From Iphione sp. A-MEVVRFRX5 (taxonomy: Eukaryota), in NCBI GenBank assembly GCA_976226885.1, contig OZ320318.1, positions 55,118,001 through 55,182,000 of the forward strand: a stretch of DNA of 64,000 nucleotides, in the 5' to 3' direction. The position numbers and the translations under genes are program-made. The notes under the pieces are model-generated. The model ran no database searches and was not told the origin of the DNA. It was given only the letters and a program-made list of their open reading frames with translations. Below, one piece after another: positions 1 through 64,000 of the stretch (positions are counted from its first letter, which is position 1; each line of letters begins with the position of its first letter).

Positions 1-507
1 AGCTTTCAGTCCAGGGACATCTCCGGACCACAAGACCATGGACCATGTACACATGGATAGGGCTTAGTTCTGAATAGCATCATCTCTTTTTCTGGACTTA
101 CGCATGTGTAGGTCTAGAAAAATATCTTGACACATCTTCTCACCCATTCATGTATATAATATACTGTCTTTGCTTTTACTAATCGGTTAATGTTTTGTGT
201 TACTGGCTGTCGACAACAATGTCTGAGGTGGGGACATATCTTACATGGAGATACTTGTATACAGATCCAACATGGCCGCATAGGAGCGTACCCACAACCT
301 AAACTTGATCCTGAATTCATTCAGTGACGCGTGCGGGTAACCCTAGATTCGTTCGCTTGAGAGACAGTGTAGGACAGAACCAAGGGTTTCCCTAAAAGAC
401 ACGTTCCAGTGTGCAATGCAGTGGTTCTTGTGTCTTTTTCTACTTCCGTCCTCCTGCATACTTCAGGGAACGCACTTTGCACTGAGAGGACAGTAGTTTT
501 GGACTCA

Positions 508-1163
508 GGCCCAGTTTCCATATATCTGGACTTTGTATCTGCACCACAGATATGTGTACCAGGAAAAAAATTACACAATGACTTTTAACATTGATGTTTC
601 CATGTGCACGTGTGTGTGGTGCAGAGACAGAAAATGGACAATAGTTGTTTTTTGTCAGCACCACGCACATGCACGGATGAGAAGGATAGAGATATGGAGG
701 TTTTCAGCTGGATAGACACTGTCTTCATCTGATAGATAATGTGAAATATTTGTAATTTGCATATCATTTGCATAAAAACTTGCCATTTACACCAATTTTG
801 GTGGAATTATTTCAAATCAGCACAAAAAAACTTGCCCTTTTCACAAATGTGGGTGGAATTCCTTCAAAAAGTGCAAAAAGAACTTGTCGTTTACACAGAT
901 TTGGGCAGAATTCCTTCTGACCAGCACAAAAAGCTTGCCATTTACACAGATTTGGGCGTAATTCCTTCTGATCAGCACACTCGCTCTTTCTCTCTCTCTC
1001 ACTCTATTGCTGTCTCTTTCTTCCTCTCTCTCTATCTCTCTTTCTCTCTCCCTCTCTCCGATACACAAGGAAACTGGGTACTTTGTGCTTGTGTGGATAA
1101 CAGCTCATTTTCTGGACCTGACTTGCAGTACAGAAAAATACCTGTGCACATGGAAACTGGGCC
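508..1163. mobile_element. Non-autonomous DNA transposon (PIF/Harbinger-like MITE)
   Basis: Perfect 15-bp inverted repeat AGGCCCAGTTTCCAT (507-521) / ATGGAAACTGGGCCT (1150-1164). Flanks TCA and TAA are near the TWA target of PIF/Harbinger. Internal ~57-bp repeats (~880-980) and a CT-rich tract. Ends resemble the element at 33791-35328. Confidence 0.55.
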
Positions 1164-1720
1164 TAAGGCATCATTTCTAGCAAAGCTTGTTAATTCAAGG
1201 GTGAATTCTTCAAGTGGGACTGACGTCCCAGTGGCAGATAAGACTGGTACCTGACCCAAAGACAGGGCAGGGTACATGAGGTGGAAGTGAAAGGAAGTGG
1301 ACTTCTCTCCTTGAGCCATTGTACTGTTTAGTTCCATGATAATTATTTAGCACTTATTTCAAAGCTAACACATATATTATAATGAAGACACATATAGAGC
1401 TTCCTTTAGATTAAGTGCATATGTCAAAATTATCAGTAGTTTGTTTTCTCCAGGCTTTAGAATTCAAATTAGAACATGCAGAAACTCAATGAATATCACC
1501 CACTCTTGAGACCTCTGTAGTATATTTGCTGAATTAAAACTTTAAGAAAGATTTACAATTCCAGACACTTATTTGATCATTTACGTCAAGGATAATCCTA
1601 AGAATTTTCTACAATGGATACATATGATGCCATTGAAATTGTTTATATTATGGTTGACAACTCTTTGTTTACACCTTGATCGCTGCAAGTTCCAGGATTC
1701 CCCACTTGAAGAATACTCAC

Positions 1721-1937
1721 CGGAGGGGCGAGGTCGAACACCTTGGGGTATAGACTGAACAAAGGAAGGTTTGCAAACGAGGATGGCAGTTCAGGTTAGC
1801 TACAGATAGCCATACACTGGTGGCCGTGGTGGTCTCCTGCTGGGTGCGATGGCCCACCAGATTTGGGAAGGCAGTCGAATTGTAGGGCAGGTTGTGAACA
1901 CAGATGGGTACCTGAATTGGCTGGCATTGTCCAGGCA
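1721..1937 (-). CDS. Frizzled cysteine-rich domain 3, first half (second half not found in window)
   Basis: [31 protein letters not shown]...[17 protein letters not shown]; GTGAGT donor in phase 2. Confidence 0.88.
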
Positions 1938-4900
1938 CTAAAGGAGATCGGAAAGGACGTCATGTAAAGCCACTCAAAATTGAACTAAATTCCGAAAGAA
2001 TCTTTTGCCATTATGCATTTTGGCCAGTTAATACTATAAATGGACTACAATGAACATTAATAAAGGTAGAGTTTCAAATTAGTTCTAGTTTGCAGAGAAT
2101 GCAAACAAATAAGACGATGATGCTCAGCTGAAGGCGTTATTGTAACAGAGCAAAAGAAAAATAGAGGTCTTGGAGGTATCTTACACTAGAGTTAGATGTT
2201 TGATCCACTGCTAGCGGAAATCAAGTTTATTTAAGCAGGAAGAAAGGATTGATTGCCTACCTTGGACCTGGCGATCAACACAGACATTCATCGATGAAGA
2301 CGGCAAGCTTTCTTGTAGCGGATCACATTCCCACGCACTTGGCCATTCGAATGCCTCTCCAAAACGTGGGGCACATGTACTTCTGCTCTCCTCGCAGAGA
2401 TGTCTGCACGGCTCCCGCCTTGAAAGATGGGTAAAGGTTCAGTATTGCTGAATTAATATTACTGAAATACTTTTACTATATTAGTACACATCTTTGTTCT
2501 TGGTAATCAAATGGTAGGGTTTCTAATATACAGTTAAAAGCCTCTAATCAGGACACACTTGGTTCTGACCCAAAGTGTCCCTATTTGAGACATGTCCCCA
2601 TTAGAGACTTCATTTAATATAGACAAGCGCCTTTTGCGCCTGCACTGGTTGGTTCGAGTGTGTGTAGTGTGGTAGTGTGTAGTGTGGGCCACATATGTCA
2701 GCTCCCATGGCCGGACTACTTTCAGGCAACGTTTTATATAGGTAGTGTAAACAGATAGGACCAGCTCCTTCCAAAAGTTTCCCATTAGAGACATGTCCCT
2801 ATTGGCAAAGAGTCCCTAAGGTGGCTTTCCACTGTCCATGTAATTAATGTAGAATGGTTATATAGATTAATAATGTCAGTGAAATTCGGTGAGGAGTAAA
2901 AAAGGCATTCTCAATAGACATAGATCTAAGGCTTTTATTATCAAAACATTGCTCCTGAAGAAGGTAGTCTAACTATCCGGAACGTTGAGCTATAACATCA
3001 GAAATAAAACCACACTTATCAACTGGACTCCTGATATTGGGTTTTGATTGATCTACATTCACATTAGTTTTTATTATTTGCTGGTCAGCTTTGAGAAAAC
3101 TGAACAGTTCGGTTTCAAATCACCACTTATGATTATTTTGCAAAAACAAGTTTCCGCATAATAAATTATTTAGTGATATTTTTACCTGAGCACTGTGTCC
3201 TCATTCTGCCGGCAGCCTGGTAGTAGGAGTGAACAGACGAACAGACCAAAATCCTCAAAGTGACAATCGCTAATTAGATCGAACCAGTCGTTTTTACTCA
3301 GGGCTTCCCTTACATCGTCTTGTGTGCGGTGACCAAGGCGGTTTGGCAGGACGGCCCTGCTGTACGGTAGCACATCCAGGCACTGGTTGACGTTGATCAC
3401 CTCACAGCGCGACACATCAATTGCTAGAGAAAACGTAGCAGAGATGGCTGCTTCAGATAATCAAAAAGACAATGGGCCTGTCAAGCTGGTGGGGGCAATG
3501 CAGACGAGAGAATTGAAAAGAAAGAGTATCTAAGGAGATCTGTGCGCCTTCATCAGTGTTCTTTTGTCGGGGTCTGAAGCTATGCATGCTCTTGGATCAG
3601 ACGTAAGATTTCTTCATGCATTGTGTCAGGGATCAATTCGTGTTGTGCATACCCTAGATAAAGCTGGTGAGCAAAGTCCATGAAAAACATGCAATTATGA
3701 AATTCGAAAGTAAGATAAAGTGTTCCTGCAATAGGGCCGACATAATTTAGATGACAGGTGCAATGGATTCGTGCATTTTGTACAAAAAAAACACCCGGTT
3801 CTTCCCCTTCACCGGAGGACCTGACCTGAGTCGATGGGTCAAGGGCAGAATTACTGACTTTATGTCCAAAAGTAATACCAAGTATTTAAGTACTATTCTA
3901 ATTCCAAGTACAACGGATCTTACTACAGACCACTATATCTGAGCCTCTGTGAAAAAATGATGAAATTTAGCAAATCCACTCACGAATAACAGAAGTGCAA
4001 AAGGTAACAGGTCACAGAAGACATGCAGAAGATGACCGAAAAGTTGGATTGAGTAATGCTATTTAGTGATATGTTATGGTAATGTTACTACTACTAATTA
4101 ATTTAATAAATCACATAAATAGGCTGTATTTATTTTTTATGATTAGTTGTCAGATAAACATTTACATTAAAAACGTTTATTCAATTTAATGAGACGTTTC
4201 CCGGGAGATTTTGAACATACAATTTATGATTTATGACAGGTATAGTGCTCAGATAACCGTTTTCAATCCTTGATTAATAGTAACCTGGTGATCCAGGGTT
4301 GCTTGTCCCCATGGTAGTTTCTGGTTTTGAGATGGTGGTACCTAGTAACAAAAATCACAATAGTATTTAGTTCTCAGCCAAGATGTGCCCTCTTTGTGAA
4401 GTTATCTTCTCTTTCTTTTCATATCTCTTGTTGATTTATTTCAGTGTTAATATTTTGGATTCTAAAGTCTCTCACATTCGCATACTTACTTTCCGATCCA
4501 CAGTCCACTGTTACGGTGTCTTCCGGACGGCAGCTGTGGTAACCCCACGATCCACGGGGACAGTCTCGCAGATTCGACTCATCCCCGCGGCACAACACGT
4601 GAGTCAGCCAAATAGGACCGGTACCGGGACCAAACATGTTGTTTTCCGAACGCCTCGCTCCATTCTGACTAGAATATTTTCAGAAATGTGCACACGATTA
4701 CCAGATTCCTACATATGACGTCATATTGCAAAGCTATACTACCTGAATTTGTTTGTTTAAATGTCATTGGAACGTCACCAATGAGAAATGGTGTAAACAG
4801 AAGAACCTAGAAACCGAGGACATCCGAGATTGGATGCCCCTGGACTGGACCGGCACTTGACACTTTTACCTGGAACAACTTCTTCTTCGGGCTACACGGT

Positions 4901-7900
4901 ACAATCCCAGACTGTGGACACCCTCCAAATGGGGACATTTTCTTTGGCAACCAAGGGCGTCACCAATTCTACAGAGTTTCTCCTGTTTATTTTGTACAAA
5001 AGGGATGAAAGGGAATTGATGAATCGATTTCGGGAACTTACTTTCAAAATATATATACTTATTTCTCTCCTAAACAACCTTTAACGAATACTTGCTATGC
5101 ACACTGTTTGTGTTCCGGCTAAATTTATGTCTATCATCAGAGGAAGCTTAAAATATACGCACGTAAAACCGAGAGATCTACAGGCCACTTGAGCACTATT
5201 GTCGTCGAACCCGTCGATACAGATGGTACCCCACCGGCCAGCATAAAACACCTCCAAGCGGCCTGCTCTTGAACTAGGCCCATCGACAAGACGGAACTGG
5301 ACTTGGCTATCTAAAAAGAACATTGTACTGTGTTTATGACCAGGTCGTTTGTGAAACTCGTTCTTTCATCTGTCATCAATTAGAGACGGATCATATTCAG
5401 CGAAATTGCTAATGTCCTGGGTGACTTTGCACACTTTGTATTTTACAAAGGGAAAGAACATTCATATCTATATAAAAATTCTTAAAACACACACTAAGGC
5501 TGGATATCCATGTATGCATGTCGGCGTGTGTGTCTGTGTATGAGTGTGTCAGGGCCTATTTCTGTTAATCCAATAATCCCAATATGCACACCGTGGTGCA
5601 TATGCCTGTAATAATGAATATTCCCAAAATACATGCCACAAACATGGACGGACATGGGCCATGTAGTGTGGAAAATGGAACATTTCCCATTTTTTGAACA
5701 TGCGCATAGCTATGCACAGCCATGCATGGACATGCTTACATGGGTACTCTCCTCCTGTAAGTCATTGTTCCCAAAAAAATATTCACTGAAACATGCACGG
5801 ACAGCCACAGAGACACAGGTGCATGCAAACCCTCCCTATACTTTGAAATACTAAAATATCACAAAAATCTTATTTTAAAAATCAAGAATGAGCATAAACA
5901 GCTTCCAATCACCCCATTCGGAGACCAAGCTCGACACCAGTCAACTTTAGAGCGGAAATGTCTATGAAAGGAGGTTATTTAAGATATGGTATTTGATATT
6001 CACGTCCCGGGCATTCTAATTTATTCCCTGGAGACTTTATAATAGTCTATCTACCATCTACTAAAGCGCACGTCACAGCCACGTCATCCTCGTGACGGCA
6101 GTTGTGTATGTTCCAGCCATCGTGGCTGCACTGGGCCAGGTTGGACTCAGATCCCGAGCATGTCACCCAGTCAAGCAGAATAGGGACGCTATCGTTCACT
6201 CTTCCAAAGTTGTTGAATATGACGTCGGCTTCTGACGTGTCGCTGGAATAGGCGATGTGCATAGGGAACATAGTACAGTTTGGCATATCTTTAAAAGCGA
6301 CCATGTATACATGGAGATAAAAGATACAATCATATGATAAAATATGCAGTCACTTAAATATTTGCTATCTAACACACAGGTCCGACCACTTCTATAATTA
6401 ACTTTATAATTAACATTTTCAAAAGTTGTCGTCAAATGAATGGTACATCAGCATGACTGCTACTGGAAAAGAGGAAATGGCTTGAGTGTTTCTATGTTGT
6501 GATCGAATTAAATCATGTTGGTGCAATTTACCACTGTTGCATGGATATTGACCTCTCACAAATTCAGCCATCTTAGGGTCTTATGTAACTATATCAACAA
6601 GTAACCGGATTGCTGCAGGTTCATAGATGTGTACAGGTAGATCCTCCCTCTGATGTACGCAGACCTCTCCTTGTCACCAGTAAACCTTTCCTTACCATGC
6701 CATCACAAGTTGAACCGAAAGGTCTTGTGTACAAGACTTGTAGAGGATTTAAGCCCGACTTACTTGAATCCCCTTGAACGGCAGACTACTTGTGCTTCTT
6801 CCTTTCTGAAGCCGTCACTACAGACTGTACCCCAGACGCCATTATAGAAAACGTCTACACGACCCTGCGAAGTGAGAGGACTTCCGGACAGGCGGGTTGG
6901 GACAAAGCCTGCAATGATAAGGCAAAAACGTAATTACATTTGCAATTTGTTTTGTCCTGTATGGAGGCCATTTGCTTTATATGACAAGTTGATTAGTATG
7001 GTGTGGGTAGCCTCGCCAACGGTAGCATGATCTAAAGAGCAAAAGAGTTTTGAACAGTCCTAGAACTCCTTAGGCATTTATTGTCCGCTTGCACTTCCCT
7101 GCTTGTCTTTCTTCAGCTATCAGGTTATTTTCAGCTAAGCGGAACTGGTACAAAGATTACCGACACCCCCCTTGCCTTATTTAGCGGTTCGGGTTTCATC
7201 TTTACTGATGTGAATGAACAACAAAGATGACATACCTGTGGTAGTTGTTTCCATTACTGAGGTTGTAGTCTGAATTGGCGTAGATTGCACAGGTGACACG
7301 GTTGTTGCTTTTGACAAAAAATACGAGGTACTAGTTTTTAATAATGTTGTTTACATATATATTTATATATATGATTCCATATTGAAAGGACAATTACGTG
7401 TGTTTATTTTGTATTCGTGTTGGACTGACTTGCCCTTAATACATTCTAAAATTGTAGAATAATTTCATAAACTGCTTCTCTCGCAGAATATGGGTCCAGT
7501 TATGTGCGGTGTCTACATCTATCTACTGAATGCCATGTCAACAGTGAAGTATGCCTTGATTGCTTACTTGACGGCCCAGGACCGCACGACAGGACGACGT
7601 CATTGCTATGGCGGCAGAGGCCTGAGTCACCCCATTGAGCATGCAGACAGTCGGCCAGCGACCCCTCCTTCCCACTGCATTGAACATCGCGCAGCCAGAT
7701 CCTGCCAACCCCAGCCCAGCTATAGCCATTACCCAGAATGCGCGCAGGACCACTGTTAACGAGAATGTGTGAGGGGTGTAAGAAAATTGTTTTTTGAACA
7801 AAGCAATTTACTCATTGCAAAGGGAAAACCTACTGTTTGAACCCATACTCTAGCTGTGATATCCATATTTAATACTAATGGACATGGCTTTCTTGTATTA

Positions 7901-10900
7901 AGTACAAAGGGAAACTTACTAGCTCGCATTAATTGTACGACAAGCTACCTCAGCATCAACCTGACCGAATTCTCGGTCACACACAGTTCCCCAGCTGCCG
8001 TTATGGAACACTTCCAGTCTCCCCTCCAGGGGGTGGGAGCCGTCAGAAAGACGGGCTTCAAGTGGCGCTGTAACAAGGGAAAAATATCATATCTATAGTC
8101 CTTGAAATGAACTTTGATGAGCCTTAGAATAAATACTGTGAATATAAATAATAACATGTAAAATACGTTTGGCTCTACCATTTGTTCTTCTTACACTTGG
8201 AACTACATATAATATTGACTGACATCAATAAGAGATAACGACATCAAGATTACCCAAAGGACACAAAGGTTAAAACAAGAGAAAAAAGAACGAAGGAGTG
8301 AAGGAAAGACGAAGTTCCTGAGAGGGTATCTTACGCGAAGGTGACTTTCTAATTGGGAAGTAGGGAACAAGTGAACAAGGCGTCTTAGACATGCCGGTAA
8401 CTTCATAGTTTACACAACTCACTTGGCTTTGCAGGGATGTCTACACACTTGATGCCGACATCTTCAAAGTGTGCGCAGTTATGCATCACGAAAGGGCAAG
8501 CGAACACTGACGTTTCATTTCCCTGGCATGCGAGTTCGTCAAGGTGGATGGGTGAATCGTTGTCGCCCTGGACGAAGTCTCCCGTCTCTAATATTGCCGA
8601 GGACCCACTGCAAGCAAGATTGCCGCCCAGTGAACAGGAAATGGCTATAAAGGTTTTAAGGATGGATTTCATCTATGAAATACAATGTACTGAATTGTAC
8701 CCTGACGAAAATCTTACAATAAATGCATTGCTCGGACTAAGCCAGAATTGTACGTGTATATAACATGTAATTATTTTTAAGATTATATTTATGAAACATT
8801 GTATTAGGCTTATATATGGATAGTATATTGTATATCTTTCAATGAGTGAATGCTTGCGAAAAGGGATTGTTAGAGCATTTAGCTCCAACCCTTTCCACCG
8901 GCACCGCAGTCTGCCACCTTCCACCTGATTCCACCCATACTCACCCGGATCCGTTGTGGTTCCATCACTACCCACGAATTTCATCCAGGAATTGAGAATA
9001 CTGACACAAGTTTATTTACTTAACCTATATAAGGAAATGGTTTTTCCTTTGACTTATAGATTTAGTCTGTCTTACCACATTAGGCCTATGCCACTGACAT
9101 AAGCAATAAGTCCTGGAGGGACAAATTTGGAATTCCTTTTATTTCACTATATCAGCTCTTGAGCTTAGAAAAAATTCCCTATAATGTCGATCAATATTTT
9201 TCACCGTTGAATCGGATCTGGCTGAATTGATCACGAAACAAACGTAATTGGTTTGCAATGTACCAAAGGAAGGAAAACCAGATACAATAGAATACACTTA
9301 CTTAAAACCAAGCATGCGGCAAAGCACCATTGCATCGTTGGTATCAAAGTTGTCGTTACAGACAGTCCCCCAACTCCCTTCTAGGAATACTTCAATGCGT
9401 CCTTGATTTGGAGCTGACTCGACCAGTCGGGCTCTTGGTGATACTGTAATATTGATTGAGGAAGACTTTGTACCATGTGTTCGATGCGATAGCAAAAGGT
9501 ATACTTACACATAGAAGTTAACAAACTGTTTCTAGCAAAACTTTGTACATAGTGACTTCCTTGCTAATTATCAACGTCAATAAAATGCTATTACGACAGA
9601 AACTACAGAAATGTTATCTGTTACTATGGTCTACAGGAAGCAGAACCTGGGCTGGTGACTTACACACCATACACGGTTATATTCTCATCTTTAATGCAGA
9701 GGAATAAGTTTAGTTTCTCATCTGAAGAGACGCATTCACTAGCCGATAAGCCTTTTCAAATTTAAAATCATACGGTACAATTTTATTTGCTTCATTACGT
9801 TCAGGGGGGGACGATTAACGCCATGAACCATCAAATCTCTAATTTCACTATATTTTAACAAATGTCTCAATGACCGACAAACAACGGTATGACATGGAAA
9901 ACGGGTCTGCTACATGTATTTGGAATTTCGTGACAAAACATGAAGGATCTGAATAGTTACAAAAGATTCATGACAACACACGTTCCAGCAGGAAGGTTTC
10001 AGTTAGTTATGTCCTATTTGTAAACGGTCTTTGTATATTGATGCGGTAATTACAGATATATCTCTCTTGATGAAGTAGATGTAGTGCATAACACTACAGA
10101 TTTATCTTGCTGTAATGAACAGGATGCATTAATCGAGTGGTATCACAAGTTAGCTCCAACTATATATGATTTCATTTCCATCTAAGGAATCATGTGGAAG
10201 TGTTCTCCAAAGTCAAGATAGGGATGAGAGGGGGGGGGGATACAGGATTTCCAGTGTTTTTTCCCACTGCTATATATGTATGAAGTAGCTTCCTTATTAG
10301 AAATGTACATGTACCTGTATTGAAACGATATACAAATATGTGGAACATAAATGTACAAATCCATTACATACCACAGTCAATAGCTATGGTCTCCTCTCTT
10401 GTGCACTTGCTGGTAATCCATTCACCATCAAGGCAAAGAGTCTTATTACTGCAGGTGACACCGATTGTTATCTGCTTGTTCGTAATGAAGCTTATGGCTG
10501 AGAGGCGCCGTGGAGTTGGTTGCCTGTGGCGTACGAAAGACATAGAAAACACAGTTCAGCAAAACGAACATCTCACTTGTTCTGTATTACAGTCAGTCAG
10601 TGATCCTGGATTATTCACTTCCTGCCAACTTGCTATGATGTATACACTAGGCTGAACTACACTTTGCATGAAAAGTTATCGTAATAAATGAATCCAAAGA
10701 TCGAGCTCGTTTATAACAAGCAGATTATAAACAGATATTACCTTTTAAATCAATTAATATCCCCAAAACAGTTTTATAGACAAAATATCAATGTCCTTGT
10801 AGCTTGTCAAAACATGAGAAATATACTGCCTTGCACTTAACATCTTCAAAATATTACTATTGCTCCAATACCTTTTGCCCAGACCAACATAAAGTATATA

Positions 10901-13900
10901 AAACTGGTTTCGTCAACACCTGAACTGACAACGCCCATCCTTTCCATATGAGGTGTATTTCGTGGTAAACCGTTAAAAGTTTTTTTTAGCTAAACTATGA
11001 TAAATGACATTCGGTGAAATAATTCATTTTAAATGTTTTCGGTAATAGAGAAAATTCAGCAAACAGGACTTCGGCTAGCACCGGCGGACTTGAGAAAACA
11101 AAAGCTAACAAAAGTGCATGTCTACTTAGAAGTTACCACTTCAACACCCAAGCCGACTAACTTTAATCTGCATGGTTTTACCGTGTGAAATGTCTCACTG
11201 AATAATAGAAAAAGATATGCTAAAAATGATATTCAGGAAATACATCAACAAAAAATGAATGCCAGCTTAAATTATCATTTACACAAACATTGGTGAAGAT
11301 TGGCGTTTTGTTTGAAAAATTTAATTTGTATACCTCAAAAAAAATGTGGATGCATATGACTGTGGTGTGGATATGTCAATGGCCTACATAGTTCACTTCA
11401 ATATATGGTATGTACGCAGACCTTTTCTCACGAACCTGATTCCAATTAGAGAGCAAATAGTGGATGCATCAGACGTAGAGACATCATTTGCGCACACCTG
11501 AGTCCAGTTGCCATCTACCAGGGCTTCAAGTAAACCTTCGGCGTAGTCACTCCCATTGGACAGACGCCATACAACATCTGTAGGTCTTGCTGTGCGACCC
11601 AATAAGAAGAGTGATGAAATAAAATAAGATAACATTTTGCCAAATACTGCAAAATGTGAGAAGTGCGAGATCATTTCTTACATTTCAATATACAGGTGCA
11701 TACATAAAGAGACCAAGTATCTCCCAATGAATAGGTATAAAGTGATCTCAGTCTATTTTTTTGTACAAGAACAACGTTTACCCTACAGCATTTTGGCCTT
11801 GTATATTTATAACCATACCCAATGTTGTCTGATATTACTAACTATTATCTAATATTATCTAACAGGATAAACTGATATGTTGATGAAGGCATGATGGCAG
11901 AAGTAGCAGCTGAGATGGTGTTTGACTGTTAAATGGACAAATTGATAGAATGTTCACAGTAGTACATTATAATTCACTGCCTTAATCTGATCGCCTTTGC
12001 CTCAGCATTACCTGTAAATGAAGCCGGTGTAGTGGAGGAAGAGAGAGGCGTTGTAGTCGTGGAGACCGTGGATTCTGTTGTACTGCTAGCTACATTGCAG
12101 AGAAGCAATAAGTAATCTTATTACATAATCAACATTATTTAAACTATATTTGTAAGTGCTGTCAAAGTTATATGTTGTCTATAAGGTGTCTATAAGATCA
12201 CATGTAAATACTGCATGTGCTGTGACTATGTACAAACAAAAGGCATGACATATTCACTTAAGGTTTGATGTGATACTTTATTGTACTAAACTGTTTAGCT
12301 TAGTGTACACACTGTTTATTGAGAGACGAGGTTCCGATGGACAATCTATAGCAGTAAGATAGACTCATGACTATTGTTACCCAGTTACTTACAGTGGTGC
12401 ATAGTACTACAACTATCGTTTTTCTTGTACTTTCCGTCCGTGTTCGGACGAAGAACTTTGTGACAACACATGCAAAGATTCCGAATAAAAGATTATTCTA
12501 TTCTATTTCTATTCTATATTTAAACTGATGAAGGTAAACAGCATTGTTCTTTTCCTATATTAAAGTATGAGTACGTGTATATATCCACAGAAATATGGGA
12601 AATACATCCCCCCAAAATATTTTCTTAGGTTACTGATTAATGTTAACCTTAGGACCCCTCATATAGTTTTATTACAATACAAAAAGACTTCCCTTTAGTA
12701 ATGCATCACAGACGCATTGCGAATAAACAAAATACTAGGAGGATGAAAAAAAATGTGGTGAGAGCCACCTCATAGAGAAAAGTAGCCCTGTGTGGTATCT
12801 CTTGCAGCTAGCTCGAAATAGGGGAATCTGACTGTCATAACGTTTCTTAGCTGGTACATGCAGGGGTGCAGCTGTATGAGCATTGTTTTGTTTTACTCTC
12901 CGTTTTGAAACCATTGGATTTAGACAGACTTCCAAGAAACCTGTGCGTACGTCCTTTATGAACTGTTGGATACTTTTTGTAAATGTATTATTATTTTAAT
13001 GGTTTAATCACGTTTCTGATAGACGAAATTGCTATGAAATCTGTGTTTTCTCTATCTATACCTAAAAAAATGTACAAAATTAGTTCCTTTTGTGTTTTTG
13101 ATGAGGAAATAGAGTATGCTCCACAGGCATGCATTCAGTGATGCACGAGTGAATTCTAGCCGCGCCTCATTAACACATTCGATACAGACACAGGGCAACA
13201 CATTCAATACACAGGAATATCCCTTCCTTGCTACATAGGACGTAGGGGGGACGGACGGGGAAGTGAATATTTATATGGAGAGAAATTATGTGCCGTTCAA
13301 CGAGCAACCTAGTGACCAGAAAGCAAAAATCGAAAATTCTATCGCGCGTCGTTTCACTTACTCGTGGTCATCAAGCGACAAGATAATGCAACTTGATTTG
13401 CAGGTGTACAATAGGCAGATCCCCAAGGATTATGCCTACAAACTGCAATACTGACTTCAGATCCAGTACATTGCACACGGTCAAGCCAAGGGTCAGCCAT
13501 GGAAACACTGAAAGCGTCATTCTGAACGATTCTGACTTGACCTGTATCACTGTCAGAGGGAAAACAAATTTATACAAACTAGATTAATTTACAATGAAGA
13601 TAACTCTGTTACTTTTCAGGAATACATCAATTTATCATGCAGGTTTGTTGCAATATATTTATGTCCATTATGAAACGTTTCAGGGGTCTGCATTAAAAAC
13701 GAAGGAAAGGCTGCGTCTGTAAGGATGCCAAAGCTATCATAAGAAATACTTGTAAATGCATTTATCGTGTGACATTTCCATTCAACTTCATGCATATGTA
13801 TTGCTAAATATTCCATCGGCATACATTTAAGGATAAATTGTTCTGGCCCCTACCTGTAGTTCAGTGATTTGCATACCACATTAGCATCATTCTGATCAAA

Positions 13901-16900
13901 GAAGACGTTGCATACAGGTCCCCATCGACCCTTATAAAATACCTCTACACGTCCTTCCCAGGGATTCACACTACCCACCAGTCTTGTCTTCACGGTAACA
14001 TTTACTGAAAAAAGGATACAAATGCAATCCTGAGGCGACATGGAAACAATACATCATGGTAAGGTCAAGAATTGTTACTAATACTAAGCTACAAACGTTT
14101 CATTGGAATAAAATGTAAATTTGATCATGGATAATGCAGTAAATTTATCAAAAGTATGATGTTTTACCATGGCACACCGGGAAGTGACCATCATATATTT
14201 GAGTTTGCAACGTTGACTTTGTAATGTTAGTTCCCGAAGACATAAGCTTCCTCGTTTTAAGAATGTTCTACATATGATAAGCATTACACGACAGTCATCT
14301 CCCTTTTCGTGCTTAAAATCATTCTCATCCAGAGATCCCATGTATGGAACACAGATAGCACACAAACGGCACCTAAACAAATTAAATAATCAGTACCTGA
14401 TTCAGTGATGCATGTAACACCGGCGTCATTGATGTGCATGCAAGAATCCCTCCTATATTCACTATGGCGACATTCTGACAGGTGTGATTCTGATCCTTCA
14501 CATTCCAAGTCTTGCAGCCAGGAAGGACCCGTGCCTGCGGTGAAGTAGGCATCCCTTCTTGCTGTCCCGCCAGCACTGTTCCATGAATGGTATTTTACCA
14601 ACGGATAAAACAATAAATTGTTTTGATTCCAGTGACAATACAGATAAGGAAAACAGAAAGATTGATCAAAAGAGATGCTTGTTTACCTATGTCAAGTGAA
14701 CAATTAGGTAATTAGCAGTTTTGTTCACGATTAAAATCAATATGTATTTCGTGAAACCTTTATATCAAGCCAGTACTGTTTTGCTTACCAACATTTTGGA
14801 AATATTTTAGTAGATCTGATGCAGGATACTACGAATACAGTCCAGGTTATTAAGAGGACATAGTTATGTAGTAAGTTGAGTAAGGGCAACCCTTGGCGAA
14901 GTCAAATAACTTTTATCAATTGTAAATTCATCAGAAGCAATACTAAAAAGTAGATTTGCATATTATTCCTCAGATTAAACTCCGATGAGTGTGCATAATA
15001 ACAGCACTAGCCGGCCAAATCTGCACCGACCTCCATGTCAGGCTCTGTGGCACCATTGCTGGGTGACATGCCCTTTAGTACGGTAAGTCTCAGGATTACA
15101 GTCACCTTCGATTCCAGGCAAAATTGACTGAAGAGAGCCCGCGTGTCCCTTATACTTTTTAAGCACCAATTACCAATGTACTCCCTATGCTATGTAACTG
15201 CCCGCACATACCTCTTTATCTGACGAAATAACTAGAAAGCTACGTTCAAACAGCAGTTACCATAGGATAGGGGTATGTTTGGCTTCAGTTATCCATGTTT
15301 ATCAATGGTTTCATTGGACTGCGAGACACACCCGACTATACTCTTCATGAAAATTCTTCATGAATTTATCGTTATTACTAAGGTATCGATTGGTCGGTTG
15401 CAGGAACATTTTGTTACATGAATCAACTATTTTCATAAACTGGGTACGTGTCATCCTTGCATAAAATATTGTTTGTATAGATTATAGAACACACCTTTAT
15501 TCCTATTCTAAACCTGTATCAATATGATAGATTCATTACTACTAGAATTGCTATTTGTTTCCAATTTACATGACTTTTGCCCATTTCAAAGTTCCGTATT
15601 CAATAGGATATCTTTTCATACGAAAAAAATGTCACTGCAACTGGCAGACTAAGTTTGCGTCGCCAATCAAACTTTCTTGCTTCTTGGAGAGCAATACAAC
15701 TAGATAATAAATATTAATAGTTTCTTAATGATAATTCAGAAAGCAATGTTTAGTGTCCTCTGGTAGGACACACTTTTACTGTGAAGAGAAGTTTGCAAAT
15801 GATACTTTCGTATGTAACTGGAGCTGTTCACATAATGCAAAATTTATCTGTCCTTGAATATAATGTCAAAGCAGCTCAGTCAAAGTGGCCAAGTTTACCT
15901 GTTTGACCTCACAAACCATATTCGATAACAATAGTTAGAAGCACGGGACATATTTACACATCATTTATGGTAGCAAGTTTACATTGTATTATACATTTAG
16001 GGTCCTACTGTCACAGCAATAGTTACAATTCACTGAAATATCGTTTAAACTGTATACTGACTGTTATGAAACACATTTAAAACTTTCTATATGCGTTGTT
16101 ATTTGAGAAGCAGAATCATTATTCAGCCAGGTCCCATTTAAAGGGTTCTGTCTACCTTTCACTCAAATTCGTAAACGGTAATTGAAAAAGAAAGATGCCA
16201 AGTCACCTGTATCCTAACTGTCTGCAAATTACATTTGCGTCAGGCTCGTCAAATCCATAATGACAGATACTACCCCATTGGCCCTCGTATTTTATTTCCA
16301 CTCGACCTTCAAAAGCCCCGGCACCATCAACCAGGCGCAACTCTGGTGCTTCCAGTCCTGTCGATACAAATAATTCCAAAGCATTATTTGGTATTCAAGC
16401 GGGACATATGTACAGAAACCCCACAGTACAAATGCTGAAATTGACCGATTAGACACATTATGCTCAGGTTAGTGTCGGGATATCATCTGAATAGGAAATA
16501 TGAATGAGTACATGAACATCATGCCTATTTTCGAAATTTTAGTGTATTTACTAAACTGCAGATTGGCCTAAAATGTAACATTGCCGGCGCTATGAATAGA
16601 TGTACAAATTCTATCCTCTCTACGCAAATAAACCAGAAGAATGGTATTCACACTTGGCTTCAAGGAAAGTAGGACGTCTTGAGAAAACCTTTCAAAATTC
16701 TAATATGCTTCAGAGACAACGCGCTCCCTATTCAACTCATTTCTTTTACTGGGTAATCCTTGTGGATCTCGCTTACAGGCATCTGCGGCCACTCCGAGCC
16801 CTGCAACGTCTCATGGCCTATATGAGAGGGATACTTGAGGTCTAAAGGGTATTTTACATACAAACGCTGCAACTGTCATATGAACAAAAGTAATACAACC

Positions 16901-19119
16901 TATGCTAAATTTTTACTGCAGACTAAGAGGGGAAGATCCACCTATAGAAAACAGCGCTGGTTACTCTTCAGCAAGTCTCAAACCAACTTACTGCCCATCC
17001 ACTGAAATGATTCAGCGTGAATAGATAGATGACAACCAGAAGCTGTCGCATGTTGTGACCCAGTCCTTCAAACCTTTATAACAAAGATAGCTAACCATGG
17101 AGATTTGGTAATGAGAATTCGTCCTAAATAAATTTTGTCTTATCTGATATGAAGCAACGTCCTAATTACAATTTAGTAGCGTAAGTCTTTTCACATCAGG
17201 GCGAGCCACCACGATTTTTAAAAAATCAAGGGACTCAAAATCCACACAATAAATTAGAATTCTATGCGTTCATTACATCTAGTTAATTTGTTACTATAAC
17301 AAAATGTTACTGTACCACAAATGGTGTCACCATACACTTATTCCCTCCTTTCCTGAGTAACATCAGCTGAACCTTTGACACCCTGACAATAGAAATTTCT
17401 CCGTTTGTTCAAATGATTACAAATCAAATCGAACACGCACTAAAGTCGAATGGTCCAAACTGGTTTCACCTTCTTTAGTATTAGTTCAATAGATGTTTCT
17501 CTGAATTCACTCAAGAGATCGTACCTGGAGCACCTATGCAGTTGCCTGTGCTGTTGTTTGGTAAGGCATTGCAATCCACCTGATCAACGATACGCTGAGT
17601 CAGATGATGCGAACACTTCCGGAAGACACCTGCAAAACAACTACTTCATATAAATATTTCAGTGGATAAAACATTCTTATACACAAGTAACAATGAAATG
17701 TCTTGCCCACTAGCAACAGGATCCAGTATATTTCTACCAGTGAGGTACGTACTCTGGTGTACATCTTATACACGGTTTTTTTAACCATAGATACAAATAG
17801 GATCTGAATACCAATGACTGTTGAAATGGCAGAACCTGTACACGCACTTAGGCACAACTCTCGGCACGGACGCAAAGTTGTAAGTTGCTCTCCTTGTATG
17901 CATTGCGGAAAGAAGACAGCACAGATGAGTCTGCTTGCATATGGGTGACACTTAGTCTCAAACACGTCAAGCACACCAGCAAGACCAGCGGCGGCACCTG
18001 CCTGTGAACTGTGGCCCAGGATGTTGGGGAATGTTGTCACGTTGTAAGGTATGAGGCTCGAATCGCGACACTCATCCACCCAGATCGATTCACACGTGGC
18101 TAGAAACAGCAGAAGTTCAGCACAAGATCATTAAACACAAGATCAACACAGAACAATAGCGAAAGAAGAAACATTAACTTGCTGTTGGGGTTAAAGTTGA
18201 CGTTATAGTTGACACCGAAGAATATAAGGCAAAAATATTCGACACCTTTAACCAAATCTGCGTATTGGTTTTGTTCATTACATCGTAATTATAGACTATC
18301 CATTGAGATCCTCTGCGTTGTTTAGGGAACTTTAGCTTTTTATACAATCTTATGCAAACAAAATAATTGTAGTGTGTCCACTTCACAAGTCCTTACCAAA
18401 AACATTGCAAAGCCATGTGCTTTAAGCTCACAAAGAAATAGACATGCCGGTAGGCAGTGGCTAGATAATCTATAGATATAAATTTACATATATTGTCAGG
18501 GAGACTGACCAACATATACTGTCAGCATAATTCTTTTCAGTAACTAGTTCTATTTCATTTGAAAAGAAAACTCTCCCTCTATCAAACCACACCTTCCCTG
18601 AAATTTCATTTAGCGTGAAAGGTGACCTCCTTCCCCCACTCTTTGAGGCATGTTTGCAGGTCTGCAGTCCATATTAGAACGTTTCATGAACATAAAAAGA
18701 ATATTTGTGGAACCCCATCTTCGCTTTGCTGGACAGACACTCCGGGCCGATGGCCCTAATTTAAGCGTCAAATTTGCCCTGAGCGGATGCATCTGTCAAC
18801 ATCACGGGAAATGATCCACCTAATTGAGAGCTGCCAAGTATTGAGGATAAATCGTGAGACAAGCACGAGGTATCAAAAGCACGAGGTCGAAATTAATGGG
18901 GATACCATATTTCCATGAGTACTGCATGAATTTACAGCAACGTTCTATACTCGCCATAACATCATCTCTACTGAACAACTCTACTGAAATCCTCTACTGA
19001 AATCCTCATATCATGTAGTCTACTTACGTGGTGTTGTCGGTATCGTGGCAGACGTCGGAGTCGTTGAAGCAGCCGAGGTTGATGTTCTTGAGGTGGATTG
19101 CGTAGAAGGCTCTGTAGAT

Positions 19120-19163
<44 letters not shown>

Positions 19164-22100
19164 TTCCGCCGTGGATGCTTGTGTTGTAGTAGTCGACAGT
19201 AGGACGCTGCTTGAGGGCCAGGTCACTGTGGAGCTTGACGTCTCCCGATCGGCCGTCGTGGTACCGGAAGTAGACAGTTTCGTCGTCGGTAGCGGCGGTG
19301 GGCCTGTGTCGGACGGCTGGAGAACAGCTGTGCGGCCAATAATAGAGCGAGGGTGAGTGCATGCAGGAAACAAGGCGAGCAATAAAAACAGAAACAAGGG
19401 CTGTGAGGCCAAGCATGGAGAAGGGCGGACCATGGTCCTCCACTCCCCAGGAATCTTCCAGCTGGCTCGTGCACACATTAGCTGTAGTTACTCCTATCGA
19501 CGTCAAACTGGAGGATAATGTCCACAGAATATAGCCATAGAAGGGGGTGCTACTCCAGCGAGAGGTTGACAAGCTAGCTGAAAGAGGATGTATGTATATG
19601 CCCGTTCACAACCCGGCTGTGGTGGTGGTGACGAGCTGGGATGGGAAAATGGGCGAAAACAGGGGTGGGCGGGTAGAGGGGTCGAAGGGGCTCTGTCAGA
19701 GAAAGGGATGTCTCAGTATTCTCCTTTTCCGCCCCCGAACGACAACCACCCACAGGAATGTGTACCAGACACGGTCTAATGCCCCTGGCCGTACGCACAA
19801 GTGTGAACGAGACCTTGCTTCTTATACATGTACTGTCCACCTTGGGAGTTCAACTATACACGCCGGTTCGGAGGATAAAGCGGAACCTCACTGACAAAAT
19901 AGAAGCCAGGAGCACTGAGTATGCATTGAATTAGGATGGCCAGGCAAAACAATATTCCACAATGTTTCCTTAGCAACACTATCTTTCATGTGATAATGCT
20001 TTTCTCACATACACGTCGTAACGTCCTCTTACTTTGATGGGTGAACAAATAATGGCTTATCGAACTTAATCTTCACCAACTCGGCCTGAGGGATGGGCTA
20101 GCTTCTATCGGTATCCACATGCGAGTGACATATTACTTAAATACTTGCGATGGTTTTATTTTACGTAAGTAGGATGTGGTATGGGAAAACAAATACTGCA
20201 TGGCATGGAACTCAAAGGTAAAAAGCTATCGGGAACCATTTACCCTTAGAAACCGGCAATACAGAGTAACGAGTGTGGGGGGGCATCAAAACATTTATGC
20301 GCATGCAAGCAAGAAGAGGCTAATCCTATTTGCGGGAGAAATGAAAACTGTCGGTGAGAAACACTAAACTACAGAAGTCGTACTAAATGGTATACTAAAA
20401 TTTGATTCGGAATGGGGTAAGTCGGACTTTTATCCTACTGCCTATCTCCACTGTTCATTAATATGGATAGAAATGTTGAATCATCTGTTAGGGTGAATTA
20501 TGATTGAATGTTTAATAATGCGGTAACGTAGAGTGTATGTACAGGTTACCAAAACCTTTCGCGCATGCGGAGCTCGAAAAGTATGATTGTTAGTATGGTT
20601 TGTCAGTCTAAATGATTACTGTTAATGAGAGGTACTGCGCCTTGTATACGCTGCGATTCTACCTAGAGTGAGCAACTGTACATATTCGGTTGTGCGTCTA
20701 CTTAGCAGATACAAAGATTGGGAGGTTCACCTGGCTGTTTAGATCGAAACCTAAATATAATGTATTTAAAAGGGTTTGAACTCTGTAAGACTTAACTGTC
20801 TTACGTGTGCATTCATGTGAAGTATGTTTTACCCCATGAAAGTTTCACTCCATGTTCATCATGTGCATAGCGAAAAAATAGTAACAGAACCAGCATGGAG
20901 TATCACACTTGTACCTACATGTATATACATGTATATAACATAGACTGGATTCAAATTATGCCTAAAGCAAGTGTCCACGGATGTGAAAATTGGAAAATTT
21001 TCCAATTTACATGCCGACACACGACATGGTATATGGTACACGTGTGAATGGAGACACTCCTGGCGATAAGCATTGTACCCGCAAAACCGGCCCTAAAACA
21101 GGCCAACACATCTGTGAAAGCATATGTCTAAGGATATTGAGCCTTAGATATAAAGGCAGGTGCAGTTGGCAGATGATGGAAAGCTGCTGTTTAGCAATGG
21201 CCAGCCTATGTAAGCTGCGTTTACCCGGTACGTTTATTCATAAGTTATTCAAATCAGGCAGCAAGAAGAAGTACCAAAATTGCTGATGCCTTCTTCGGCG
21301 AAACGGTCGATGTATCCTTATACAGCAAGATATTAATAATTTTCCTACAATCGTGGAGCTTTTAAGCATGCGTCCTATCCCTTCAGAGTTCCCCTATCAA
21401 CAAATGCTTTCACGGCAAAAACAAATATTGGAAACATGTTCCAAAAGAAACGTTTCTTTCTGTACGAACCAATATAATATTCTTGAGACTGTAAATACTG
21501 ACAACTAATTTACATGCTCTGGTTTTTATGATAAGGCTCTATATAATGAAGGAGTGGTTTTGGTAGACCATGTTATCTCTCTAGTAGTCTTCTTTGGTCT
21601 GTCCTCAGAGGTCACCGGGGTGCACCTTTGCACGAATGTTTAAACCCTGTCGTCAGAAGTTGCAGAACATCGAAGCTACTTTATAAGTGGACATCTCTTT
21701 AAACAAAGATAAATACTGACAGGATTTTCCCATGTTCTAGTAGCTTATGGGGCTATGAAGGTAAATCCAATACTCTAGGAAAAGCAACTACATGTACACA
21801 TGTTCCATCTTGTCCTGACACAAATAAAGGAATGTGTTGTCAGCAGGTCTTCTTATAAGACGCCGAGGGAGAACACTACAATGTATTTGAATATATATGC
21901 ATAGTATCACGGTACGTATATATCACCTGTTGCATAAAACCGTGCGTATGTGCTTACCTTCAGAAGTAATGGATGAACTATCCACCACAAAGTTTCCTAG
22001 CTGAGCTCTGGAATCATCTGATTCTTGCTGCAAATTCTTCTTAATTGTGTCTTGAACATGTCTTTCTAAGAATTTGGCTTCAAACTGCTTTCGATAAATG

Positions 22101-25100
22101 ACATTAAAGCGCGAAATAACGCTCCCTTTCCTGAAATAATGCAAAGATATGGTCAACCAGCGAAGTGATAGGGCAAACTGTTTTCAATGTACAATTGATG
22201 AATTTGAAAAATGGATCACGTGTCATAGAAAGTGGCCTACAATTCTAGAGGCTTTGAATTCAAAGGTCATAAGAATTTCTACCTACTCGTATCCGCTTAT
22301 CACACATTGCTTGTAATCATTGACTAATGAGTTATCGTTCTGGAATATATTGTCCAACTGCAAGAAGAAGATGACACCAGTTTAAAACGAAGGTATTTCA
22401 ACCCACTGCGATGAAGTCAGTGAACAGACTTTGTACAAATGGGATTTGTACAAAATGTCAGTCCGTCCGAAATTTGAAAATATTTTAGCCTGTTTTATTG
22501 TAAGTGCATTTTAATTTTCATATTGACTTGTATGACTGATCTCAAACATGTCTATTACAAACTGAAGATCATCTAATTGCATTGTAAAGCATTGGTAAAC
22601 ACATGCCTCGAGCTGTTTTTGTACAATACTTTTACTCCCACTCAAACAAAGGGCGGTACAAAAGAAAACGGTGATCTTACCAGATTAGTGACATTTTGGG
22701 TGAGAACTCGGTACTTGGCCGAGTTAGGGTCTCGTAGTTCCGACGAGTACTCCACATCTAAAAATCTAATGCTTGACCGAACGGTGTCAGTCCCTGGAAA
22801 ATGAAGAAGGTTCCAACGTAATCGTGCAGAAGAGAATATTCCATTGAACACACAGACAGACCTCGCCCCCTACTTTGAATCTTTGTAGTTGCCACTATTT
22901 TGTCTGAAGTGCGGAACCATATGGAGCATTAAATCATTATACAATTGAAACAATAAAGCTATATTGTGACTGCATATAATTATTTGATGTAGTGAGGAAT
23001 TCGAAGTTTCCAATCTTCGGAGTAGTGAGGTCTGATTGTATTTAGTCTACAGTATTTTAATATGTGCGTACACATATTTTTCATGTTATTAAAAGGGGAA
23101 CAAGATAAGTAGAAATAATATTGTCATTGTTGCTACAGCGACCGTAATTCGTAAATGTTTTACTCACTTGATATCATCAGGTACGTAACTGGGAAACAAG
23201 GGTAGAAATATCGATTATTCAGATGTAGTCAATGGGAATAGTGATGGAAACCTCAATAAAATATAAGGATACTGATAGGGAAAAGATTACTTTCAGCCTT
23301 GGTACGACAAATCAGTAAAATACCAGTGAAAAGGCGAGTCGCATCTAGGAAAAGTGAATCCATTTTTATCCCATGGTTTACCCAGGCTAACTTGAATATA
23401 TTAGATAGCTGTAATGTGATCTACGAATGTATCGTGTGTCTCCACGTCTACATTTCCACAAAGCCTCGGAGAACATGTCTTTTGCGTGTTGGGTACATGC
23501 GATTCGCCACGAAGGGACAGTGCACCGTCCAGAGAACACCACAGGAAAATTGGGTACATGCGATTCGCCACGAAGGGACAGTGCACCGTCCAGAGAACAC
23601 CACAGGAAAATTGCGGCATCCCACAGTCTTTCTTTAATGTAGACACACATCAAAGGCACGGGGTTCAACCGTGTCTACAAGTTTAGTTTCTCACAAATGG
23701 CTGCTCTAGGACATTCGGTGGAGGAATTTTCGTGTAACACTTGGGCGACTTTAATCGAAGGCCAGATGTTTCCGCTGAATTAGTGCAATACTCAATTCCC
23801 TCTTAATATTTACGGCATTATGATGAATATAAATTTCTGCGACCGCAAAGAACGTTTGGTGTGTCCAGATTTGACGTCCTGTACGGGAAGATATGCCTTG
23901 TTATTCGTCACATATTCAAAAGAAAAGTCGTATAAAGCCATTAACTGTTAAAAAAAAAACATTTTACTGGGACTGTTGTTTATGTGGGGAGATCTACATC
24001 AAGACACCTAGCTTAGCTGCCTACATTTTATCATGTCCCCTCTGACTTTTGGAAGGAAATCAAGGGGTGTTTCCCTTTGATCGTCTCTTTAGAATACCAC
24101 TAAGAAGCATGACAGAGCGGAGTGTTTGTTTTTAGTGTGGTATCCCTAGAGGGAAAGGAGGCTTTATCGGACATGAACTGCAGCTCTGTCAAACATGTGG
24201 CGAATGGTAACGAGAGTGCCAGAGGGATAACTATTTAAAATATGGTAAATATAGTCAGGCATATTACCACTCTTGTTCATACCGTCCAACAAAGGCGATT
24301 TATATTTGTTGAAATACTCGTCCATGTTTCATTCCTTATCTAAAGGATAGCGCTAACGGTTCAATCCAACCATTGAAATCAATGCTCTCTTTCAGGTAAA
24401 TAACGTGTGAATTGCCTATCCACCTCTCAACAGATCATTCTGATATAGCCTTTCGACATTTACGGGTAAAAATGAAGGAAAACCGATACATACGGCCTAC
24501 GCAAGCATCCACTGAGGAGGTAAATCGGTAATCATAATTTGAATAAAACTAAACTGCATGGAATATTCACCACTGATCGAAAGAACCACCTGAGGAAACT
24601 GTATTATATGTTTTATACAAAAATATAGACCACTTCACAGTCATGCGCGTATATATGTTTATATTAACTAAGATTTTTAAAAAATGGGAATATAATGTGA
24701 AAAAAACAACCTCCACATACTTAGGAAGTAGAGACCAACAGCCAGCCCAGCAAGGACAGCAAGCAGGACCAGAAGAACTAGCAGCCGCCGGCAGGTGCAC
24801 ACTTTACGTTTGGTGAAGGTGACCTTGTGGGGTAAGTCCTGCAAAGAATTTATCGTCAGGTAAGTGTCATCTGAAAGCATCATTAGTTCTTAAATCCGTG
24901 AGAAACGGCTTTCTTAAAGTTACGGTATATCTATCACTTGATTGGCTTAATGAAGACACTATTGACAAAATCATCATGTGATTATGTGCTCTATCACACA
25001 TGCGAGTATACCGCAAAGATTTAACTAACAATAACATCAAGGCTTATTCTACTCAGCCGCGTAGTCCTCTGTTGTGCACATGTTTTTGTTCTCAAATTAG

Positions 25101-28100
25101 TTATTGGCTATTTGCAGCACATAGTACCAACATAAAGAGTAATGATATATGCTTAAATGTGCACGTGGCAGCATCTTCCAAAAAGGTAACATTCTTATTA
25201 TATTATCCGGGTATATGTATTCGGATATTCAATACAAAGGTATATTTCTCCAAGGCTGAGTTATATTTCAAAACAAACAGCAAACAAGGTATTTAATCAA
25301 CCGCAGACACCCTAAGGAGTATGGGATGCCACAGCAATGTTTGAAGAAGCATATATGAACAGAGAGGTATTATGGTTTGGGAAGACAATGAAAATACTGA
25401 TAGAAAATACATATTTCGTTATGAACGTGTTGTTCTCAAATGAAAAAAGCGTTTACTTATGTATATAATTTTATAAAAATCTGTGAAAACAGATTAGTTT
25501 CAAAATATGTCCGAACCTTTAATGATTGTTAATATACTATAGTTGGCAAGTTTGTACATGCAATTCAGAATGGAAACCTTTGTATACCGCCACCATTTTA
25601 GGAATATTGCTTAGTTTGCGTCATGGGGGAGATTACTTCTCCTTTTTAAAGTTGAAATACATATTTTGAATTTTAATAGAAGACAGGTATAACGTTTGTT
25701 ACGGTACTGAAGGTCATGCTTCAAATTATACGTCATATAGATATTTGTACGTGACTTAAATATAACATGCATTATATTGCTTTAGTAAATGTATTATGTA
25801 CCCATGGTATTGTATCGTTTGAGCTTCCAGAAAAGGCCCGTTAAAAACAGGTATCGGGATATAAATGTGTGCAGTCTAATAGCAAATACTAACCGGGCAA
25901 CCACAACAACAAAGCTGAAATAGATTTGAAAGAAATAATCAATAGAAAAGAACATGTTACTGCAGCATAACACCATGTAAGGTTCAGGAATCTTTACCTT
26001 GCGCCTTTTACGTTCGAGGAATATCATAGTGTGAACATATCCAGTGACTAGTATTTTCAGGTGTTCCTGTACAGATTGATATTCCAATAAGAATATTTAC
26101 TGAGTACGGTGATTTGCAATACTGTCCTGCATTCTGTTGCTGTTAACGGTATCACTGCTTAGCCGGTCCGCTCTCAACTGCAAACATTTGTATGCTGTCA
26201 GAGGCTTTATAACCTCCCTTCTCTTCTTTTATACTATGACTTCAGGAAAATTTCGTGCAGGTTAATTTCAGGGATTACAGAAATGGTAAACATTTCAATT
26301 CTTGATACCAGGACAAGTTCAATATATTGAGGAATTAGAATCATGCTAGATATCTTCAGGTACACACTATAGGTCATGGGAAAATACACATCTCAATCCT
26401 TTCAGTGAATTTCGCCACATTTATTTTTGTATCAGAGTACCATACAATACCCCTGACCAACGCCTTCCAATATCCGGAACGGCAATGTGGTTAATGAAGC
26501 AGTACAGGCAGCGGAGTGGCCCTACTCCGCCTACCGTGTATATTTTTGGCGGGCGTCAAGCTTCAGGGGCCACAGTTATCCCCAATGCGTCTTTCCCCCT
26601 GTCGCAGACGCCCAATTCCGCTGTGGATCTGTGGTTTTGTGGTCGATCTGACAGGTGTCTCCCTGGACACTTCTATTACTTGATAATGGGATTTGAGGGA
26701 TACCTTTCGTATCGTTCGCGAATAATACGACAATTAGCGGTAAACCCATAGCTGTCCTGAAGATTGTATCCATCTGCAGAGATCTCTACTTATCCTTTAT
26801 CATGAACACACTAACTAAAGAACAACTTGAGCTGACACGTTCAAATCAAAGGCCAAATTGAACTGGCATAGCCTACAAAACTGTTTGGCCTACCTGAATA
26901 GGAAAGGAAATACCGTCAGGATAAAATATATACCTGTATCACAAATGAAAAGGGGATGTGTTCTGCAGTGGTAATGTACATAATTATTTACAAGGAAGTT
27001 TAAAAGGGAAACAATTTTACATATTTCATCTGCCTCTCACTGTCAGTTACCATAATAACGCTGACAGACTGGTCTCATCTGTGGATCAAAGAAATATGTC
27101 TCAAGTAAAAAAGACGATGGGGAAAAATATTGTTCACTGCAGAAGTGACGGTGAGTTTACAAATAAGTATTCATTGGGTGTTATAATTCTTAATTGATGA
27201 AGCCCATATCTGCATTCTTCGTACATCTATCGCGCATCTGTTGGAAATTGGGGATGGAGCAACATGGGGCTAGGCCTCCGTGGATCAAATTCGGCCCAGC
27301 TCCGTCCCCATGTACTACTTGGTTTAAGCACGTGGTTTTTAATGCATTGGAAAATTTGTTTCATTGTATTCAACAATGAGTCCAAATGAGTATCAAAACT
27401 ACATAATTCTACATGCGCATACAGTATATTATTCATAAGGACATAATAATTGGTATTCGTCTATCACGTGAATAATGGTGTCGTGCCAATGCAAAATTTC
27501 ACACCCGCGGGTGCGTTTTCAGGAGATGGGACAAAAGGATCATGCACACCACTTACGCAACATTTGGTATTTTCCTTTACAGAATATTAGTGACATCAAA
27601 TATCGTGGTTGCTTCTTTTATCAAAGTACAAGTTCTTTACATTCAAGATAAAGGCTAGTTACCACGATTGAAAGATAATCACAGCCATGTAAAAAGAGAA
27701 TAGCCGAGATATTAATAGATCTTAAAAGATGAAAAATCTACCTGCTTACGGTGCACAACCCTCATTACAATAATTCCCTCTTTTTCTTTCCACCTTAAAA
27801 TGGTAAGGAACTAAAACTCCAGTTCTGTTTATTCAAACTGCTGGCGCATCCATTCTATTATCGTTGGTATGCATAGGTATCTATGATGACAATCAGGTAT
27901 GATTTTAAGTATATGTGCATGTATAATGCCACATATGAAATACATTCTAATGCAGAAGGGGGTTACTTTAAGGTACATGCCACAGAAAATGAATATGAAA
28001 CTTTGGAGACAGATACGGTTTTACATCCTTAAAAATTCGAAGCCATTCTAATAAAACGTTAACCATTACCAAAAGCTGGCGACTTTCACTCTGCAGTTGA

Positions 28101-30327
28101 ACCCTTACTACCGCCTTGTTGTGAGTCGTGTGCAGCATCGCTGTCGATGGATGACTACATGTAGGGGTAAATGCACCAACCGTAACTTGAAGAACCCCTG
28201 AAAATTACACCTGATATGACCGCTGGTGCAAGAAAATGTTACTACTGTTTTTTTATTACGAAAAAATCTAATTCTATGCGAACTGACCACTTGTAGCGAC
28301 CATTCCTGTAAGGGCTCTGATGTTGAGACTTTATATGGGCAGTTCATATCCCCATGGAATTTTCACAATTGCTTTTCTACTTAATCTGGTAAATATATGG
28401 TTGGCGATAAATTTCCAACGTTGACCAATGGATGCTCATAATTGCGTTATCGATCGCGCGCCAGTCTATCGTGGTTGAGCGACCGGCCAACTGAGTATTC
28501 GCTGTTACTACACGTATTGCATTAAAAAGGCAATGTTTTTATAGGGTATTTACAGAGAGACCTTTTCGTCAGATGGTCCGAGTCACTCCCTTGTGCAATG
28601 AGAAAAGGGAAAAGATGATGTTAAACGAATCAAAATTCCAATTTTCTCTAAACAATATAGGTTACTCGCTGAGGATCAATCAACATGGGTTAAGTGACAG
28701 TTGGCGCTAACCCCAGTTCAACCTTGGGTGAGGGTAGGTCGAGTCAGGCTACCCACTGAGTGCGTCCGGCCCAGCAGCAGTTAATTCTACCTTCTTCACA
28801 AAGGCTAGTCAGCTACCGTATTAAGGGGTTCATCAAATGATGTCGGCTTGGCAATCACTGAGATGAAATTGATTGCTATGAGTTACAAGATGAAAATGAG
28901 TATACGTTTGATAAATTAGATTCTTCCAAAATGTGCATTTCCGTTCGCATCTGTATAAAATACATGTACATGTATTCATTATTATTTCTTGAATAAAACG
29001 GAAGTTAATTGATGTGAAACGACAGAAAATCGGAACAAAATCCACAATAGAACACGCGACCAGTTCCTTGGAGTTCCTGTGATCAAGAGTTAAACTATCG
29101 TCGGTGAATTTCCATGGTGATCGGGTAATAAATAAATCAGTAGAGAGAGAACTAGCCGGCAGAAAGTCGCGTCGGCGGGAAAATGCTCCAGGCCCGTTAT
29201 TCCGGCAAGCGTATCGATCAGCTAGATTTTAACTTTGTTTTAGACATCGGTCATCGGTGGCTCGTAAAAACAAGAGTTATGTTCAGGGACAAAGCTTCCC
29301 CGTGTAAGGTATTGTTCCCGACAATATACTTATATTGTTCCTGTTACAAACTGTTTTGCATACATATTTATTGCACTGGCAATCATTTAGTTATTTCTAT
29401 GAAAAATAAGTGAATAACTCACATCTTCAAATTGTACTTCATATTAATAAAATGAAAAACTCATGTTTGAATTCATCTTTTCATACATTTCTCTATTATA
29501 TAAAGTGCATTCTCAAAGATTTACTATGCCTCATGGATTTCCTGAAGCCAGCAGAATTCCTAGCGCAAGTCTACAATTTACCTGCGTTGTAAGAGCAATT
29601 TTTAGAGCCGAAAGTCAAATGTTCCTTGTTCTACTTCTAAGCAAATCATACAGATTAAGTTGTTGTAAATTCTTATACCCCACAGTGAATATTTTCTATG
29701 GATTCTACTTAAGCAATTGCGAACAGCATAGCTCACCTCAGCTTCTCCATCTCCTTGACGCTCCTGAAGGTCTCCCTGGGGGTCAAGGTCATCTTTTGTA
29801 GAACGCTCCAGATCAAAGTCATCTGGTAGATTACCGGTACTTCCGTTAGCCACTAACGGAGACTCAAGAAACGTCTGCATGGCTAGGGTCTCTTTGACAT
29901 TTCCGTTCCGCTGCGCATGCCCAGAGTGTTGGCTCCTGGCGAGCTGGTTCATGGCCATGGCAGATGGAAACTTAGACACTCTCCAGGGAGGCTCTCCCGG
30001 AGGCTTACAGTTGCCGTCGACTATTCTGACGTCATACCTGGCCTCACAGTCTGAGCCCCACATGGGCGTGATATAGGGATTATCCCGTGTTTGGTTCTTT
30101 CCGTAATTCCTGATGTGAAGATTTCTTGATGGGTCTCGCGACTGGTCCTTCGATTGGCCCTTGCTGCTGGGGTTGACCTTCGGATTGACCTTGGTGACAG
30201 AGTTGGGGTGTCCCCTGATGATGATACCCGCGGTGGCGCCGAGACAGTTTTGAGTCCTGTCATTGGAACTGCCCTGCACCCTGGCGACAGCCCCATCAGG
30301 CTGGCCAGACTTTTCAGTGAACACCAT
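1721..30327 (-). CDS. Multi-exon type II membrane mosaic protein (TM-SEA-mucin-FZ-7xSRCR-FZ-FZ...), corin/TTSP-like stem, 3' end outside the window
   Basis: Hand-spliced exons, all GT-AG with matching phases: 30327-29737, 24838-24721, 22793-22681, 22357-22287, 22130-21958, 19327-19028, 18099-17848, 17629-17525, 16357-16207, 14575-14397, 14004-13854, 13549-13362, 12089-12012, 11589-11436, 10523-10372, 9443-9302, 8607-8423, 8067-7920, 7752-7568, 7307-7236, 6908-6764, 6242-6055, 5310-5163, 4668-4490, 3423-3186, 2418-2261, 1937-1721. Total 4781 nt, open throughout. No protease domain seen in the window. Confidence 0.85.
2261..3423 (-). CDS. Frizzled cysteine-rich domain 2 (exons 3423-3186, 2418-2261)
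   Basis: [29 protein letters not shown]...[18 protein letters not shown] / [34 protein letters not shown]. Confidence 0.9.
2951..2990 (+). ncRNA. Degenerate minimal type I hammerhead ribozyme (Penelope-like element relic)
   Basis: GCTC-CTGAAGA-A-GGTAGT cta ACTATC-C-GGAAC-GTT-GAGC: stem I GCTC/GAGC, CUGANGA box, stem II, GAAA box mutated to GGAA, palindromic AACGTT stem III. AATAAA follows at about 3003. Confidence 0.5.
4490..5310 (-). CDS. SRCR domain 7 (exons 5310-5163, 4668-4490)
   Basis: [44 protein letters not shown] / [45 protein letters not shown]. Confidence 0.92.
6055..6908 (-). CDS. SRCR domain 6 (exons 6908-6764, 6242-6055)
   Basis: [44 protein letters not shown] / [39 protein letters not shown]. 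Confidence 0.9.
7568..8067 (-). CDS. SRCR domain 5 (exons 8067-7920, 7752-7568), followed by Thr-rich linker exon 7307-7236
   Basis: Hand translation: [42 protein letters not shown] / [41 protein letters not shown]. Donors are GTAAGT and GTAAGC. Confidence 0.9.
8423..9443 (-). CDS. SRCR domain 4 (exons 9443-9302, 8607-8423)
   Basis: [43 protein letters not shown] / [21 protein letters not shown]...[12 protein letters not shown]. Confidence 0.9.
10372..11589 (-). CDS. Divergent SRCR domain 3 (exons 11589-11436, 10523-10372), preceded by S/T linker exon 12089-12012
   Basis: [44 protein letters not shown] / ...[30 protein letters not shown]. Same exon phases as the other SRCRs. The donor at 11435 (GTTCGT) is weak. 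Confidence 0.7.
12400..12520 (+). mobile_element. 3' end of a non-LTR retroposon (LINE/SINE) with (ATTCT)n tail; 5' boundary approximate
   Basis: Hairpin CGTCCG-TGTT-CGGACG, then AATAAAA followed by ATTATTCTATTCTATTTCTATTCTA. Confidence 0.35.
13362..14004 (-). CDS. SRCR domain 2 (exons 14004-13854, 13549-13362)
   Basis: [43 protein letters not shown] / [38 protein letters not shown]. Confidence 0.9.
14397..16357 (-). CDS. SRCR domain 1 (exons 16357-16207, 14575-14397)
   Basis: [44 protein letters not shown] / [24 protein letters not shown]...[11 protein letters not shown]. The first half is not in the ORF track; I translated it by hand. Confidence 0.9.
17525..18099 (-). CDS. Frizzled cysteine-rich domain 1 (exons 18099-17848, 17629-17525)
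   Basis: [31 protein letters not shown]...[17 protein letters not shown]...RPCRELCL / SVFRKC...DCNALP...C matches the Fz-CRD Cys spacing. Confidence 0.85.
19028..19327 (-). CDS. Ser/Thr-rich mucin-like stalk exon containing a (GTC)14 coding microsatellite
   Basis: AVLQPSDT...[26 protein letters not shown]...PTTP. Phase 1-1 exon of 300 nt with GTAAGT donor. Confidence 0.8.
21958..22793 (-). CDS. SEA domain (3 exons: 22793-22681, 22357-22287, 22130-21958)
   Basis: [31 protein letters not shown] / LDNIFQND...CVISGYE / [12 protein letters not shown] contains the characteristic SEA 'Y...L.D..S..Y' and GSV motifs. Confidence 0.8.
23490..23612. repeat. 61-bp tandem duplication (2 identical copies)
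   Basis: TGGGTACATGCGATTCGCCACGAAGGGACAGTGCACCGTCCAGAGAACACCACAGGAAAAT starts at 23490 and 23551. Confidence 0.9.
24721..24838 (-). CDS. Signal-anchor transmembrane exon
   Basis: [39 protein letters not shown]: a basic/Cys juxtamembrane segment precedes a hydrophobic helix (type II topology). Acceptor ttctttgcAG, donor GTATGT. Confidence 0.85.
29737..30327 (-). CDS. Probable first coding exon: 197-aa hydrophilic cytoplasmic N-terminus
   Basis: ATG in strong Kozak context (GCCATGG), 197 open codons (MVFTEKSGQ...GDGEAE), phase-0 GTGAGC donor matching the phase-0 acceptor of the TM exon. An AG acceptor lies 2 nt upstream of the ATG, so 5' exons probably exist. Confidence 0.7.
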
Positions 30328-33300
30328 GGCTAGGTGGCAACGATTTGCCTCAACCTACACGCATTTACAGGCTCGTGAGCTCTCAGCGTGATTGAGCTTT
30401 GCTGCGATGCCTTGGTTCCTGCTCGCCATCATGCCATGTGAAGGGGTGGCACACTAACTGCACCCTGCGGTGAGCAGGCAGCCCTCCCTAGGAGCACCAC
30501 AATCCAGCATTTAATGATCCCTCACTAGTCTACGGTAGCGTCAGGGGAGCCGATGCTGGCGCCTCCTGTCAGCTAACGGTGTTACGATCGCCTGAAGTTT
30601 TTCTATACTGTCCGGCACGCTACCAGTCCTCGTAAGAGGACTGCATACTTCCGATGGTGGCTGGGTAATGTAGGCATGAATGGTCGGTGACGTGTAGCAG
30701 TTCTCGATGTAACCGCAGAGTGTACCAGTTCGGGCTAAAAAGTTTCATCTTCCAGCACAAACCTGTGTGACACTATAACTTAGCATGCATATCCTAGTTC
30801 AGCATTATAAATCAGTGCTGGTCTCGCAGAATGTAACAAAAATCCCTACTGCATGTCATTCGTGCTTTCATCCTGAACCCGTTTCCAAATTCGCAAAGTC
30901 ACGTTAAATCACTTTAGCGAAGCGTACATTCCCCCTGTGATAGCGTAGTCTCCTTCCGTGTGTACTATAGTGTCTCTACCACTCTACCGTGCTGGAAATG
31001 TAGAAGCTAGGTTAAAAGGATCACAATTTCAGCGACTCAAACAAGACATATGCATGGCTGGGTATAAACAGCGTCCTTATCTAGAACCGAGTTGAATAAA
31101 TATCTTCCCATGTTCTCCTAACAGTCGAGATAAAAAGAACAGCAGCCAGACTAGACAGATGGAGTAAAATACCTTTATGAGTTTCCGCTTCAGTAAACTT
31201 GAAAAGATGTAACCGTAGAAAAGATACGGTTTGGACTCGGCCCAATAACAATATATCAGGGGCGAGGATGACACTGAGGGCAGCACGTTGTCGATTGTGG
31301 CACACCTGGTGAGAGGTAACTTTAAAACGCCCACATGCAAACCTTTCTTCCCAGACACTAATATACAGTTATGCGATCGCGTCTATACGAAAAGCGACGC
31401 CCGACACAAGGCATATCCGGGAAATAAAAGTAATTCAAGCTTTTAAAATCATCAACATGGAATATTATGTTTCTTTCTGTCAATGTTGTCGAATCACCCC
31501 TCTCCCCTGATATTCATAATAAGTGGAAGACAGAAGAGCGTACATGTAAAATAAGAAAGGCCCTATTGAATAGGGAACTACATACATGTACTCTCAATAA
31601 CACACGAACAGATTACCGAGCATTCCTTGACCTAGGCTAACCTAGTAAGCGGAAAAAACTGAGCCAAGAACACCGTCCATCCTGATATTGATGGCGTAAC
31701 TCGTTCGCAAGCTTTTGATGTTCATTGTCATATTAACCAGGCATTGATCTTGTGAACAAAGCTGCAATTAAAGGCCTGGCTGTTATTGATTACCTACAGA
31801 TCATAGTCGGACCAGAAAGGAATATACGTACACGCAAGTGATGCGCAAATGTCCTTCATTGCCTTCTGCTATAAATATATATTCACCATTTCACGTTTTA
31901 TCCTAAGGTTTCCAATGACCAGACTTGTACTGTATGGAGCATAATGATAACTATTTATATATTTTATCATCTGAAACAATCTCCTGTAACGGACCATTTC
32001 GGATTAATCATGATTAACGCTCGTCTATAGGCTTAGAGAAATACTAGGTCACCTCTCCTGTTTAGTATAAGTATTTGATCTCGCTGGGTACCAATCTATG
32101 CAATATTTACCGTAAAGGCATGTATCTTTTATACCTTAGTCAACCTACCTCAATACCTCAATACCTCAGTCAACCTATCTCAATACACAAAGAACGACTA
32201 GAAAAATACAGACTGACCTTGATTTGGCTAAAGAATTTCAAAGGAACGTATTGAACGTTTGGGGAACAACTGTCCGTTTGTTTGGGCAGGGACGCCAACA
32301 TAAACTCGAATAAATAAAACCAACTCATAGCCACATATCGCATTTCTTCTCTGCGAATAGTCTGGGTTTAAGGATTGTATCACATGCAATAAGTCTGTAA
32401 AAGACCGTGGGATATGTTTATGTCACCCGTTCCATTTGTAACCATCAATCCGTAAACCAGTTGCAAAACGTCTGTACAAAGTCTAACATCGCAAACACAC
32501 TGCTCTTCCTACCTTGGCTAGGGGCTATTCAAAAGGGGCTATAGCAAAAGCTTGATCTTCCCTACACCTGACCGAACGCACCTTGCTGGGACTGCTCCCA
32601 GGGGCGCTTTGACATATCAACTGGACAGATGACTGCAATTTACGTACCAATTTACCATAAACACAACAGATCAGAAGCTACGACAGTAAGTGTTTGACCC
32701 ACTGCTTAGCACTAAAGTCATCCCATGTTTTGAACGCGGTAATCCAGAGTAGAACCCCGGTGAGAGTTGATATCAAAAAGACTAGCAAAATAAATCAATT
32801 CGGGCTATTAAGGAAGGGAATGAATTCTAATACTAAATATAAAATGCATGTAGGGTGCTGACGACTTATCGGTCTTGGTCTGCACATCAGACTTGCTTAG
32901 ATTGAGAGGGGTGGCTACTAAAGTGATAGATAATGTGTCTACATGGTTCCCTAATGAGAGATTGCTTTTGAGTGTGGTGAAATGTGTCTACCTGCCAACT
33001 GGAAAGGCAGCAGACATCCCTATTGACCTGTAGGCCCACGACAAGGCGCTCTTGAGGGAAACCAGCACCAAGTTACAGGGGTACACAACTGATGGAAAAC
33101 TCAGGTTGGGAGATAACATGAGGGCGGTGAAGAGGATGACCTGGGCCTCTACCGATTGATTAGATAGGGTGAAGTCGTACTTAACACTCGTGGTACAGTT
33201 AAAGCTGTTCGGCTCTCTAGTGTTGCCAAATGTGTACTATCATGCTGCTCTGCTGTATGGACTATCTGCATCCCGTGGGTTCAGCATGCAAGTCCACATG

Positions 33301-33460
33301 AACAGATGTGTAAGGATTGCATTCAAATCTGTCATTGTTCTATCAGGCCAGAGGCTTCAAAGGAAACTACATATCCCAGAATAGAGGTGGTGATCCTCTG
33401 GAATGGTGACGGGGCATTGGGCAGGGAATAATAGGTCAAATACATGTTTGTGGGAGAGCT

Positions 33461-33614
33461 ATGGGATCATCTTACGAATCATTCTACTAATAAAATTTCC
33501 AATAGATACAACTGACGTACAACGGATGACATGGGGGATGGGATCATATTACGAATCATTCTACTAATAAAATTTCAAATAGATACAACTGACGTACAAC
33601 GGATGACATGGGGG
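33461..33614. repeat. 77-bp tandem duplication
   Basis: ATGGGATCAT(C/A)TTACGAATCATTCTACTAATAAAATTTC...GGATGACATGGGGG starts at 33461 and 33538. Confidence 0.85.
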
Positions 33615-33790
33615 AAACATGGTTGGGTTGGTGGCTGGTATGCAGCTGTTCCTCAGTCGTGGTGATATACTGGTGATACTGATAAACAATTAGGTCACGG
33701 CAGCTTCCTAGTATTCCGTAGGGATTTCAAAAATATTTGTTGCTTCATAAGTACTGTTTTATCAAGCCTGTGGCTAGCATTAAGCATTAA

Positions 33791-35071
33791 GGCCCGGTAC
33801 CCATGCATCAATATCAATATTGCTGTGCCAATGGCGTTTCATCTACGCTAAGAAAGATTGAGAAGGGTGTACCCCAAGGCTCAACCCTTGGTCCATTGTT
33901 ATTCTCTGTTTTTATAAATGACATGCCAGCAGTTGTAAATGAAGACATCACCCTGTTTGCGGACGATACCTTAATCTTAGTGAATGATAAATGTCCGGTT
34001 AAACTGCAGCAAAAATCTCAAACATCTATGGAGAAATTGACTAATTGGTGCAACAATAACAAATTAGTCATGAATATCGCCAAAACAAAAATTCTGCCTG
34101 TATATTGTAACAATGCTGAACCTAATCAGGGTATCTTTATTGGCTCAGAGGAAATTGAATATGTTTCTGAATACACATACCTGGGAATAATTTTAGACAA
34201 GTCAATGAAATTTAAATCTGAAATTGATAAAGTAATTAAGAAGGTACTTCAGAAGGTAAGCTTATTGTACAGGTTAAAACCTTATTTGAATGTATCAGAT
34301 ATGATAAGAGTATATAAAGGATTCATTCAGCCACATGTTGATTATTCAACGGCTATGTTGAACTGTTGTAGTAAAAAGGATCTCAACAGGTTGAACAAAT
34401 TACAAGACAGAGCTTTAGCCATAATATATACAAACTCCCCCACCTACAAACGATCCAAAGTAATGCTATCCAGTCATGATCTGCATATTGCCCTCAACTG
34501 CATGAAGATTACTGATAGAAGAAAAATGTTCACTGTCTGTATTATTCACTGTCTACATCTTCATGGTCTGTTACCGAAGCAAAAACCCACCTCTACAAGA
34601 CAACATGATGCCACAACTCTACTTGTCACCAAACCAAAAACTGAACTTGTAAAAAACTCTATTCATTACCATGGTTTAAACCTATGGAACGGTCTTGACC
34701 CAATGATTAGAGAAATTGAATCAATGGACATATTCAGAGTACTGACCAGATTTACTAAATAATCATTAACATTCAATCATTGCTTCAATAATTGCTTTTC
34801 TCTTCTCTGTCCAATTTGAAAAACACAAAAATTCTGTATTCCATTGTATCTGTGATATGTATGTATATAGATGTATGCATCCATTCTACAATAACGTCTC
34901 AAAGAGGCGAAGTACGGATGAAATAAATTACTTCTTATCTTATCTTATCTTATCTTTATCCGGAGATTTTTTCCACACTGTCGGTAGTCCAGAAAAATAC
35001 GCTGTTTTCCGGACATGCACGGACACCCAGTTTCCATGCACCCAGACTTGATTCTCCCTTTCTCCCTGTCT

Positions 35072-35119
<48 letters not shown>

Positions 35120-35328
35120 TACTGTGTCCGTGCTCCAGAAAAACTGTAAATTTATGGACAGTGCTCGTTTTCGGGCTCTGGATTTTTTTTCCGTACCACG
35201 GACTGCGTGGTGCGGAAATAAAATCCGGACACCTGGATCACCCTCTGTTAAAATCAGTGAGTTCGTTTTTTCCTGGACCATGGACTGTGTGGTATGGAAA
35301 AGAAATCCAGACACAAGGAAACCGGGCC
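33791..35328. mobile_element. PIF/Harbinger-like MITE interrupted by the LINE fragment
   Basis: Left end GGCCCGGTACCCATGCA (33791, preceded by TAA) and right end GGAAACCGGGCC (35328, followed by TTA). Subterminal similarity to the 508-1163 element; internal CT microsatellite at about 35077-35117. Confidence 0.5.
33803..34959 (+). mobile_element. 5'-truncated non-LTR retrotransposon (CR1/L2-group LINE): C-terminal RT ORF, 3' UTR and (CTTAT)n tail
   Basis: ORF 33803-34762 has GVPQGSTLGPLLFSVFINDM, LFADDT and YTYLGIILD motifs and the 'KKV..KV.LLYRLKPYL...YKGFIQPHVDY' thumb region. AATAAA at 34922, (CTTAT)4 at 34934-34953. Confidence 0.88.
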
Positions 35329-38300
35329 TTAGTCATGTGGGGCTAGGGCCTTCTGGGTAAATGTGAAAATAGCAGAGATCGTTGAATAAGCTTTGAATGA
35401 TAACCATCGTCAGTAACAAAGATGCTGTTGTGACAGTACGACCTGGAGTTGATCTATAACTCAGTCGTACCTTGCGAGTTATTGGATGAAGGGCGTGTAC
35501 TTTAAACATGTGGAAGGATAATAAAGTTGATAACCACTCAAACTAAGTAGCTGGCTGAAATCCTGGGACGGCTGGTGTGACTTAACATAATATCAATCTG
35601 TGACAATAGGGCAGGTGCTTCATGAAGACTGCCAGTTCATTCTGAATATAGGTCAGCGAATTGGGAGTAAAAGATTAAACAGGATAAAAGACTGCAGAAA
35701 CAATAAGCAAGTATGTATATGATAAAAGAACAGTATTGTGAAGACAAATGCACGTTCATGCTAAATAATATGCCTGACAGAAATAAACTGCACTTTAGCT
35801 AGAGTCCGTGTCATAGTAAGCCTGAAAACTAATAAAGGTACGCAAACGTTGGCTACAAGCTATAAAGACGTCAACCGGATTTGAGCTAGCAAATTACTTG
35901 TTCTTAACAATGCTAACAACCCAGGTATAATGTTAACGACTGATGTACTAAAGTGTTAGCTAATATAAGTTCAAGAATGAATGTAACATTTGTCTGGAGT
36001 TTCTCTTGCCCAATATACCTATGACTTCAAGAATGACCCTGCTTCAGCTATCATAATGCATGCCGCTTGAATTTATTAATTGGTACGACTCAATTTGGAA
36101 TTAATGTACAATCGTCTCACGCAATATCTTTCTGACTCTTAGTTAGTGTGACCCTGTAATTGGTCGAGTAGCCAATATATATATATACATATATATGGTA
36201 CTTGCCACCAGAACGTGACTTGTTCATACTACTATTTTTATTCTACATCCGCCAACGTACAGGACAGAGAAAACATTCAACACTTAACCTGTGTTTTTGT
36301 TCTGTATCTTTTTCAAGCAATGGGTCCATGGAATTTGTGAGAAATAAGTAAAATATATCCACCTACCCTTGTTCAGAATAAAGTGCACCTCGTCATTTGT
36401 TACTCAGTGTAAATGCGTCTGTAGCTAGATTCATCTATAATCCTGACGAGATATGCCAACAACGTGTACCATATCGACACTAGCACCACTAGGCCCCTTG
36501 AATGACGTGACTGAAACTATCAATAGGTGAAAGCCACTCCTATAGGGTCCCCGAAAAAGTGATCAGAAAAACAAAATACCACCTAGACAGAGACCCCTGC
36601 TCAGTACATGGACAGAACGGGGTCGATTGGAAGATTTTAGAGACGAAATTGTCGGAGAAAATTGGAGTATGGTGCAAAGGGACAGGCGCTGCTTTGTGAC
36701 CCAGTGGCCTCGACGTTGAACGGGCAGCGGGAACAGGCAGGCAGTAGCAAGACAAAATACAGCACTACGAAGACTGGGGACAATGACCAATACATACAAC
36801 CAGCACCTGGCTTAAGGTAGTTTAGCTGTGTTCAAAACACGCGGCTGGAAATCTGGTGCTCTTCATGCAAACATGATGCCTCACAGTGTATGGTAAAGAA
36901 CGATTTGTCGTAGCTCTTGGGTTGTATCTAGAACCTTTCGGTATGCCGAGGCAAGGTGAACAAAAAATACTGCATCCAGAACCTGTTTGTGATATGGCAG
37001 TTGGGCTGCGGACAGAGTAAACATTTACCTTATAAGATAATGAAAGATATTGTCAAATCCACCGGCAGTTGATGACTGGTGCTCCGTCCTCATACCTTTA
37101 ATTATCCCTCTTTCCACACTTTAAGAGACGGTTACCAGAATAATTGGGAAGCCACGTTTACGAAAAGAAGAGCCTTGGTACAATTTTCCTTTGAATTTCC
37201 AATGTATCAATTTATAAATACAAGGTGGAAATCCCAAGTTAATATGCCCAGTGATAACGCTACACATGAATGCAGAGTGTACATATACTGCAGGTTTACA
37301 CACACTGCAGGTTTCTATCTCTAAGATGAAAACAATGGGCCACAAAAGCAAGTGTATCATTTCTTGAGAACCAGCTTGCAGGAAAGCGTTGACCTTGTAA
37401 ATACGATTACAAAGCTTTCGGGAGCATATCCAAAATTATTCTAACAATTACAGTACGGTGCAGAAAACTTCCTTTATAGTGGGAGAAAGAAGTAACACAT
37501 GTTGCCTTGAATCAAGATAACATGTGCCTTTACCCTACACGTGCTATCGTGTAGAAAAGAGGGGGTCATATGTCATCGTGATATGATATGGATTCAGCAA
37601 GGGTGTTTCGGTGCAAGCACATTATTTGTGTATTATTATAGAAGAAAACTACACAAATGAGACAATTGTCGAGACCTTTTATGAAATGATTTAAAGCAGC
37701 CTTAGTGGTCGGTCCGCCATGCATACGACCTGTGACTGTTTTACGCTCCAATTGTCCCGCAGGATACTCATTGCTCTGCTAATGACAGTAGTGGCCGTTC
37801 GAGCACAAGGTTGTCGAGGGGTAAGTGGCTGTAAGGCCGGTTGGCAGCCGGCTATGGTTCGAAATCAGGGGCCAAGCAAGTCGAGTATGATAGTGAGGCT
37901 GTATAGCGTAGATATTTACAAGTGAAGCATGACATGTGGCACACAAAAGCCTACATAGGTTGTACCACTGGGATCAAAGTTGCAAATGGGCTCACGCAGA
38001 CTCTCACATGATTACAACAACGGACTACAAAATTCAGTCTATTCAACTATCATCCTTAAGAAAGATCTTACCTATCCAGCCTATGTTCATAACAACCCTA
38101 ATGATAACCACCTTTCCAGACCTTAAGTTTGTAGTTCCCCTCGTATGTCCAAGTGTTAAGTGCCAAATGAATCCAACCAAAAGGAGTCCTTCTCCCTCTT
38201 TGGTAAATCCCCTGCCGGTGTTCGTTATTTTCAGGTTAGAGGTAATTTGGATATCCCCTTACTCCATGTTTCTCCATGTTGTCATGACAAGTTCGCTTCT

Positions 38301-38431
38301 CTGTTGTAAATGAACTCCTCACATTAAACGCCTTTCCTTCCTGCTTTCCATTAACAGTGTTGATGTTTATCTTCGTGTGTTAACGCTCGTGTAAGAACTG
38401 CGCACATTTAGCGACGCTGCTCCTCACTTAC

Positions 38432-38500
38432 TGTTCCCTTGAAGCAACTTGGGACTTGTGCTTGATGCTGCTACTACTACGTTCCTCGTTGGCCATGCAC
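38432..38500 (-). other. Candidate 69-nt upstream exon of the mosaic gene
   Basis: Strong acceptor ccccttcccacctgtcccAG and perfect GTAAGT donor. Two of the three frames are open. Confidence 0.3.
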
Positions 38501-40708
38501 CTGGGACAGGTGGGAAGGGGGCTGTTTTAGGGGGCGGGAGCAACAGGCTGGAGACATAGAGACATTCAAAGTAAAAGGTCGTGTTCAGAATGCGAACTCA
38601 ACAGCAGGGAGATTCGCTGAGGGGATATTCTGAACAGGAACATAGGTGCAAAGAAACGTTGTAAATAGTAACATGGTATAAAAACTGTTAAAACCTAAAT
38701 CAACGAGTCCCTATATGAAGCATCAATATCATATGGATATTGCCTATCCGACCAATTCCCTGTGACAAAAGCAATTGAAATAGCACACATTTGGACTCCA
38801 AAATCAGAAACCGCTAGTTATCCGACCAATCGACCTTTCATGTAACTTGCCATGCAACGAGTGCTGCTTAAACTTACACAACATGTAATTGGTTTCAGCG
38901 AACCTGTGTTTTGTAATGTATATGGGCAGGAAAATATGAATAACTTCACATCATATGGAAGTAATTACAAGAGCGTCATGCAGACTAGGTCATGTTGCAA
39001 CTCTCATTAAGATGTGAGGAAAAAGGGGAAATCAGTGGAAAGGTACCTTTCACATGAAGAACCTAAAGAGAAGAAGTAAGGCATGCTATAAAAACTGATA
39101 GGCCTCACCATTCTGACAACTGAAACTCTATCATGAAACTTATGACCTGGACTCTGTCTCTTTTTCCATATTTCTCCTCATGCCAAATCGAGCAGTCTTG
39201 TCACAGTTCCCAGTAACATGACATCTGTTCCTCCGCCTATAGCAACGTCTGAAAACCACTACCTTTTCCCAGAGTCTTTCATACCTCCACTTGCGTGAGC
39301 AATATAACTCAACCTGCATGTCTTGTTTATACCATTGAACCGTAACACCTCCTGCCTGTTTTTTAAACAGTAGAACAGGTGTGCTTTTGATTTAGAATGC
39401 CTTACAGGTCATGAGAGGCGTATCAGATTGGAGGAAAATTTGCAGCACTGCGGACAGCCTCGACATTGCCTCACGCGTTGTCTAGAGTGCTTGTTTTTGT
39501 GGCTACTGTAGTCGGAGGAGGTGAGCAGGCCCGCTCGGCACCTAAGGGCTTCCTTCTCATATGCTAAAGCGTCTCTTGCTGATCATGTATGGGCGCACTT
39601 TGCGGCCTTTCTTTTTTTCTATATATGTGTAGGCGTCTGTAGCATGTGTGGATGCGTGTGTATACGTACGTGCGTGCACAGTAACATGATAAAGTCTCGT
39701 AGTCGGGGTCATTTCCCCTTGTGGTGGGAAACGTCGCGTGTCTGTAAGGTCCCGGCGCCGACGCCTACGCCTGTTTGCCATCTGCTGGCAGTCACGTCAA
39801 GTGTGACCAGACGCATGTATAATATTGAAGTCATTCCACAAAAAGGCATTTGTTTCCCCGCTGGTACGGAGATGTATGGCTCAGATCCTTTATTGTTGCC
39901 CCATGTTTGACTGCACACATACTGACTGTAGCCCTCGGTCCAAGAGTGCTACGTGTTAAGATAATAAATTATTGACCATTTGTGGTCATATTCCACCTTA
40001 GATCACTGGCAGCCTATCCCCTGATTACTTAATTATCGTTCAGCGTATACATCCAAGATGGGGTTGAAATAACAGCAACGCTTGCCTATTGCAAACTGAC
40101 CACAGGTGCACAGGGTAAAATCCACGTTACTCCAAGGCGCACGGTCCTCGCCCTGATTGATAATTATTGGACACTGCTAGTCACATACATTTACATGACT
40201 CAAGAGTTGTAAACAGACAGAGACATGTATTAAAACATGCACACAGACACAACATACGAACTCGCATATATTAACTGATGCATGCTTGTAGACACATATA
40301 CAGACACAGCTGTGCATCCTACTTGCTAGAACCCGGTGGGATTTAACCATGCCCTTAGAACTTGGCCGTTAGCAGTGACAGTTAGATGCGCCGGTGTGGG
40401 GTCAAAGACGAACTGGTGGCCCTCCTATACGCATGTAGCAAAGCGGATGGGCGAGGTGTCTGCGAGTGATTTGTCTCTGGAAGCACTGTTGAGGAGCCAC
40501 TGTGTGGGCAGAGCCTGTGAGGAGTCGGCAGGCGTTAGTCAGAGCGCACGATATTTACACAGACCGTAGGCTGTATGCTAATGTCTGTACACTAAATGCT
40601 TTCCCTGCCTCCCCACCGCTCTAACTCGTCCCGCTGTCTCATCCGGTCCCATGCATGAATTCCTCCTTTCAGTAAATCAAACGCGTCCTTCATCTTCAGC
40701 CTTTGCGG

Positions 40709-40843
40709 NNNNNNNNNNNNNNNNNNNNNNNNNNNNNNNNNNNNNNNNNNNNNNNNNNNNNNNNNNNNNNNNNNNNNNNNNNNNNNNNNNNNNNNNNNNN
40801 NNNNNNNNNNNNNNNNNNNNNNNNNNNNNNNNNNNNNNNNNNN
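40709..40843. other. Assembly gap (135 N)
   Basis: Run of n in the sequence. Confidence 1.
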
Positions 40844-43800
40844 CAGATTTTGGGTACCATACTTGAAAGAAGTGACTTTGTCAATGGGCCCCGTGTCTGA
40901 CAGGTAACTAATGAAGGTGGATAATGGGGAAAATGTAAAGTCGCTACAAGGTCGAGGCAGTTGGGTAAAAGTTACAAAAAGCCAAGTATCGCAATTTTAG
41001 CTCCAGAACTGGTTTCTCCTTGTACAGGGCACATTCTTGACCTTGTCGGTAACATGAAATACTTGACACAGTCTGATGACGTTGCATTCGAGAAAATGCA
41101 TTATATAGTCAAGGTGAATAATATACTTAGCGGTCGACAAGACATAGACAAAATGAGATGTGTATGCTATGGCACCTGTATTATATATGTCCTCCAAATA
41201 ACAAAGGTAAAAACCATTGGAATTAAATCAACTGAGATTTTGAAGAGTGCAAAGGTATATTATTGTAGGCATTTTTCCCCAGACAACAGTCTCATAGCTA
41301 GGAATTGTGTGTGTGTGTGTGTGTGGGTGGGGGGTTATCAGGCAATACCCCTATACCCAAGAGGTGGACCTTCTGGTGGTTATATATGTCTAGGTAGGCC
41401 TATAGGCATTAGGTTATGTGGGGGGGTATCGGACAAAACCCCGATACCCCCTTGGCTACGGGCCTGAGATGAGGTTTGGCCCATTACGTACGTGTTTCTG
41501 ATTTCTGCACTTATGTTCTGCCATGCGCCCCCCCCCCTCTAAGAACAGTTACCTTCCTTTTGGTGAGTAAAGGCACCTTCAAGCAAGGTAGATGTCATAA
41601 AGCAGTTAGCAGTTGGGCTAAGTTATATCATCAGATAAAAACGGAATACGAATAAGATGATAAAATAAAATAGAATATGACCCAAATCTATCAGCGTGCT
41701 ATTTGGACATACATGCCTGTCATACAACGTAGTAGAAATATACTATCTGTTGACTAACTAGGCAGCATCTGCTGGCTACAAATAAAGATGATCGTAATCT
41801 AACGCTAACGAAATAAACTTCCTATGTCAATATAATTTCTGAAAAATATAACTACAGACGGCCTTAAATTCTTTGCCTCATTTGATCCAAAACCACGAAG
41901 TGCACTAAATACTGTCTGGAGTCTAGCATGGCAAAGGGATGAACTGTTATAGATGAAAGGGCAGGAGGTACCAAAAGACTGAAGAGAAGGAAGGGTTTGT
42001 AGAAATTAAGTGCTCTCCGGCCTCATCTCTTTTCTTTCTGTGCTTTTTCTGCCCTATTTTCTTCCCTTTTCCGTGATTGTCTTCTGATTCTTCTACTTGA
42101 TTAACGCTTTCCTTTTCACTCCACTCTATGCCCTGTCTTTATTAACCTTCGTGTTTCTTACTCTCCCGTTTTTGCTTTCCCTTTTTACTCTTCACCAAAC
42201 TGTAATATCTGCTAACGTTGTATGGCGTCCTTTCTACTGTCAATTCTACCCTCGATTCCCTACCGCCTCTTTGTGACACATACCACTGCCCATCTGCTGT
42301 ACCTCCATCTAGATCTAGAGTACTTCTAATGCCAATTCCCTTCTCACAACCGTTTTCCTTATTTCCTATTGCTTTTAACATTTTGTTATCATTCTAGATC
42401 TATCCTCGTCTATATTTTCTGAAACTATGCATGTTATCCATCTACTAACGCTACAATGTTTCTACTGCTTCGTCACTTTATACCTCGTCCTTGTTTTCTT
42501 CTTTCCCTCCTAGTGACTTCCCATTTAACCCCCCATCACAACTCAGTTTTATGTGCATCGACACAAATTGGCACTGTAATTTATATACAAATTTTTATAA
42601 ATAACATTTAAGGGATTTTCATTAATTAGGGTATGCGCGTTGACAGTTTATGACAATTTACAACATTTCTATAGTCATGTGACCAGTTTTTAATGACAGT
42701 CACTCCATACTGAATTTTCAATTAAATTTTGGTAAAGGTCATCAACCTTACTTGATCAAAGAAAACGATATGGCGATGGAATCTTTTAAAGAATAATGGT
42801 ATCAAGTATGTGCCACGTTCTCCTATGTATATTAGTAAGTAAACTGTTTTACAAAAATTGCGTGGAATTTAACACTTGTGTTAGGAGTTGGGACAGGATA
42901 GGTCTTCAATGATTTGGGGGTATTTTTCATGAAAACATTTTATCAAAAAGGGGCAGCAGAAATGTGGAATTTGCATCGTAGATGCTGTCCATTAAAACAC
43001 AGTCAATTCTAGATCAACCTACAAATTCTCCCATCTGATTTGGAACGTGAAGCACTTCCATACGCGATAGTTTGAATGTCCTCCCCTTCATTGGTGGACA
43101 CCCTACCAGTGGCTACTGTTTTAACTGCATAACTATAGATTGTACTCGTATACATGTATATACATAACACTGGTGAGGCAGAGGTATGCTCCTATAATGA
43201 GTGATAAAAAGGGGGTTACTCTGTGGTAGGATTAGGTGACACAAACCCTTTTCCATACACACGCTCCACTATCCAATGGCAAGCGGTTGTCATGGAAGCC
43301 TACCCCACCCACCCATCCACTCAACCGCCGTAGGTGTCCTAGCTAGTGGGATTTAATTACTAAATCAGAGTATGAACGCAATGCACATCATGAACTCTCG
43401 CATGCTCCACTTATGGAAAGATCACATGAACCGTGTTCGGGAATGAATGCTTGAGGCAGTTTCATGGCTGATTGGAGGCTTTCATTGCCAGACGGCTTAT
43501 TATTGTCACTCTCCCTGCTTGCTAACCAGTGGACCTTTTGTGTGCGAACCTACTGTTATTACACGTTGAAAATTCAGCATGGAATATTTCCATTAAAGCA
43601 TAATTTTCTAAATTATGACTCACATCCGTTGTTTTTGCAGGAAGCGTTCAGTAACGAGAAAACAAAGAGGACCATCAAGCTGATAACGTAACACTGGTAC
43701 AATAGGAAAGATTCGTCTTCCGTGGTAATGACTGAATCGCCATAAAAGTACATATGTACACATACATTATGTAAATGTAAACTGTGCCACAGCATTGACG

Positions 43801-45082
43801 ATGTTTTTAATATTGCTCGACCTCTATCGTATTGCAGACGGCATCAGTATTCGGTGTCTGCGCCGATAAAACGCATTTGAACTGCCTTTAATAATCGGTT
43901 CGTCATGTAAGCTAAATCTCCATGTACATGTATCTGTTTAGTGTGTAATGTGTTTTCACAGCCATGGAGCACCATGAAAAGTTCACACCAAGTTCACCAT
44001 AAAAAGTAATTAAACGAGTGTAGAGCCTTGTATTACCCCAGTAGATTCAAATAGTTCCCAGTCCAGACACACATACACAGCCTTGAAAACATGGCGGAAT
44101 GGGACTTGTCCCATTCTAAAAACACACTGCACAGAGGCATGCAACGCACCACATTGTGTAAAGGGATACACTCCTCTTGCTATCCTAGATGCCCCAAATC
44201 GACAGCAACACACCAGCATGGGCGTTGAAACATATTTGTGAAAAATCGAGTACAGAGATATAGCCGTATTTTCTTAATTGGGTTCACATAGTTAAAGTAA
44301 CTTTGGGGTGTAATCATTACTGGCTTTTCGCGGTCTGGTGAGTGAGCCGTGCGCAGGGTAGAAAATAAAGTCCTCAGCTGGTGGTCCGAAACTGGCTTAT
44401 ACCAAGGGTAACCTTCAATTCAGTTCATTTATGCGACGCAAACTACATTCAAGTACATGTGCCTCCATCTAAAAGATAAACGACGGCAAGGTGGGAGTTT
44501 GACAAGAAAACCCTCGTTCCCACGTAGTTCTGTATTGAAGATACATCCTACAGTCTATCGACCATCTCGTATACGGAGCATTCCTCGATTTTTCATCCGA
44601 CAGCAGGGCCTCCCATTATCCCAAAATGCACGGAGTATGTCCTGGCCCCTGAGAACAGACACGTGAGAACAGGACTCAAAGCACCGGCACAAGGAATCGT
44701 CTGCTGTATTCCCTTACTGAAAACCCTCCCGCCACGTATACACATGTACGTTTAAAAAAAACTATTTTCTAATTATATGTGTCACTGTTTTGTACACCCT
44801 ATGTATCGAGCCATACTCAAGAGACGTGTTTGGCTCTCTGACAACAGTACATGTAATATCCATGGCAACTCAATCAGTTAAGCTACATCTTAAAGCAGAA
44901 ATAGTGAGCTATAAAAGGTATTAATTTGTTCCTTTAGTTAAGAAAGAAAAGAGGCTTTCTGAGAAAAAAAAACGCTCCAAAGGCCTCCCTTAGTGCTGCC
45001 TTGGTTACCTTTAAGGTTTTCCCCAAGTTAACGCATATAGATCTGTGGTACTACGTAACAGCAAAAGTAAATACTATAGAAA

Positions 45083-45550
45083 GACGAGCCTGAGAATTGT
45101 TGGGGGGTAGCACGGAACATATATGTGGAGGACTTCAAAATTGCTTGTAGCATTTTGCTCGTATATTGTTGTCCTCTCTGGCAATATGTGACCAAAAGTA
45201 CAACAGAGAATTATGTCTCTAACTGACTGCTGCGTATCGACGAGATCTGTACGCGATTCAGTGATTTTTCCTCAACACTAATAACAATCACGTCTTTGCA
45301 CATTATACGTTTGTCCCCTCTAATGTATATCGCAGGACCCTGAATTTATTGTACACATTCTATATATACAAAATTCGGTTTTCTGAATCAGGATAACGAC
45401 AGACGTACTGATAACAACCGAGACAAATTGTTTTCCTGTTGCTCAATTAGACGAGCCTGAGAATTGTTGGAGGTAGCACAGAATATATATGTGGAGAACT
45501 TCAAAAATGCTTGTAGCATTTCGCTCGTATACTGTTGTCCTCTCTGGCCT
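45083..45550. repeat. Local ~98-bp direct duplication separated by ~270 bp
   Basis: GACGAGCCTGAGAATTGTTGG...GTTGTCCTCTCTGGC at about 45083 and about 45451, with roughly ten differences. Confidence 0.75.
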
Positions 45551-46104
45551 GTTGCTCAATTAGAAAGGTGTGTTAAATACTTCACAATACAGCTTCAGAA
45601 AAAGACGACTTAGTGCCACACATGAGTGTTATTCACCAACTAGATGAAGTGGGAGCAGGCAGTAAACTAATAAGATTAGTGAGAAGTTACCTCTCCCTAT
45701 GAAAACACTTTGTAAGATGCAAAGACGGTGACTCCAGCTGCAGGATTCTCAGACAGGGGTCCTGCAAGGGTCTGTGTGTGACTCACTTCCATAGTATACA
45801 TCAGCTGTGGTGTATGCCGACGATATGACTGTTTTGGCATATGCAAAGGACCCCTACAACTAAGGAAAATGGCCCCAAACACCCTAGAGCGTGTGATTAG
45901 GGCTTGGTCTTGAGTTGAGTGGTACCAAAATTGAGCAAGTGGGTGTAATGATCCTATTAGGGCTCATTGTAGATGATAGACTCAATTTTATAGAGGAACG
46001 CAAAAAGTAAGGAGGAAGTTGTGTGAAGTGGCATTGAAGATGCTGGTTAAGAAGAGAAGCTTGCCGGCTGTTCATAATCAGATGGCCATGTCACTCATTC
46101 CTAT

Positions 46105-46546
46105 TGTAAGACGTGGATGAATAAAGATGTGAACAACTCAGAGTCCAGTTCCAAACTGTTTATTACCTTCCAAAGTCAGAGTTTATATAGCCCATAGGGG
46201 CCACAGTCAGCCAATCAGGAAGTCAGACATGTTCCTCAACCAATCAGAAATCAGGGCCATTAGTGGCAACAATGTATCACACTTAAAGAAGCATCTCAAC
46301 CAATCAGTGCCTACCCTCCGACATGAGATACAAAGTAATCAATTTTGGAACGCCCCCCCACCAATCAGAGAGCTCCCCCCATTTAAGGAAGTGTGGGGTG
46401 ATCTGCTGTTGACCAATCAGGGTATAGCACCCGGCAGTGGAAATTTCCATACAAACGTGCGTGCGGTGTTCCTGGGGAAACCGGTGCACTATCTGGTTTG
46501 GGTGTGGTGTGTCAAAGTCCTATCTGGTGCGCCAGCCTATTCTACA
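46105..46546 (-). repeat. 3' LTR (442 bp)
   Basis: Five CCAATCAG boxes (46211, 46240, 46300, 46361, 46413); on the minus strand TATATAAA (46189-46182) and AATAAA (46164-46159). Adjacent to the PPT. Confidence 0.97.
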
Positions 46547-46560
46547 CTCTCCCTACCTTT
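46547..46560 (-). promoter_or_regulatory. Polypurine tract
   Basis: Minus strand AAAGGTAGGGAGAG directly abuts the TGTAGA start of the 3' LTR. Confidence 0.9.
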
Positions 46561-47168
46561 AAAAGAAAACCCCCCACCAAATCGACCAATCTTAATCGCT
46601 TTAAGCGGTTATAAATAACACAGAGGGGGTTAAGGGGGAGGGGCTCCAAAAAAATAAAATATGTGGTTTCTTACCCCAATGGTGTCTTCCATTGTCCTTC
46701 CTAACGTTCCTCGTTAACATCTTAGCGTCCTTCTTAAACTTGCCGACGGGCTATCAACATCTCAAATATCTGTTGTCCCTAATCCTCGACATATGTTTTC
46801 CCAGAGCCAACGGGCTCTCTAACAAAACTTGGGTCAAATACTTTGTTTGGGGCCAACTGGCCTTGTCATATGGGTCAACTTCTAAAAAAAATCACAGGGC
46901 TATCCCTACTTCTTGACATGTGCTTCCTGGAGCCAGTAGGCTCTCCAGCAAATCCGACATCCTCCAGTCCTCCGGGGCTACCATACCTCAGTCTAAGATA
47001 ATGCTTAATCATGTATACACTTCTGGAGGGCCAACGGGCCCTCCAACAAACCTCTAATTGTCTTACCGAATGTCCTCCGATCAATAACAGCTACAAGGTA
47101 ACAGTCCTTAATCTATAGGTTCTTCCTAACACCAGCGAATGTTCCGACCTGGACCCAGCTGTGCTGCT

Positions 47169-48710
47169 CTAATCTAAAAGGTAGGTCACTGGGTTAGCGT
47201 TCTTGCAGACGTCCACCATCGTGGGGTTTTCCCGCTCTTGATGTCTTCTGGCTGTCTCGGCTTCGTCGTGCCATAACCGTACCGTCTCTTCCGACAATGT
47301 CGGTGCCAAGGGGTTTGAGGGTCGCCAGTCTCTTATCTTCTCTAGTGCTGCCTGTATGGTTTGGTTATGAATCTCGGTGAGATTCTGAATGGGCTCCCAT
47401 TCTCCCCGCGATGGTGCCGCAGTCCCATCCAAAATCAGATATGGCCTCTTCTGTAGTGGTTCTAAGAGAGAATGGGGCATCTGAGGGTCCTCAGCTAGTT
47501 GGAGCACCCATGCCAATGACAGTCCTGCTATCAAGCGTGCTCCATTGCTAGCTGCTTCCCACCCTCGTGGTGGCCAGGTGAGTCCCGAAGGCAACCGCAC
47601 CCATGCTGGTGTTGGATCCTGCCGTACCACTGCCGGGTTACTCCCTATCCGTCCGTCTAGAAATCTTTCTAGATAGTCTTCCACCTTCCGTCGTCTCGAC
47701 CCCTCCGGGATGGCTTCTTGTAGAATGGCCCACAAGTCCCCTTCTTCCGTGGACGTTACATTAGACTCCGGTGATCCTGAGTCTTCTTTCCTCGATGTGT
47801 CAGGTCTGGTTGATGGTCTCAGGCCGGCAAGAGGGGATTCTGGCGTCGTTTCGGGCTTAGTTGTTGATGTTCCCTTGGTGGCGGGTATCAGTTGTGCACA
47901 CCTCTCCGGGGTTTCGTACTCCATTGGTACAACCAATGGTGTAGAACCAACAGATGACTTCCCTTGACAACGCTCTCTTAGATCCGGGAATCCTACCTGA
48001 TGAGACACGAACGTTGGGGGTCCTTGTCTGTCTCTCATTGTAGGCTCTCCGTGTTCTCCCCCAGCCACTTGCTCGGTAGTTGTCTCCTCTGTTGATGTAA
48101 GATCATCGTCACTCTGGGGGGTCCTTCGCCGCTTTCTGGTAGGGGAGCCGGCTAAATTAATGTCCTTGCGTCTTCTTGGTGGCGTCCCCTCGGCTGCAAC
48201 TTTCTTCTCTTTTGGAGTAGGTTCAAGAGGGACAGCCTCCTCCTCGGAATCTTCTTCCTCCCCAAGGACCACGGTGTTCTCCTTTGCGTAGCGCACCCAA
48301 GCTTCGACTCTCTCGCGGGATGAAGACTCCCCTTGCTTCCAGGCCCTCTGCAACTTGGAAATAGTCCAAGACGTCCAGTCTGCAGGGACATCTGCTGTCT
48401 CTTCTCCTTGTACGACTTGGTAGAGTGGGTGGTAGGTGCGCCCCGTGAGACCCAGGTTCACTGCCCAGGTGTGATGCCTGTTGTAGTGACGCTTCCACGA
48501 GAAGGTATTGATGCAGGTCTGAGGGCAGATTAAGCACGCCATCAGTTGGCTGTTATCGTGGTACGTCCTGACGTGCTTCCTCAACGACTTCTGTGAGGGG
48601 AAGATTTTCCTCTCCTGACACTGGTCACATAGTGTATATCCCTCTGGAATGGCTTGTCCTTCTTTTAAGACTCTTGGGGGTTTCTCTGGAAATTTCTTCT
48701 TTCTCGGCAT
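47169..48710 (-). CDS. Accessory ORF: 513-aa protein with two N-terminal C2H2 zinc fingers and NLS-like basic clusters
   Basis: CDQC-x14-H-x4-H with F-x5-L-x2-H, and CLIC-x12-H-x3-H. Basic clusters MPRKKK, PPRRRK, TRKRRR. Uninterrupted, inside the LTR pair; no signal peptide or TM, so not env. Confidence 0.85.
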   Translation of the reverse strand: MPRKKKFPEKPPRVLKEGQAIPEGYTLCDQCQERKIFPSQKSLRKHVRTYHDNSQLMACLICPQTCINTFSWKRHYNRHHTWAVNLGLTGRTYHPLYQVVQGEETADVPADWTSWTISKLQRAWKQGESSSRERVEAWVRYAKENTVVLGEEEDSEEEAVPLEPTPKEKKVAAEGTPPRRRKDINLAGSPTRKRRRTPQSDDDLTSTEETTTEQVAGGEHGEPTMRDRQGPPTFVSHQVGFPDLRERCQGKSSVGSTPLVVPMEYETPERCAQLIPATKGTSTTKPETTPESPLAGLRPSTRPDTSRKEDSGSPESNVTSTEEGDLWAILQEAIPEGSRRRKVEDYLERFLDGRIGSNPAVVRQDPTPAWVRLPSGLTWPPRGWEAASNGARLIAGLSLAWVLQLAEDPQMPHSLLEPLQKRPYLILDGTAAPSRGEWEPIQNLTEIHNQTIQAALEKIRDWRPSNPLAPTLSEETVRLWHDEAETARRHQERENPTMVDVCKNANPVTYLLD

Positions 48711-48783
48711 CCTGGACTAAGTCTGGCAACCCAGACGAGTGTGACGTAGGTATGGATGTGTGTGTTGGTTGACTCAGGGTTTG

Positions 48784-48885
48784 GCTGACTATGAGTAGCT
48801 GACTGTGAGTAGCTGACTGTGAGTAGTTGACTGTGAGTAGCTGTTGTAGTGACGGTATGATGTGAGTAGTTGTTGTAGTGACGGT
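48784..48885. repeat. Short tandem repeats upstream of the zinc-finger ORF
   Basis: Four ~14-bp GCTGACTGTGAGTA units, then two TGTGAGTAG(C/T)TGTTGTAGTGACGGT units. Confidence 0.8.
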
Positions 48886-49189
48886 CAAATCTAGTGTCCC
48901 CAAGGCCTGGACCCCTTGCAATCAGTCTCCTGTTTAGGGTACCCCTCCTAAGTAGGTTGATAAGAACTGACCTGAGTATGGTGCGCCCCTTCTTTCTTGA
49001 TCCTGATGTCTGTAGTAGATGACAGCTGGTTATTTACGGTTCTTCCCCTTCTATCAGCTGCTATTCACGTTACAACCACCTAAGTGTGGTAGGAAAACCC
49101 TAGTTTTGCTTCTAATTTCAGAAAAACGTTGTCCGTTTTCGTAATTTCTGCCGAAATCGTCTGCTGATTCTAGTTCTCCGCACTGCCTC

Positions 49190-49735
49190 GTGGTGGCGCC
49201 CCAGTGTTGGTGCGCTTCGAGTGCGGTGCGACAAGCATTTTCATTCAAACTTGGTCTTTTTCGTCTCGGATGGGCTTCATCGCAGGGGTGTTGCGTTGTC
49301 CACATACATTTCCTCGTTTTCGTGCTGTTTTTTAGGAAAGTCTGTGTGTTTCTGTACGATATTCGACCGGTGCGACGGCTTTAGTTCTTCTAAGTGCTGT
49401 GTGGTGGCGCCCCGATGTTGGTGCGCTTCGAGTGCGGTGCGCCAACTAGTTTCGTTCGACTCGCGAAAATGGAAGATTCTGATGTCTCGGGTGGGCTTCA
49501 TCGCATGGGTGTTGTGTTGCCAACATACATCTCCTCGTTTTCGTGCTGTTTCTTCGGAAAGTCTGTGTGTTTCTGTACGATATTCGACCGGTGCGACGGC
49601 TTTAGTTCCTCTAAGTGATGTGTGGTGGCGCCCCGCTGTTGGTGCGCTTCGAGTGCGGTGCGCCAATTATTTTCGTTCGACTCGCGGTCGGTGACGAAAA
49701 TGGAAGGTTCCGATGTCGTTGTGGCCCTATTTAAG
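49190..49735. promoter_or_regulatory. Internal promoter-like block: 2.4 copies of a 211-221-bp repeat ending at a TATA-like box
   Basis: GTGGTGGCGCCCC...TGGTGCGCTTCGAGTGCGGTGCG starts at 49190, 49401 and 49622. TATTTAAG at 49728-49735, with a CCATT initiator-like A 31 nt downstream (49759). Confidence 0.6.
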
Positions 49736-49814
49736 CTTCCTTGAGATGATTCGATGCCATTCAGCCCTAAGTACTTTCTTCAGGCAGCTGTCAACATCTC
49801 TTCACCTCCTCATC

Positions 49815-51279
49815 ATGGAAATGTGAGTTTTTGCTTGTCTCCCTTTGGCAGGATATCCTTGCTTGTCACTCCACCGCCATTGTTTATGTTATCCGGTGGC
49901 CTACTTGCATCTTCTGGTACAGGTTGATCAGGTATTTCTATTCATTTCCTGATATTTCCTCCTGCTCCATGATGATGTGGGTATCCCTCGGTACATTTCC
50001 ATGTGGTTTCGTATGCCTATTCTATGTCTATCCATGTCTTTCTCTCTCTAAAGGGATTAATTTTCACCCCTGTCACTATGCTGCATGTTGTCAAAGCATT
50101 ATTAGTTCTCACCCCTGTCACTATGATGCATGTTGTCCAGCATTGTGTACCACGGGGTCTGGTCCCCTAAGTGCCGAGGGGTCCTTGCCCGGTTACCTGT
50201 CTATGATAGCTGGTGGGGTCTTCAGGCTCTCGCTCATTTTCTGTCATTCTTTACCAGGGTTGACTCCCCTCCTTCAATTCTTGTAGGCATCACGTGATGG
50301 ACGATCCTGTTCGAGGTGGTTATGCACCCACTGACCCAAGGTGAGTGTTGTTAATTTTTAACAGTCTCCCAGTTTCTTCCTTCCTTCCCCCAGGTTTCCC
50401 GCAGTTCTCTGATGTCTGTTGCCTGTCTCTCTATCCCACAGGTACGGCGACGCTGCAGTGCCCGCTCCTTATGGTGTTGTTCCCGCGCCCGTTGAGGATT
50501 TCCCGTAAGTTACCAGTTAACGTCCTGTCTTGAGCGGAAACCGTACCTAGTCTCAGTCTTCCTCCGTTTAATTTTCTTCTAGTGTCCACTGTGCTCACAG
50601 GTTCGCCGACCTTGTGTTTTCCAGAGGTGCCCCTTACGTCGATATCTACTCTCCGGGGCCTCGGCTGCGTGTCTCTGGTGTCCGGGCCGCCCCGGAGGCC
50701 CCTTTTTACCTGGATGTGCCGGGCCATCTGGCCCTCTACGGGCCAGGATATACCATGGACCTGTCCTTACGCCGCAGTGACGACATCCTGACGGGTATCC
50801 TTGCAAGTGACCCGGCGCAGCCGACCACTATCGTCTGGCCTCGTGATGCAGCCCCGGTCGCTGGGGTTTGGCCCCAGGATGAGCCCCTGCCGTCACCGCG
50901 TTCCTTGGATGCGTACCTCGGTGGAGGGGACGGATGGGCTACGGTGGACAATGCCAGTACCTCCAGCTCAAGTGGTTATGCGACCGAATGGGAGTACGCT
51001 AGCATGACCACAGAGGTACTCGACCCTGGTCTCACTTCCGGGGACGATAGCAGCGACACATCAGATGTTCCAACACTAGTCAATCAAGGATCAGGGGGGT
51101 CTGCTCCAGCCTCACCCGATCCATCGACGTCGTCGAGCGTCTATGACACCCCCACTCGTTCGCCAGAGCTGCCGCCTGGACTAGATGTAGCGATCTTCGG
51201 GGCCTGGTGTGATGGCCTGGCTCCGGGAGATGCGCCGTTCTGGCCCATCTATGTCTCTTCCGACGAGGATGAAGATTAA
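49815..51279 (+). CDS. Spliced antisense accessory gene of the Gypsy element; 267-aa acidic, Pro/Ser-rich, lysine-free protein of unknown function
   Basis: Exons 49815-49822, 50287-50340, 50442-50504, 50601-51279. Donors GTGAGT, GTGAGT, GTAAGT with pyrimidine-rich acceptors, all phase 2, giving 804 nt open. Kozak aTCATGG, TATTTAAG at 49728, AATAAA at 51323. Confidence 0.75.
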
Positions 51280-51322
51280 TATCGTTTCACCTCCACTGCT
51301 TCCGTTGACATGTGCTTCTGGC

Positions 51323-51328
51323 AATAAA
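51323..51328 (+). terminator. Poly(A) signal for the antisense gene
   Basis: AATAAA 44 nt after the TAA stop, followed by a GT/T-rich tract (TTTGTGTCTTCTTGTCTTTCC). Confidence 0.7.
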
Positions 51329-51509
51329 ACTAGTAGACCTTCATATTTGTGTCTTCTTGTCTTTCCTCTCTAGCTAGCTAGCTTAGATAGTGTCACTGTG
51401 GTATCAATGTTTTCATTCTTGTTCTCCTAGGTTCTCCGTCGCGAAACCTGAAGCACCCTCCTGGACTTCACCATTCCAGAATCTTCCTGAGTTGGGTCCA
51501 TAGACTCAT

Positions 51510-51785
51510 TCCCAGGGCACTTCTCCGCATCCCGCTCCTCCAGGACTTTCGAGCTGAATCCTACGACTCACTCCCGGGGCACTTTCCTGCATCCCGCTCC
51601 TCCAGGACTTTCGAGCTGAATCCGAAGATTCACTCCCGGGGCACTTTCCTGTATCCCGCCACTCCAGGACTTTCGAGCTGAGTCCTTCGACTCACTCCCG
51701 GGGCACTTTCCTGCATCCCGTCACTCCAGGACTTTCGAGCTAAATCCGAAGATTCGCTCCCGGGGCACTTTCCTGTATCCCGCCG
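51510..51785. repeat. 62-bp tandem array (~4.4 copies) just after the pol stop
   Basis: GGGCACTTT recurs at 51515 (variant), 51577, 51639, 51701 and 51763. Confidence 0.9.
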
Positions 51786-51799
51786 CACCTGTCTTAATT

Positions 51800-54700
51800 T
51801 TAAACTAAGTTCTTGCGTCGCCACGACACGATCCACTTCGGTGGAGGTGATTTACGGTATGGTCTGAGTCGGTTCCGATGTATCACTTTTGGTTTCGCTG
51901 ACTTGGACTTTACTACCACAATTCGTCCAGGATCGAGGATGCGCACCGCTAACCATGGTCCCGTCCAAGGGAAGTGTATCTTTGGGCTCTTCCCCTTTGG
52001 AGGTTGGGCGTTGTGTAACCATAAGGCATCCCCTGCCGTTATCTCTTCTTGCTTCACCCGCTTATTATATTGCAGGGCCTGGGACTTTGCAGCTTGTTGG
52101 AGGTTTTCCCGAGTCTTCCGGTAGGCCGCCTGTAATCGTGCGTGTAGTCGGACGACCGCGTCGGGGTAGGTTTGTTGTTCTTCTTGCTCTTCCGGGTACC
52201 CATCCATTACATGTGCAGGCAGTACGACCTCCCTCCCAAACATGAGGTAGTTTGGTGTATACCCTGTACTGCTTTGTGGCGACGAGCGATACGCCATCAT
52301 TAACATAGGGAGTGCTTCATCCCACTCGGTATCTGTCTCAAAACAGTAGGCCTTGATCATGCGGCCCAGGGTCCTGAAGCTCCGTTCAATGAAGCCATCT
52401 CCCTGTGGGTGGTGGGGTGTCGTCCTCGTCTTCTTTATTTCTAGTAGGTCACACAGTTTAGCCATGACATCGCTACAGAAGTTGGTGCCTTGATCACTAT
52501 GAAGTTCCCTGCAGCATCCGTAACGGGCGATCACTTCCTCCATCAGTATTCGGACGATGCGTTCTGTCTTTTGATCAGGCATGGCGAATGCCTCGAGCCA
52601 CTTAGTAAAATGGTCCCCGACCATCAGAATGTATCGATTCGACCGGGACGTGACCGGGAGTGGGCCAGCTACATCCATGGCCCATCGTTCCATAGGTTCC
52701 CCGACTACATATGACTGGAGGCGGGTGCATGGTCGTTTCGGATTCTGGTGTAGTAGTGCACAGTGACAGTTCTTACAAACTTGTTCGACGTCTCCCTTCA
52801 TCCCTGGCCAGTAATACAGAAGAGACACCTGAAAGTGTGTTTTGTCAGTTCCCAGATGTCCACCCGCCACACCACCATGAGTCTGCATGACGGCTTCCTC
52901 TCGTCGTATCCTTGGCAACACAATTTGGAGTCGGGTGTATTCTGTATCGGTTCCTATCCATCGCCGGCACAGGATCCCTTTGTTCACCTCCAGACGATAC
53001 CATTGGCGCCATAGGCTTTTGGCCACGGTCGAGAGGGGGGATACCGCTTCCCACGGTGGTTGTGTCGATTCTTTTTCCATCAGTTGAAGGATGGGTCCAA
53101 TGTCTTCGTCCGCTAGTTGGTCACGGCGTAATTCAGTATCCCTTGCCCCAGCTGCACGTGCTCGAGTAATGGCTGCGACTGTTGGACCCAGATGTTCTTC
53201 TCCACATTGTCTACACGGTATTCGAGATAGTGCATCTGCATTCGCGTTGTTCTTTCCCGGACGGTGTTGAAACTGTACTTGGTACTGGCTTATGCGCTCT
53301 AGCCAACGGGCCAATTGTCCTTCTGGGTCTCGTATTCTGCTTAGCCAACTCACGGCGCCATTGTCGGTTCTCACCATCACGGGTTGTCCGTATAGGTAGA
53401 AATGGAAATGCTTCAGTGCCGCCACGACTGCCAGCAGTTCCTTTCGCATCGTGCAGTATTTCCTTTCGGCAGAGTTCAGGCTCCGGCTGAAATAGCCTAG
53501 TACCACCTCTCGTTGGTCCTGTTCCTGAGACAGCACGGCGCCCAATCCGACATTACTCGCATCCGTGTCCAGAAGATATCTGCCCACTGATCTCGGGAAT
53601 CCCAATATGGGGCTAGATGCCAGCTTGCCTTTTAGTTCCTTGAAGGCTGTGAGTTCATCTGGGCCCCATGTGAAGGTGGTTCGAGCGCCCGTCAACCGGT
53701 TCAGTGGCGCTGCCACGTGAGCAAAATTTGGCACAAACCTTCGATAGTAGGAGCAAATTCCCAGGAATGCTCGGACATCTGTGGTGCAAGAGGGAACTGG
53801 CCACTCTGTGATGCTTCGTGTTTTCTCGGGGTCGGTGGCCACCCCTTCCTGAGAGATACGATGCCCCAGGAAGTTGATCTCCCGCATGAACAGCTTGCAC
53901 TTAGTCGGTTTTAATTTCAGTCCGGCTGCCTCTATCCTTGTCAACACATTATCAAGTCGGTTCAATGTTTGTTGAAAATCAGTACCAAACACGAGTACAT
54001 CGTCGAGGTATACCAGGCATTGCTCCCACGACAGCCCTCGCAATACTGTGTCCATAAGTCTCTCAAAGGTCGCTGGTGCGTTGACTAACCCAAATGGCAT
54101 CACGGTGAACTCATAAAGGCCCAGGGAAGTAGAGAAGGCTGTCTTTTCCTGATCTTCTGGATGCATCCGAACCTGCCAGTACCCGCTTGCTAGATCTAAC
54201 GAGCAGAAATACCTGGCACCTGCCAGCATGTTGAGTGAATCGTCGATGCGTGGGAGGGGGTATGCATCCACCTTGGTTTTCTGGTTGAGTTTCCTATAAT
54301 CTACACAAAATCTGGTAGTGCCATCTTTCTTTTTTACCATAACCACAGGACTGGACCATGGGCTACGACTCTGACAAATCACCCCCAGCTCCTCCATCTC
54401 CCGTACTAGTTTTCTCTCTTCCTCTCTGCGGCTAAACGGTAATCTCCGGGGCGGTTGTTTAACCGGTTGAGCTGTGTCGGTAAAGATACGGTGTTGTACA
54501 GCATCGGTCTGTCCCATATCCGCTTTTCCCCGCGCTAGGGTGTGGCGATGGTCCCACAACAGTCTACTCAGCTCATCTCTCTGAGCGGGGTCCAGTGTAT
54601 CTTGTGTGTCTTTGAGCAATTTTTCTATTATCTCCCGGTAATCCTGATCAAAGCTCGGTTTCTGGGATTCCTCTCTCACTTGGCTGACTCTTCCCACGGG

Positions 54701-55399
54701 TGTCTGACTCACCGGAGTTCCCATCGCTACCATTGTCCCCTTGCGTAGACTAACTTCCATTTGAGATACATTCCATAATGGTACCACCGTCTCGGGTCCG
54801 CCTTTGATCACACAACGGACCCCTACTATGCCTTGTTGAATCAGAGACTCATGTACTCCTTCTACCAGCAGAGGATGATCAGTCCCTCCCTGCACCTTAG
54901 CAGACATCCCGGAATTGGGGGGTAGTTTGAGTTCCTCGGTTATATACAATTCGGTGGGGCCTAGCTGCATTACTCTTCTACATTCCTGACCAGTTGCTCC
55001 TAAAGAAAGTTCTCGCGTTTCTAGATTAATGATGGCCCGATTCTGTTTCAAAAAGTCGTTTCCGATAATTCCATCCCCTTCTATGTCCGCGAAGATGAAC
55101 TCATGTGCAAATTCTTCTTTTCCCACTCTGAACTCTAAAATTTGGCTCCCCTGAGTAGGGATAACGTGTCCTCCGGCTCCCACAATCCGCGTGGGGAGCC
55201 CCGTGGAGACTAGGCCAGGGATAACATGGGGGTTCACAATGGATACTTCCGCCCCTGTATCTACGAGTAAAAGGAGTTGCCTCCCAAAAATGCTCACCTT
55301 TAGATACAGTCCCCGGTCTGTCTCCATCGTGCTCCCCAGGCTTAGTGGGGCGGTCGATCCGTCCTGGCCTACTGGCTGGTCGACCGCTGTGCGTTTCCC
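51800..55399 (-). CDS. pol: Pol polyprotein (protease, RT, RNase H, integrase), entered by -1 frameshift
   Basis: Protease LVDTGAEVS; RT YPLPRIDD, MPFGL, YLDD; RNase H TDASNVGLGAVL, ELLAVV, TDNG; integrase H..H..C..C, MDVAGP, HSDQG, IERSFRTL; GPW (GPY/F-like) tail. The ORF-track frame is open 55708-51800 without stops. Confidence 0.97.
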   Translation of the reverse strand, partial: GKRTAVDQPVGQDGSTAPLSLGSTMETDRGLYLKVSIFGRQLLLLVDTGAEVSIVNPHVIPGLVSTGLPTRIVGAGGHVIPTQGSQILEFRVGKEEFAHEFIFADIEGDGIIGNDFLKQNRAIINLETRELSLGATGQECRRVMQLGPTELYITEELKLPPNSGMSAKVQGGTDHPLLVEGVHESLIQQGIVGVRCVIKGGPETVVPLWNVSQMEVSLRKGTMVAMGTPVSQTPVGRVSQVREESQKPSFDQDYREIIEKLLKDTQDTLDPAQRDELSRLLWDHRHTLARGKADMGQTDAVQHRIFTDTAQPVKQPPRRLPFSRREEERKLVREMEELGVICQSRSPWSSPVVMVKKKDGTTRFCVDYRKLNQKTKVDAYPLPRIDDSLNMLAGARYFCSLDLASGYWQVRMHPEDQEKTAFSTSLGLYEFTVMPFGLVNAPATFERLMDTVLRGLSWEQCLVYLDDVLVFGTDFQQTLNRLDNVLTRIEAAGLKLKPTKCKLFMREINFLGHRISQEGVATDPEKTRSITEWPVPSCTTDVRAFLGICSYYRRFVPNFAHVAAPLNRLTGARTTFTWGPDELTAFKELKGKLASSPILGFPRSVGRYLLDTDASNVGLGAVLSQEQDQREVVLGYFSRSLNSAERKYCTMRKELLAVVAALKHFHFYLYGQPVMVRTDNGAVSWLSRIRDPEGQLARWLERISQYQVQFQHRPGKNNANADALSRIPCRQCGEEHLGPTVAAITRARAAGARDTELRRDQLADEDIGPILQLMEKESTQPPWEAVSPLSTVAKSLWRQWYRLEVNKGILCRRWIGTDTEYTRLQIVLPRIRREEAVMQTHGGVAGGHLGTDKTHFQVSLLYYWPGMKGDVEQVCKNCHCALLHQNPKRPCTRLQSYVVGEPMERWAMDVAGPLPVTSRSNRYILMVGDHFTKWLEAFAMPDQKTERIVRILMEEVIARYGCCRELHSDQGTNFCSDVMAKLCDLLEIKKTRTTPHHPQGDGFIERSFRTLGRMIKAYCFETDTEWDEALPMLMMAYRSSPQSSTGYTPNYLMFGREVVLPAHVMDGYPEEQEEQQTYPDAVVRLHARLQAAYRKTRENLQQAAKSQALQYNKRVKQEEITAGDALWLHNAQPPKGKSPKIHFPWTGPWLAVRILDPGRIVVVKSKSAKPKVIHRNRLRPYRKSPPPKWIVSWRRKNLV
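55336..55399 (-). promoter_or_regulatory. -1 programmed ribosomal frameshift signal (G GGA AAC + H-type pseudoknot)
   Basis: Slippery heptamer at 55399-55393 in the gag frame, 5-nt spacer, stem 1 GCGGUCGA/UCGACCGC, loop CCAGG pairing with downstream CCUGG. Confidence 0.8.
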
Positions 55400-56262
55400 T
55401 GATTTGGTGTCGAGGTTGCTGTGGTGGTCACCAATTCCGGGCAGTCTCGGCGAAAATGACCAGGTTTGCCGCATTGAAAGCAATTGTTGTGCTTGGGTCG
55501 TGACTGGGCTCGCCTCTGTTGGAGTTCCATCCGTAATTTTTCCATCTCCTGTGCGAGAGTCTCTTCGATCTGTTTTCGGAGCGCCTCTTGAGTCGGTGTT
55601 GATGAATTTTCGGTTTGCAGGGCGCGAATCTTTCTCTTCTGAAACCGTTCTTGAAGTTCTACGGCCTGTATGGCCTCTTCCAATGTCTTGCAACCCTTCT
55701 CCAGGCATTTGAGATGTAGGTCTTCTGATAGAGCCTTCTGAAAAGTAGAAACTGTGGTGAGTTCCCGTGTCTCTTTGTCTACGTCCCCGTACGCGTTCTT
55801 CACTACGCGGCGTACGCGGTCTGCGAAGTCTCGGATGTCCTCTCCAGGTTTCCTCTTCGTGGTAGCGAGGTCTTGCATAGCTGCGAGGCGGTCCCGCCCT
55901 CGCCCGAAACGTTCACTTAGGGCTGCTACCTTACCTCCATAAGTGGAACGTTCCTCCCTGGACAGATCCCCGTAGAACGCTCGAGCACGTCCGGTTAGTG
56001 AAAGTCCTAGGACTGCCGATTTGGTTTCGTCCGTCCAGTTGCATACACCTGCCCATTCTTCGAATTGGGCCAGCCAGCCGTCCCAGTCACTCTTACCGTC
56101 GTATCGTTCCGGTCGTAGTGCATTCAACCTCATTGGCTCTTCCGGGGCGAGCACAAATGGTTCCACTTCTTCCTCTCCATCGCCCCCTGCCTGACCTGGC
56201 AGTGGAGAGGGAATCCGCAACTGGACCTCGTCGTCCACATCCACTATATGTGCATGAGCCAT
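55369..56262 (-). CDS. gag: Gag (297 aa) with CCHC zinc knuckle
   Basis: Retrotransposon capsid-like 'PERYDGKSDWDGWLAQFE...LSLTGRARAFY' and CFQCGKPGHFRRDC. ATG is 5 nt after the PBS. Confidence 0.93.
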   Translation of the reverse strand: MAHAHIVDVDDEVQLRIPSPLPGQAGGDGEEEVEPFVLAPEEPMRLNALRPERYDGKSDWDGWLAQFEEWAGVCNWTDETKSAVLGLSLTGRARAFYGDLSREERSTYGGKVAALSERFGRGRDRLAAMQDLATTKRKPGEDIRDFADRVRRVVKNAYGDVDKETRELTTVSTFQKALSEDLHLKCLEKGCKTLEEAIQAVELQERFQKRKIRALQTENSSTPTQEALRKQIEETLAQEMEKLRMELQQRRAQSRPKHNNCFQCGKPGHFRRDCPELVTTTATSTPNQGNAQRSTSQ

Positions 56263-56267
56263 ATCTT

Positions 56268-56285
56268 ATCCCACCGCTGCCACCA
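56268..56285 (-). promoter_or_regulatory. Primer-binding site complementary to tRNA-Leu
   Basis: Minus strand TGGTGGCAGCGGTGGGAT, 3 nt from the LTR, is complementary to ATCCCACCGCTGCCA+CCA, the 3' end of metazoan tRNA-Leu(AAG/TAG) as I recall it. Confidence 0.9.
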
Positions 56286-56288
56286 AAT

Positions 56289-56730
56289 TGTAAGACGTGG
56301 ATGAATAAAGATGTGAACAACTCAGAGTCCAGTTCCAAACTGTTTATTACCTTCCAAAGTCAGAGTTTATATAGCCCATAGGGGCCACAGTCAGCCAATC
56401 AGGAAGTCAGACATGTTCCTCAACCAATCAGAAATCAGGGCCATTAGTGGCAACAATGTATCACACTTAAAGAAGCATCTCAACCAATCAGTGCCTACCC
56501 TCCGACATGAGATACAAAGTAATCAATTTTGGAACGCCCCCCCACCAATCAGAGAGCTCCCCCCATTTAAGGAAGTGTGGGGTGATCTGCTGTTGACCAA
56601 TCAGGGTATAGCACCCGGCAGTGGAAATTTCCATACAAACGTGCGTGCGGTGTTCCTGGGGAAACCGGTGCACTATCTGGTTTGGGTGTGGTGTGTCAAA
56701 GTCCTATCTGGTGCGCCAGCCTATTCTACA
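56289..56730 (-). repeat. 5' LTR (442 bp)
   Basis: TGTAAG...TCTACA on +. No difference from the 46105-46546 copy by eye. Adjacent to the PBS. Confidence 0.97.
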
Positions 56731-59700
56731 CTATGGTACACAGCAGCGATACTATATTTGATTCCTCCATCAGGGGTGCTGTAAACATTCAGGCAAGATC
56801 ACTGAGGTACAAGGGTTTCAAAGCATGGAAGGCCCTCCCTAGGTCTGATAGAGACGTAGGATTTAAAAACCATTGTGTGATTTTAAAAATGTTATAAGAA
56901 AGAATTATATTGCACTATTGTAACTTTTGTACATATACTTCTAAATCTATTTCCTGTCATTTATTTTTGTAGTATTACCTTCACTGGAAGACCTCCTGTC
57001 CTGAGTTAATCAAGAAGTAAATAAAAGAATTTCAAATCCAAATGGGTCACTAAAGGAACAGTCCGGGCTGGATCTGAAAAAGCTCCAGGTGGAGGCAGTA
57101 CCCTTGGAGCAGTGGTGGTTGTAGCCTGCTATGAGATCCTGACAATTCAAGAAGTCTGTGAATTTGACAATCTTGTAATCATATAGGTATTCTCTTGCTA
57201 GGTTCTCACATGACGAAATACTGGTCTAGCATAGATATCAGAACAGAGAGGAAGGATAGGGTTCTAGGGTGTGTGGTCAGGACAATAGGAAATTTCCAAC
57301 ATCTGCAGCTCTGCTTCATTGCTAGTTTCATTTTTTAGTAAGAATCTCAAAGGAAAACTGCAAGACTGTGTGACAGAACATTGCAGATCAGTAGGCTAAC
57401 ATGAGTGGGAACTGTGAGAAGGCGGCACACTGGATATTCAAACCAGTAATGTAATTGAAGTATGATGCTTCCTCAATCTGCAACATGTTGTTTGATGACA
57501 AACTTCTCTGGTAATACATTTGTACCATTAGAAGAAAATGAATCATGGCAATAAAGATCACATCTCTGCTTAATAGGATGAACCTTGTGTGAATCAAACT
57601 CGAGTTTATGTCCAGCTGACTGGACTCTTACAGATGCCAGTGCACTTTCGCTGTTACTCAGGGACAGCAACTATGATTTAACTTGCTTAGAGATGATTTG
57701 TTTTGTACTGGAATAATTGCCTAGTGATGAATTTGTAATGTAACCAAACTTTATCAAGTATTACCTTAGATATGATTCTGATTGTTATATAACGTATATA
57801 GATGTATATCGACATGTCTAGTAGTTGTGGGCTAGCGGCCCCATTTTTCTACTTAATGCAGTGTCTTGCCTTGATTTATACATATACTAGTCAGGAAGCC
57901 ACTTTTGTTTCTGTTTGATTGTGTTACATTTTTTATTCCCACGAAAAAATCTGTCCTGATGAGAATGAGAATAAACATAATCAATTCAATTCAAGTGTTC
58001 TAATAAAGATTTAATTACTCAGTATATGGAATCAATCTAATATAAAGGTGTCACTTGGGTATAGTCGTAAACTTTCAGGGAATATAAATACCTGTAACAC
58101 ACAATACATGCATTTTAATGCTTACATGATAAAATTATACGATGAAACCTCTAATCAGGACCTACTCACTTCCTTACCCTGCTGCCTGTAATTGAAGGAT
58201 CGCCGATTTACGTAATAATGTCCAAATAACGCCATGTCTCTGACAGTTTCCTGCCTGCTAAACAGCAAACTGTACGTACATTCGTGTTGCATTCTTTTGA
58301 CTTTATTACGTGATGTAACAATTTGTCGATTGAAAAGTATCAAGATTAGGAATATTGTGTCCCGAACCCACTTTCCTCCAATCCTGACGTATATTATGAC
58401 ATTGAAGGGAACAAACACCTACAGAGGAAAGTCCCTGATCATGACACACTTAGATCTTTCACTAACTGTCCCTATTTGCGACATATTTCCGTTAGAGGCC
58501 ACTTAAAATCGATGTGCATGTAGTATATAATCTGTTCTTTCTTAGAGCGCCCTGATAGGAGAGGTGTCCCACTTGGAGACGTGTTCATGATATGGCTATC
58601 CATCTGCTTTTAAATAGATTAGGCGACGTATTAAGTCCACAGGCCTCACACATCTTGGTGTAGCTACTTTGTCTGTCATCATCGTCTCCTCAAAACCTTT
58701 CCACATGTTGACTCTCTGATGGAAAACGTCACCTGACATAATAGGAGTGTAATTATGCATCTATTCATAATTCATGTATGTATTTATGCATCTATTCATA
58801 ATTCATGTATGTCCAGATTTATCTGCAAAACCAAAAATTTGGTAATATTATATGAAAATAGAAAAATGCAAAAATCACGACTAGTCAGTCAACCTTTCTC
58901 TCTTTGGTATAAAAACCTTTGCTATTCAAGTAAATCTCCGACCTCTCATGTGTTACCTTGGGAAATCTCTAGAATGATACTCTAATGGATCCCTTCATCT
59001 TCTGTGTAAGAGTCGCTTATTTACTCTTTGTCATACCTTCCTCCAGAAAGGATCCATTTTCATTGCTTGGCTTATCTGATGTGAAGTGACAATGCTTTAT
59101 GTGACGAAGGCCAAAATACTTTTATTCCAATAATGTGGACTATGGGGTAAGGAACGCTTCTTGTACACACGAATAAATGATATCTGTGTTATGTTGACCC
59201 AACAGACCGTATTTTCCTTTGTTTCTTATCTTTAAGTAGCCTTTTCCAGAATACGTAGAGCCACAAATGTAACTTTCCATTATTTGTAGTTCCTTTTGGT
59301 CAGGGTTTGTGCTTATATGGTCCCTTTTGTGGGAAACATGCTAAAAGTAAGGGTCACTAGAAATTAATTGAGCATTTAGTGTTAAATTTTGGATTGCCTG
59401 GCATATACGTGTAGCTTTATCACTAACATTCATTGTTAATTTCAGCTTCGTACCATATACTTTACATGGGTTTTTTTACTTTTGTGGTTTGAAGATAGTA
59501 TAAACATAAATATGTTTGTTAAGTGTATGTTTACTAAAACCACGAGTGTGATATGCAAATGAAAAGAAAGTTATGCAAGTTACTACCGAATCAAATTTGA
59601 ACATCAATATCGATATGAAGAATGTTTATTTGTAACATGTTTATTTTTTCAACACCGAAAGACTTCACTGAATGGAAGGAAAAGTATTTCAGACAAGGGC

Positions 59701-61643
59701 CTGTCCCAGGTGTCATATAATATCACGGGATCTCGCTAGAGTTGGTGACGTTGAATAGTTTGTATGCAAGTTAATACTGACACGGTGATATTAGCTCGAA
59801 ACGGTAGAAGTAGTCTGATATGCGCATCCGTAGCTATACCCGACACCTCTTGCTGAATAGCACCAGACATTTACTGTAGGATGACGGCATGTATATATCT
59901 ATATACCTCCCTGAGGTAGATTTAATTAGGGATTTTCAGAGAATCGGCGATGTACAGAGATGTATTCCCAGGTTGGAATATTACACCTATGCTGAGTGTA
60001 CCAAATTTCTCTCTTGGGATGAAATACTATAGTGTACGTCAGTGGAGCTATGCTTCTATCCTGGCCTTATGACCACCAGTAATCATGTACAAACAACAAT
60101 TTAGACAAGTACAGAAATCTGCATTTGTAACGTTCTTTCGGGCACTATTTGAATACCATCCACCAGGATGAAATAGATGTTCAATAAACATTATTCATCT
60201 GAACTCAGCTCAACTCAATACTGTTGATACATTACAGCAGCTTCTACGCTCAGGGGTCAGGCAGAACAAAATATGTCATTACCAAAATGGTCACCAGATG
60301 GCCCACTAATACAGTTCCGTTGCTTGACAGCTGGTTTAGGTGTTTTCCACCAGGTGACAGACTCAGATCACGGCCGTGGAGGAGCGGTGGTTCAGATGTA
60401 TAACCTCCTATCCTAGACAGTTATGCTTATCATGTACCTATCAGCATCTCTGAAGAGTAACTAGCCTACTACTGGACGCCTCCCTCTCTACATTAAACGG
60501 AATTTCAAATATATCTAAAAATTACCCCCACCCCTGTTCCACCTGTCTTACTTCCTCTCGCTCCTTCTGCCAAGATCGTTGCTCTCTTCAGCATGTGGAA
60601 CCCTTAATTAAAGGCTGAGGGTTTGAGGCCACAAGGTGGAACGTATATACACATCTGTGTGGCGTGTAGACGAAGCACCTCCTTCACTATTCTCTGGCCC
60701 TGGTATGTAACACTTGAACTAGTTGACCCTTTACTAGCTATTATGACCTATTCGCACATGCCCCACATACTCTCATTTATGATTCAGCACCGCTGGCGTT
60801 TCATGCCAAATTCAAAGAATGTATTACCGAGACCATTAAGGTGAACGCCCCCGCAGCAGAAACCGCAATTCACACTTGCCAATAGCAATTTACTAGTGTA
60901 TCACCCGACCAGCGTCTGGAACAGTCACCAATGAAAGCGGGTGTTTCGTACCAGTACTCCCTTTCTCTTGATGATCGGTGAAGAAACATCACTGCATACA
61001 CTAACATATGATTGTACAGTGTGTGCAAAAGATCCTGTAGGAAAGGAACTATGTCAGTTTTGTTGATAAAGAGACAAACCTTACCAACAACCTATAGTGT
61101 ATGAAGTTTGACGAGGCCGGCACGCCATCTTGTGTTAACGCGAGCACCATGTTGTATGTAGAATGAACTAGCTAAGTTACGGTGCATAGATGCTTGATTC
61201 ATCTTTAGTCGCAATGCAGTAGTATTGATTGCATTTCAGGAAAGCCCATTCTGCTCCAAAAGCTTCCTGTTATTTGATATCTAATACATGTATTTGCTAA
61301 ACCGTACCACTCTCGTAATTTGTCATTGCCTTTAAATCAAACTAAATAGCATTATATATTTATCACTAAGTTATAGGTTTTAAAATATTAAACTAAAACA
61401 TTGTATCGGCAATGCTTTGATGGAAATCCATATTAAAAAGTTTCTTTTGTTCACTTTTAGTGTTTCAAATACTAGCTATGGAATGACGCCGGTTAAAAAA
61501 TCAACTCTCGCTGTACAGGGCAAAATAAGACCAGTCAACCTTAACAGAGATACTCACACACACCCGTCTATATAATCATATATAAACGTATATACAAACA
61601 TACGAAAGGAAACGTATTTGTTCCCAAAGGGAGGGTGACGTAC

Positions 61644-61745
61644 CTTTGCGTTGTACTCCTGCTCCTTGAAGACCATGTGACTGTCTCCATTTGCTCGCTC
61701 ATAGTCGATGGGCTGACCCTCAGGCTCATAGGCCGGGTTGGCAAA
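61644..61745 (-). CDS. Candidate coding exon with an NPxY motif (FANPAYEPEGQPIDYERANGDSHMVFKEQEYNAK)
   Basis: Acceptor atatttttcAG, donor GTACGT, 102 nt phase 0-0, protein-like composition in an otherwise AT-rich region. The gene it belongs to is unresolved. Confidence 0.45.
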
Positions 61746-63792
61746 CTGAAAAATATTGGGTATATTGTTGGAAAGATTCCTTCGGAAACGTTGCATAAAC
61801 GTAGCAAATGTATTGGATAGGGTATAGTTTCACCATTTAATATATTACGCTTCACTATGTATTACGGTCATGAAAAGCATGCCATGATAAAGTTGCAATC
61901 ACTTGCTGAGATCTAAGACAGACATATAAACCATAAATGAGTCAAATAAAGCAGCCGTGAAGTATGACGCTAATGACTCTTACTATAAAGCCAGACTAGC
62001 CCTTTTTGTATGACAAATTTCAAATGATATAATTTTAAAGGTATGTTTCCTAAAACAAACCGTTTTTATTTCACGGGACTACTTTACGTGTGTCTTAGGT
62101 TTTATTTATTGTTGCTGCGTAAACCAAGAGACAGTTATAGCCAGTCCAATTCAGTTTTGAGGAAAGTTAAGGGATGCTGTTATATTAATTTATCGGATGC
62201 CATTGGAGATAACATGGATCGAGACCTTTGCCCCCCCCCCCTCGTAATATAAATGTTGTCTGTTCGTAGGTGTTGGGGATATCTCCGTTCTAAAATATAT
62301 TTGATTCTTGGAATTGATATGTTAAAGAGCCGAAGTAAAACATAACCCATGATCTGTGCGCTTTTGGAACATTCAAACGGATCGATGCTTATTTCAAACC
62401 CTGTCATGAATACAACCGGCAGTAAAGAATACAATATTAATGATTGTTTTGATAATCTTACGAGGAGCTTATGTCAACTTCAAGGATGGACTACAAGCCG
62501 TGCGATCAGCTATCATGAAAGTATATCTAAAATGAATACAATTTGTACCACTGCTGCCAAATCCGTCACATAGTCATATTAAATAGTATTCAACGGATAT
62601 GTTACCAATGTGTGGCCTTATACCAAACCGGCAGTACGATGTTTTCATTCACTGATGCACGTGTGCATACAGCAATGCTCCAAACCGGGCCAGCCATACA
62701 CAGAGGAACTCATGTATTTAAACATGCTGAAAACATCCCGACGAAAGTAGGTGAGTAGACATCTTGGTCGACCACCCTAAACCGAAAGATGAATTACCGA
62801 AAATAAGAGGGCCTGGATTGTTTGTAAGAATACATGCTCAGCTGCGTCTTTAGAAAAAGATGAAACAGCTGCAACATCACGCCATCGGTTACAACATAGG
62901 GCACGCCCTTGAGGTCAGAAAATAAACCAGCTTCCACTGCTCCCCACTGCTAACCACGTACATCTTCTACCCCACTTGGCACACGCTTTTTTTCTGCGGA
63001 ATTCTGACCCTTTAACATCCATCCGTGGGCTGGCATTCCTAAGATTCCCTTTTATGACGCGACTCCATTCTACAAGTGACTACATTTACTGCCTCTAATA
63101 ATCACACGGGGTTGGAAGCTATGAAGATGGAGTTTGTCTGGAATTTTTTTTAAATATTTGGAAAAAAACGATAATTCTTTTCCTTACTATTTTTCATCGT
63201 TCATTTTAGAACGTTTTCAGTATGTACCAAACACATTACAAACCCTCGAGTGTTATTGACAAGGTTTTGTAAAGAATCGTGTCCTTGGAAACCCATACTC
63301 TAGCCAACACGGAAATCTGTCTTGTGATGGATATCATTCACTTTTACAGATCCGTACAGTATATATTCAATAATAGTTACCAATGATATTTATTTAGAAA
63401 GTGAAAAATATCTACAATTTTTTTTACTCGGTGAACTGTAATGGCCCAAACAAACCCTCTAACCACAGTTCATGTACACCACAAGTTTGTAGAGATATAA
63501 TCGAGTAGGTTCTCATTGGTAAGTATAAAGTTTAGGATAATAAAACTGGGGTTAAGAACAGTTTTTGTCGCTGGATGTTAACGTGTCTGATAAAGGGGCT
63601 TGATAATGACCGGGCCGTTGGGCACATTGTAACATTCAGAAATAAAAGGCTTATTTCATTTAACTGACAACATCATTGATTTTGATAAGAGCAATACAAT
63701 TTTAATTGAGTTCATTACCCTGATACTGATATACATTGTGTAATTTTCTCAGGTAAGTCCAATGTTCGTTTTTCTCTGTTATTAATAGGGGT

Positions 63793-64000
63793 GGGGAGTT
63801 AGCTCAGTGGTAGAGCACTGGTCCGCTGACTGAGAGGTTGCAGGTTCAATCCCGGGCCTGGGACTCCTGATCACGACCAGACAGATTTACTGTAGCCCCA
63901 ACCCAGAGTGGTCCACAACTCGTAAAAAGGCCGTGGGTGTATAGGATTCTGTCCCCTATACACAAAAAGACCCCAGAAACCTATTCGAAATAAGAGTAGG
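63793..64000 (+). mobile_element. tRNA-derived SINE (truncated by window edge)
   Basis: GGGGAGT-TAGCTCAGTGG (A box 63800) and GGTTCAATCC (B box 63843), but anticodon and T stems do not pair and there is no acceptor 3' strand. Continues into a non-tRNA body. Confidence 0.7.

What the first reader, a model, noticed from the sequence alone, without database searches (positions are those of the whole stretch)
46547..51799. Intact Gypsy element carries a two-gene divergent accessory module in place of env
Seen: between the pol stop (51800) and the PPT lie 5.2 kb organised as: 62-bp array | poly(A) signal | <- convergent spliced antisense gene | tandem-repeat promoter-like block | zinc-finger gene -> hairpin array | 3' LTR. 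Both ORFs are intact inside identical LTRs, so they travel with the element. Established: complex retroviruses encode regulators from internal promoters (foamy virus Tas/Bet) or antisense (HTLV-1 HBZ), and extra antisense ORFs are known from some plant Tat-clade elements. Simple animal Ty3/Gypsy elements normally have only gag/pol(/env). Inference: this is a 'complex' retrotransposon with its own transcription factor and a second regulatory or anti-defence protein. I cannot verify whether a related family has already been catalogued.
Basis: partly seen in the sequence, partly recalled or inferred. Interest (0 to 1): 0.92.

Follow-up and report, generated by a model that had tools for sequence, protein, structure and literature searches.

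The report
Gypsy element with zinc-finger accessory gene
A complete, very recently inserted Gypsy-type retrotransposon in an animal genome carries two extra genes after its polymerase gene: a two-zinc-finger nuclear protein that related elements share and keep under selection, and an intron-containing gene on the opposite strand seen only in this copy. Extra genes of this kind are known, but this zinc-finger gene appears undescribed.

Summary
Window 46105-56730 (minus strand) is a 10,626-bp Ty3/Gypsy element.

The 513-aa sense ORF is real (0/500 shuffles). It starts with two classical C2H2 fingers. It has homologues in the same post-pol position in 6 of 7 related elements that could be inspected. 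In the sister family it is under purifying selection (dN/dS about 0.3, p about 1e-5; pol about 0.1).

The antisense unit is a well-formed gene model: TATA-like box, four exons, three strong GT-AG introns that keep the frame, 267 aa, AATAAA signal (0/1000 shuffles match it). It has no homologue anywhere, and no relative carries it.

There is no env-like protein. "Own transcription factor" is plausible but untested. "Anti-defence protein" has no support.

Accessory genes in animal Gypsy elements are already known (Cer1 CERV, MDG1 sORFs, bdelloid ORF3s). I therefore rate this a new variant of a known kind, interest about 0.6.

The parts
46101..46104 (.). Target-site duplication CTAT (left copy)
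   Evidence: Same 4 nt at 56731-56734.
46105..46546 (-). 3' LTR (442 bp, TG..CA). U3 holds five CTGATTGG (inverted CCAAT-type) boxes, a TATA box and AATAAA.
   Evidence: 100% identical to 56289-56730; motifs read.
46547..46560 (-). Polypurine tract abutting the 3' LTR
   Evidence: Purine run read directly in the sequence.
46745..47060 (-). Array of five short GCC-N4-GGC palindromes/hairpins, about 100-126 nt apart, between the ORF3 stop and the PPT
   Evidence: (family D7). Relatives carry tandem arrays in the same position. L009's array carries a similar GCC-N5-GGC motif.
47169..48710 (-). ORF3: 513-aa protein with two N-terminal C2H2 fingers (ligands C28 C31 H46 H51 / C59 C62 H75 H80), four basic clusters, an acidic stretch, a disordered middle and a helical C-terminal region with a WPPxxW motif
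48784..48885 (.). 14-bp x4.3 and 29-bp x2 tandem repeats just upstream of ORF3
49171..49686 (.). 221-bp tandem block (about 2.3 copies) between the two divergent genes. CpG observed/expected is 1.36, the highest value in the element.
49728..49734 (+). TATA-like box (TATTTAA), 87 nt upstream of the first antisense ATG
   Evidence: Function not tested.
49815..51279 (+). Antisense gene model, coding part: exons 49815-49822, 50287-50340, 50442-50504, 50601-51279; introns of 464, 101 and 96 nt. Product is 267 aa, pI 4.05, rich in Pro/Asp/Ser/Ala/Gly.
   Evidence: No homologue found.
51323..51328 (+). AATAAA poly(A) signal of the antisense gene
51473..51784 (-). 62-nt tandem array (4.5-5 units) directly after the pol stop. 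Each unit folds into two small hairpins on the sense strand. Alternate units carry a GTGAGT.
   Evidence: one pair shows AU/GC/GU variation among units.
51800..55708 (-). pol (1302 aa from the first ATG): protease, RT, RNase H, integrase; no chromodomain hit
   Evidence: Nearest relative is 57% identical.
55369..56262 (-). gag (297 aa, one CCHC knuckle). A G GGA AAC heptamer lies 8 codons before the stop; pol is in the -1 frame.
56269..56285 (-). Candidate primer-binding site (starts TGG, 3 nt after the 5' LTR)
   Evidence: The tRNA was not identified.
56289..56730 (-). 5' LTR
56731..56734 (.). Target-site duplication CTAT (right copy)

Best explanation
This is a full-length, very young Ty3/Gypsy LTR retrotransposon of a non-chromoviral metazoan lineage.

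Its post-pol region carries a lineage-conserved third gene, ORF3. ORF3 encodes a nuclear-type protein with a classical tandem pair of C2H2 zinc fingers.

Shown:
- ORF3 is an old gene of the element.
- Its homologue in the sister family is kept by selection.
- In this element and the three clade-A relatives (L001, L008, L009), ORF3 is followed by a repeat array.

Inferred:
- The protein enters the nucleus. It has four basic clusters.
- It binds a repeated motif in the element's own arrays through its two fingers. The candidate sites are the palindromes after ORF3, and possibly the 221-bp and 14-bp blocks before it.
- Binding controls the element's expression. Most likely this is at the DNA level, as a self-encoded activator or organiser of the LTR or of an internal promoter. 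Less likely it acts on the RNA.

The + strand unit is a real-looking, intron-bearing transcription unit with its own TATA-like box and poly(A) signal. Its introns survive retrotransposition because the sense-strand genomic RNA cannot splice them. This unit is specific to this family. Whether its acidic, disordered 267-aa product works as a protein, or the antisense RNA itself is the active product, remains open.
For: Element:
- Identical LTRs, target duplication, gag/pol domains and -1 frameshift site.

ORF3 is real:
- The 515-codon open frame exceeds all 500 shuffles.
- GC by codon position (0.57/0.49/0.54) and the A-rich bias are like gag and pol.

ORF3 is conserved:
- A sense post-pol ORF with the same two fingers is present in L001, L002, L003, L004, L008 and L009.
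- All eight zinc ligands are invariant.
- Window versus L009 gives two collinear matches, E 9e-9 and 5e-4. hhalign gives 95% probability, E 3e-8.
- The pol tree puts the window with L001, L008 and L009, which share the WPPxxW C-terminal region.

Selection:
- In seven copies of the L001 family, ORF3 dN/dS is 0.27-0.48, with binomial p from 1.5e-5 to 2.8e-6.
- Among four copies there are 0 non-synonymous against 1-9 synonymous differences per pair.
- pol has dN/dS 0.10-0.19.

Finger type:
- The family profile matches DNA-binding tandem fingers of CTCF, ZNF568, ZBTB7A, BCL11A and SALL4, best E 4e-14.
- AlphaFold2 gives beta-beta-alpha for both fingers at pLDDT 63-71.

Nuclear signals and acidic stretch.

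Arrays after ORF3.

Antisense unit:
- (0/1000 shuffles).
- Its introns and UTR share the element's sense-strand A>T skew (+0.33 to +0.35; gag/pol +0.2; host flanks about 0). Its large exon has only +0.12, as expected if coding on the other strand resists the bias.
Against: - No binding, localisation or expression data exist.
- Only one copy of this exact family was available, so selection on the window's own ORF3 and antisense gene could not be measured.
- Outside the fingers the protein has no recognisable domain, and both structure models are poor (mean pLDDT 38).
- The window protein alone stays below Pfam's C2H2 cut-offs (19.7 against 27 bits).
- The palindrome array is not unusually stable as RNA. 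Its resemblance to L009's array rests on a short motif.
- L008's array lacks such palindromes.
- Two-finger modules can bind RNA or protein as well as DNA.
- The antisense product has no homologue. An antisense ORF in the sister family shows no constraint: 2 synonymous against 11 non-synonymous differences.
Confidence: 0.55

Rival explanations
1. ORF3 works on RNA and not on DNA. It would be a Rev/CERV-like adaptor that binds the repeated stem-loops present in every sense transcript (the 62-nt array after pol and the palindromes before the PPT). It would promote export, stability or packaging of the unspliced genomic RNA.
For: - The best-studied post-pol accessory protein of an animal Gypsy element, Cer1 CERV, is a nuclear, fast-evolving protein needed for genomic-RNA export and may use a zinc-binding loop (PMC10309623).
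- The 62-nt units fold into two hairpins each. One pair varies AU/GC/GU, and G-U works only on the sense RNA.
- The arrays sit where retroviral export elements sit, between the last gene and the 3' LTR (established knowledge).
- Sense-strand GTGAGT donors lie inside the array, and acceptor-like sites lie upstream of ORF3. These would make the genomic RNA intron-containing.
Against: - The closest structural relatives of the fingers are DNA-binding.
- Folding of the arrays is at most weakly better than shuffles (z -1.63 and -0.05).
- The covariation rests on one pair in five non-independent units.
- No similarity to CERV came back from any search.
Confidence: 0.25
2. The antisense unit is a passenger. 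It would be a segment picked up once by this lineage (a host gene fragment or other foreign DNA), or a non-coding antisense RNA gene whose long ORF is incidental. It would not be a second accessory protein.
For: - No homologue in any database or relative.
- In relatives the gap between pol and ORF3 is only 0.26-1.7 kb and holds no homologue of this gene.
- The product is low-complexity and acidic, with no predicted domain.
- GC by codon position is nearly flat (0.65/0.58/0.60).
- Antisense transcripts of LTR elements without coding role are known (reviewed in PMC7264820).
Against: - The gene model is complete and statistically unlikely by chance.
- Its non-coding parts carry the element's strand bias, which host DNA lacks, while the large exon resists that bias. 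This argues for long residence and some coding constraint.
- The unit has passed through at least one retrotransposition cycle.
Confidence: 0.4
3. ORF3 is a captured host zinc-finger gene fragment that merely rides along without serving the element.
For: - C2H2 fingers are the commonest animal DNA-binding domain.
- The exhaustive search returns only ordinary host poly-finger proteins, and only weakly (E 3.5e-6 at best).
Against: - Conserved position, finger pair and C-terminal motif across elements whose pol is only 50-58% identical.
- Purifying selection in the sister family.
- Composition like gag/pol.
- No linker or finger number typical of host arrays.
Confidence: 0.05
4. The region is a degenerate env or a chance set of ORFs and repeats with no function.
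For: - It occupies the env position.
- Long post-pol regions full of tandem repeats are common in LTR elements.
Against: - No signal peptide, membrane span or env-like family hit.
- The ORF statistics and the conservation and selection data rule out chance for ORF3.
Confidence: 0.02

Closest known systems
CERV of the C. elegans Ty3/Gypsy element Cer1 (PMC10309623)
   Same: A gene in the env position of an animal Gypsy element. It encodes a roughly 500-aa, fast-evolving, lineage-restricted nuclear protein with a putative zinc-binding part, serving the element's own expression.
   Different: - CERV is made from a five-exon spliced sense mRNA that shares its start with gag.
- It has a Cys-rich C4-type loop and a G-protein-like domain.
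- No sequence similarity to ORF3 was returned by any search here.
- ORF3 is a single unspliced ORF with classical C2H2 fingers.
sORF1/sORF2 of the Drosophila MDG1 group (412, mdg1, Stalker, blood) (bioRxiv 10.1101/2025.03.14.642691)
   Same: - Accessory ORFs in env-less animal Gypsy elements whose pol is among the named relatives of this pol.
- sORF1 is nuclear, with a predicted DNA-binding-type fold.
- The ORFs are kept by low dN/dS.
   Different: - They are about 70-110 aa and lie upstream of gag.
- This element has only 26 nt between the 5' LTR and the gag ATG.
- This element has no small membrane protein.
ORF3 diversity in bdelloid rotifer LTR retrotransposons (PMC5408684)
   Same: Animal LTR elements with varied, non-env third ORFs after pol that travel with the element.
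   Different: Those ORF3s are enzymes (GDSL esterase, DEDDy exonuclease) or env-like proteins. None is a zinc-finger protein.
Antisense additional ORFs of plant Tat-lineage elements (Grande gene23, RIRE2, Retand) (PMC7264820, PMC11963269)
   Same: [quoted passage not shown]
- Long post-pol regions with tandem repeats.
- Orphan proteins of unknown role.
   Different: - Those are plant elements, and their antisense ORFs are conserved across many copies and species.
- Here the antisense gene is known from one copy, has three introns, and sits beside a sense zinc-finger gene.
Regulatory genes of complex retroviruses (internal-promoter transactivator of foamy viruses; spliced antisense HBZ of HTLV-1). 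Established knowledge; not fetched or compared here.
   Same: The same logic: an element-encoded nuclear regulator beyond gag/pol, and an intron-bearing gene on the minus strand.
   Different: - No sequence or structural similarity was found by any search with the finding's own proteins.
- The likeness is architectural only.
- No expression data exist for this element.
Su(Hw)-binding array in the 5' UTR of Drosophila gypsy (established knowledge)
   Same: A Gypsy element carrying a tandem array of sites for a C2H2 zinc-finger protein.
   Different: There the protein is a host protein with 12 fingers. Here the element would encode the finger protein itself, and binding is only inferred.

Membership tests
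Ty3/Gypsy (Metaviridae) LTR retrotransposon | Paired LTRs ending TG..CA with a short target-site duplication | tested here: met
   442-bp LTRs, 100% identical; CTAT duplication.
Ty3/Gypsy (Metaviridae) LTR retrotransposon | pol domain order protease - RT - RNase H - integrase | tested here: met
   Pfam hits: RVP 136-225, RVT_1 458-618, RNase H 681-809, zinc-binding domain plus rve 932-1101.
Ty3/Gypsy (Metaviridae) LTR retrotransposon | gag with a CCHC knuckle; PBS and PPT next to the LTRs | tested here: met
   zf-CCHC E 1.8e-6. PPT and a TGG-initiated PBS candidate were read. The primer tRNA was not identified.
Chromovirus branch of Ty3/Gypsy | Chromodomain at the integrase C-terminus | tested here: not met
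   No chromodomain family among the Pfam hits at E up to 0.1.
env-bearing Gypsy elements (errantivirus-like) | Post-pol ORF with signal peptide, membrane span, or a fusion-glycoprotein family or fold | tested here: not met
   No Pfam env family. Maximum 19-residue hydropathy is 1.06 for ORF3 and 0.89 for the antisense product. The ORF3 N-terminus is basic.
Classical C2H2 (beta-beta-alpha) zinc finger | C-x2-C-x12-14-H-x4-H ligand pattern, twice in tandem, with conserved ligands | tested here: met
   Pattern found in all seven ORF3 proteins. All eight ligands are invariant.
Classical C2H2 (beta-beta-alpha) zinc finger | Significant match to curated models or solved fingers | tested here: met
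   The family profile against PDB matches CTCF and other tandem fingers, E 4e-14. Another family member reaches zf-C2H2 at E 1.5e-5. The window protein alone is below Pfam's cut-off (19.7 against 27 bits).
Post-pol two-finger ORF3 clade (defined here) | Sense ORF after pol with an N-terminal finger pair and a C-terminal WPPxxW region, followed by a repeat array | tested here: met
   The window shares all three features with L001, L008 and L009. L002-L004 share the fingers only.
Cer1 CERV-type export factor | Sequence or fold similarity to CERV; spliced mRNA sharing the gag start | tested here: not met
   Searches with ORF3 returned only generic finger proteins. ORF3 is a stand-alone ORF. CERV itself could not be fetched, so this test is indirect.
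Complex-retrovirus regulators (Tas/Tax/Rev/HBZ types) | Homology to those proteins | tested here: not met
   No such hit in Pfam, PDB or the protein libraries with either product. No comparator was fetched.
Complex-retrovirus regulators (Tas/Tax/Rev/HBZ types) | Internal or antisense promoter activity and action on the element's own expression | not testable with these tools
   Only sequence motifs are seen: TATTTAA at 49728 and AATAAA at 51323.
Plant Tat/Retand-type antisense aORF | [quoted passage not shown] | tested here: inconclusive
   Position and orientation match. Conservation could not be tested because no second copy was available. No relative has it.
MDG1-group sORF architecture | Small accessory ORFs between the 5' LTR and gag | tested here: not met
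   The gag ATG lies 26 nt after the 5' LTR.

The most novel reading that the evidence does not exclude
A widespread but undescribed clade of metazoan Gypsy elements carries a self-contained regulatory module. The module is a sequence-specific two-finger C2H2 DNA-binding protein plus the tandem array of its own binding sites. It would let the element set up its own enhancer, insulator or chromatin state wherever it lands. In this family the module has been joined by a second, intron-bearing antisense protein gene driven from a shared bidirectional repeat block. That would make it a retrotransposon with genuinely retrovirus-like 'complex' gene regulation.
Probability: 0.2. Interest if true: 0.85.

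Novelty: new variant of a known kind. Interest (0 to 1): 0.6.

Why it matters
LTR retrotransposons are usually treated as gag-pol machines that depend on host factors for regulation. A third gene for a zinc-finger protein would add a new class to the short list of retrotransposon accessory functions in animals, which so far includes env, CERV, MDG1 sORFs and bdelloid enzymes.

Three properties make this gene notable:
- It is conserved across elements whose polymerases are only about half identical.
- It is under purifying selection.
- In this element and its three closest relatives (L001, L008, L009) it is paired with a repeat array.

It also gives a concrete candidate for an element that brings its own DNA-binding or RNA-binding regulator.

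The antisense gene is a natural example of the rule that only minus-strand introns survive retrotransposition. If it recurs in other copies, it would be a rare animal counterpart of the plant antisense aORFs.

For genome annotation, such ORFs are easily mis-called as host zinc-finger genes.

Tried and rejected
Searches that found nothing useful:
- Word-indexed searches with ORF3 and with the antisense exon found nothing.
- The exhaustive HMMER search with ORF3 returned only nine weak, generic poly-finger proteins.
- The exact sequences of gag, pol, ORF3 and the antisense ORF are not in the 15-billion-protein collection.
- The metagenome scan with ORF3 found no relative. The scan with pol found only distant (26-56%) elements, which were not used further.
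- No other copy or solo LTR of the element lies in the window.
- Rfam and tRNA scans of the region and the window found nothing.
- No nucleotide similarity exists between the post-pol regions of the window and its relatives.
- Five literature searches found no paper on a C2H2 ORF3 in an LTR retrotransposon. One further call (77) failed on a syntax error. Repbase, Dfam and GyDB could not be consulted.

Structure:
- Both AlphaFold2 runs (single sequence; 7-row alignment) gave mean pLDDT 38. I ran no fold search, because matches to such models are meaningless.

Ideas rejected:
- The 151-aa and 157-aa + strand ORFs (49831-50286, 49221-49694) are not coding. They have flat, T-rich composition at all codon positions. 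One lies in intron 1 of the model, the other in the 221-bp repeats.
- Antisense ORFs in the GC-rich L001 family are not genes: 2 synonymous against 11 non-synonymous differences.
- A nested insertion as the source of the antisense unit: no flanking inverted or direct repeats, and the strand composition is element-like.

Host: not identified. It is an animal genome with a Fz-domain gene nearby.

Full report
**1. What is in the sequence**

The only long direct repeat pair in the window is 46103-46548 / 56287-56732, an exact match of 446 bp. Trimmed to TG..CA, the LTRs are 46105-46546 and 56289-56730 (442 bp, 100% identical). They are flanked by the 4-bp duplication CTAT.

The element lies on the minus strand and is 10,626 bp long.
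- gag: 56262-55369, 297 aa, one CCHC knuckle.
- pol: 55708-51800, 1302 aa, with protease, RT, RNase H and integrase. No chromodomain was found.
- pol is in the -1 frame. A G GGA AAC heptamer lies eight codons before the gag stop.
- A purine tract abuts the 3' LTR, and a TGG-initiated primer-site candidate follows the 5' LTR.
- U3 holds five CTGATTGG boxes, a TATA box and AATAAA.

No other fragment of the element is in the window.

**2. The 5,253-bp post-pol region (46547-51799)**

In element orientation it contains, in order:
- A 62-nt tandem array (51784-51473).
- The 3' end of a + strand gene with AATAAA at 51323.
- That gene's four exons.
- A TATTTAA at 49728 (+).
- A 221-bp x about 2.3 tandem block (49686-49171).
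- 29-bp and 14-bp repeats (48885-48784).
- The 513-aa ORF3 (48710-47169).
- Five GCC-N4-GGC palindromes (47060-46745).
- The polypurine tract.

**3. Is it more than chance?**

The sense-strand open frame of 515 codons exceeds all 500 dinucleotide shuffles of the region (maximum 271).

The + strand open frame of 235 codons is reached by 12/500 regional and 7/1000 local shuffles. The gene model is much stronger than the ORF alone:
- The only three GTRAGT hexamers in the 1.7-kb stretch are each followed by a pyrimidine-rich YAG|G acceptor.
- The three introns (464, 101 and 96 nt) all preserve the frame.
- The result is a 267-aa ORF that ends 44 nt before an AATAAA.
- In 1000 shuffles, none gave a three-intron ORF of 267 codons or more, and two gave any ORF that long.

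The sense-strand gene is intronless, while the antisense gene keeps its introns. This is what is expected for genes that ride through a sense-strand RNA intermediate (established logic; inference here).

**4. ORF3 is an old element gene**

Its product begins with two C2H2 fingers and has four basic clusters, an acidic stretch, a long predicted-disordered middle and a helical C-terminal third. Alone it is below Pfam's thresholds, and it has no significant full-length relatives in the two protein libraries.

I fetched the loci of the closest pol relatives (50-59% identity) and found the following.
- A sense ORF with the same finger pair lies after pol in L001, L002, L003, L004, L008 and L009.
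- It is absent from L007, a plain 5.8-kb gag-pol element.
- L005 and L006 end too soon after pol to tell.
- Sources.

Further points on conservation:
- All eight zinc ligands are invariant in the seven proteins.
- The window protein (513 aa) and L009's (539 aa) give two collinear matches: fingers plus about 100 following residues (E 9e-9), and a C-terminal WPPxxW stretch (E 5e-4). L008 and L001 share the latter.
- Profile comparison gives 95% probability.
- A neighbour-joining pol tree (no support values) places the window next to L001, and both with L008/L009. L002-L004 have a different C-terminal part and fall in another branch with L007.
- A profile of the family matches solved DNA-binding tandem fingers (CTCF, ZNF568, ZBTB7A, BCL11A, SALL4), best E 4e-14.

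**5. Selection on ORF3**

No second copy of the window's own family was available, so I used the sister family. Its ORF3 cluster has 427 members and its pol cluster 777, all from one assembly. Seven copies were retrieved (L001, L040-L045).
- In two of them pol is interrupted at least once. They were left out of the pol comparison.
- ORF3 is intact in all seven.
- Nei-Gojobori counts give ORF3 dN/dS of 0.27-0.48 in the deeper pairs (dS 0.044-0.08).
- The four most similar copies show no non-synonymous against 1-9 synonymous differences per pair.
- pol gives 0.10-0.19.
- The excess of synonymous change in ORF3 is significant, p from 1.5e-5 to 2.8e-6.

ORF3 is therefore a selected gene that evolves faster than pol, in the manner of viral accessory proteins. 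An antisense ORF in that family shows no such constraint (2 synonymous, 11 non-synonymous).

**6. The arrays**

In L009, L008 and L001 a tandem array starts within about 100 nt of the ORF3 stop (163 bp, 87 bp and 96 bp units). The window has five GCC-N4-GGC palindromes in 622 bp at that position, and L009's array repeats a similar GCC-N5-GGC motif.

As RNA the window's stretch is no more stable than shuffles.

The 62-nt units after pol fold into two hairpins each, and one pair varies AU/GC/GU among units. The array as a whole is only mildly more stable than shuffles (z = -1.63).

Sense-strand GTGAGT sites inside that array, and acceptor-like sites upstream of ORF3, could define a sense intron that contains the whole antisense gene. 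This is untested.

**7. The antisense gene**

Its product is acidic (pI 4.05), rich in Pro/Asp/Ser/Ala/Gly, and without domain or homologue. No related locus encodes anything similar.

Its introns, 5' region and 3' UTR carry the same sense-strand A>T skew as gag and pol (+0.33 to +0.35 against +0.2). The host flanks have none. Its large exon has only +0.12. This argues against a fresh capture of host DNA and for some coding constraint. It does not prove a protein function.

**8. Mechanism**

- Shown: an intact element; a conserved and (in the sister family) selected two-finger ORF3; arrays next to it; a complete antisense gene model.
- Inferred: ORF3 is a nuclear, sequence-specific nucleic-acid-binding regulator acting on the element's own repeats.
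- I favour DNA-level control of transcription, because of the finger type, the acidic stretch and the palindromic sites.
- The main alternative is an RNA export or packaging role like Cer1 CERV (PMC10309623).
- The antisense unit is probably transcribed and spliced. Whether the protein or the RNA matters is open.

**9. Comparison and novelty**

Accessory genes in animal Gypsy elements are established: CERV (PMC10309623), MDG1 sORF1/2 (bioRxiv 10.1101/2025.03.14.642691) and bdelloid ORF3s (PMC5408684). Antisense ORFs are established in plants (PMC7264820).

I found no description of a C2H2 ORF3, and all homologues come from unnamed metagenome-assembly contigs. TE libraries could not be checked.

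I rate it a new variant of a known kind, with interest 0.6.

**10. Conduct**

Only predicted exons of the antisense model were joined, inside a script, to test the frame. The N run at 40709-40843 was left alone.

Noticed in passing
window 17600-18079 (-) and 19020-19478 (-): One ORF holds a Frizzled-type cysteine-rich (Fz) domain (Pfam E 3.9e-15). A nearby ORF has a signal-peptide-like start and a long Thr-rich mucin-like run. They are probably exons of one host gene. The host species was not identified.
   Followed up: partly
window 33803-34762 (+): A 319-aa ORF matching the C-terminal half of a reverse transcriptase (RVT_1, E 3.2e-16). It is probably a fragment of a non-LTR retrotransposon.
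   Followed up: partly
window 45082-45548: Two copies of a roughly 366-bp direct repeat (91-96% alike) just outside the element's 3' LTR.
   Followed up: no
window 40709-40843: A run of 135 N. It was left as it is.
   Followed up: no
window 46202-46225 / 56386-56409 versus 48770-48793: A U3 motif next to the CCAAT-type boxes is 75% reverse-complementary to the start of the 14-bp repeat block upstream of ORF3. This may be a shared regulatory motif or chance.
   Followed up: no
window 49171-49686: The 221-bp tandem block has CpG observed/expected of 1.36. The rest of the element has 0.36-0.99 and the host flanks about 0.6. This is a CpG-island-like patch between the two divergent genes.
   Followed up: no
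L001 13679-14840 versus L042 5839-7000: In the sister family the 1,162-bp spacer between pol and ORF3 differs at only 0.86% of sites. Synonymous sites of pol and ORF3 differ by 2.4% and 4.5%. The spacer is either constrained (a cis-element) or has a different history through recombination.
   Followed up: partly
L008 12783-13124 and L009 12603-13034: These two relatives share a further small sense ORF between pol and the zinc-finger ORF (55% identity over 109 aa; no Pfam hit). The window has nothing similar.
   Followed up: partly
L008 1511-3108 / 17371-18968; L009 519-2977 / 16568-19026: These relatives have very long LTRs (1.6 and 2.5 kb) and total lengths of 17.5-18.5 kb, which is unusually large for animal Gypsy elements.
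   Followed up: no
L042-L045 (one assembly, ERZ25767047): Four separate insertions encode an identical 920-aa ORF3 protein while differing at 1-9 synonymous sites. This points to a recent burst of the sister family.
   Followed up: partly

Follow-up and report, generated by a model that had tools for sequence, protein, structure and literature searches.

The element and the region downstream of pol

The window, a stretch of 64,000 nucleotides of contig OZ320318.1 from Iphione sp. A-MEVVRFRX5, contains a complete Ty3/Gypsy LTR retrotransposon of 10,626 bp on its minus strand (46105..56730), as defined by the LTRs, the target duplication and the Pfam domain order PR-RT-RH-IN. A 4-bp target-site duplication, CTAT on the plus strand, flanks the element at 46101-46104 and 56731-56734. 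The 5′ LTR (56289..56730, minus strand) is a 442-bp TG...CA repeat with five CCAAT boxes, a TATAAA at 56371 and an AATAAA at 56348. The 3′ LTR (46105..46546, minus strand), with its poly(A) signal at 46164-46159, is identical to it at 442 of 442 positions. The primer-binding site (PBS; 56268..56285, minus strand), which we take to correspond to tRNA-Leu, contains a 16-mer that is identical in three relatives (L007, L010 and L115). An intact gag with one CCHC knuckle (55369..56262, minus strand) is followed by an intact pol ORF (51800..55912 from stop to stop, minus strand) encoding protease, RT, RNase H and integrase. The pol ORF is in the −1 frame relative to gag, and a slippery GGGAAAC heptamer lies at 55399-55393.

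TG...CA LTRs, a duplication of 4-6 bp, a PBS, a polypurine tract, a CCHC gag and the order PR-RT-RH-IN define Metaviridae, and the element has all of these. Of the named Gypsy clades considered, 412/mdg1, Osvaldo, MolGy and Gmr1, the last was rejected, as the element does not have its IN-before-RT order. With identical LTRs and intact gag and pol, the element is a very recent and apparently competent insertion of a Gypsy retrotransposon into the genome of an animal, whose exons in the window encode Frizzled and mucin-like parts. No second copy of the element was found in the window's flanks, and Rfam gave no matches.

The region between pol and the 3′ LTR is about 5.25 kb long and holds, in this order, a 62-bp tandem array, a predicted antisense gene, 211/221-bp repeats, an ATG-free leader, a third ORF (ORF3) and a hairpin-bearing 3′ region. 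The array of roughly 4.5 copies lies immediately 3′ of pol (51489..51798), and the 211/221-bp repeats comprise three copies of a GC-rich core (49171..49686). In the 3′ untranslated region (46547..47168, minus strand), hairpins were found at 47024-47045, 46803-46818 and 46677-46694, and a polypurine tract at about 46547-46561. Four perfect stems of at least 6 bp were counted, three of them distinct, against a null mean of 0.6, and 6 of 300 simulations reached this number. Both arrays and the hairpins had been noticed in an earlier sequence-only reading of the window and are indeed present.

ORF3 encodes a protein with two divergent C2H2-type fingers

ORF3 (47169..48710, minus strand) is intact and encodes a zinc-finger accessory protein of 513 aa, P0001. 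This confirms the ORF as first described, and its length is beyond chance, since in 1000 order-2 Markov simulations of the 5.25 kb from pol to the 3′ LTR no ORF was as long (median 162, maximum 324).

Two C2H2-type fingers occupy residues 28-51 and 59-80 of P0001 (48471..48629, minus strand). Finger 1 (C28-x2-C31-x14-H46-x4-H51) has two extra residues, and finger 2 (C59-x2-C62-x12-H75-x3-H79) has Cys where Phe is usual and Trp where Leu is usual. Finger 2 fits the ligand spacing C-x2-4-C-x12-H-x3-5-H, whereas finger 1 has x14. The linker is not of the TGEKP type, and both fingers score below the Pfam curated cut-offs of families PF00096 and PF13894 (19.7 versus 27 and 16.1 versus 25.2), the PF00096 gathering score not being reached. 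On these points, and in having only two fingers and finger-only database matches, P0001 differs from the classical C2H2 proteins of these families, with which it shares two Cys2His2 ligand sets and the F/L-x2-H core of finger 1. The earlier claim of two canonical fingers therefore stands for their number and type, but they are not canonical. At helix positions −1, 2, 3 and 6, the residues are S-K-S-K and N-F-S-R; the Arg-x-Asp signature is absent.

Four basic clusters lie at residues 3-6, 179-182, 192-196 and 339-342, rather than the three NLS-like clusters first reported. The middle two form a bipartite NLS pattern (residues 179-196; 48123..48176, minus strand), a pattern match flanked by S/T-P-x-R sites, three of which were found in P0001 by pattern search. 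The middle of the protein (residues ~150-320) is acidic and rich in Ser, Thr and Pro, as had been proposed. Conversely, the description of the C-terminal region (residues 325-513; 47172..47738, minus strand) as Trp-rich and apparently folded needs revision. Trp is not special there, with 8 residues versus 6 in residues 1-150, and the fold is unconfirmed. The region is predicted to be helical at low confidence, and single-sequence AlphaFold gave pLDDT values of 38.3 and 38.7 for the whole protein and its C-terminus. Fold searches with the predicted structures returned only generic helical bundles (best Z 7.7), none at E 0.001. By eye only, residues 113-145 looked SAP- or Myb-like, but this reading had no Pfam support and was dropped.

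The position of ORF3 had been likened to that of env. ORF3 does lie 3′ of pol, but not directly behind it, since a gap of 3.1 kb with the predicted antisense gene and the CpG-rich 221-bp repeats separates the two. In agreement with the earlier reading, no signal peptide was seen in P0001, whose N-terminus is basic, and no TM-grade segment was found (best 19-residue hydropathy 1.06). A Pfam search of the element detected no env family either, and together these results rule out an env or env-like ORF3.

Predicted transcription signals around ORF3

The first minus-strand AATAAA downstream of the ORF3 stop is at 46164, within the 3′ LTR as previously stated, and no ATTAAA occurs earlier. On the other side, the ORF3 leader (48711..49036, minus strand) contains a weak TATA-like TAAATAA at 49036-49030, a splice donor at 48971 (8.6 bits), a weak acceptor at 48723 (4.2 bits) and 14-bp repeats at 48784-48883. 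This leader is free of ATG over 317 nt, as were 181 of 10,000 shuffles.

A spliced antisense gene is predicted on the plus strand (49728..51328), with a TATA-like box at 49728-49735 and an AATAAA at 51323. Its predicted coding exons at about 50287-50340 (ATG at 50297), 50442-50504 and 50601-51279 are in one frame with all junctions in phase 2. The excess of splice signals in this gene was significant against order-1 but not against order-2 simulations. The terminal exon had no homologue at E 0.1 in a database search, the antisense ORF matched no Pfam family at E up to 1, TRP28 (PF04195) included, and the gene was seen in no relative examined. The 211/221-bp repeats have a CpG observed/expected ratio of 1.38 versus 0.68 in their flanks and a TATA-like box on each side, of which the minus-strand box is weak. 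We regard these repeats as a candidate internal, possibly bidirectional, promoter.

Composition of ORF3 and database searches

Fourfold-degenerate sites in ORF3 (A.35, C.25, G.25, T.16; n = 257) resemble those of gag (.36,.26,.22,.16) and pol, and are unlike those of the host exons in the window (.24,.22,.30,.24; n = 179). The composition is element-like along the ORF.

A word search with P0001 found no homologue. Using phmmer against 1.84 billion representatives, we obtained nine matches, each limited to the fingers and each to a multi-finger protein; no full-length host paralogue was found among these representatives. The best ESM Atlas scores for P0001 (0.84 and 0.82) are leads only. PHROGs gave no matches, and PDB sequences gave weak finger matches only, with no R2-type protein among the matches listed. 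Neither P0001 nor the sister-specific integrase pattern had a match in the viral, metagenome and genome collections. A search of 30 MAGs with the C-terminus of P0001 yielded three short matches (E 0.03-0.09), and the same kind of MAG search with the C-terminus of the L120 ORF3 recovered only itself.

C2H2 ORFs recur downstream of integrase in one Gypsy clade

A profile scan of GTDB genomes gave 78 loci related to the element, and a further 49 stretches were cut from genome G001. Many of the 78 lie in bacterial MAGs and are, by our inference, animal DNA that was co-assembled with the bacteria. Among the 134 sequences examined, 96 had an integrase that reached the C-terminus, and a quick integrase tree was built from 94 rows, with the duplicates L018, L020 and L117 dropped and P0020 added. 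The window element falls within a clade of 52 rows (SH-aLRT 99), its place inside the clade being left unsettled by the tree. Its nearest pol is that of P0020 (54%, 777 members), a sister with SH-aLRT 99. Database names of the pol matches read 'transposon 412', and the grouping of the element rests on the sequences collected here.

Of the 40 clade members that could be assessed, 32, counting the window element and the doubtful L156, have a sense ORF with one or more N-terminal C2H2 fingers 3′ of integrase, versus 0 of 25 outside the clade, with short contigs scored as assessable only if a finger was seen. The 32 positives, 27 from G001, four from G002 and the window element, come from three source genomes only and are not independent. 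Some of the 'LTR' limits are contig-end overlaps; in L013, L017, L019 and L024, true LTRs of 537-571 bp enclose the finger ORF. The ORF3s of L013 and L017 belong to protein clusters of 51 and 36 members, respectively. When five MAGs were searched with the finger alignment, 14 of the 25 matches adjoined an integrase, five of these being query rows, and 11 did not.

All 11 pairs of relatives' ORF3s had pN below pS, in local alignments that favour the conserved parts. For L017 and L019, dN was 0.033 and dS 0.215 over 152 codons; most other pairs were synonymously saturated. These values indicate that the relatives' ORF3s evolve under purifying selection.

Splice acceptors of at least 7 bits preceded the fingers in 10 of 24 ORF3s, compared with 63 of 720 control sites taken within integrase; the acceptor in the window has only 4.2 bits. 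The fingers start 0.1-1.6 kb after integrase in the relatives versus 3.2 kb in the window. The C-termini of the relatives' ORF3s vary and include Arg/Ser-rich tails (L007, L009 and L010), BTB (L152) and TatD (L061, L067 and L080). DNA binding is favoured for the ORF3 family by its recognition helices, in which position 6 of finger 1 is Arg or Lys in 22 of 24 rows and position −1 of finger 2 is Arg in 8 of 11. Four of the 11 have an R-x-D-N-x-x-R helix, which is the Zif268-type base-reading helix. Because the helices of P0001 lack the Arg-x-Asp signature, its own DNA specificity may be weak or changed.

Kinship of P0001 to the ORF3s of relatives

P0001 conforms to this arrangement, as it is encoded by a sense C2H2 ORF between integrase and 3′ LTR in an element whose integrase falls in the clade. 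Its finger 1 shares a rare five-residue gap between Cys and Phe with L007, L009 and L010, found in 2 of 82 host-protein fingers. Against a profile of the finger pair of these three relatives, P0001 scored 19.1 bits, and five zinc-finger proteins of hosts scored higher (up to 24.7), so that descent from the same ORF3 rests on position and spacing and not on score.

Comparison of P0001 with a profile of L118, L120 and L122 gave a probability of 11.6%. The L120 ORF3 (487 residues) aligns collinearly with P0001 as far as the final residues, and both have a W-P-P-x-G-W motif. The likeness of the two C-termini is suggestive, at z 2.7-3.6 against shuffles and third among 219 control C-termini. The post-finger domain of L013, L017, L019 and L024 had no match in P0001. 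We consider that P0001 belongs to the C2H2 ORF3 arrangement and that it probably, though not provably, goes back to the same ancestral ORF3.

The earlier view of ORF3 as element-encoded rather than a host passenger is supported by the clade-wide recurrence, the selection on relatives and the gag/pol-like fourfold sites. As finger ORFs recur 3′ of integrase across the clade and are under purifying selection in the relatives, the evidence indicates that ORF3 is an inherited accessory gene of an animal Gypsy clade and not a freshly captured host gene.

Discussion

Our preferred reading, to which we give about an even chance, is that the ORF3 product acts in the nucleus to regulate transcription or chromatin of the element itself. 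From the fingers and NLS patterns, a nuclear, nucleic-acid-binding role for P0001 is a reasonable inference. ORF3 would be translated from its own mRNA, produced in the relatives by env-style splicing. In the window, this mRNA would start from an internal promoter within the 221-bp repeats and have a short leader, spliced or not, or else be spliced from the 5′ LTR, and it would end at the poly(A) site of the 3′ LTR. The basic clusters would carry the protein into the nucleus, where the finger pair and the basic N-terminus would dock on the element's own DNA or chromatin. The disordered middle and the C-terminal domain would then recruit or block host co-factors, so that transcription of the element is raised or tuned. 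The finger pair would be a shared address label and the C-terminus an exchangeable effector.

The sequence-only reading had gone further and named the LTR, the arrays and the hairpins as possible binding sites of the protein. What we found for this is an 8-9-mer shared between the LTR and the 221-bp repeats, which is weak and not significant (P 0.07-0.4), while the P0001 helices lack Arg-x-Asp. Moreover, the LTR carries a full host-factor promoter of its own, with five CCAAT boxes and a TATA box, which is a point against self-regulation.

An alternative that we consider unlikely is that ORF3 acts on RNA like CERV of Cer1 or Rev of HIV, binding unspliced genomic RNA, for example at the 3′ hairpins or the 14-mer of the leader, and aiding its export or blocking its splicing. 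Strong splice donors are predicted in the genomic RNA at 55934 (10.6 bits) and 55297 (10.3 bits), and the frequent acceptors before the relatives' ORF3s imply that these elements must balance spliced and unspliced RNA. The Arg/Ser-rich tails of L007, L009 and L010 would also suit an RNA-binding role. According to the accessible part of PMC10309623, CERV of Caenorhabditis elegans Cer1 is a nuclear protein made from a spliced mRNA, with an NLS, a candidate zinc finger and proline-directed phosphorylation, and is needed for export of genomic RNA; the three S/T-P-x-R sites of P0001 would be comparable. However, no leucine-rich export pattern was matched in P0001, folding of the entire 3′ region is no better than that of shuffled sequences (z 0.34), and the conserved R-x-D-N helices of the relatives point to DNA.

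It is rather improbable that the fingers bind proteins and not element sequence, with ORF3 serving as a decoy or adaptor against host silencing such as the SUMO-dependent machinery. The degenerate recognition helices of P0001 would fit such a role, as would the weak resemblance that some relatives show in Pfam to the finger pair of ZNF451 (E 0.01-0.07). P0001 has a single SIM-plus-acidic pattern and the antisense protein has another at its C-terminus; gag and pol have none. This pattern was picked after viewing the sequence, though, and recurs in 1 of 17 relatives' ORF3s, so we dropped SIM as a conserved ORF3 feature; LxCxE, PxDLS and PxVxL motifs are also absent from P0001.

We hold it very unlikely that ORF3 is a tether for integration or for nuclear import of the intasome, as a trans-acting stand-in for the chromodomain of chromoviruses. 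The window integrase terminates directly after its last conserved motif, and the finger ORF of L115 is in frame with the integrase C-terminus, both of which would favour a tether. Yet an 11.7-bit acceptor lies just before an internal ATG in L115, for which reason its finger protein is probably made separately from integrase, and it is not evident how a nuclear protein expressed on its own would enter the particle. Finally, that ORF3 is a recently captured host zinc-finger fragment and functionless passenger is highly improbable: its database matches are host-type multi-finger proteins, the rest of P0001 has no close homologue and a single copy of the window family was examined, but the element-like composition, the lack of a full-length host paralogue among the 1.84 billion representatives, the clade-wide recurrence and the purifying selection all argue against it.

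The nuclear-regulator reading of ORF3 can be set beside several known systems. By description and not by sequence, CERV appears to be the closest functional precedent in animals. Like P0001, it is encoded by an animal Gypsy/Ty3 element and has an NLS, a candidate zinc finger and proline-directed phosphorylation (in P0001, the sites only). It differs in its Cys-rich candidate C4 finger, a leucine zipper shared with GAG and its proven RNA export, whereas P0001 has two C2H2 fingers, is encoded 3′ of pol and lacks an export pattern (PMC10309623, accessible part). Gypsy-type LTR retrotransposons of bdelloid rotifers also have non-env ORF3s between pol and 3′ LTR, encoding GDSL esterases, DEDDy exonucleases and coiled-coil or TM proteins. 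These vary between families and typically come from spliced messages, and the word 'finger' is absent from that source (PMC5408684).

The plant elements Retand, Grande and RIRE2 and the fungal Boty have a long region of 2.9-6.6 kb from pol to the 3′ LTR that contains tandem arrays and an antisense gene transcribed from an internal promoter, and the Grande GENE23 protein is nuclear, as described in the available sections of PMC7264820 and PMC11963269. The window element resembles the Retand/Grande type in its long 3′ region (5.3 kb), arrays and predicted antisense gene. In the same sections, the antisense ORFs of the plant elements carry TRP28 and their sense ORFs have no known domains; here, in contrast, C2H2 fingers are encoded by the sense ORF, and no homologue of the antisense gene was found. 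For a mussel element, an antisense mRNA is reported (PMC10974842, in part). VANC of the Arabidopsis VANDAL transposons, the model case of self-activation directed by motifs, acts through short tandem motifs, and the parts available of a 2019 review name only plant cases of anti-silencing encoded by transposable elements (PMC6719617). ORF3 as proposed would be similar to VANC as an element-encoded accessory protein acting on its own short repeated motifs, but VANC belongs to a plant DNA transposon and its function is proven (PMC6719617, in part).

Complex retroviruses combine a sense regulator 3′ of pol with an antisense gene, a layout that the window element, possibly with an internal promoter, would resemble. 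Tax is the sense regulator of HTLV-1, and foamy-virus Tas comes with an internal promoter. HBZ is the antisense gene of HTLV-1 (PMC11963269, in the sections available). The window element differs in being env-less and in that its layout is predicted only, and no sequence likeness would be expected. A C2H2 ORF3 is not mentioned in the accessible parts of PMC12440569, PMC13524379, PMC6338049, PMC6238403 and PMC2774666. Across the open-licence papers and preprints covered, we found no description of a C2H2 ORF3 family; Repbase, GyDB and subscription journals lie outside this scope and may annotate it.

Taken together, ORF3 is not an env and belongs to the C2H2 ORF3 arrangement that recurs within one Gypsy clade, and it plausibly works like a retroviral accessory regulator, as a 'self-regulator'. 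A bolder reading, possible but doubtful, is that this large env-less animal clade is organised like complex retroviruses, with a C2H2 address and an exchangeable effector that recognise the element's own DNA and activate it or shield it from silencing. In the window, a divergent spliced antisense partner around a CpG-rich repeat promoter would complete a two-gene self-regulatory circuit, the first animal counterpart of VANC.

Extra ORFs in LTR retrotransposons are already known; among nuclear regulators encoded by animal Gypsy elements, CERV was the only well-worked one that we found in the open literature. Annotation calls for caution, since Gypsy ORF3s may account for many of the small 'zinc-finger genes' that are predicted in the genomes of invertebrates. 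A recurrent, selected C2H2 accessory gene provides a defined family of proteins, together with defined candidate cis-sequences, for studying possible self-regulation or self-de-silencing by animal retrotransposons.

Predicted antisense gene

A spliced gene, antisense to the Ty3/Gypsy element and absent from the original note, is predicted on the plus strand at 49728-51328. Its region 49740-50650 carries seven acceptors and three donors of at least 8 bits on that strand, and no acceptor or donor of at least 8 bits was found there on the opposite strand. Order-1 simulations matched these counts in 11 of 500 and 4 of 500 cases, and order-2 simulations in 50 of 500 and 49 of 500. Internal exon lengths (54 and 63 nt) are divisible by three, as is that of a possible 9-nt exon (49923-49931), and the gene has its own AATAAA at 51323. 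A frame as long as the antisense one (235 codons), taken alone, was reached in 32 of 1000 simulations. The predicted product is acidic and proline-rich, and no homologue of it was found.

Short repeats

The 14-mer encoding the helix of finger 2 in ORF3, the C2H2-type accessory ORF (48478-48491), occurs twice more in the leader of ORF3 itself (48841-48854 and 48870-48883); a repeat of this length was reached in 5 of 1000 simulations. These leader copies may be a local duplication or a cis-element. A 14-mer is also common to the 3' regions of ORF3 (46913-46928) and the antisense gene (51305-51320), in the same orientation. Every copy of the word GGCGCACC runs in the sense direction of the element; the copies lie in LTR U3 (46526, 56710), ORF3 (48435), its leader (48980) and two 221-bp repeats (49436, 49657), and nowhere in 53 kb of window flanks, a post hoc and weak pattern.

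Other features of the window

The exons of a host gene (14284-19487, minus strand) encode a signal peptide, a threonine-rich mucin-like stretch and a Frizzled domain (Pfam E-value 3e-16), and one exon is, as judged by eye, SRCR-like; this make-up suggests an invertebrate host. The window also holds a non-LTR retrotransposon RT fragment (33791-34762, plus strand) and a 250-codon open frame (29602-30354, minus strand) with no Pfam matches.

Relatives of the element

Bacterial MAGs G001, G002, G004 and G006 yielded 155, 12, 35 and 38 pol matches and contain many intact animal Gypsy elements, which we infer to be co-assembled host DNA. The sister pol, P0020, shares 54% identity with that of the window element; its cluster has 777 members, on long contigs. 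At locus L115 (G001:C1091), a finger ORF lies 3' of the integrase, in the pol frame and with a strong acceptor before it; the start of the ORF may resemble the histone H3 N-terminal tail. The ORF3 of L152 (7326-9089) combines an N-terminal finger with a C-terminal BTB/POZ domain (E-value 6.6e-13). Within the window element's own integrase clade, the ORF3s of L061 (2827-6129), L067 (9097-11439) and L080 (10551-13166) end in a TatD DNase domain (E-values 1e-33 to 2.5e-41) and have a finger-like motif in their interior.

Follow-up and report, generated by a model that had tools for sequence, protein, structure and literature searches.

The 64,000-nucleotide window analysed here holds a 10.6-kb Gypsy LTR retrotransposon on its minus strand, and on the opposite strand of this element lies what we consider, with a probability of about 95%, to be a real element-encoded antisense gene with the architecture of a spliced gene. 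Its structure, its conservation, purifying selection and a fixed position in the pol/ORF3 interval were observed in ten element families. Judging from the signals, it is also quite likely that an internal TATA/initiator promoter gives rise to a separate spliced and polyadenylated mRNA. A preliminary description of the same DNA had read the locus as a spliced antisense gene encoded by the element and equipped with its own promoter and terminator; conservation, selection and a recurrent TATA-initiator pair all argue for that reading. In the standard picture, animal LTR retrotransposons are made up of gag and pol, with env in some cases, and annotation based on open reading frames is blind to a multi-exon gene on the opposite strand. 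The gene considered here is a fixed and selected part of at least ten families and hundreds of copies.

The host element has a TG...CA LTR pair, a target-site duplication, a primer-binding site (which we take to be of the tRNA-Leu type) and a polypurine tract, and its pol follows the order PR-RT-RH-IN typical of Ty3/Gypsy (Table 1). The overlap of gag and pol suggests frameshifting. Since its two LTRs (442 bp each) show 0 mismatches, the element is young; in the Iphione sp. genome (1.18 Gb in 89 contigs), four copies are 100% identical over 1.2 kb. There is also a pol-deleted subfamily that retains gag and an intact exon 4, has fresh LTRs and target-site duplications, and still transposes. From pol towards the 3' LTR, the order is a 62-bp tandem array, the plus-strand gene, a 211/221-bp array and the sense ORF3, the last forming a head-to-head pair with the antisense gene. 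The predicted antisense promoter is internal, 3.2 kb from the 3' LTR. ORF3 itself found no relatives among 7996 candidates, and its best Atlas score was 0.82. The idea that a TATA box with an initiator is common to ORF3 as well was rejected (0 of 14 elements).

Table 1. Features of the Gypsy element and of its predicted antisense gene, in window coordinates
Feature	Position	Strand	Remarks
5' LTR	56289..56730	-	442 bp, TG...CA ends
3' LTR	46105..46546	-	442 bp
Target-site duplication	46101-46104 and 56731-56734		CTAT, flanks both LTRs
Primer-binding site	56268..56285	-	adjoins 5' LTR; from sequence
Polypurine tract	46547..46560	-	
gag	55369..56262	-	PNMA-like capsid region and CCHC knuckle
pol open frame	51800..55912	-	order PR-RT-RNaseH-IN (Gypsy order); overlaps gag
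62-bp tandem array	51489..51798	.	from pol to 3' end of antisense gene
211/221-bp tandem repeats	49171..49686	.	head-to-head region, antisense promoter to ORF3 start
ORF3	47169..48710	-	513 aa, N-terminal C2H2-like zinc finger; always beside antisense gene
TATA box of antisense gene	49728..49735	+	TATTTAAG
Initiator-like CCATTC	49757..49762	+	predicted start site at A 49759, with the TATA box 31 nt away
Exon 1	49759..49822	+	predicted leader, optional ATG 49815, AT (49821-49822) of split start
Intron 1	49823..50286	+	phase 2, GT-AG; interrupts conserved ATG
Exon 2	50287..50340	+	54 nt (second family: 60 nt)
Intron 2	50341..50441	+	phase 2
Exon 3	50442..50504	+	63 nt
Intron 3	50505..50624	+	up to conserved acceptor AG 50623-50624
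Exon 4, coding part	50625..51279	+	ends with TAA stop (51277-51279); lacks a lysine codon
Beta domain	50626..50790	+	~50 aa, five strands (predicted)
C-terminal SIM-like motif	51244..51276	+	PIYVSSDEDED, after conserved L-x-x-G-D block
AATAAA and GT-rich tract	51323..51365	+	AATAAA at 51323-51328, GT-rich tract downstream

The signals named in the preliminary description are indeed present in the window: TATTTAAG at 49728, an ATG at 49815, the stop codon and AATAAA, the donors GTGAGT/GTGAGT/GTAAGT at 49823/50341/50505, and acceptors ending at 50286, 50441 and 50600. The four-exon model built on them, with all introns in phase 2 and a total of 804 nt (267 aa), was reproduced on the sequence. 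Comparison with other copies nonetheless changes the model at two points. The donor of the third intron holds, but its proposed acceptor AG at 50599-50600 is shared by no more than 17 of the 30 close copies and by 3 rows of the 18-row alignment; an in-phase AG at 50623-50624 is found in all 18 rows. The window copy has three in-phase AGs at which intron 3 may end (50582, 50600 and 50624), the first two being confined to a young subfamily, and the third-position bias of exons 2 and 3 does not extend to the 24 nt between the latter two. The AG at 50581-50582 was rejected as the true acceptor, as it occurs in only 4 of 18 rows. The second point is the start codon. ATG 49815 does exist in the window, but as a conserved start it fails: 3 of 29 close copies lack it, and in the second family it was not found beside the donor. 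What is conserved instead is an ATG whose AT closes exon 1 and whose G opens exon 2 (AT|G), detected in 39 of 43 parsed loci and recognizable by eye also in L033, L044, L047 and L062; an in-frame ATG within exon 2 was rejected as a start because it is not conserved. The product is thus 257 aa long from the split ATG or 259 aa from ATG 49815, not 267 aa, a form that may possibly be made in the young subfamily. As the conserved start codon forms only once intron 1 has been removed, translation would depend on splicing.

The junctions and signals are unlikely to be a chance arrangement. In a DNA search of the genome (at least 41 matches, the best 40 of 122 candidates being scored), the 30 nearest copies, 83-100% identical in nucleotide sequence, kept acceptors 1 and 2 and donors 2 and 3 without exception (30/30), and donor 1, the stop codon and AATAAA were kept in all 29 close copies covering them. 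When close copies were aligned with the second family, five junction dinucleotides were invariant in 18 of 18 rows, while the introns drift: in their cores just 2/89 and 3/109 adjacent pairs are invariant. Copies that are ~83% identical overall share ~70% of intron 1, with large length changes, and ~90% of exon 4. Parsing by sequence patterns resolved the exons in 43 of 50 loci (7 could not be parsed), where the lengths of exon 2 (54/60 nt) and exon 3 (63 nt) stay constant and those of the introns vary, intron 1 ranging from 261 to 684 nt. Conservation of splice sites and frame among relatives, which had been proposed earlier as a check on the model, is therefore seen family-wide and beyond. 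Among 53 divergent loci, 23 have a TATA box with an initiator lying 30-33 nt downstream of it, a pair seen in none of the same number of controls over pol (0/53) or on the other strand (0/53); the same scan did not find it in the second family (L035-L050). The start site predicted earlier at ~49759 coincides with the A of this initiator. Introns lying opposite to the genomic RNA escape the spliceosome acting on that RNA and so survive reverse transcription, and likewise a plus-strand AATAAA is inactive on the genomic RNA. We attribute the persistence of introns in this element to precisely this orientation. Lying antisense, the gene can retain introns of a host-like kind, including one that splits the start codon, and it provides an example of introns gained or lost within a retroelement.

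Exon 4 is under purifying selection in the predicted frame only. Using plain nucleotide alignments of its first 100 codons in 14 pairs, we obtained dN/dS values of 0.06-0.33 for ten copies compared with the window and 0.16-0.35 for the four other pairs, in both cases with no in-frame stop. For the entire exon, dN/dS is 0.10-0.29, with one or two apparent stops in three comparisons, located in gapped regions. In eight diverged copies the +1 and +2 frames and two of the minus frames have dN/dS of at least 1.0, and every frame other than the predicted one carries stops. We also considered a coding frame on the sense strand as the source of this conservation and rejected it: the mirror frame does show dN/dS of 0.14-0.40, but with 5-17 stops per comparison. 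Indels among close copies are multiples of three.

The gene is distributed together with the element. A protein search gave at least 197 matches in the best 150 of 932 candidates, mostly open frames of 234-235 codons, and a distant exon 4 used as query added at least 150 matches among 925 candidates. In 20 divergent loci, pol or ORF3 lies on the opposite strand in every case, and both do in 17; in the 20 loci fetched via the distant exon 4, ORF3 is on the opposite strand in 20 and pol on the minus strand in 19. Conversely, when 20 loci were selected through ORF3 and nothing else, 18 had an exon-4 homologue, mostly ~30% identical, the two exceptions being one interrupted and one deleted gene. 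Altogether, the element's pol or ORF3 accompanies the gene in 58 of 58 divergent gene-holding loci examined, and among the best 150 candidates scored per search there was no host copy outside elements. Homologues down to ~30% identity occupy the same pol/ORF3 interval in ten families, between which integrases have diverged by as much as ~0.85 changes per site. For the 28 loci in which integrase and exon 4 are both intact, the trees of the two agree on ten groups and on a 7/21 split; some inter-family branches disagree.

The brtn gene of Boty-like Gypsy elements in Botrytis cinerea and Sclerotinia, reportedly described by Zhao et al. in 2011, is said to contain introns. Its antisense orientation in fungal Boty elements is noted in two papers that cite it (PMC7264820, PMC8365987), and our gene resembles brtn in being an extra, family-wide antisense gene of a Gypsy element, located in the interval from pol to the 3' LTR. 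It differs in its animal host, in the head-to-head sense zinc-finger ORF3 and in a lysine-poor acidic product with a SIM-like end. Antisense extra genes in this position are also known from plant elements, examples of the aORF-3R class being maize Grande gene23, rice RIRE2 and the Retand TRP28 ORFs (PMC7264820; PMC11963269). Our gene is oriented against gag and pol and sits between pol and the 3' LTR; it is present in most copies (18/20) and conserved as coding sequence (dN/dS 0.06-0.35). Position, orientation, neighbouring tandem arrays, gag-pol-like conservation and lack of a host homologue are all shared with the plant genes, and the internal promoter of gene23 has a predicted counterpart here. 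The plant cases are, however, described there as ORFs (the word 'intron' is absent from the accessible part of PMC11963269), and their proteins carry TRP28 (PF04195) or similar domains, whereas the protein here matches no Pfam family. Further relatives in kind are the spliced antisense hbz of HTLV-1 and the APH genes of HTLV-2/3/4 (PMC10186651). They are spliced antisense coding genes in animal retroelements, as our gene is predicted to be, and hbz regulates its element; unlike HBZ, a bZIP protein driven from the 3' LTR, our gene has a predicted internal TATA/initiator promoter (49728-49762), up to three introns and no bZIP. We place it positionally in the aORF-3R class and in neither the TRP28 nor the HBZ family. 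In C. elegans, the Gypsy element Cer1 likewise has a new accessory protein made by splicing, CERV, which is controlled by phosphorylation, but it is encoded on the sense strand (PMC10309623), made from the LTR transcript and involved in RNA export.

The arrangement is thus of a known kind. What appears new, as far as we searched, is its occurrence in an animal Gypsy clade, the internal TATA/initiator promoter, the unrelated protein family, the presence of as many as three phase-2 introns, one of which splits the start codon, and the pairing with a zinc-finger ORF3. Our literature search, with subscription journals and Repbase outside its scope, found neither an animal Gypsy element with a spliced protein-coding gene in antisense nor a retrotransposon-encoded SIM protein, and the available text of a C. 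elegans preprint (10.1101/825315), an annelid survey (PMC8220671) and a rotifer paper (PMC5408684) contains no such case. The role of antisense extra genes is an open question also in plants and fungi, and a search for antisense and spliced transcripts has been urged (PMC7264820).

The predicted protein has three parts that are conserved across families, namely the beta domain, short motifs within an acidic S/P-rich linker, and a terminal block. It is acidic (net charge -24 in the window, -8 to -43 across frames), has few basic residues and lacks a basic nuclear signal, as well as a bZIP (by Pfam) or other DNA-binding domain. Profile and structure searches, proposed in the preliminary description, left exon 4 without a database relative and the beta-domain model without a fold match. 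No homologue of exon 4 appeared at E<=0.01 among 1364 candidates scored (lengths 123-394 only), a profile of 14 sequences excluding the distant families had 0 hits at E<=0.001 against 1.84 billion representatives, and the PDB sequence search gave 0 matches. In Pfam, 16 exon-4 proteins yielded just two single-member matches (E 0.07 and 0.13), and Transposase_28 (PF04195) was absent from 16/16 at E<=1. The best Atlas score, 0.87 to phage-tail clusters, is below the useful range, and none of 92 pattern matches in metagenome contigs was confirmed. Structure prediction for the full exon 4 reached a pLDDT of 31. The beta domain alone was modelled at pLDDT 67 (~80 in the core); this model had no match at E<=0.001 in viral and PDB fold libraries, the best VIA hit having Z 3.1 (rmsd 2.8, 49 residues aligned). 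Exons 2-4 of the window encode zero lysines, and ten family representatives have 4 in 2268 aa versus 30 expected from base composition, while off-frames average 16 AAR triplets. The deficit is in part compositional, since Asn is also halved (21 versus 47 expected). Lysine deserts are frequent in disordered proteins of the ubiquitin system (PMC10169902).

The conserved terminal block reads L-x-x-G-D-x4-P-h-x-h-S-D/E, and its P-hydrophobic-x-hydrophobic-S-D part resembles a phospho-SIM. The strict SIM core, three I/V/L residues arranged as hXhh or hhXh (PMC8616421), occurs in 0 of 41 frames. A relaxed pattern is found in the window copy and in 25 of the 41 frames (39 with two D/S/E), but these frames amount to only ~10 independent families, and the pattern was selected after viewing the sequences and requires P to be allowed at its first position. 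Shuffled sequences contain the looser pattern within their last 20 aa in 0.8-1.8% of cases, and the relaxed motif has low sensitivity in the benchmark. One family terminates in PIVLSD, which may be set beside the Daxx SIM, IIVLSDSD, boosted by CK2 (PMC8616421). The host genome has SUMO1-like and SUMO2/3-like genes; a complex prediction for the SUMO2/3-like protein with the last 40 aa scored 0.02, with alignments unused and a tool unvalidated on peptides.

Based on these features, it is tempting to speculate that the C-terminal P-h-x-h-S-D/E, with its serines in a CK2-type context, is a phospho-SIM, that the beta domain binds a second partner and that the lack of lysine keeps the adaptor itself free of SUMOylation and ubiquitylation; we see the odds of this set of functions as evenly balanced. 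Such a SUMO-binding adaptor might engage SUMO-marked silencing complexes and thereby relieve silencing. The complete chain, ending in an antisense accessory factor that counters SUMO-dependent silencing, is tentative and on the doubtful side. We favour an anti-silencing adaptor because of the SIM-like motif, the association of lysine deserts with ubiquitin-system proteins, and the requirement for SUMO in piRNA-guided chromatin silencing, reported for flies and worms. In the least certain step, the ORF3 zinc-finger protein could aim the relief at the element; a full module of this adaptor and its head-to-head partner we hold to be unlikely. If true, this would make the element the first example in animals of a transposon that encodes an antagonist of SUMO-dependent heterochromatin silencing.

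Plant VANDAL elements and many viruses encode anti-silencing proteins, and the SIM-like end, the lysine desert and the partner ORF provide handles on whether animal transposons do so too. The likeness to VANC, the anti-silencing proteins of VANDAL DNA transposons (PMC13547354, PMC11728184), extends to the functional model only, that is, to the proposed transposon-encoded factor countering host silencing. VANC belongs to a plant DNA transposon, has a MAIN-like domain and binds DNA, and nothing homologous is found here.

A SIM could equally recruit repressors as block them. On that account the protein, by recruiting SUMO-linked repressors, and/or the antisense RNA might damp the element's own expression and copy number, much as HBZ acts, a spliced antisense product that lowers sense expression (PMC10186651). 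The combination of a SIM and an acidic tail is characteristic of co-repressors, Daxx among them, and antisense RNA has been proposed as a dsRNA source for plant aORFs (PMC7264820). Yet self-restraint sits poorly with families that are numerous and young, as their identical LTRs and identical copies show, and with a protein devoid of bZIP or other DNA-binding domains, and a role of the RNA alone would leave dN/dS near 0.1-0.3 unexplained; we give this explanation a low probability. We would say the same of a helper in replication, acting in export of genomic RNA, particle assembly or integration targeting. CERV, a spliced accessory protein, is required for genomic RNA export (PMC10309623), and the pol-deleted subfamily that keeps gag and exon 4 is what would be expected of a function on the element's own RNA or particle; on the other hand, the strongly acidic charge is a poor fit with direct RNA or DNA binding, and CERV is a sense-strand product.

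The lysine desert also suits an adaptor or decoy for ubiquitin ligases, in which a lysine-free chain with degron-like motifs redirects or sponges a host E3. The ligase in question would be one acting on element proteins or restriction factors. The conserved D-T-P-x-x-S/P and L-D-P-[GW] motifs and the acidic C-terminal end presumably resemble phosphodegrons and C-end degrons, but the very end of the protein is variable, some families adding 6-12 residues past the motif, which fits an internal SIM better than a C-end degron, and we regard this explanation as quite improbable. Finally, antisense cargo would retain introns passively, as expected of a captured host gene or chance arrangement currently useless to the element, but such a passenger is very improbable, being largely refuted by the dN/dS values inside the element and by retention in ten families with deeply diverged integrases, and all 58 divergent gene-holding loci keep it next to the element's pol or ORF3.

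Upstream of exon 4, the main coding exon of the antisense gene, we compared the loci of distant families of the Gypsy element elsewhere in the same genome (L054, L060, L065, L074, L076, L078 and L079). In these loci the start codon is an unsplit ATG, and the first exon closes with ...D-R at a phase-2 donor, an ending that resembles that of the window family's exon 2. The antisense gene of the distant families appears to have one or two introns, as opposed to three in the window family, and therefore the number of introns has been altered within the element. The intron preceding exon 4 also carries long T runs of up to ~45 nt, both in the two loci listed in the table and in L055 and L065; in the genomic RNA they correspond to internal stretches of poly(A).

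Exon 4 is retained intact, together with gag, in complete elements of 7.3-7.9 kb that carry a deletion in pol (L038, L040 and L049; 4-bp target site duplications, LTR identity 99.3-99.5%). One deletion of ~3.1 kb is common to all three, and in two of them most of ORF3 is gone as well. The pol deletions of two further copies, L052 and L088, are separate from it.

ORF3, the sense-strand frame lying head-to-head with the antisense gene, is 430-600 aa long across the window and L031-L090, and in all families it keeps a finger of the form C-x2-C...H-x4-H at its N-terminus, along with another pair of Cys residues. Database searches found no relatives of ORF3, it is not env-like by comparison with Pfam, and no TATA plus initiator common to its copies was found. 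In L066, a nested ORF of 517 aa lies at ~6603-8150 (in the orientation of the ORF3-anchored locus set), whose product resembles the ORF1 protein of a LINE and seems to end in a NADAR-like domain.

Among host loci, we found exons of SUMO2/3-like and SUMO1-like genes, as well as three loci for polyubiquitin (L100:2476-2598, L102, L091-L098); the best named match of the SUMO exon is from Capitella teleta (85%), which points weakly to a host among the annelids or other lophotrochozoans. Elsewhere in the window, the Frizzled-type domain is a host exon or fragment, and the reverse transcriptase fragment is probably a LINE.

Coordinates of features in the window and in related loci
Feature	Location	Strand	Remarks
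ORF3	window 47169-48710	-	counterparts in L031-L090
Long T run, intron preceding exon 4	L054 ~3150-3196		
Long T run, intron preceding exon 4	L060 ~3133-3174		
Frizzled-type cysteine-rich domain	window 17600-18127	-	PF01392, E 3e-16
Fragment of another reverse transcriptase	window 33791-34762	+	PF00078
Small unrelated tandem or direct repeats	window 769-974, 23489-23610, 33461-33614, 45103-45548
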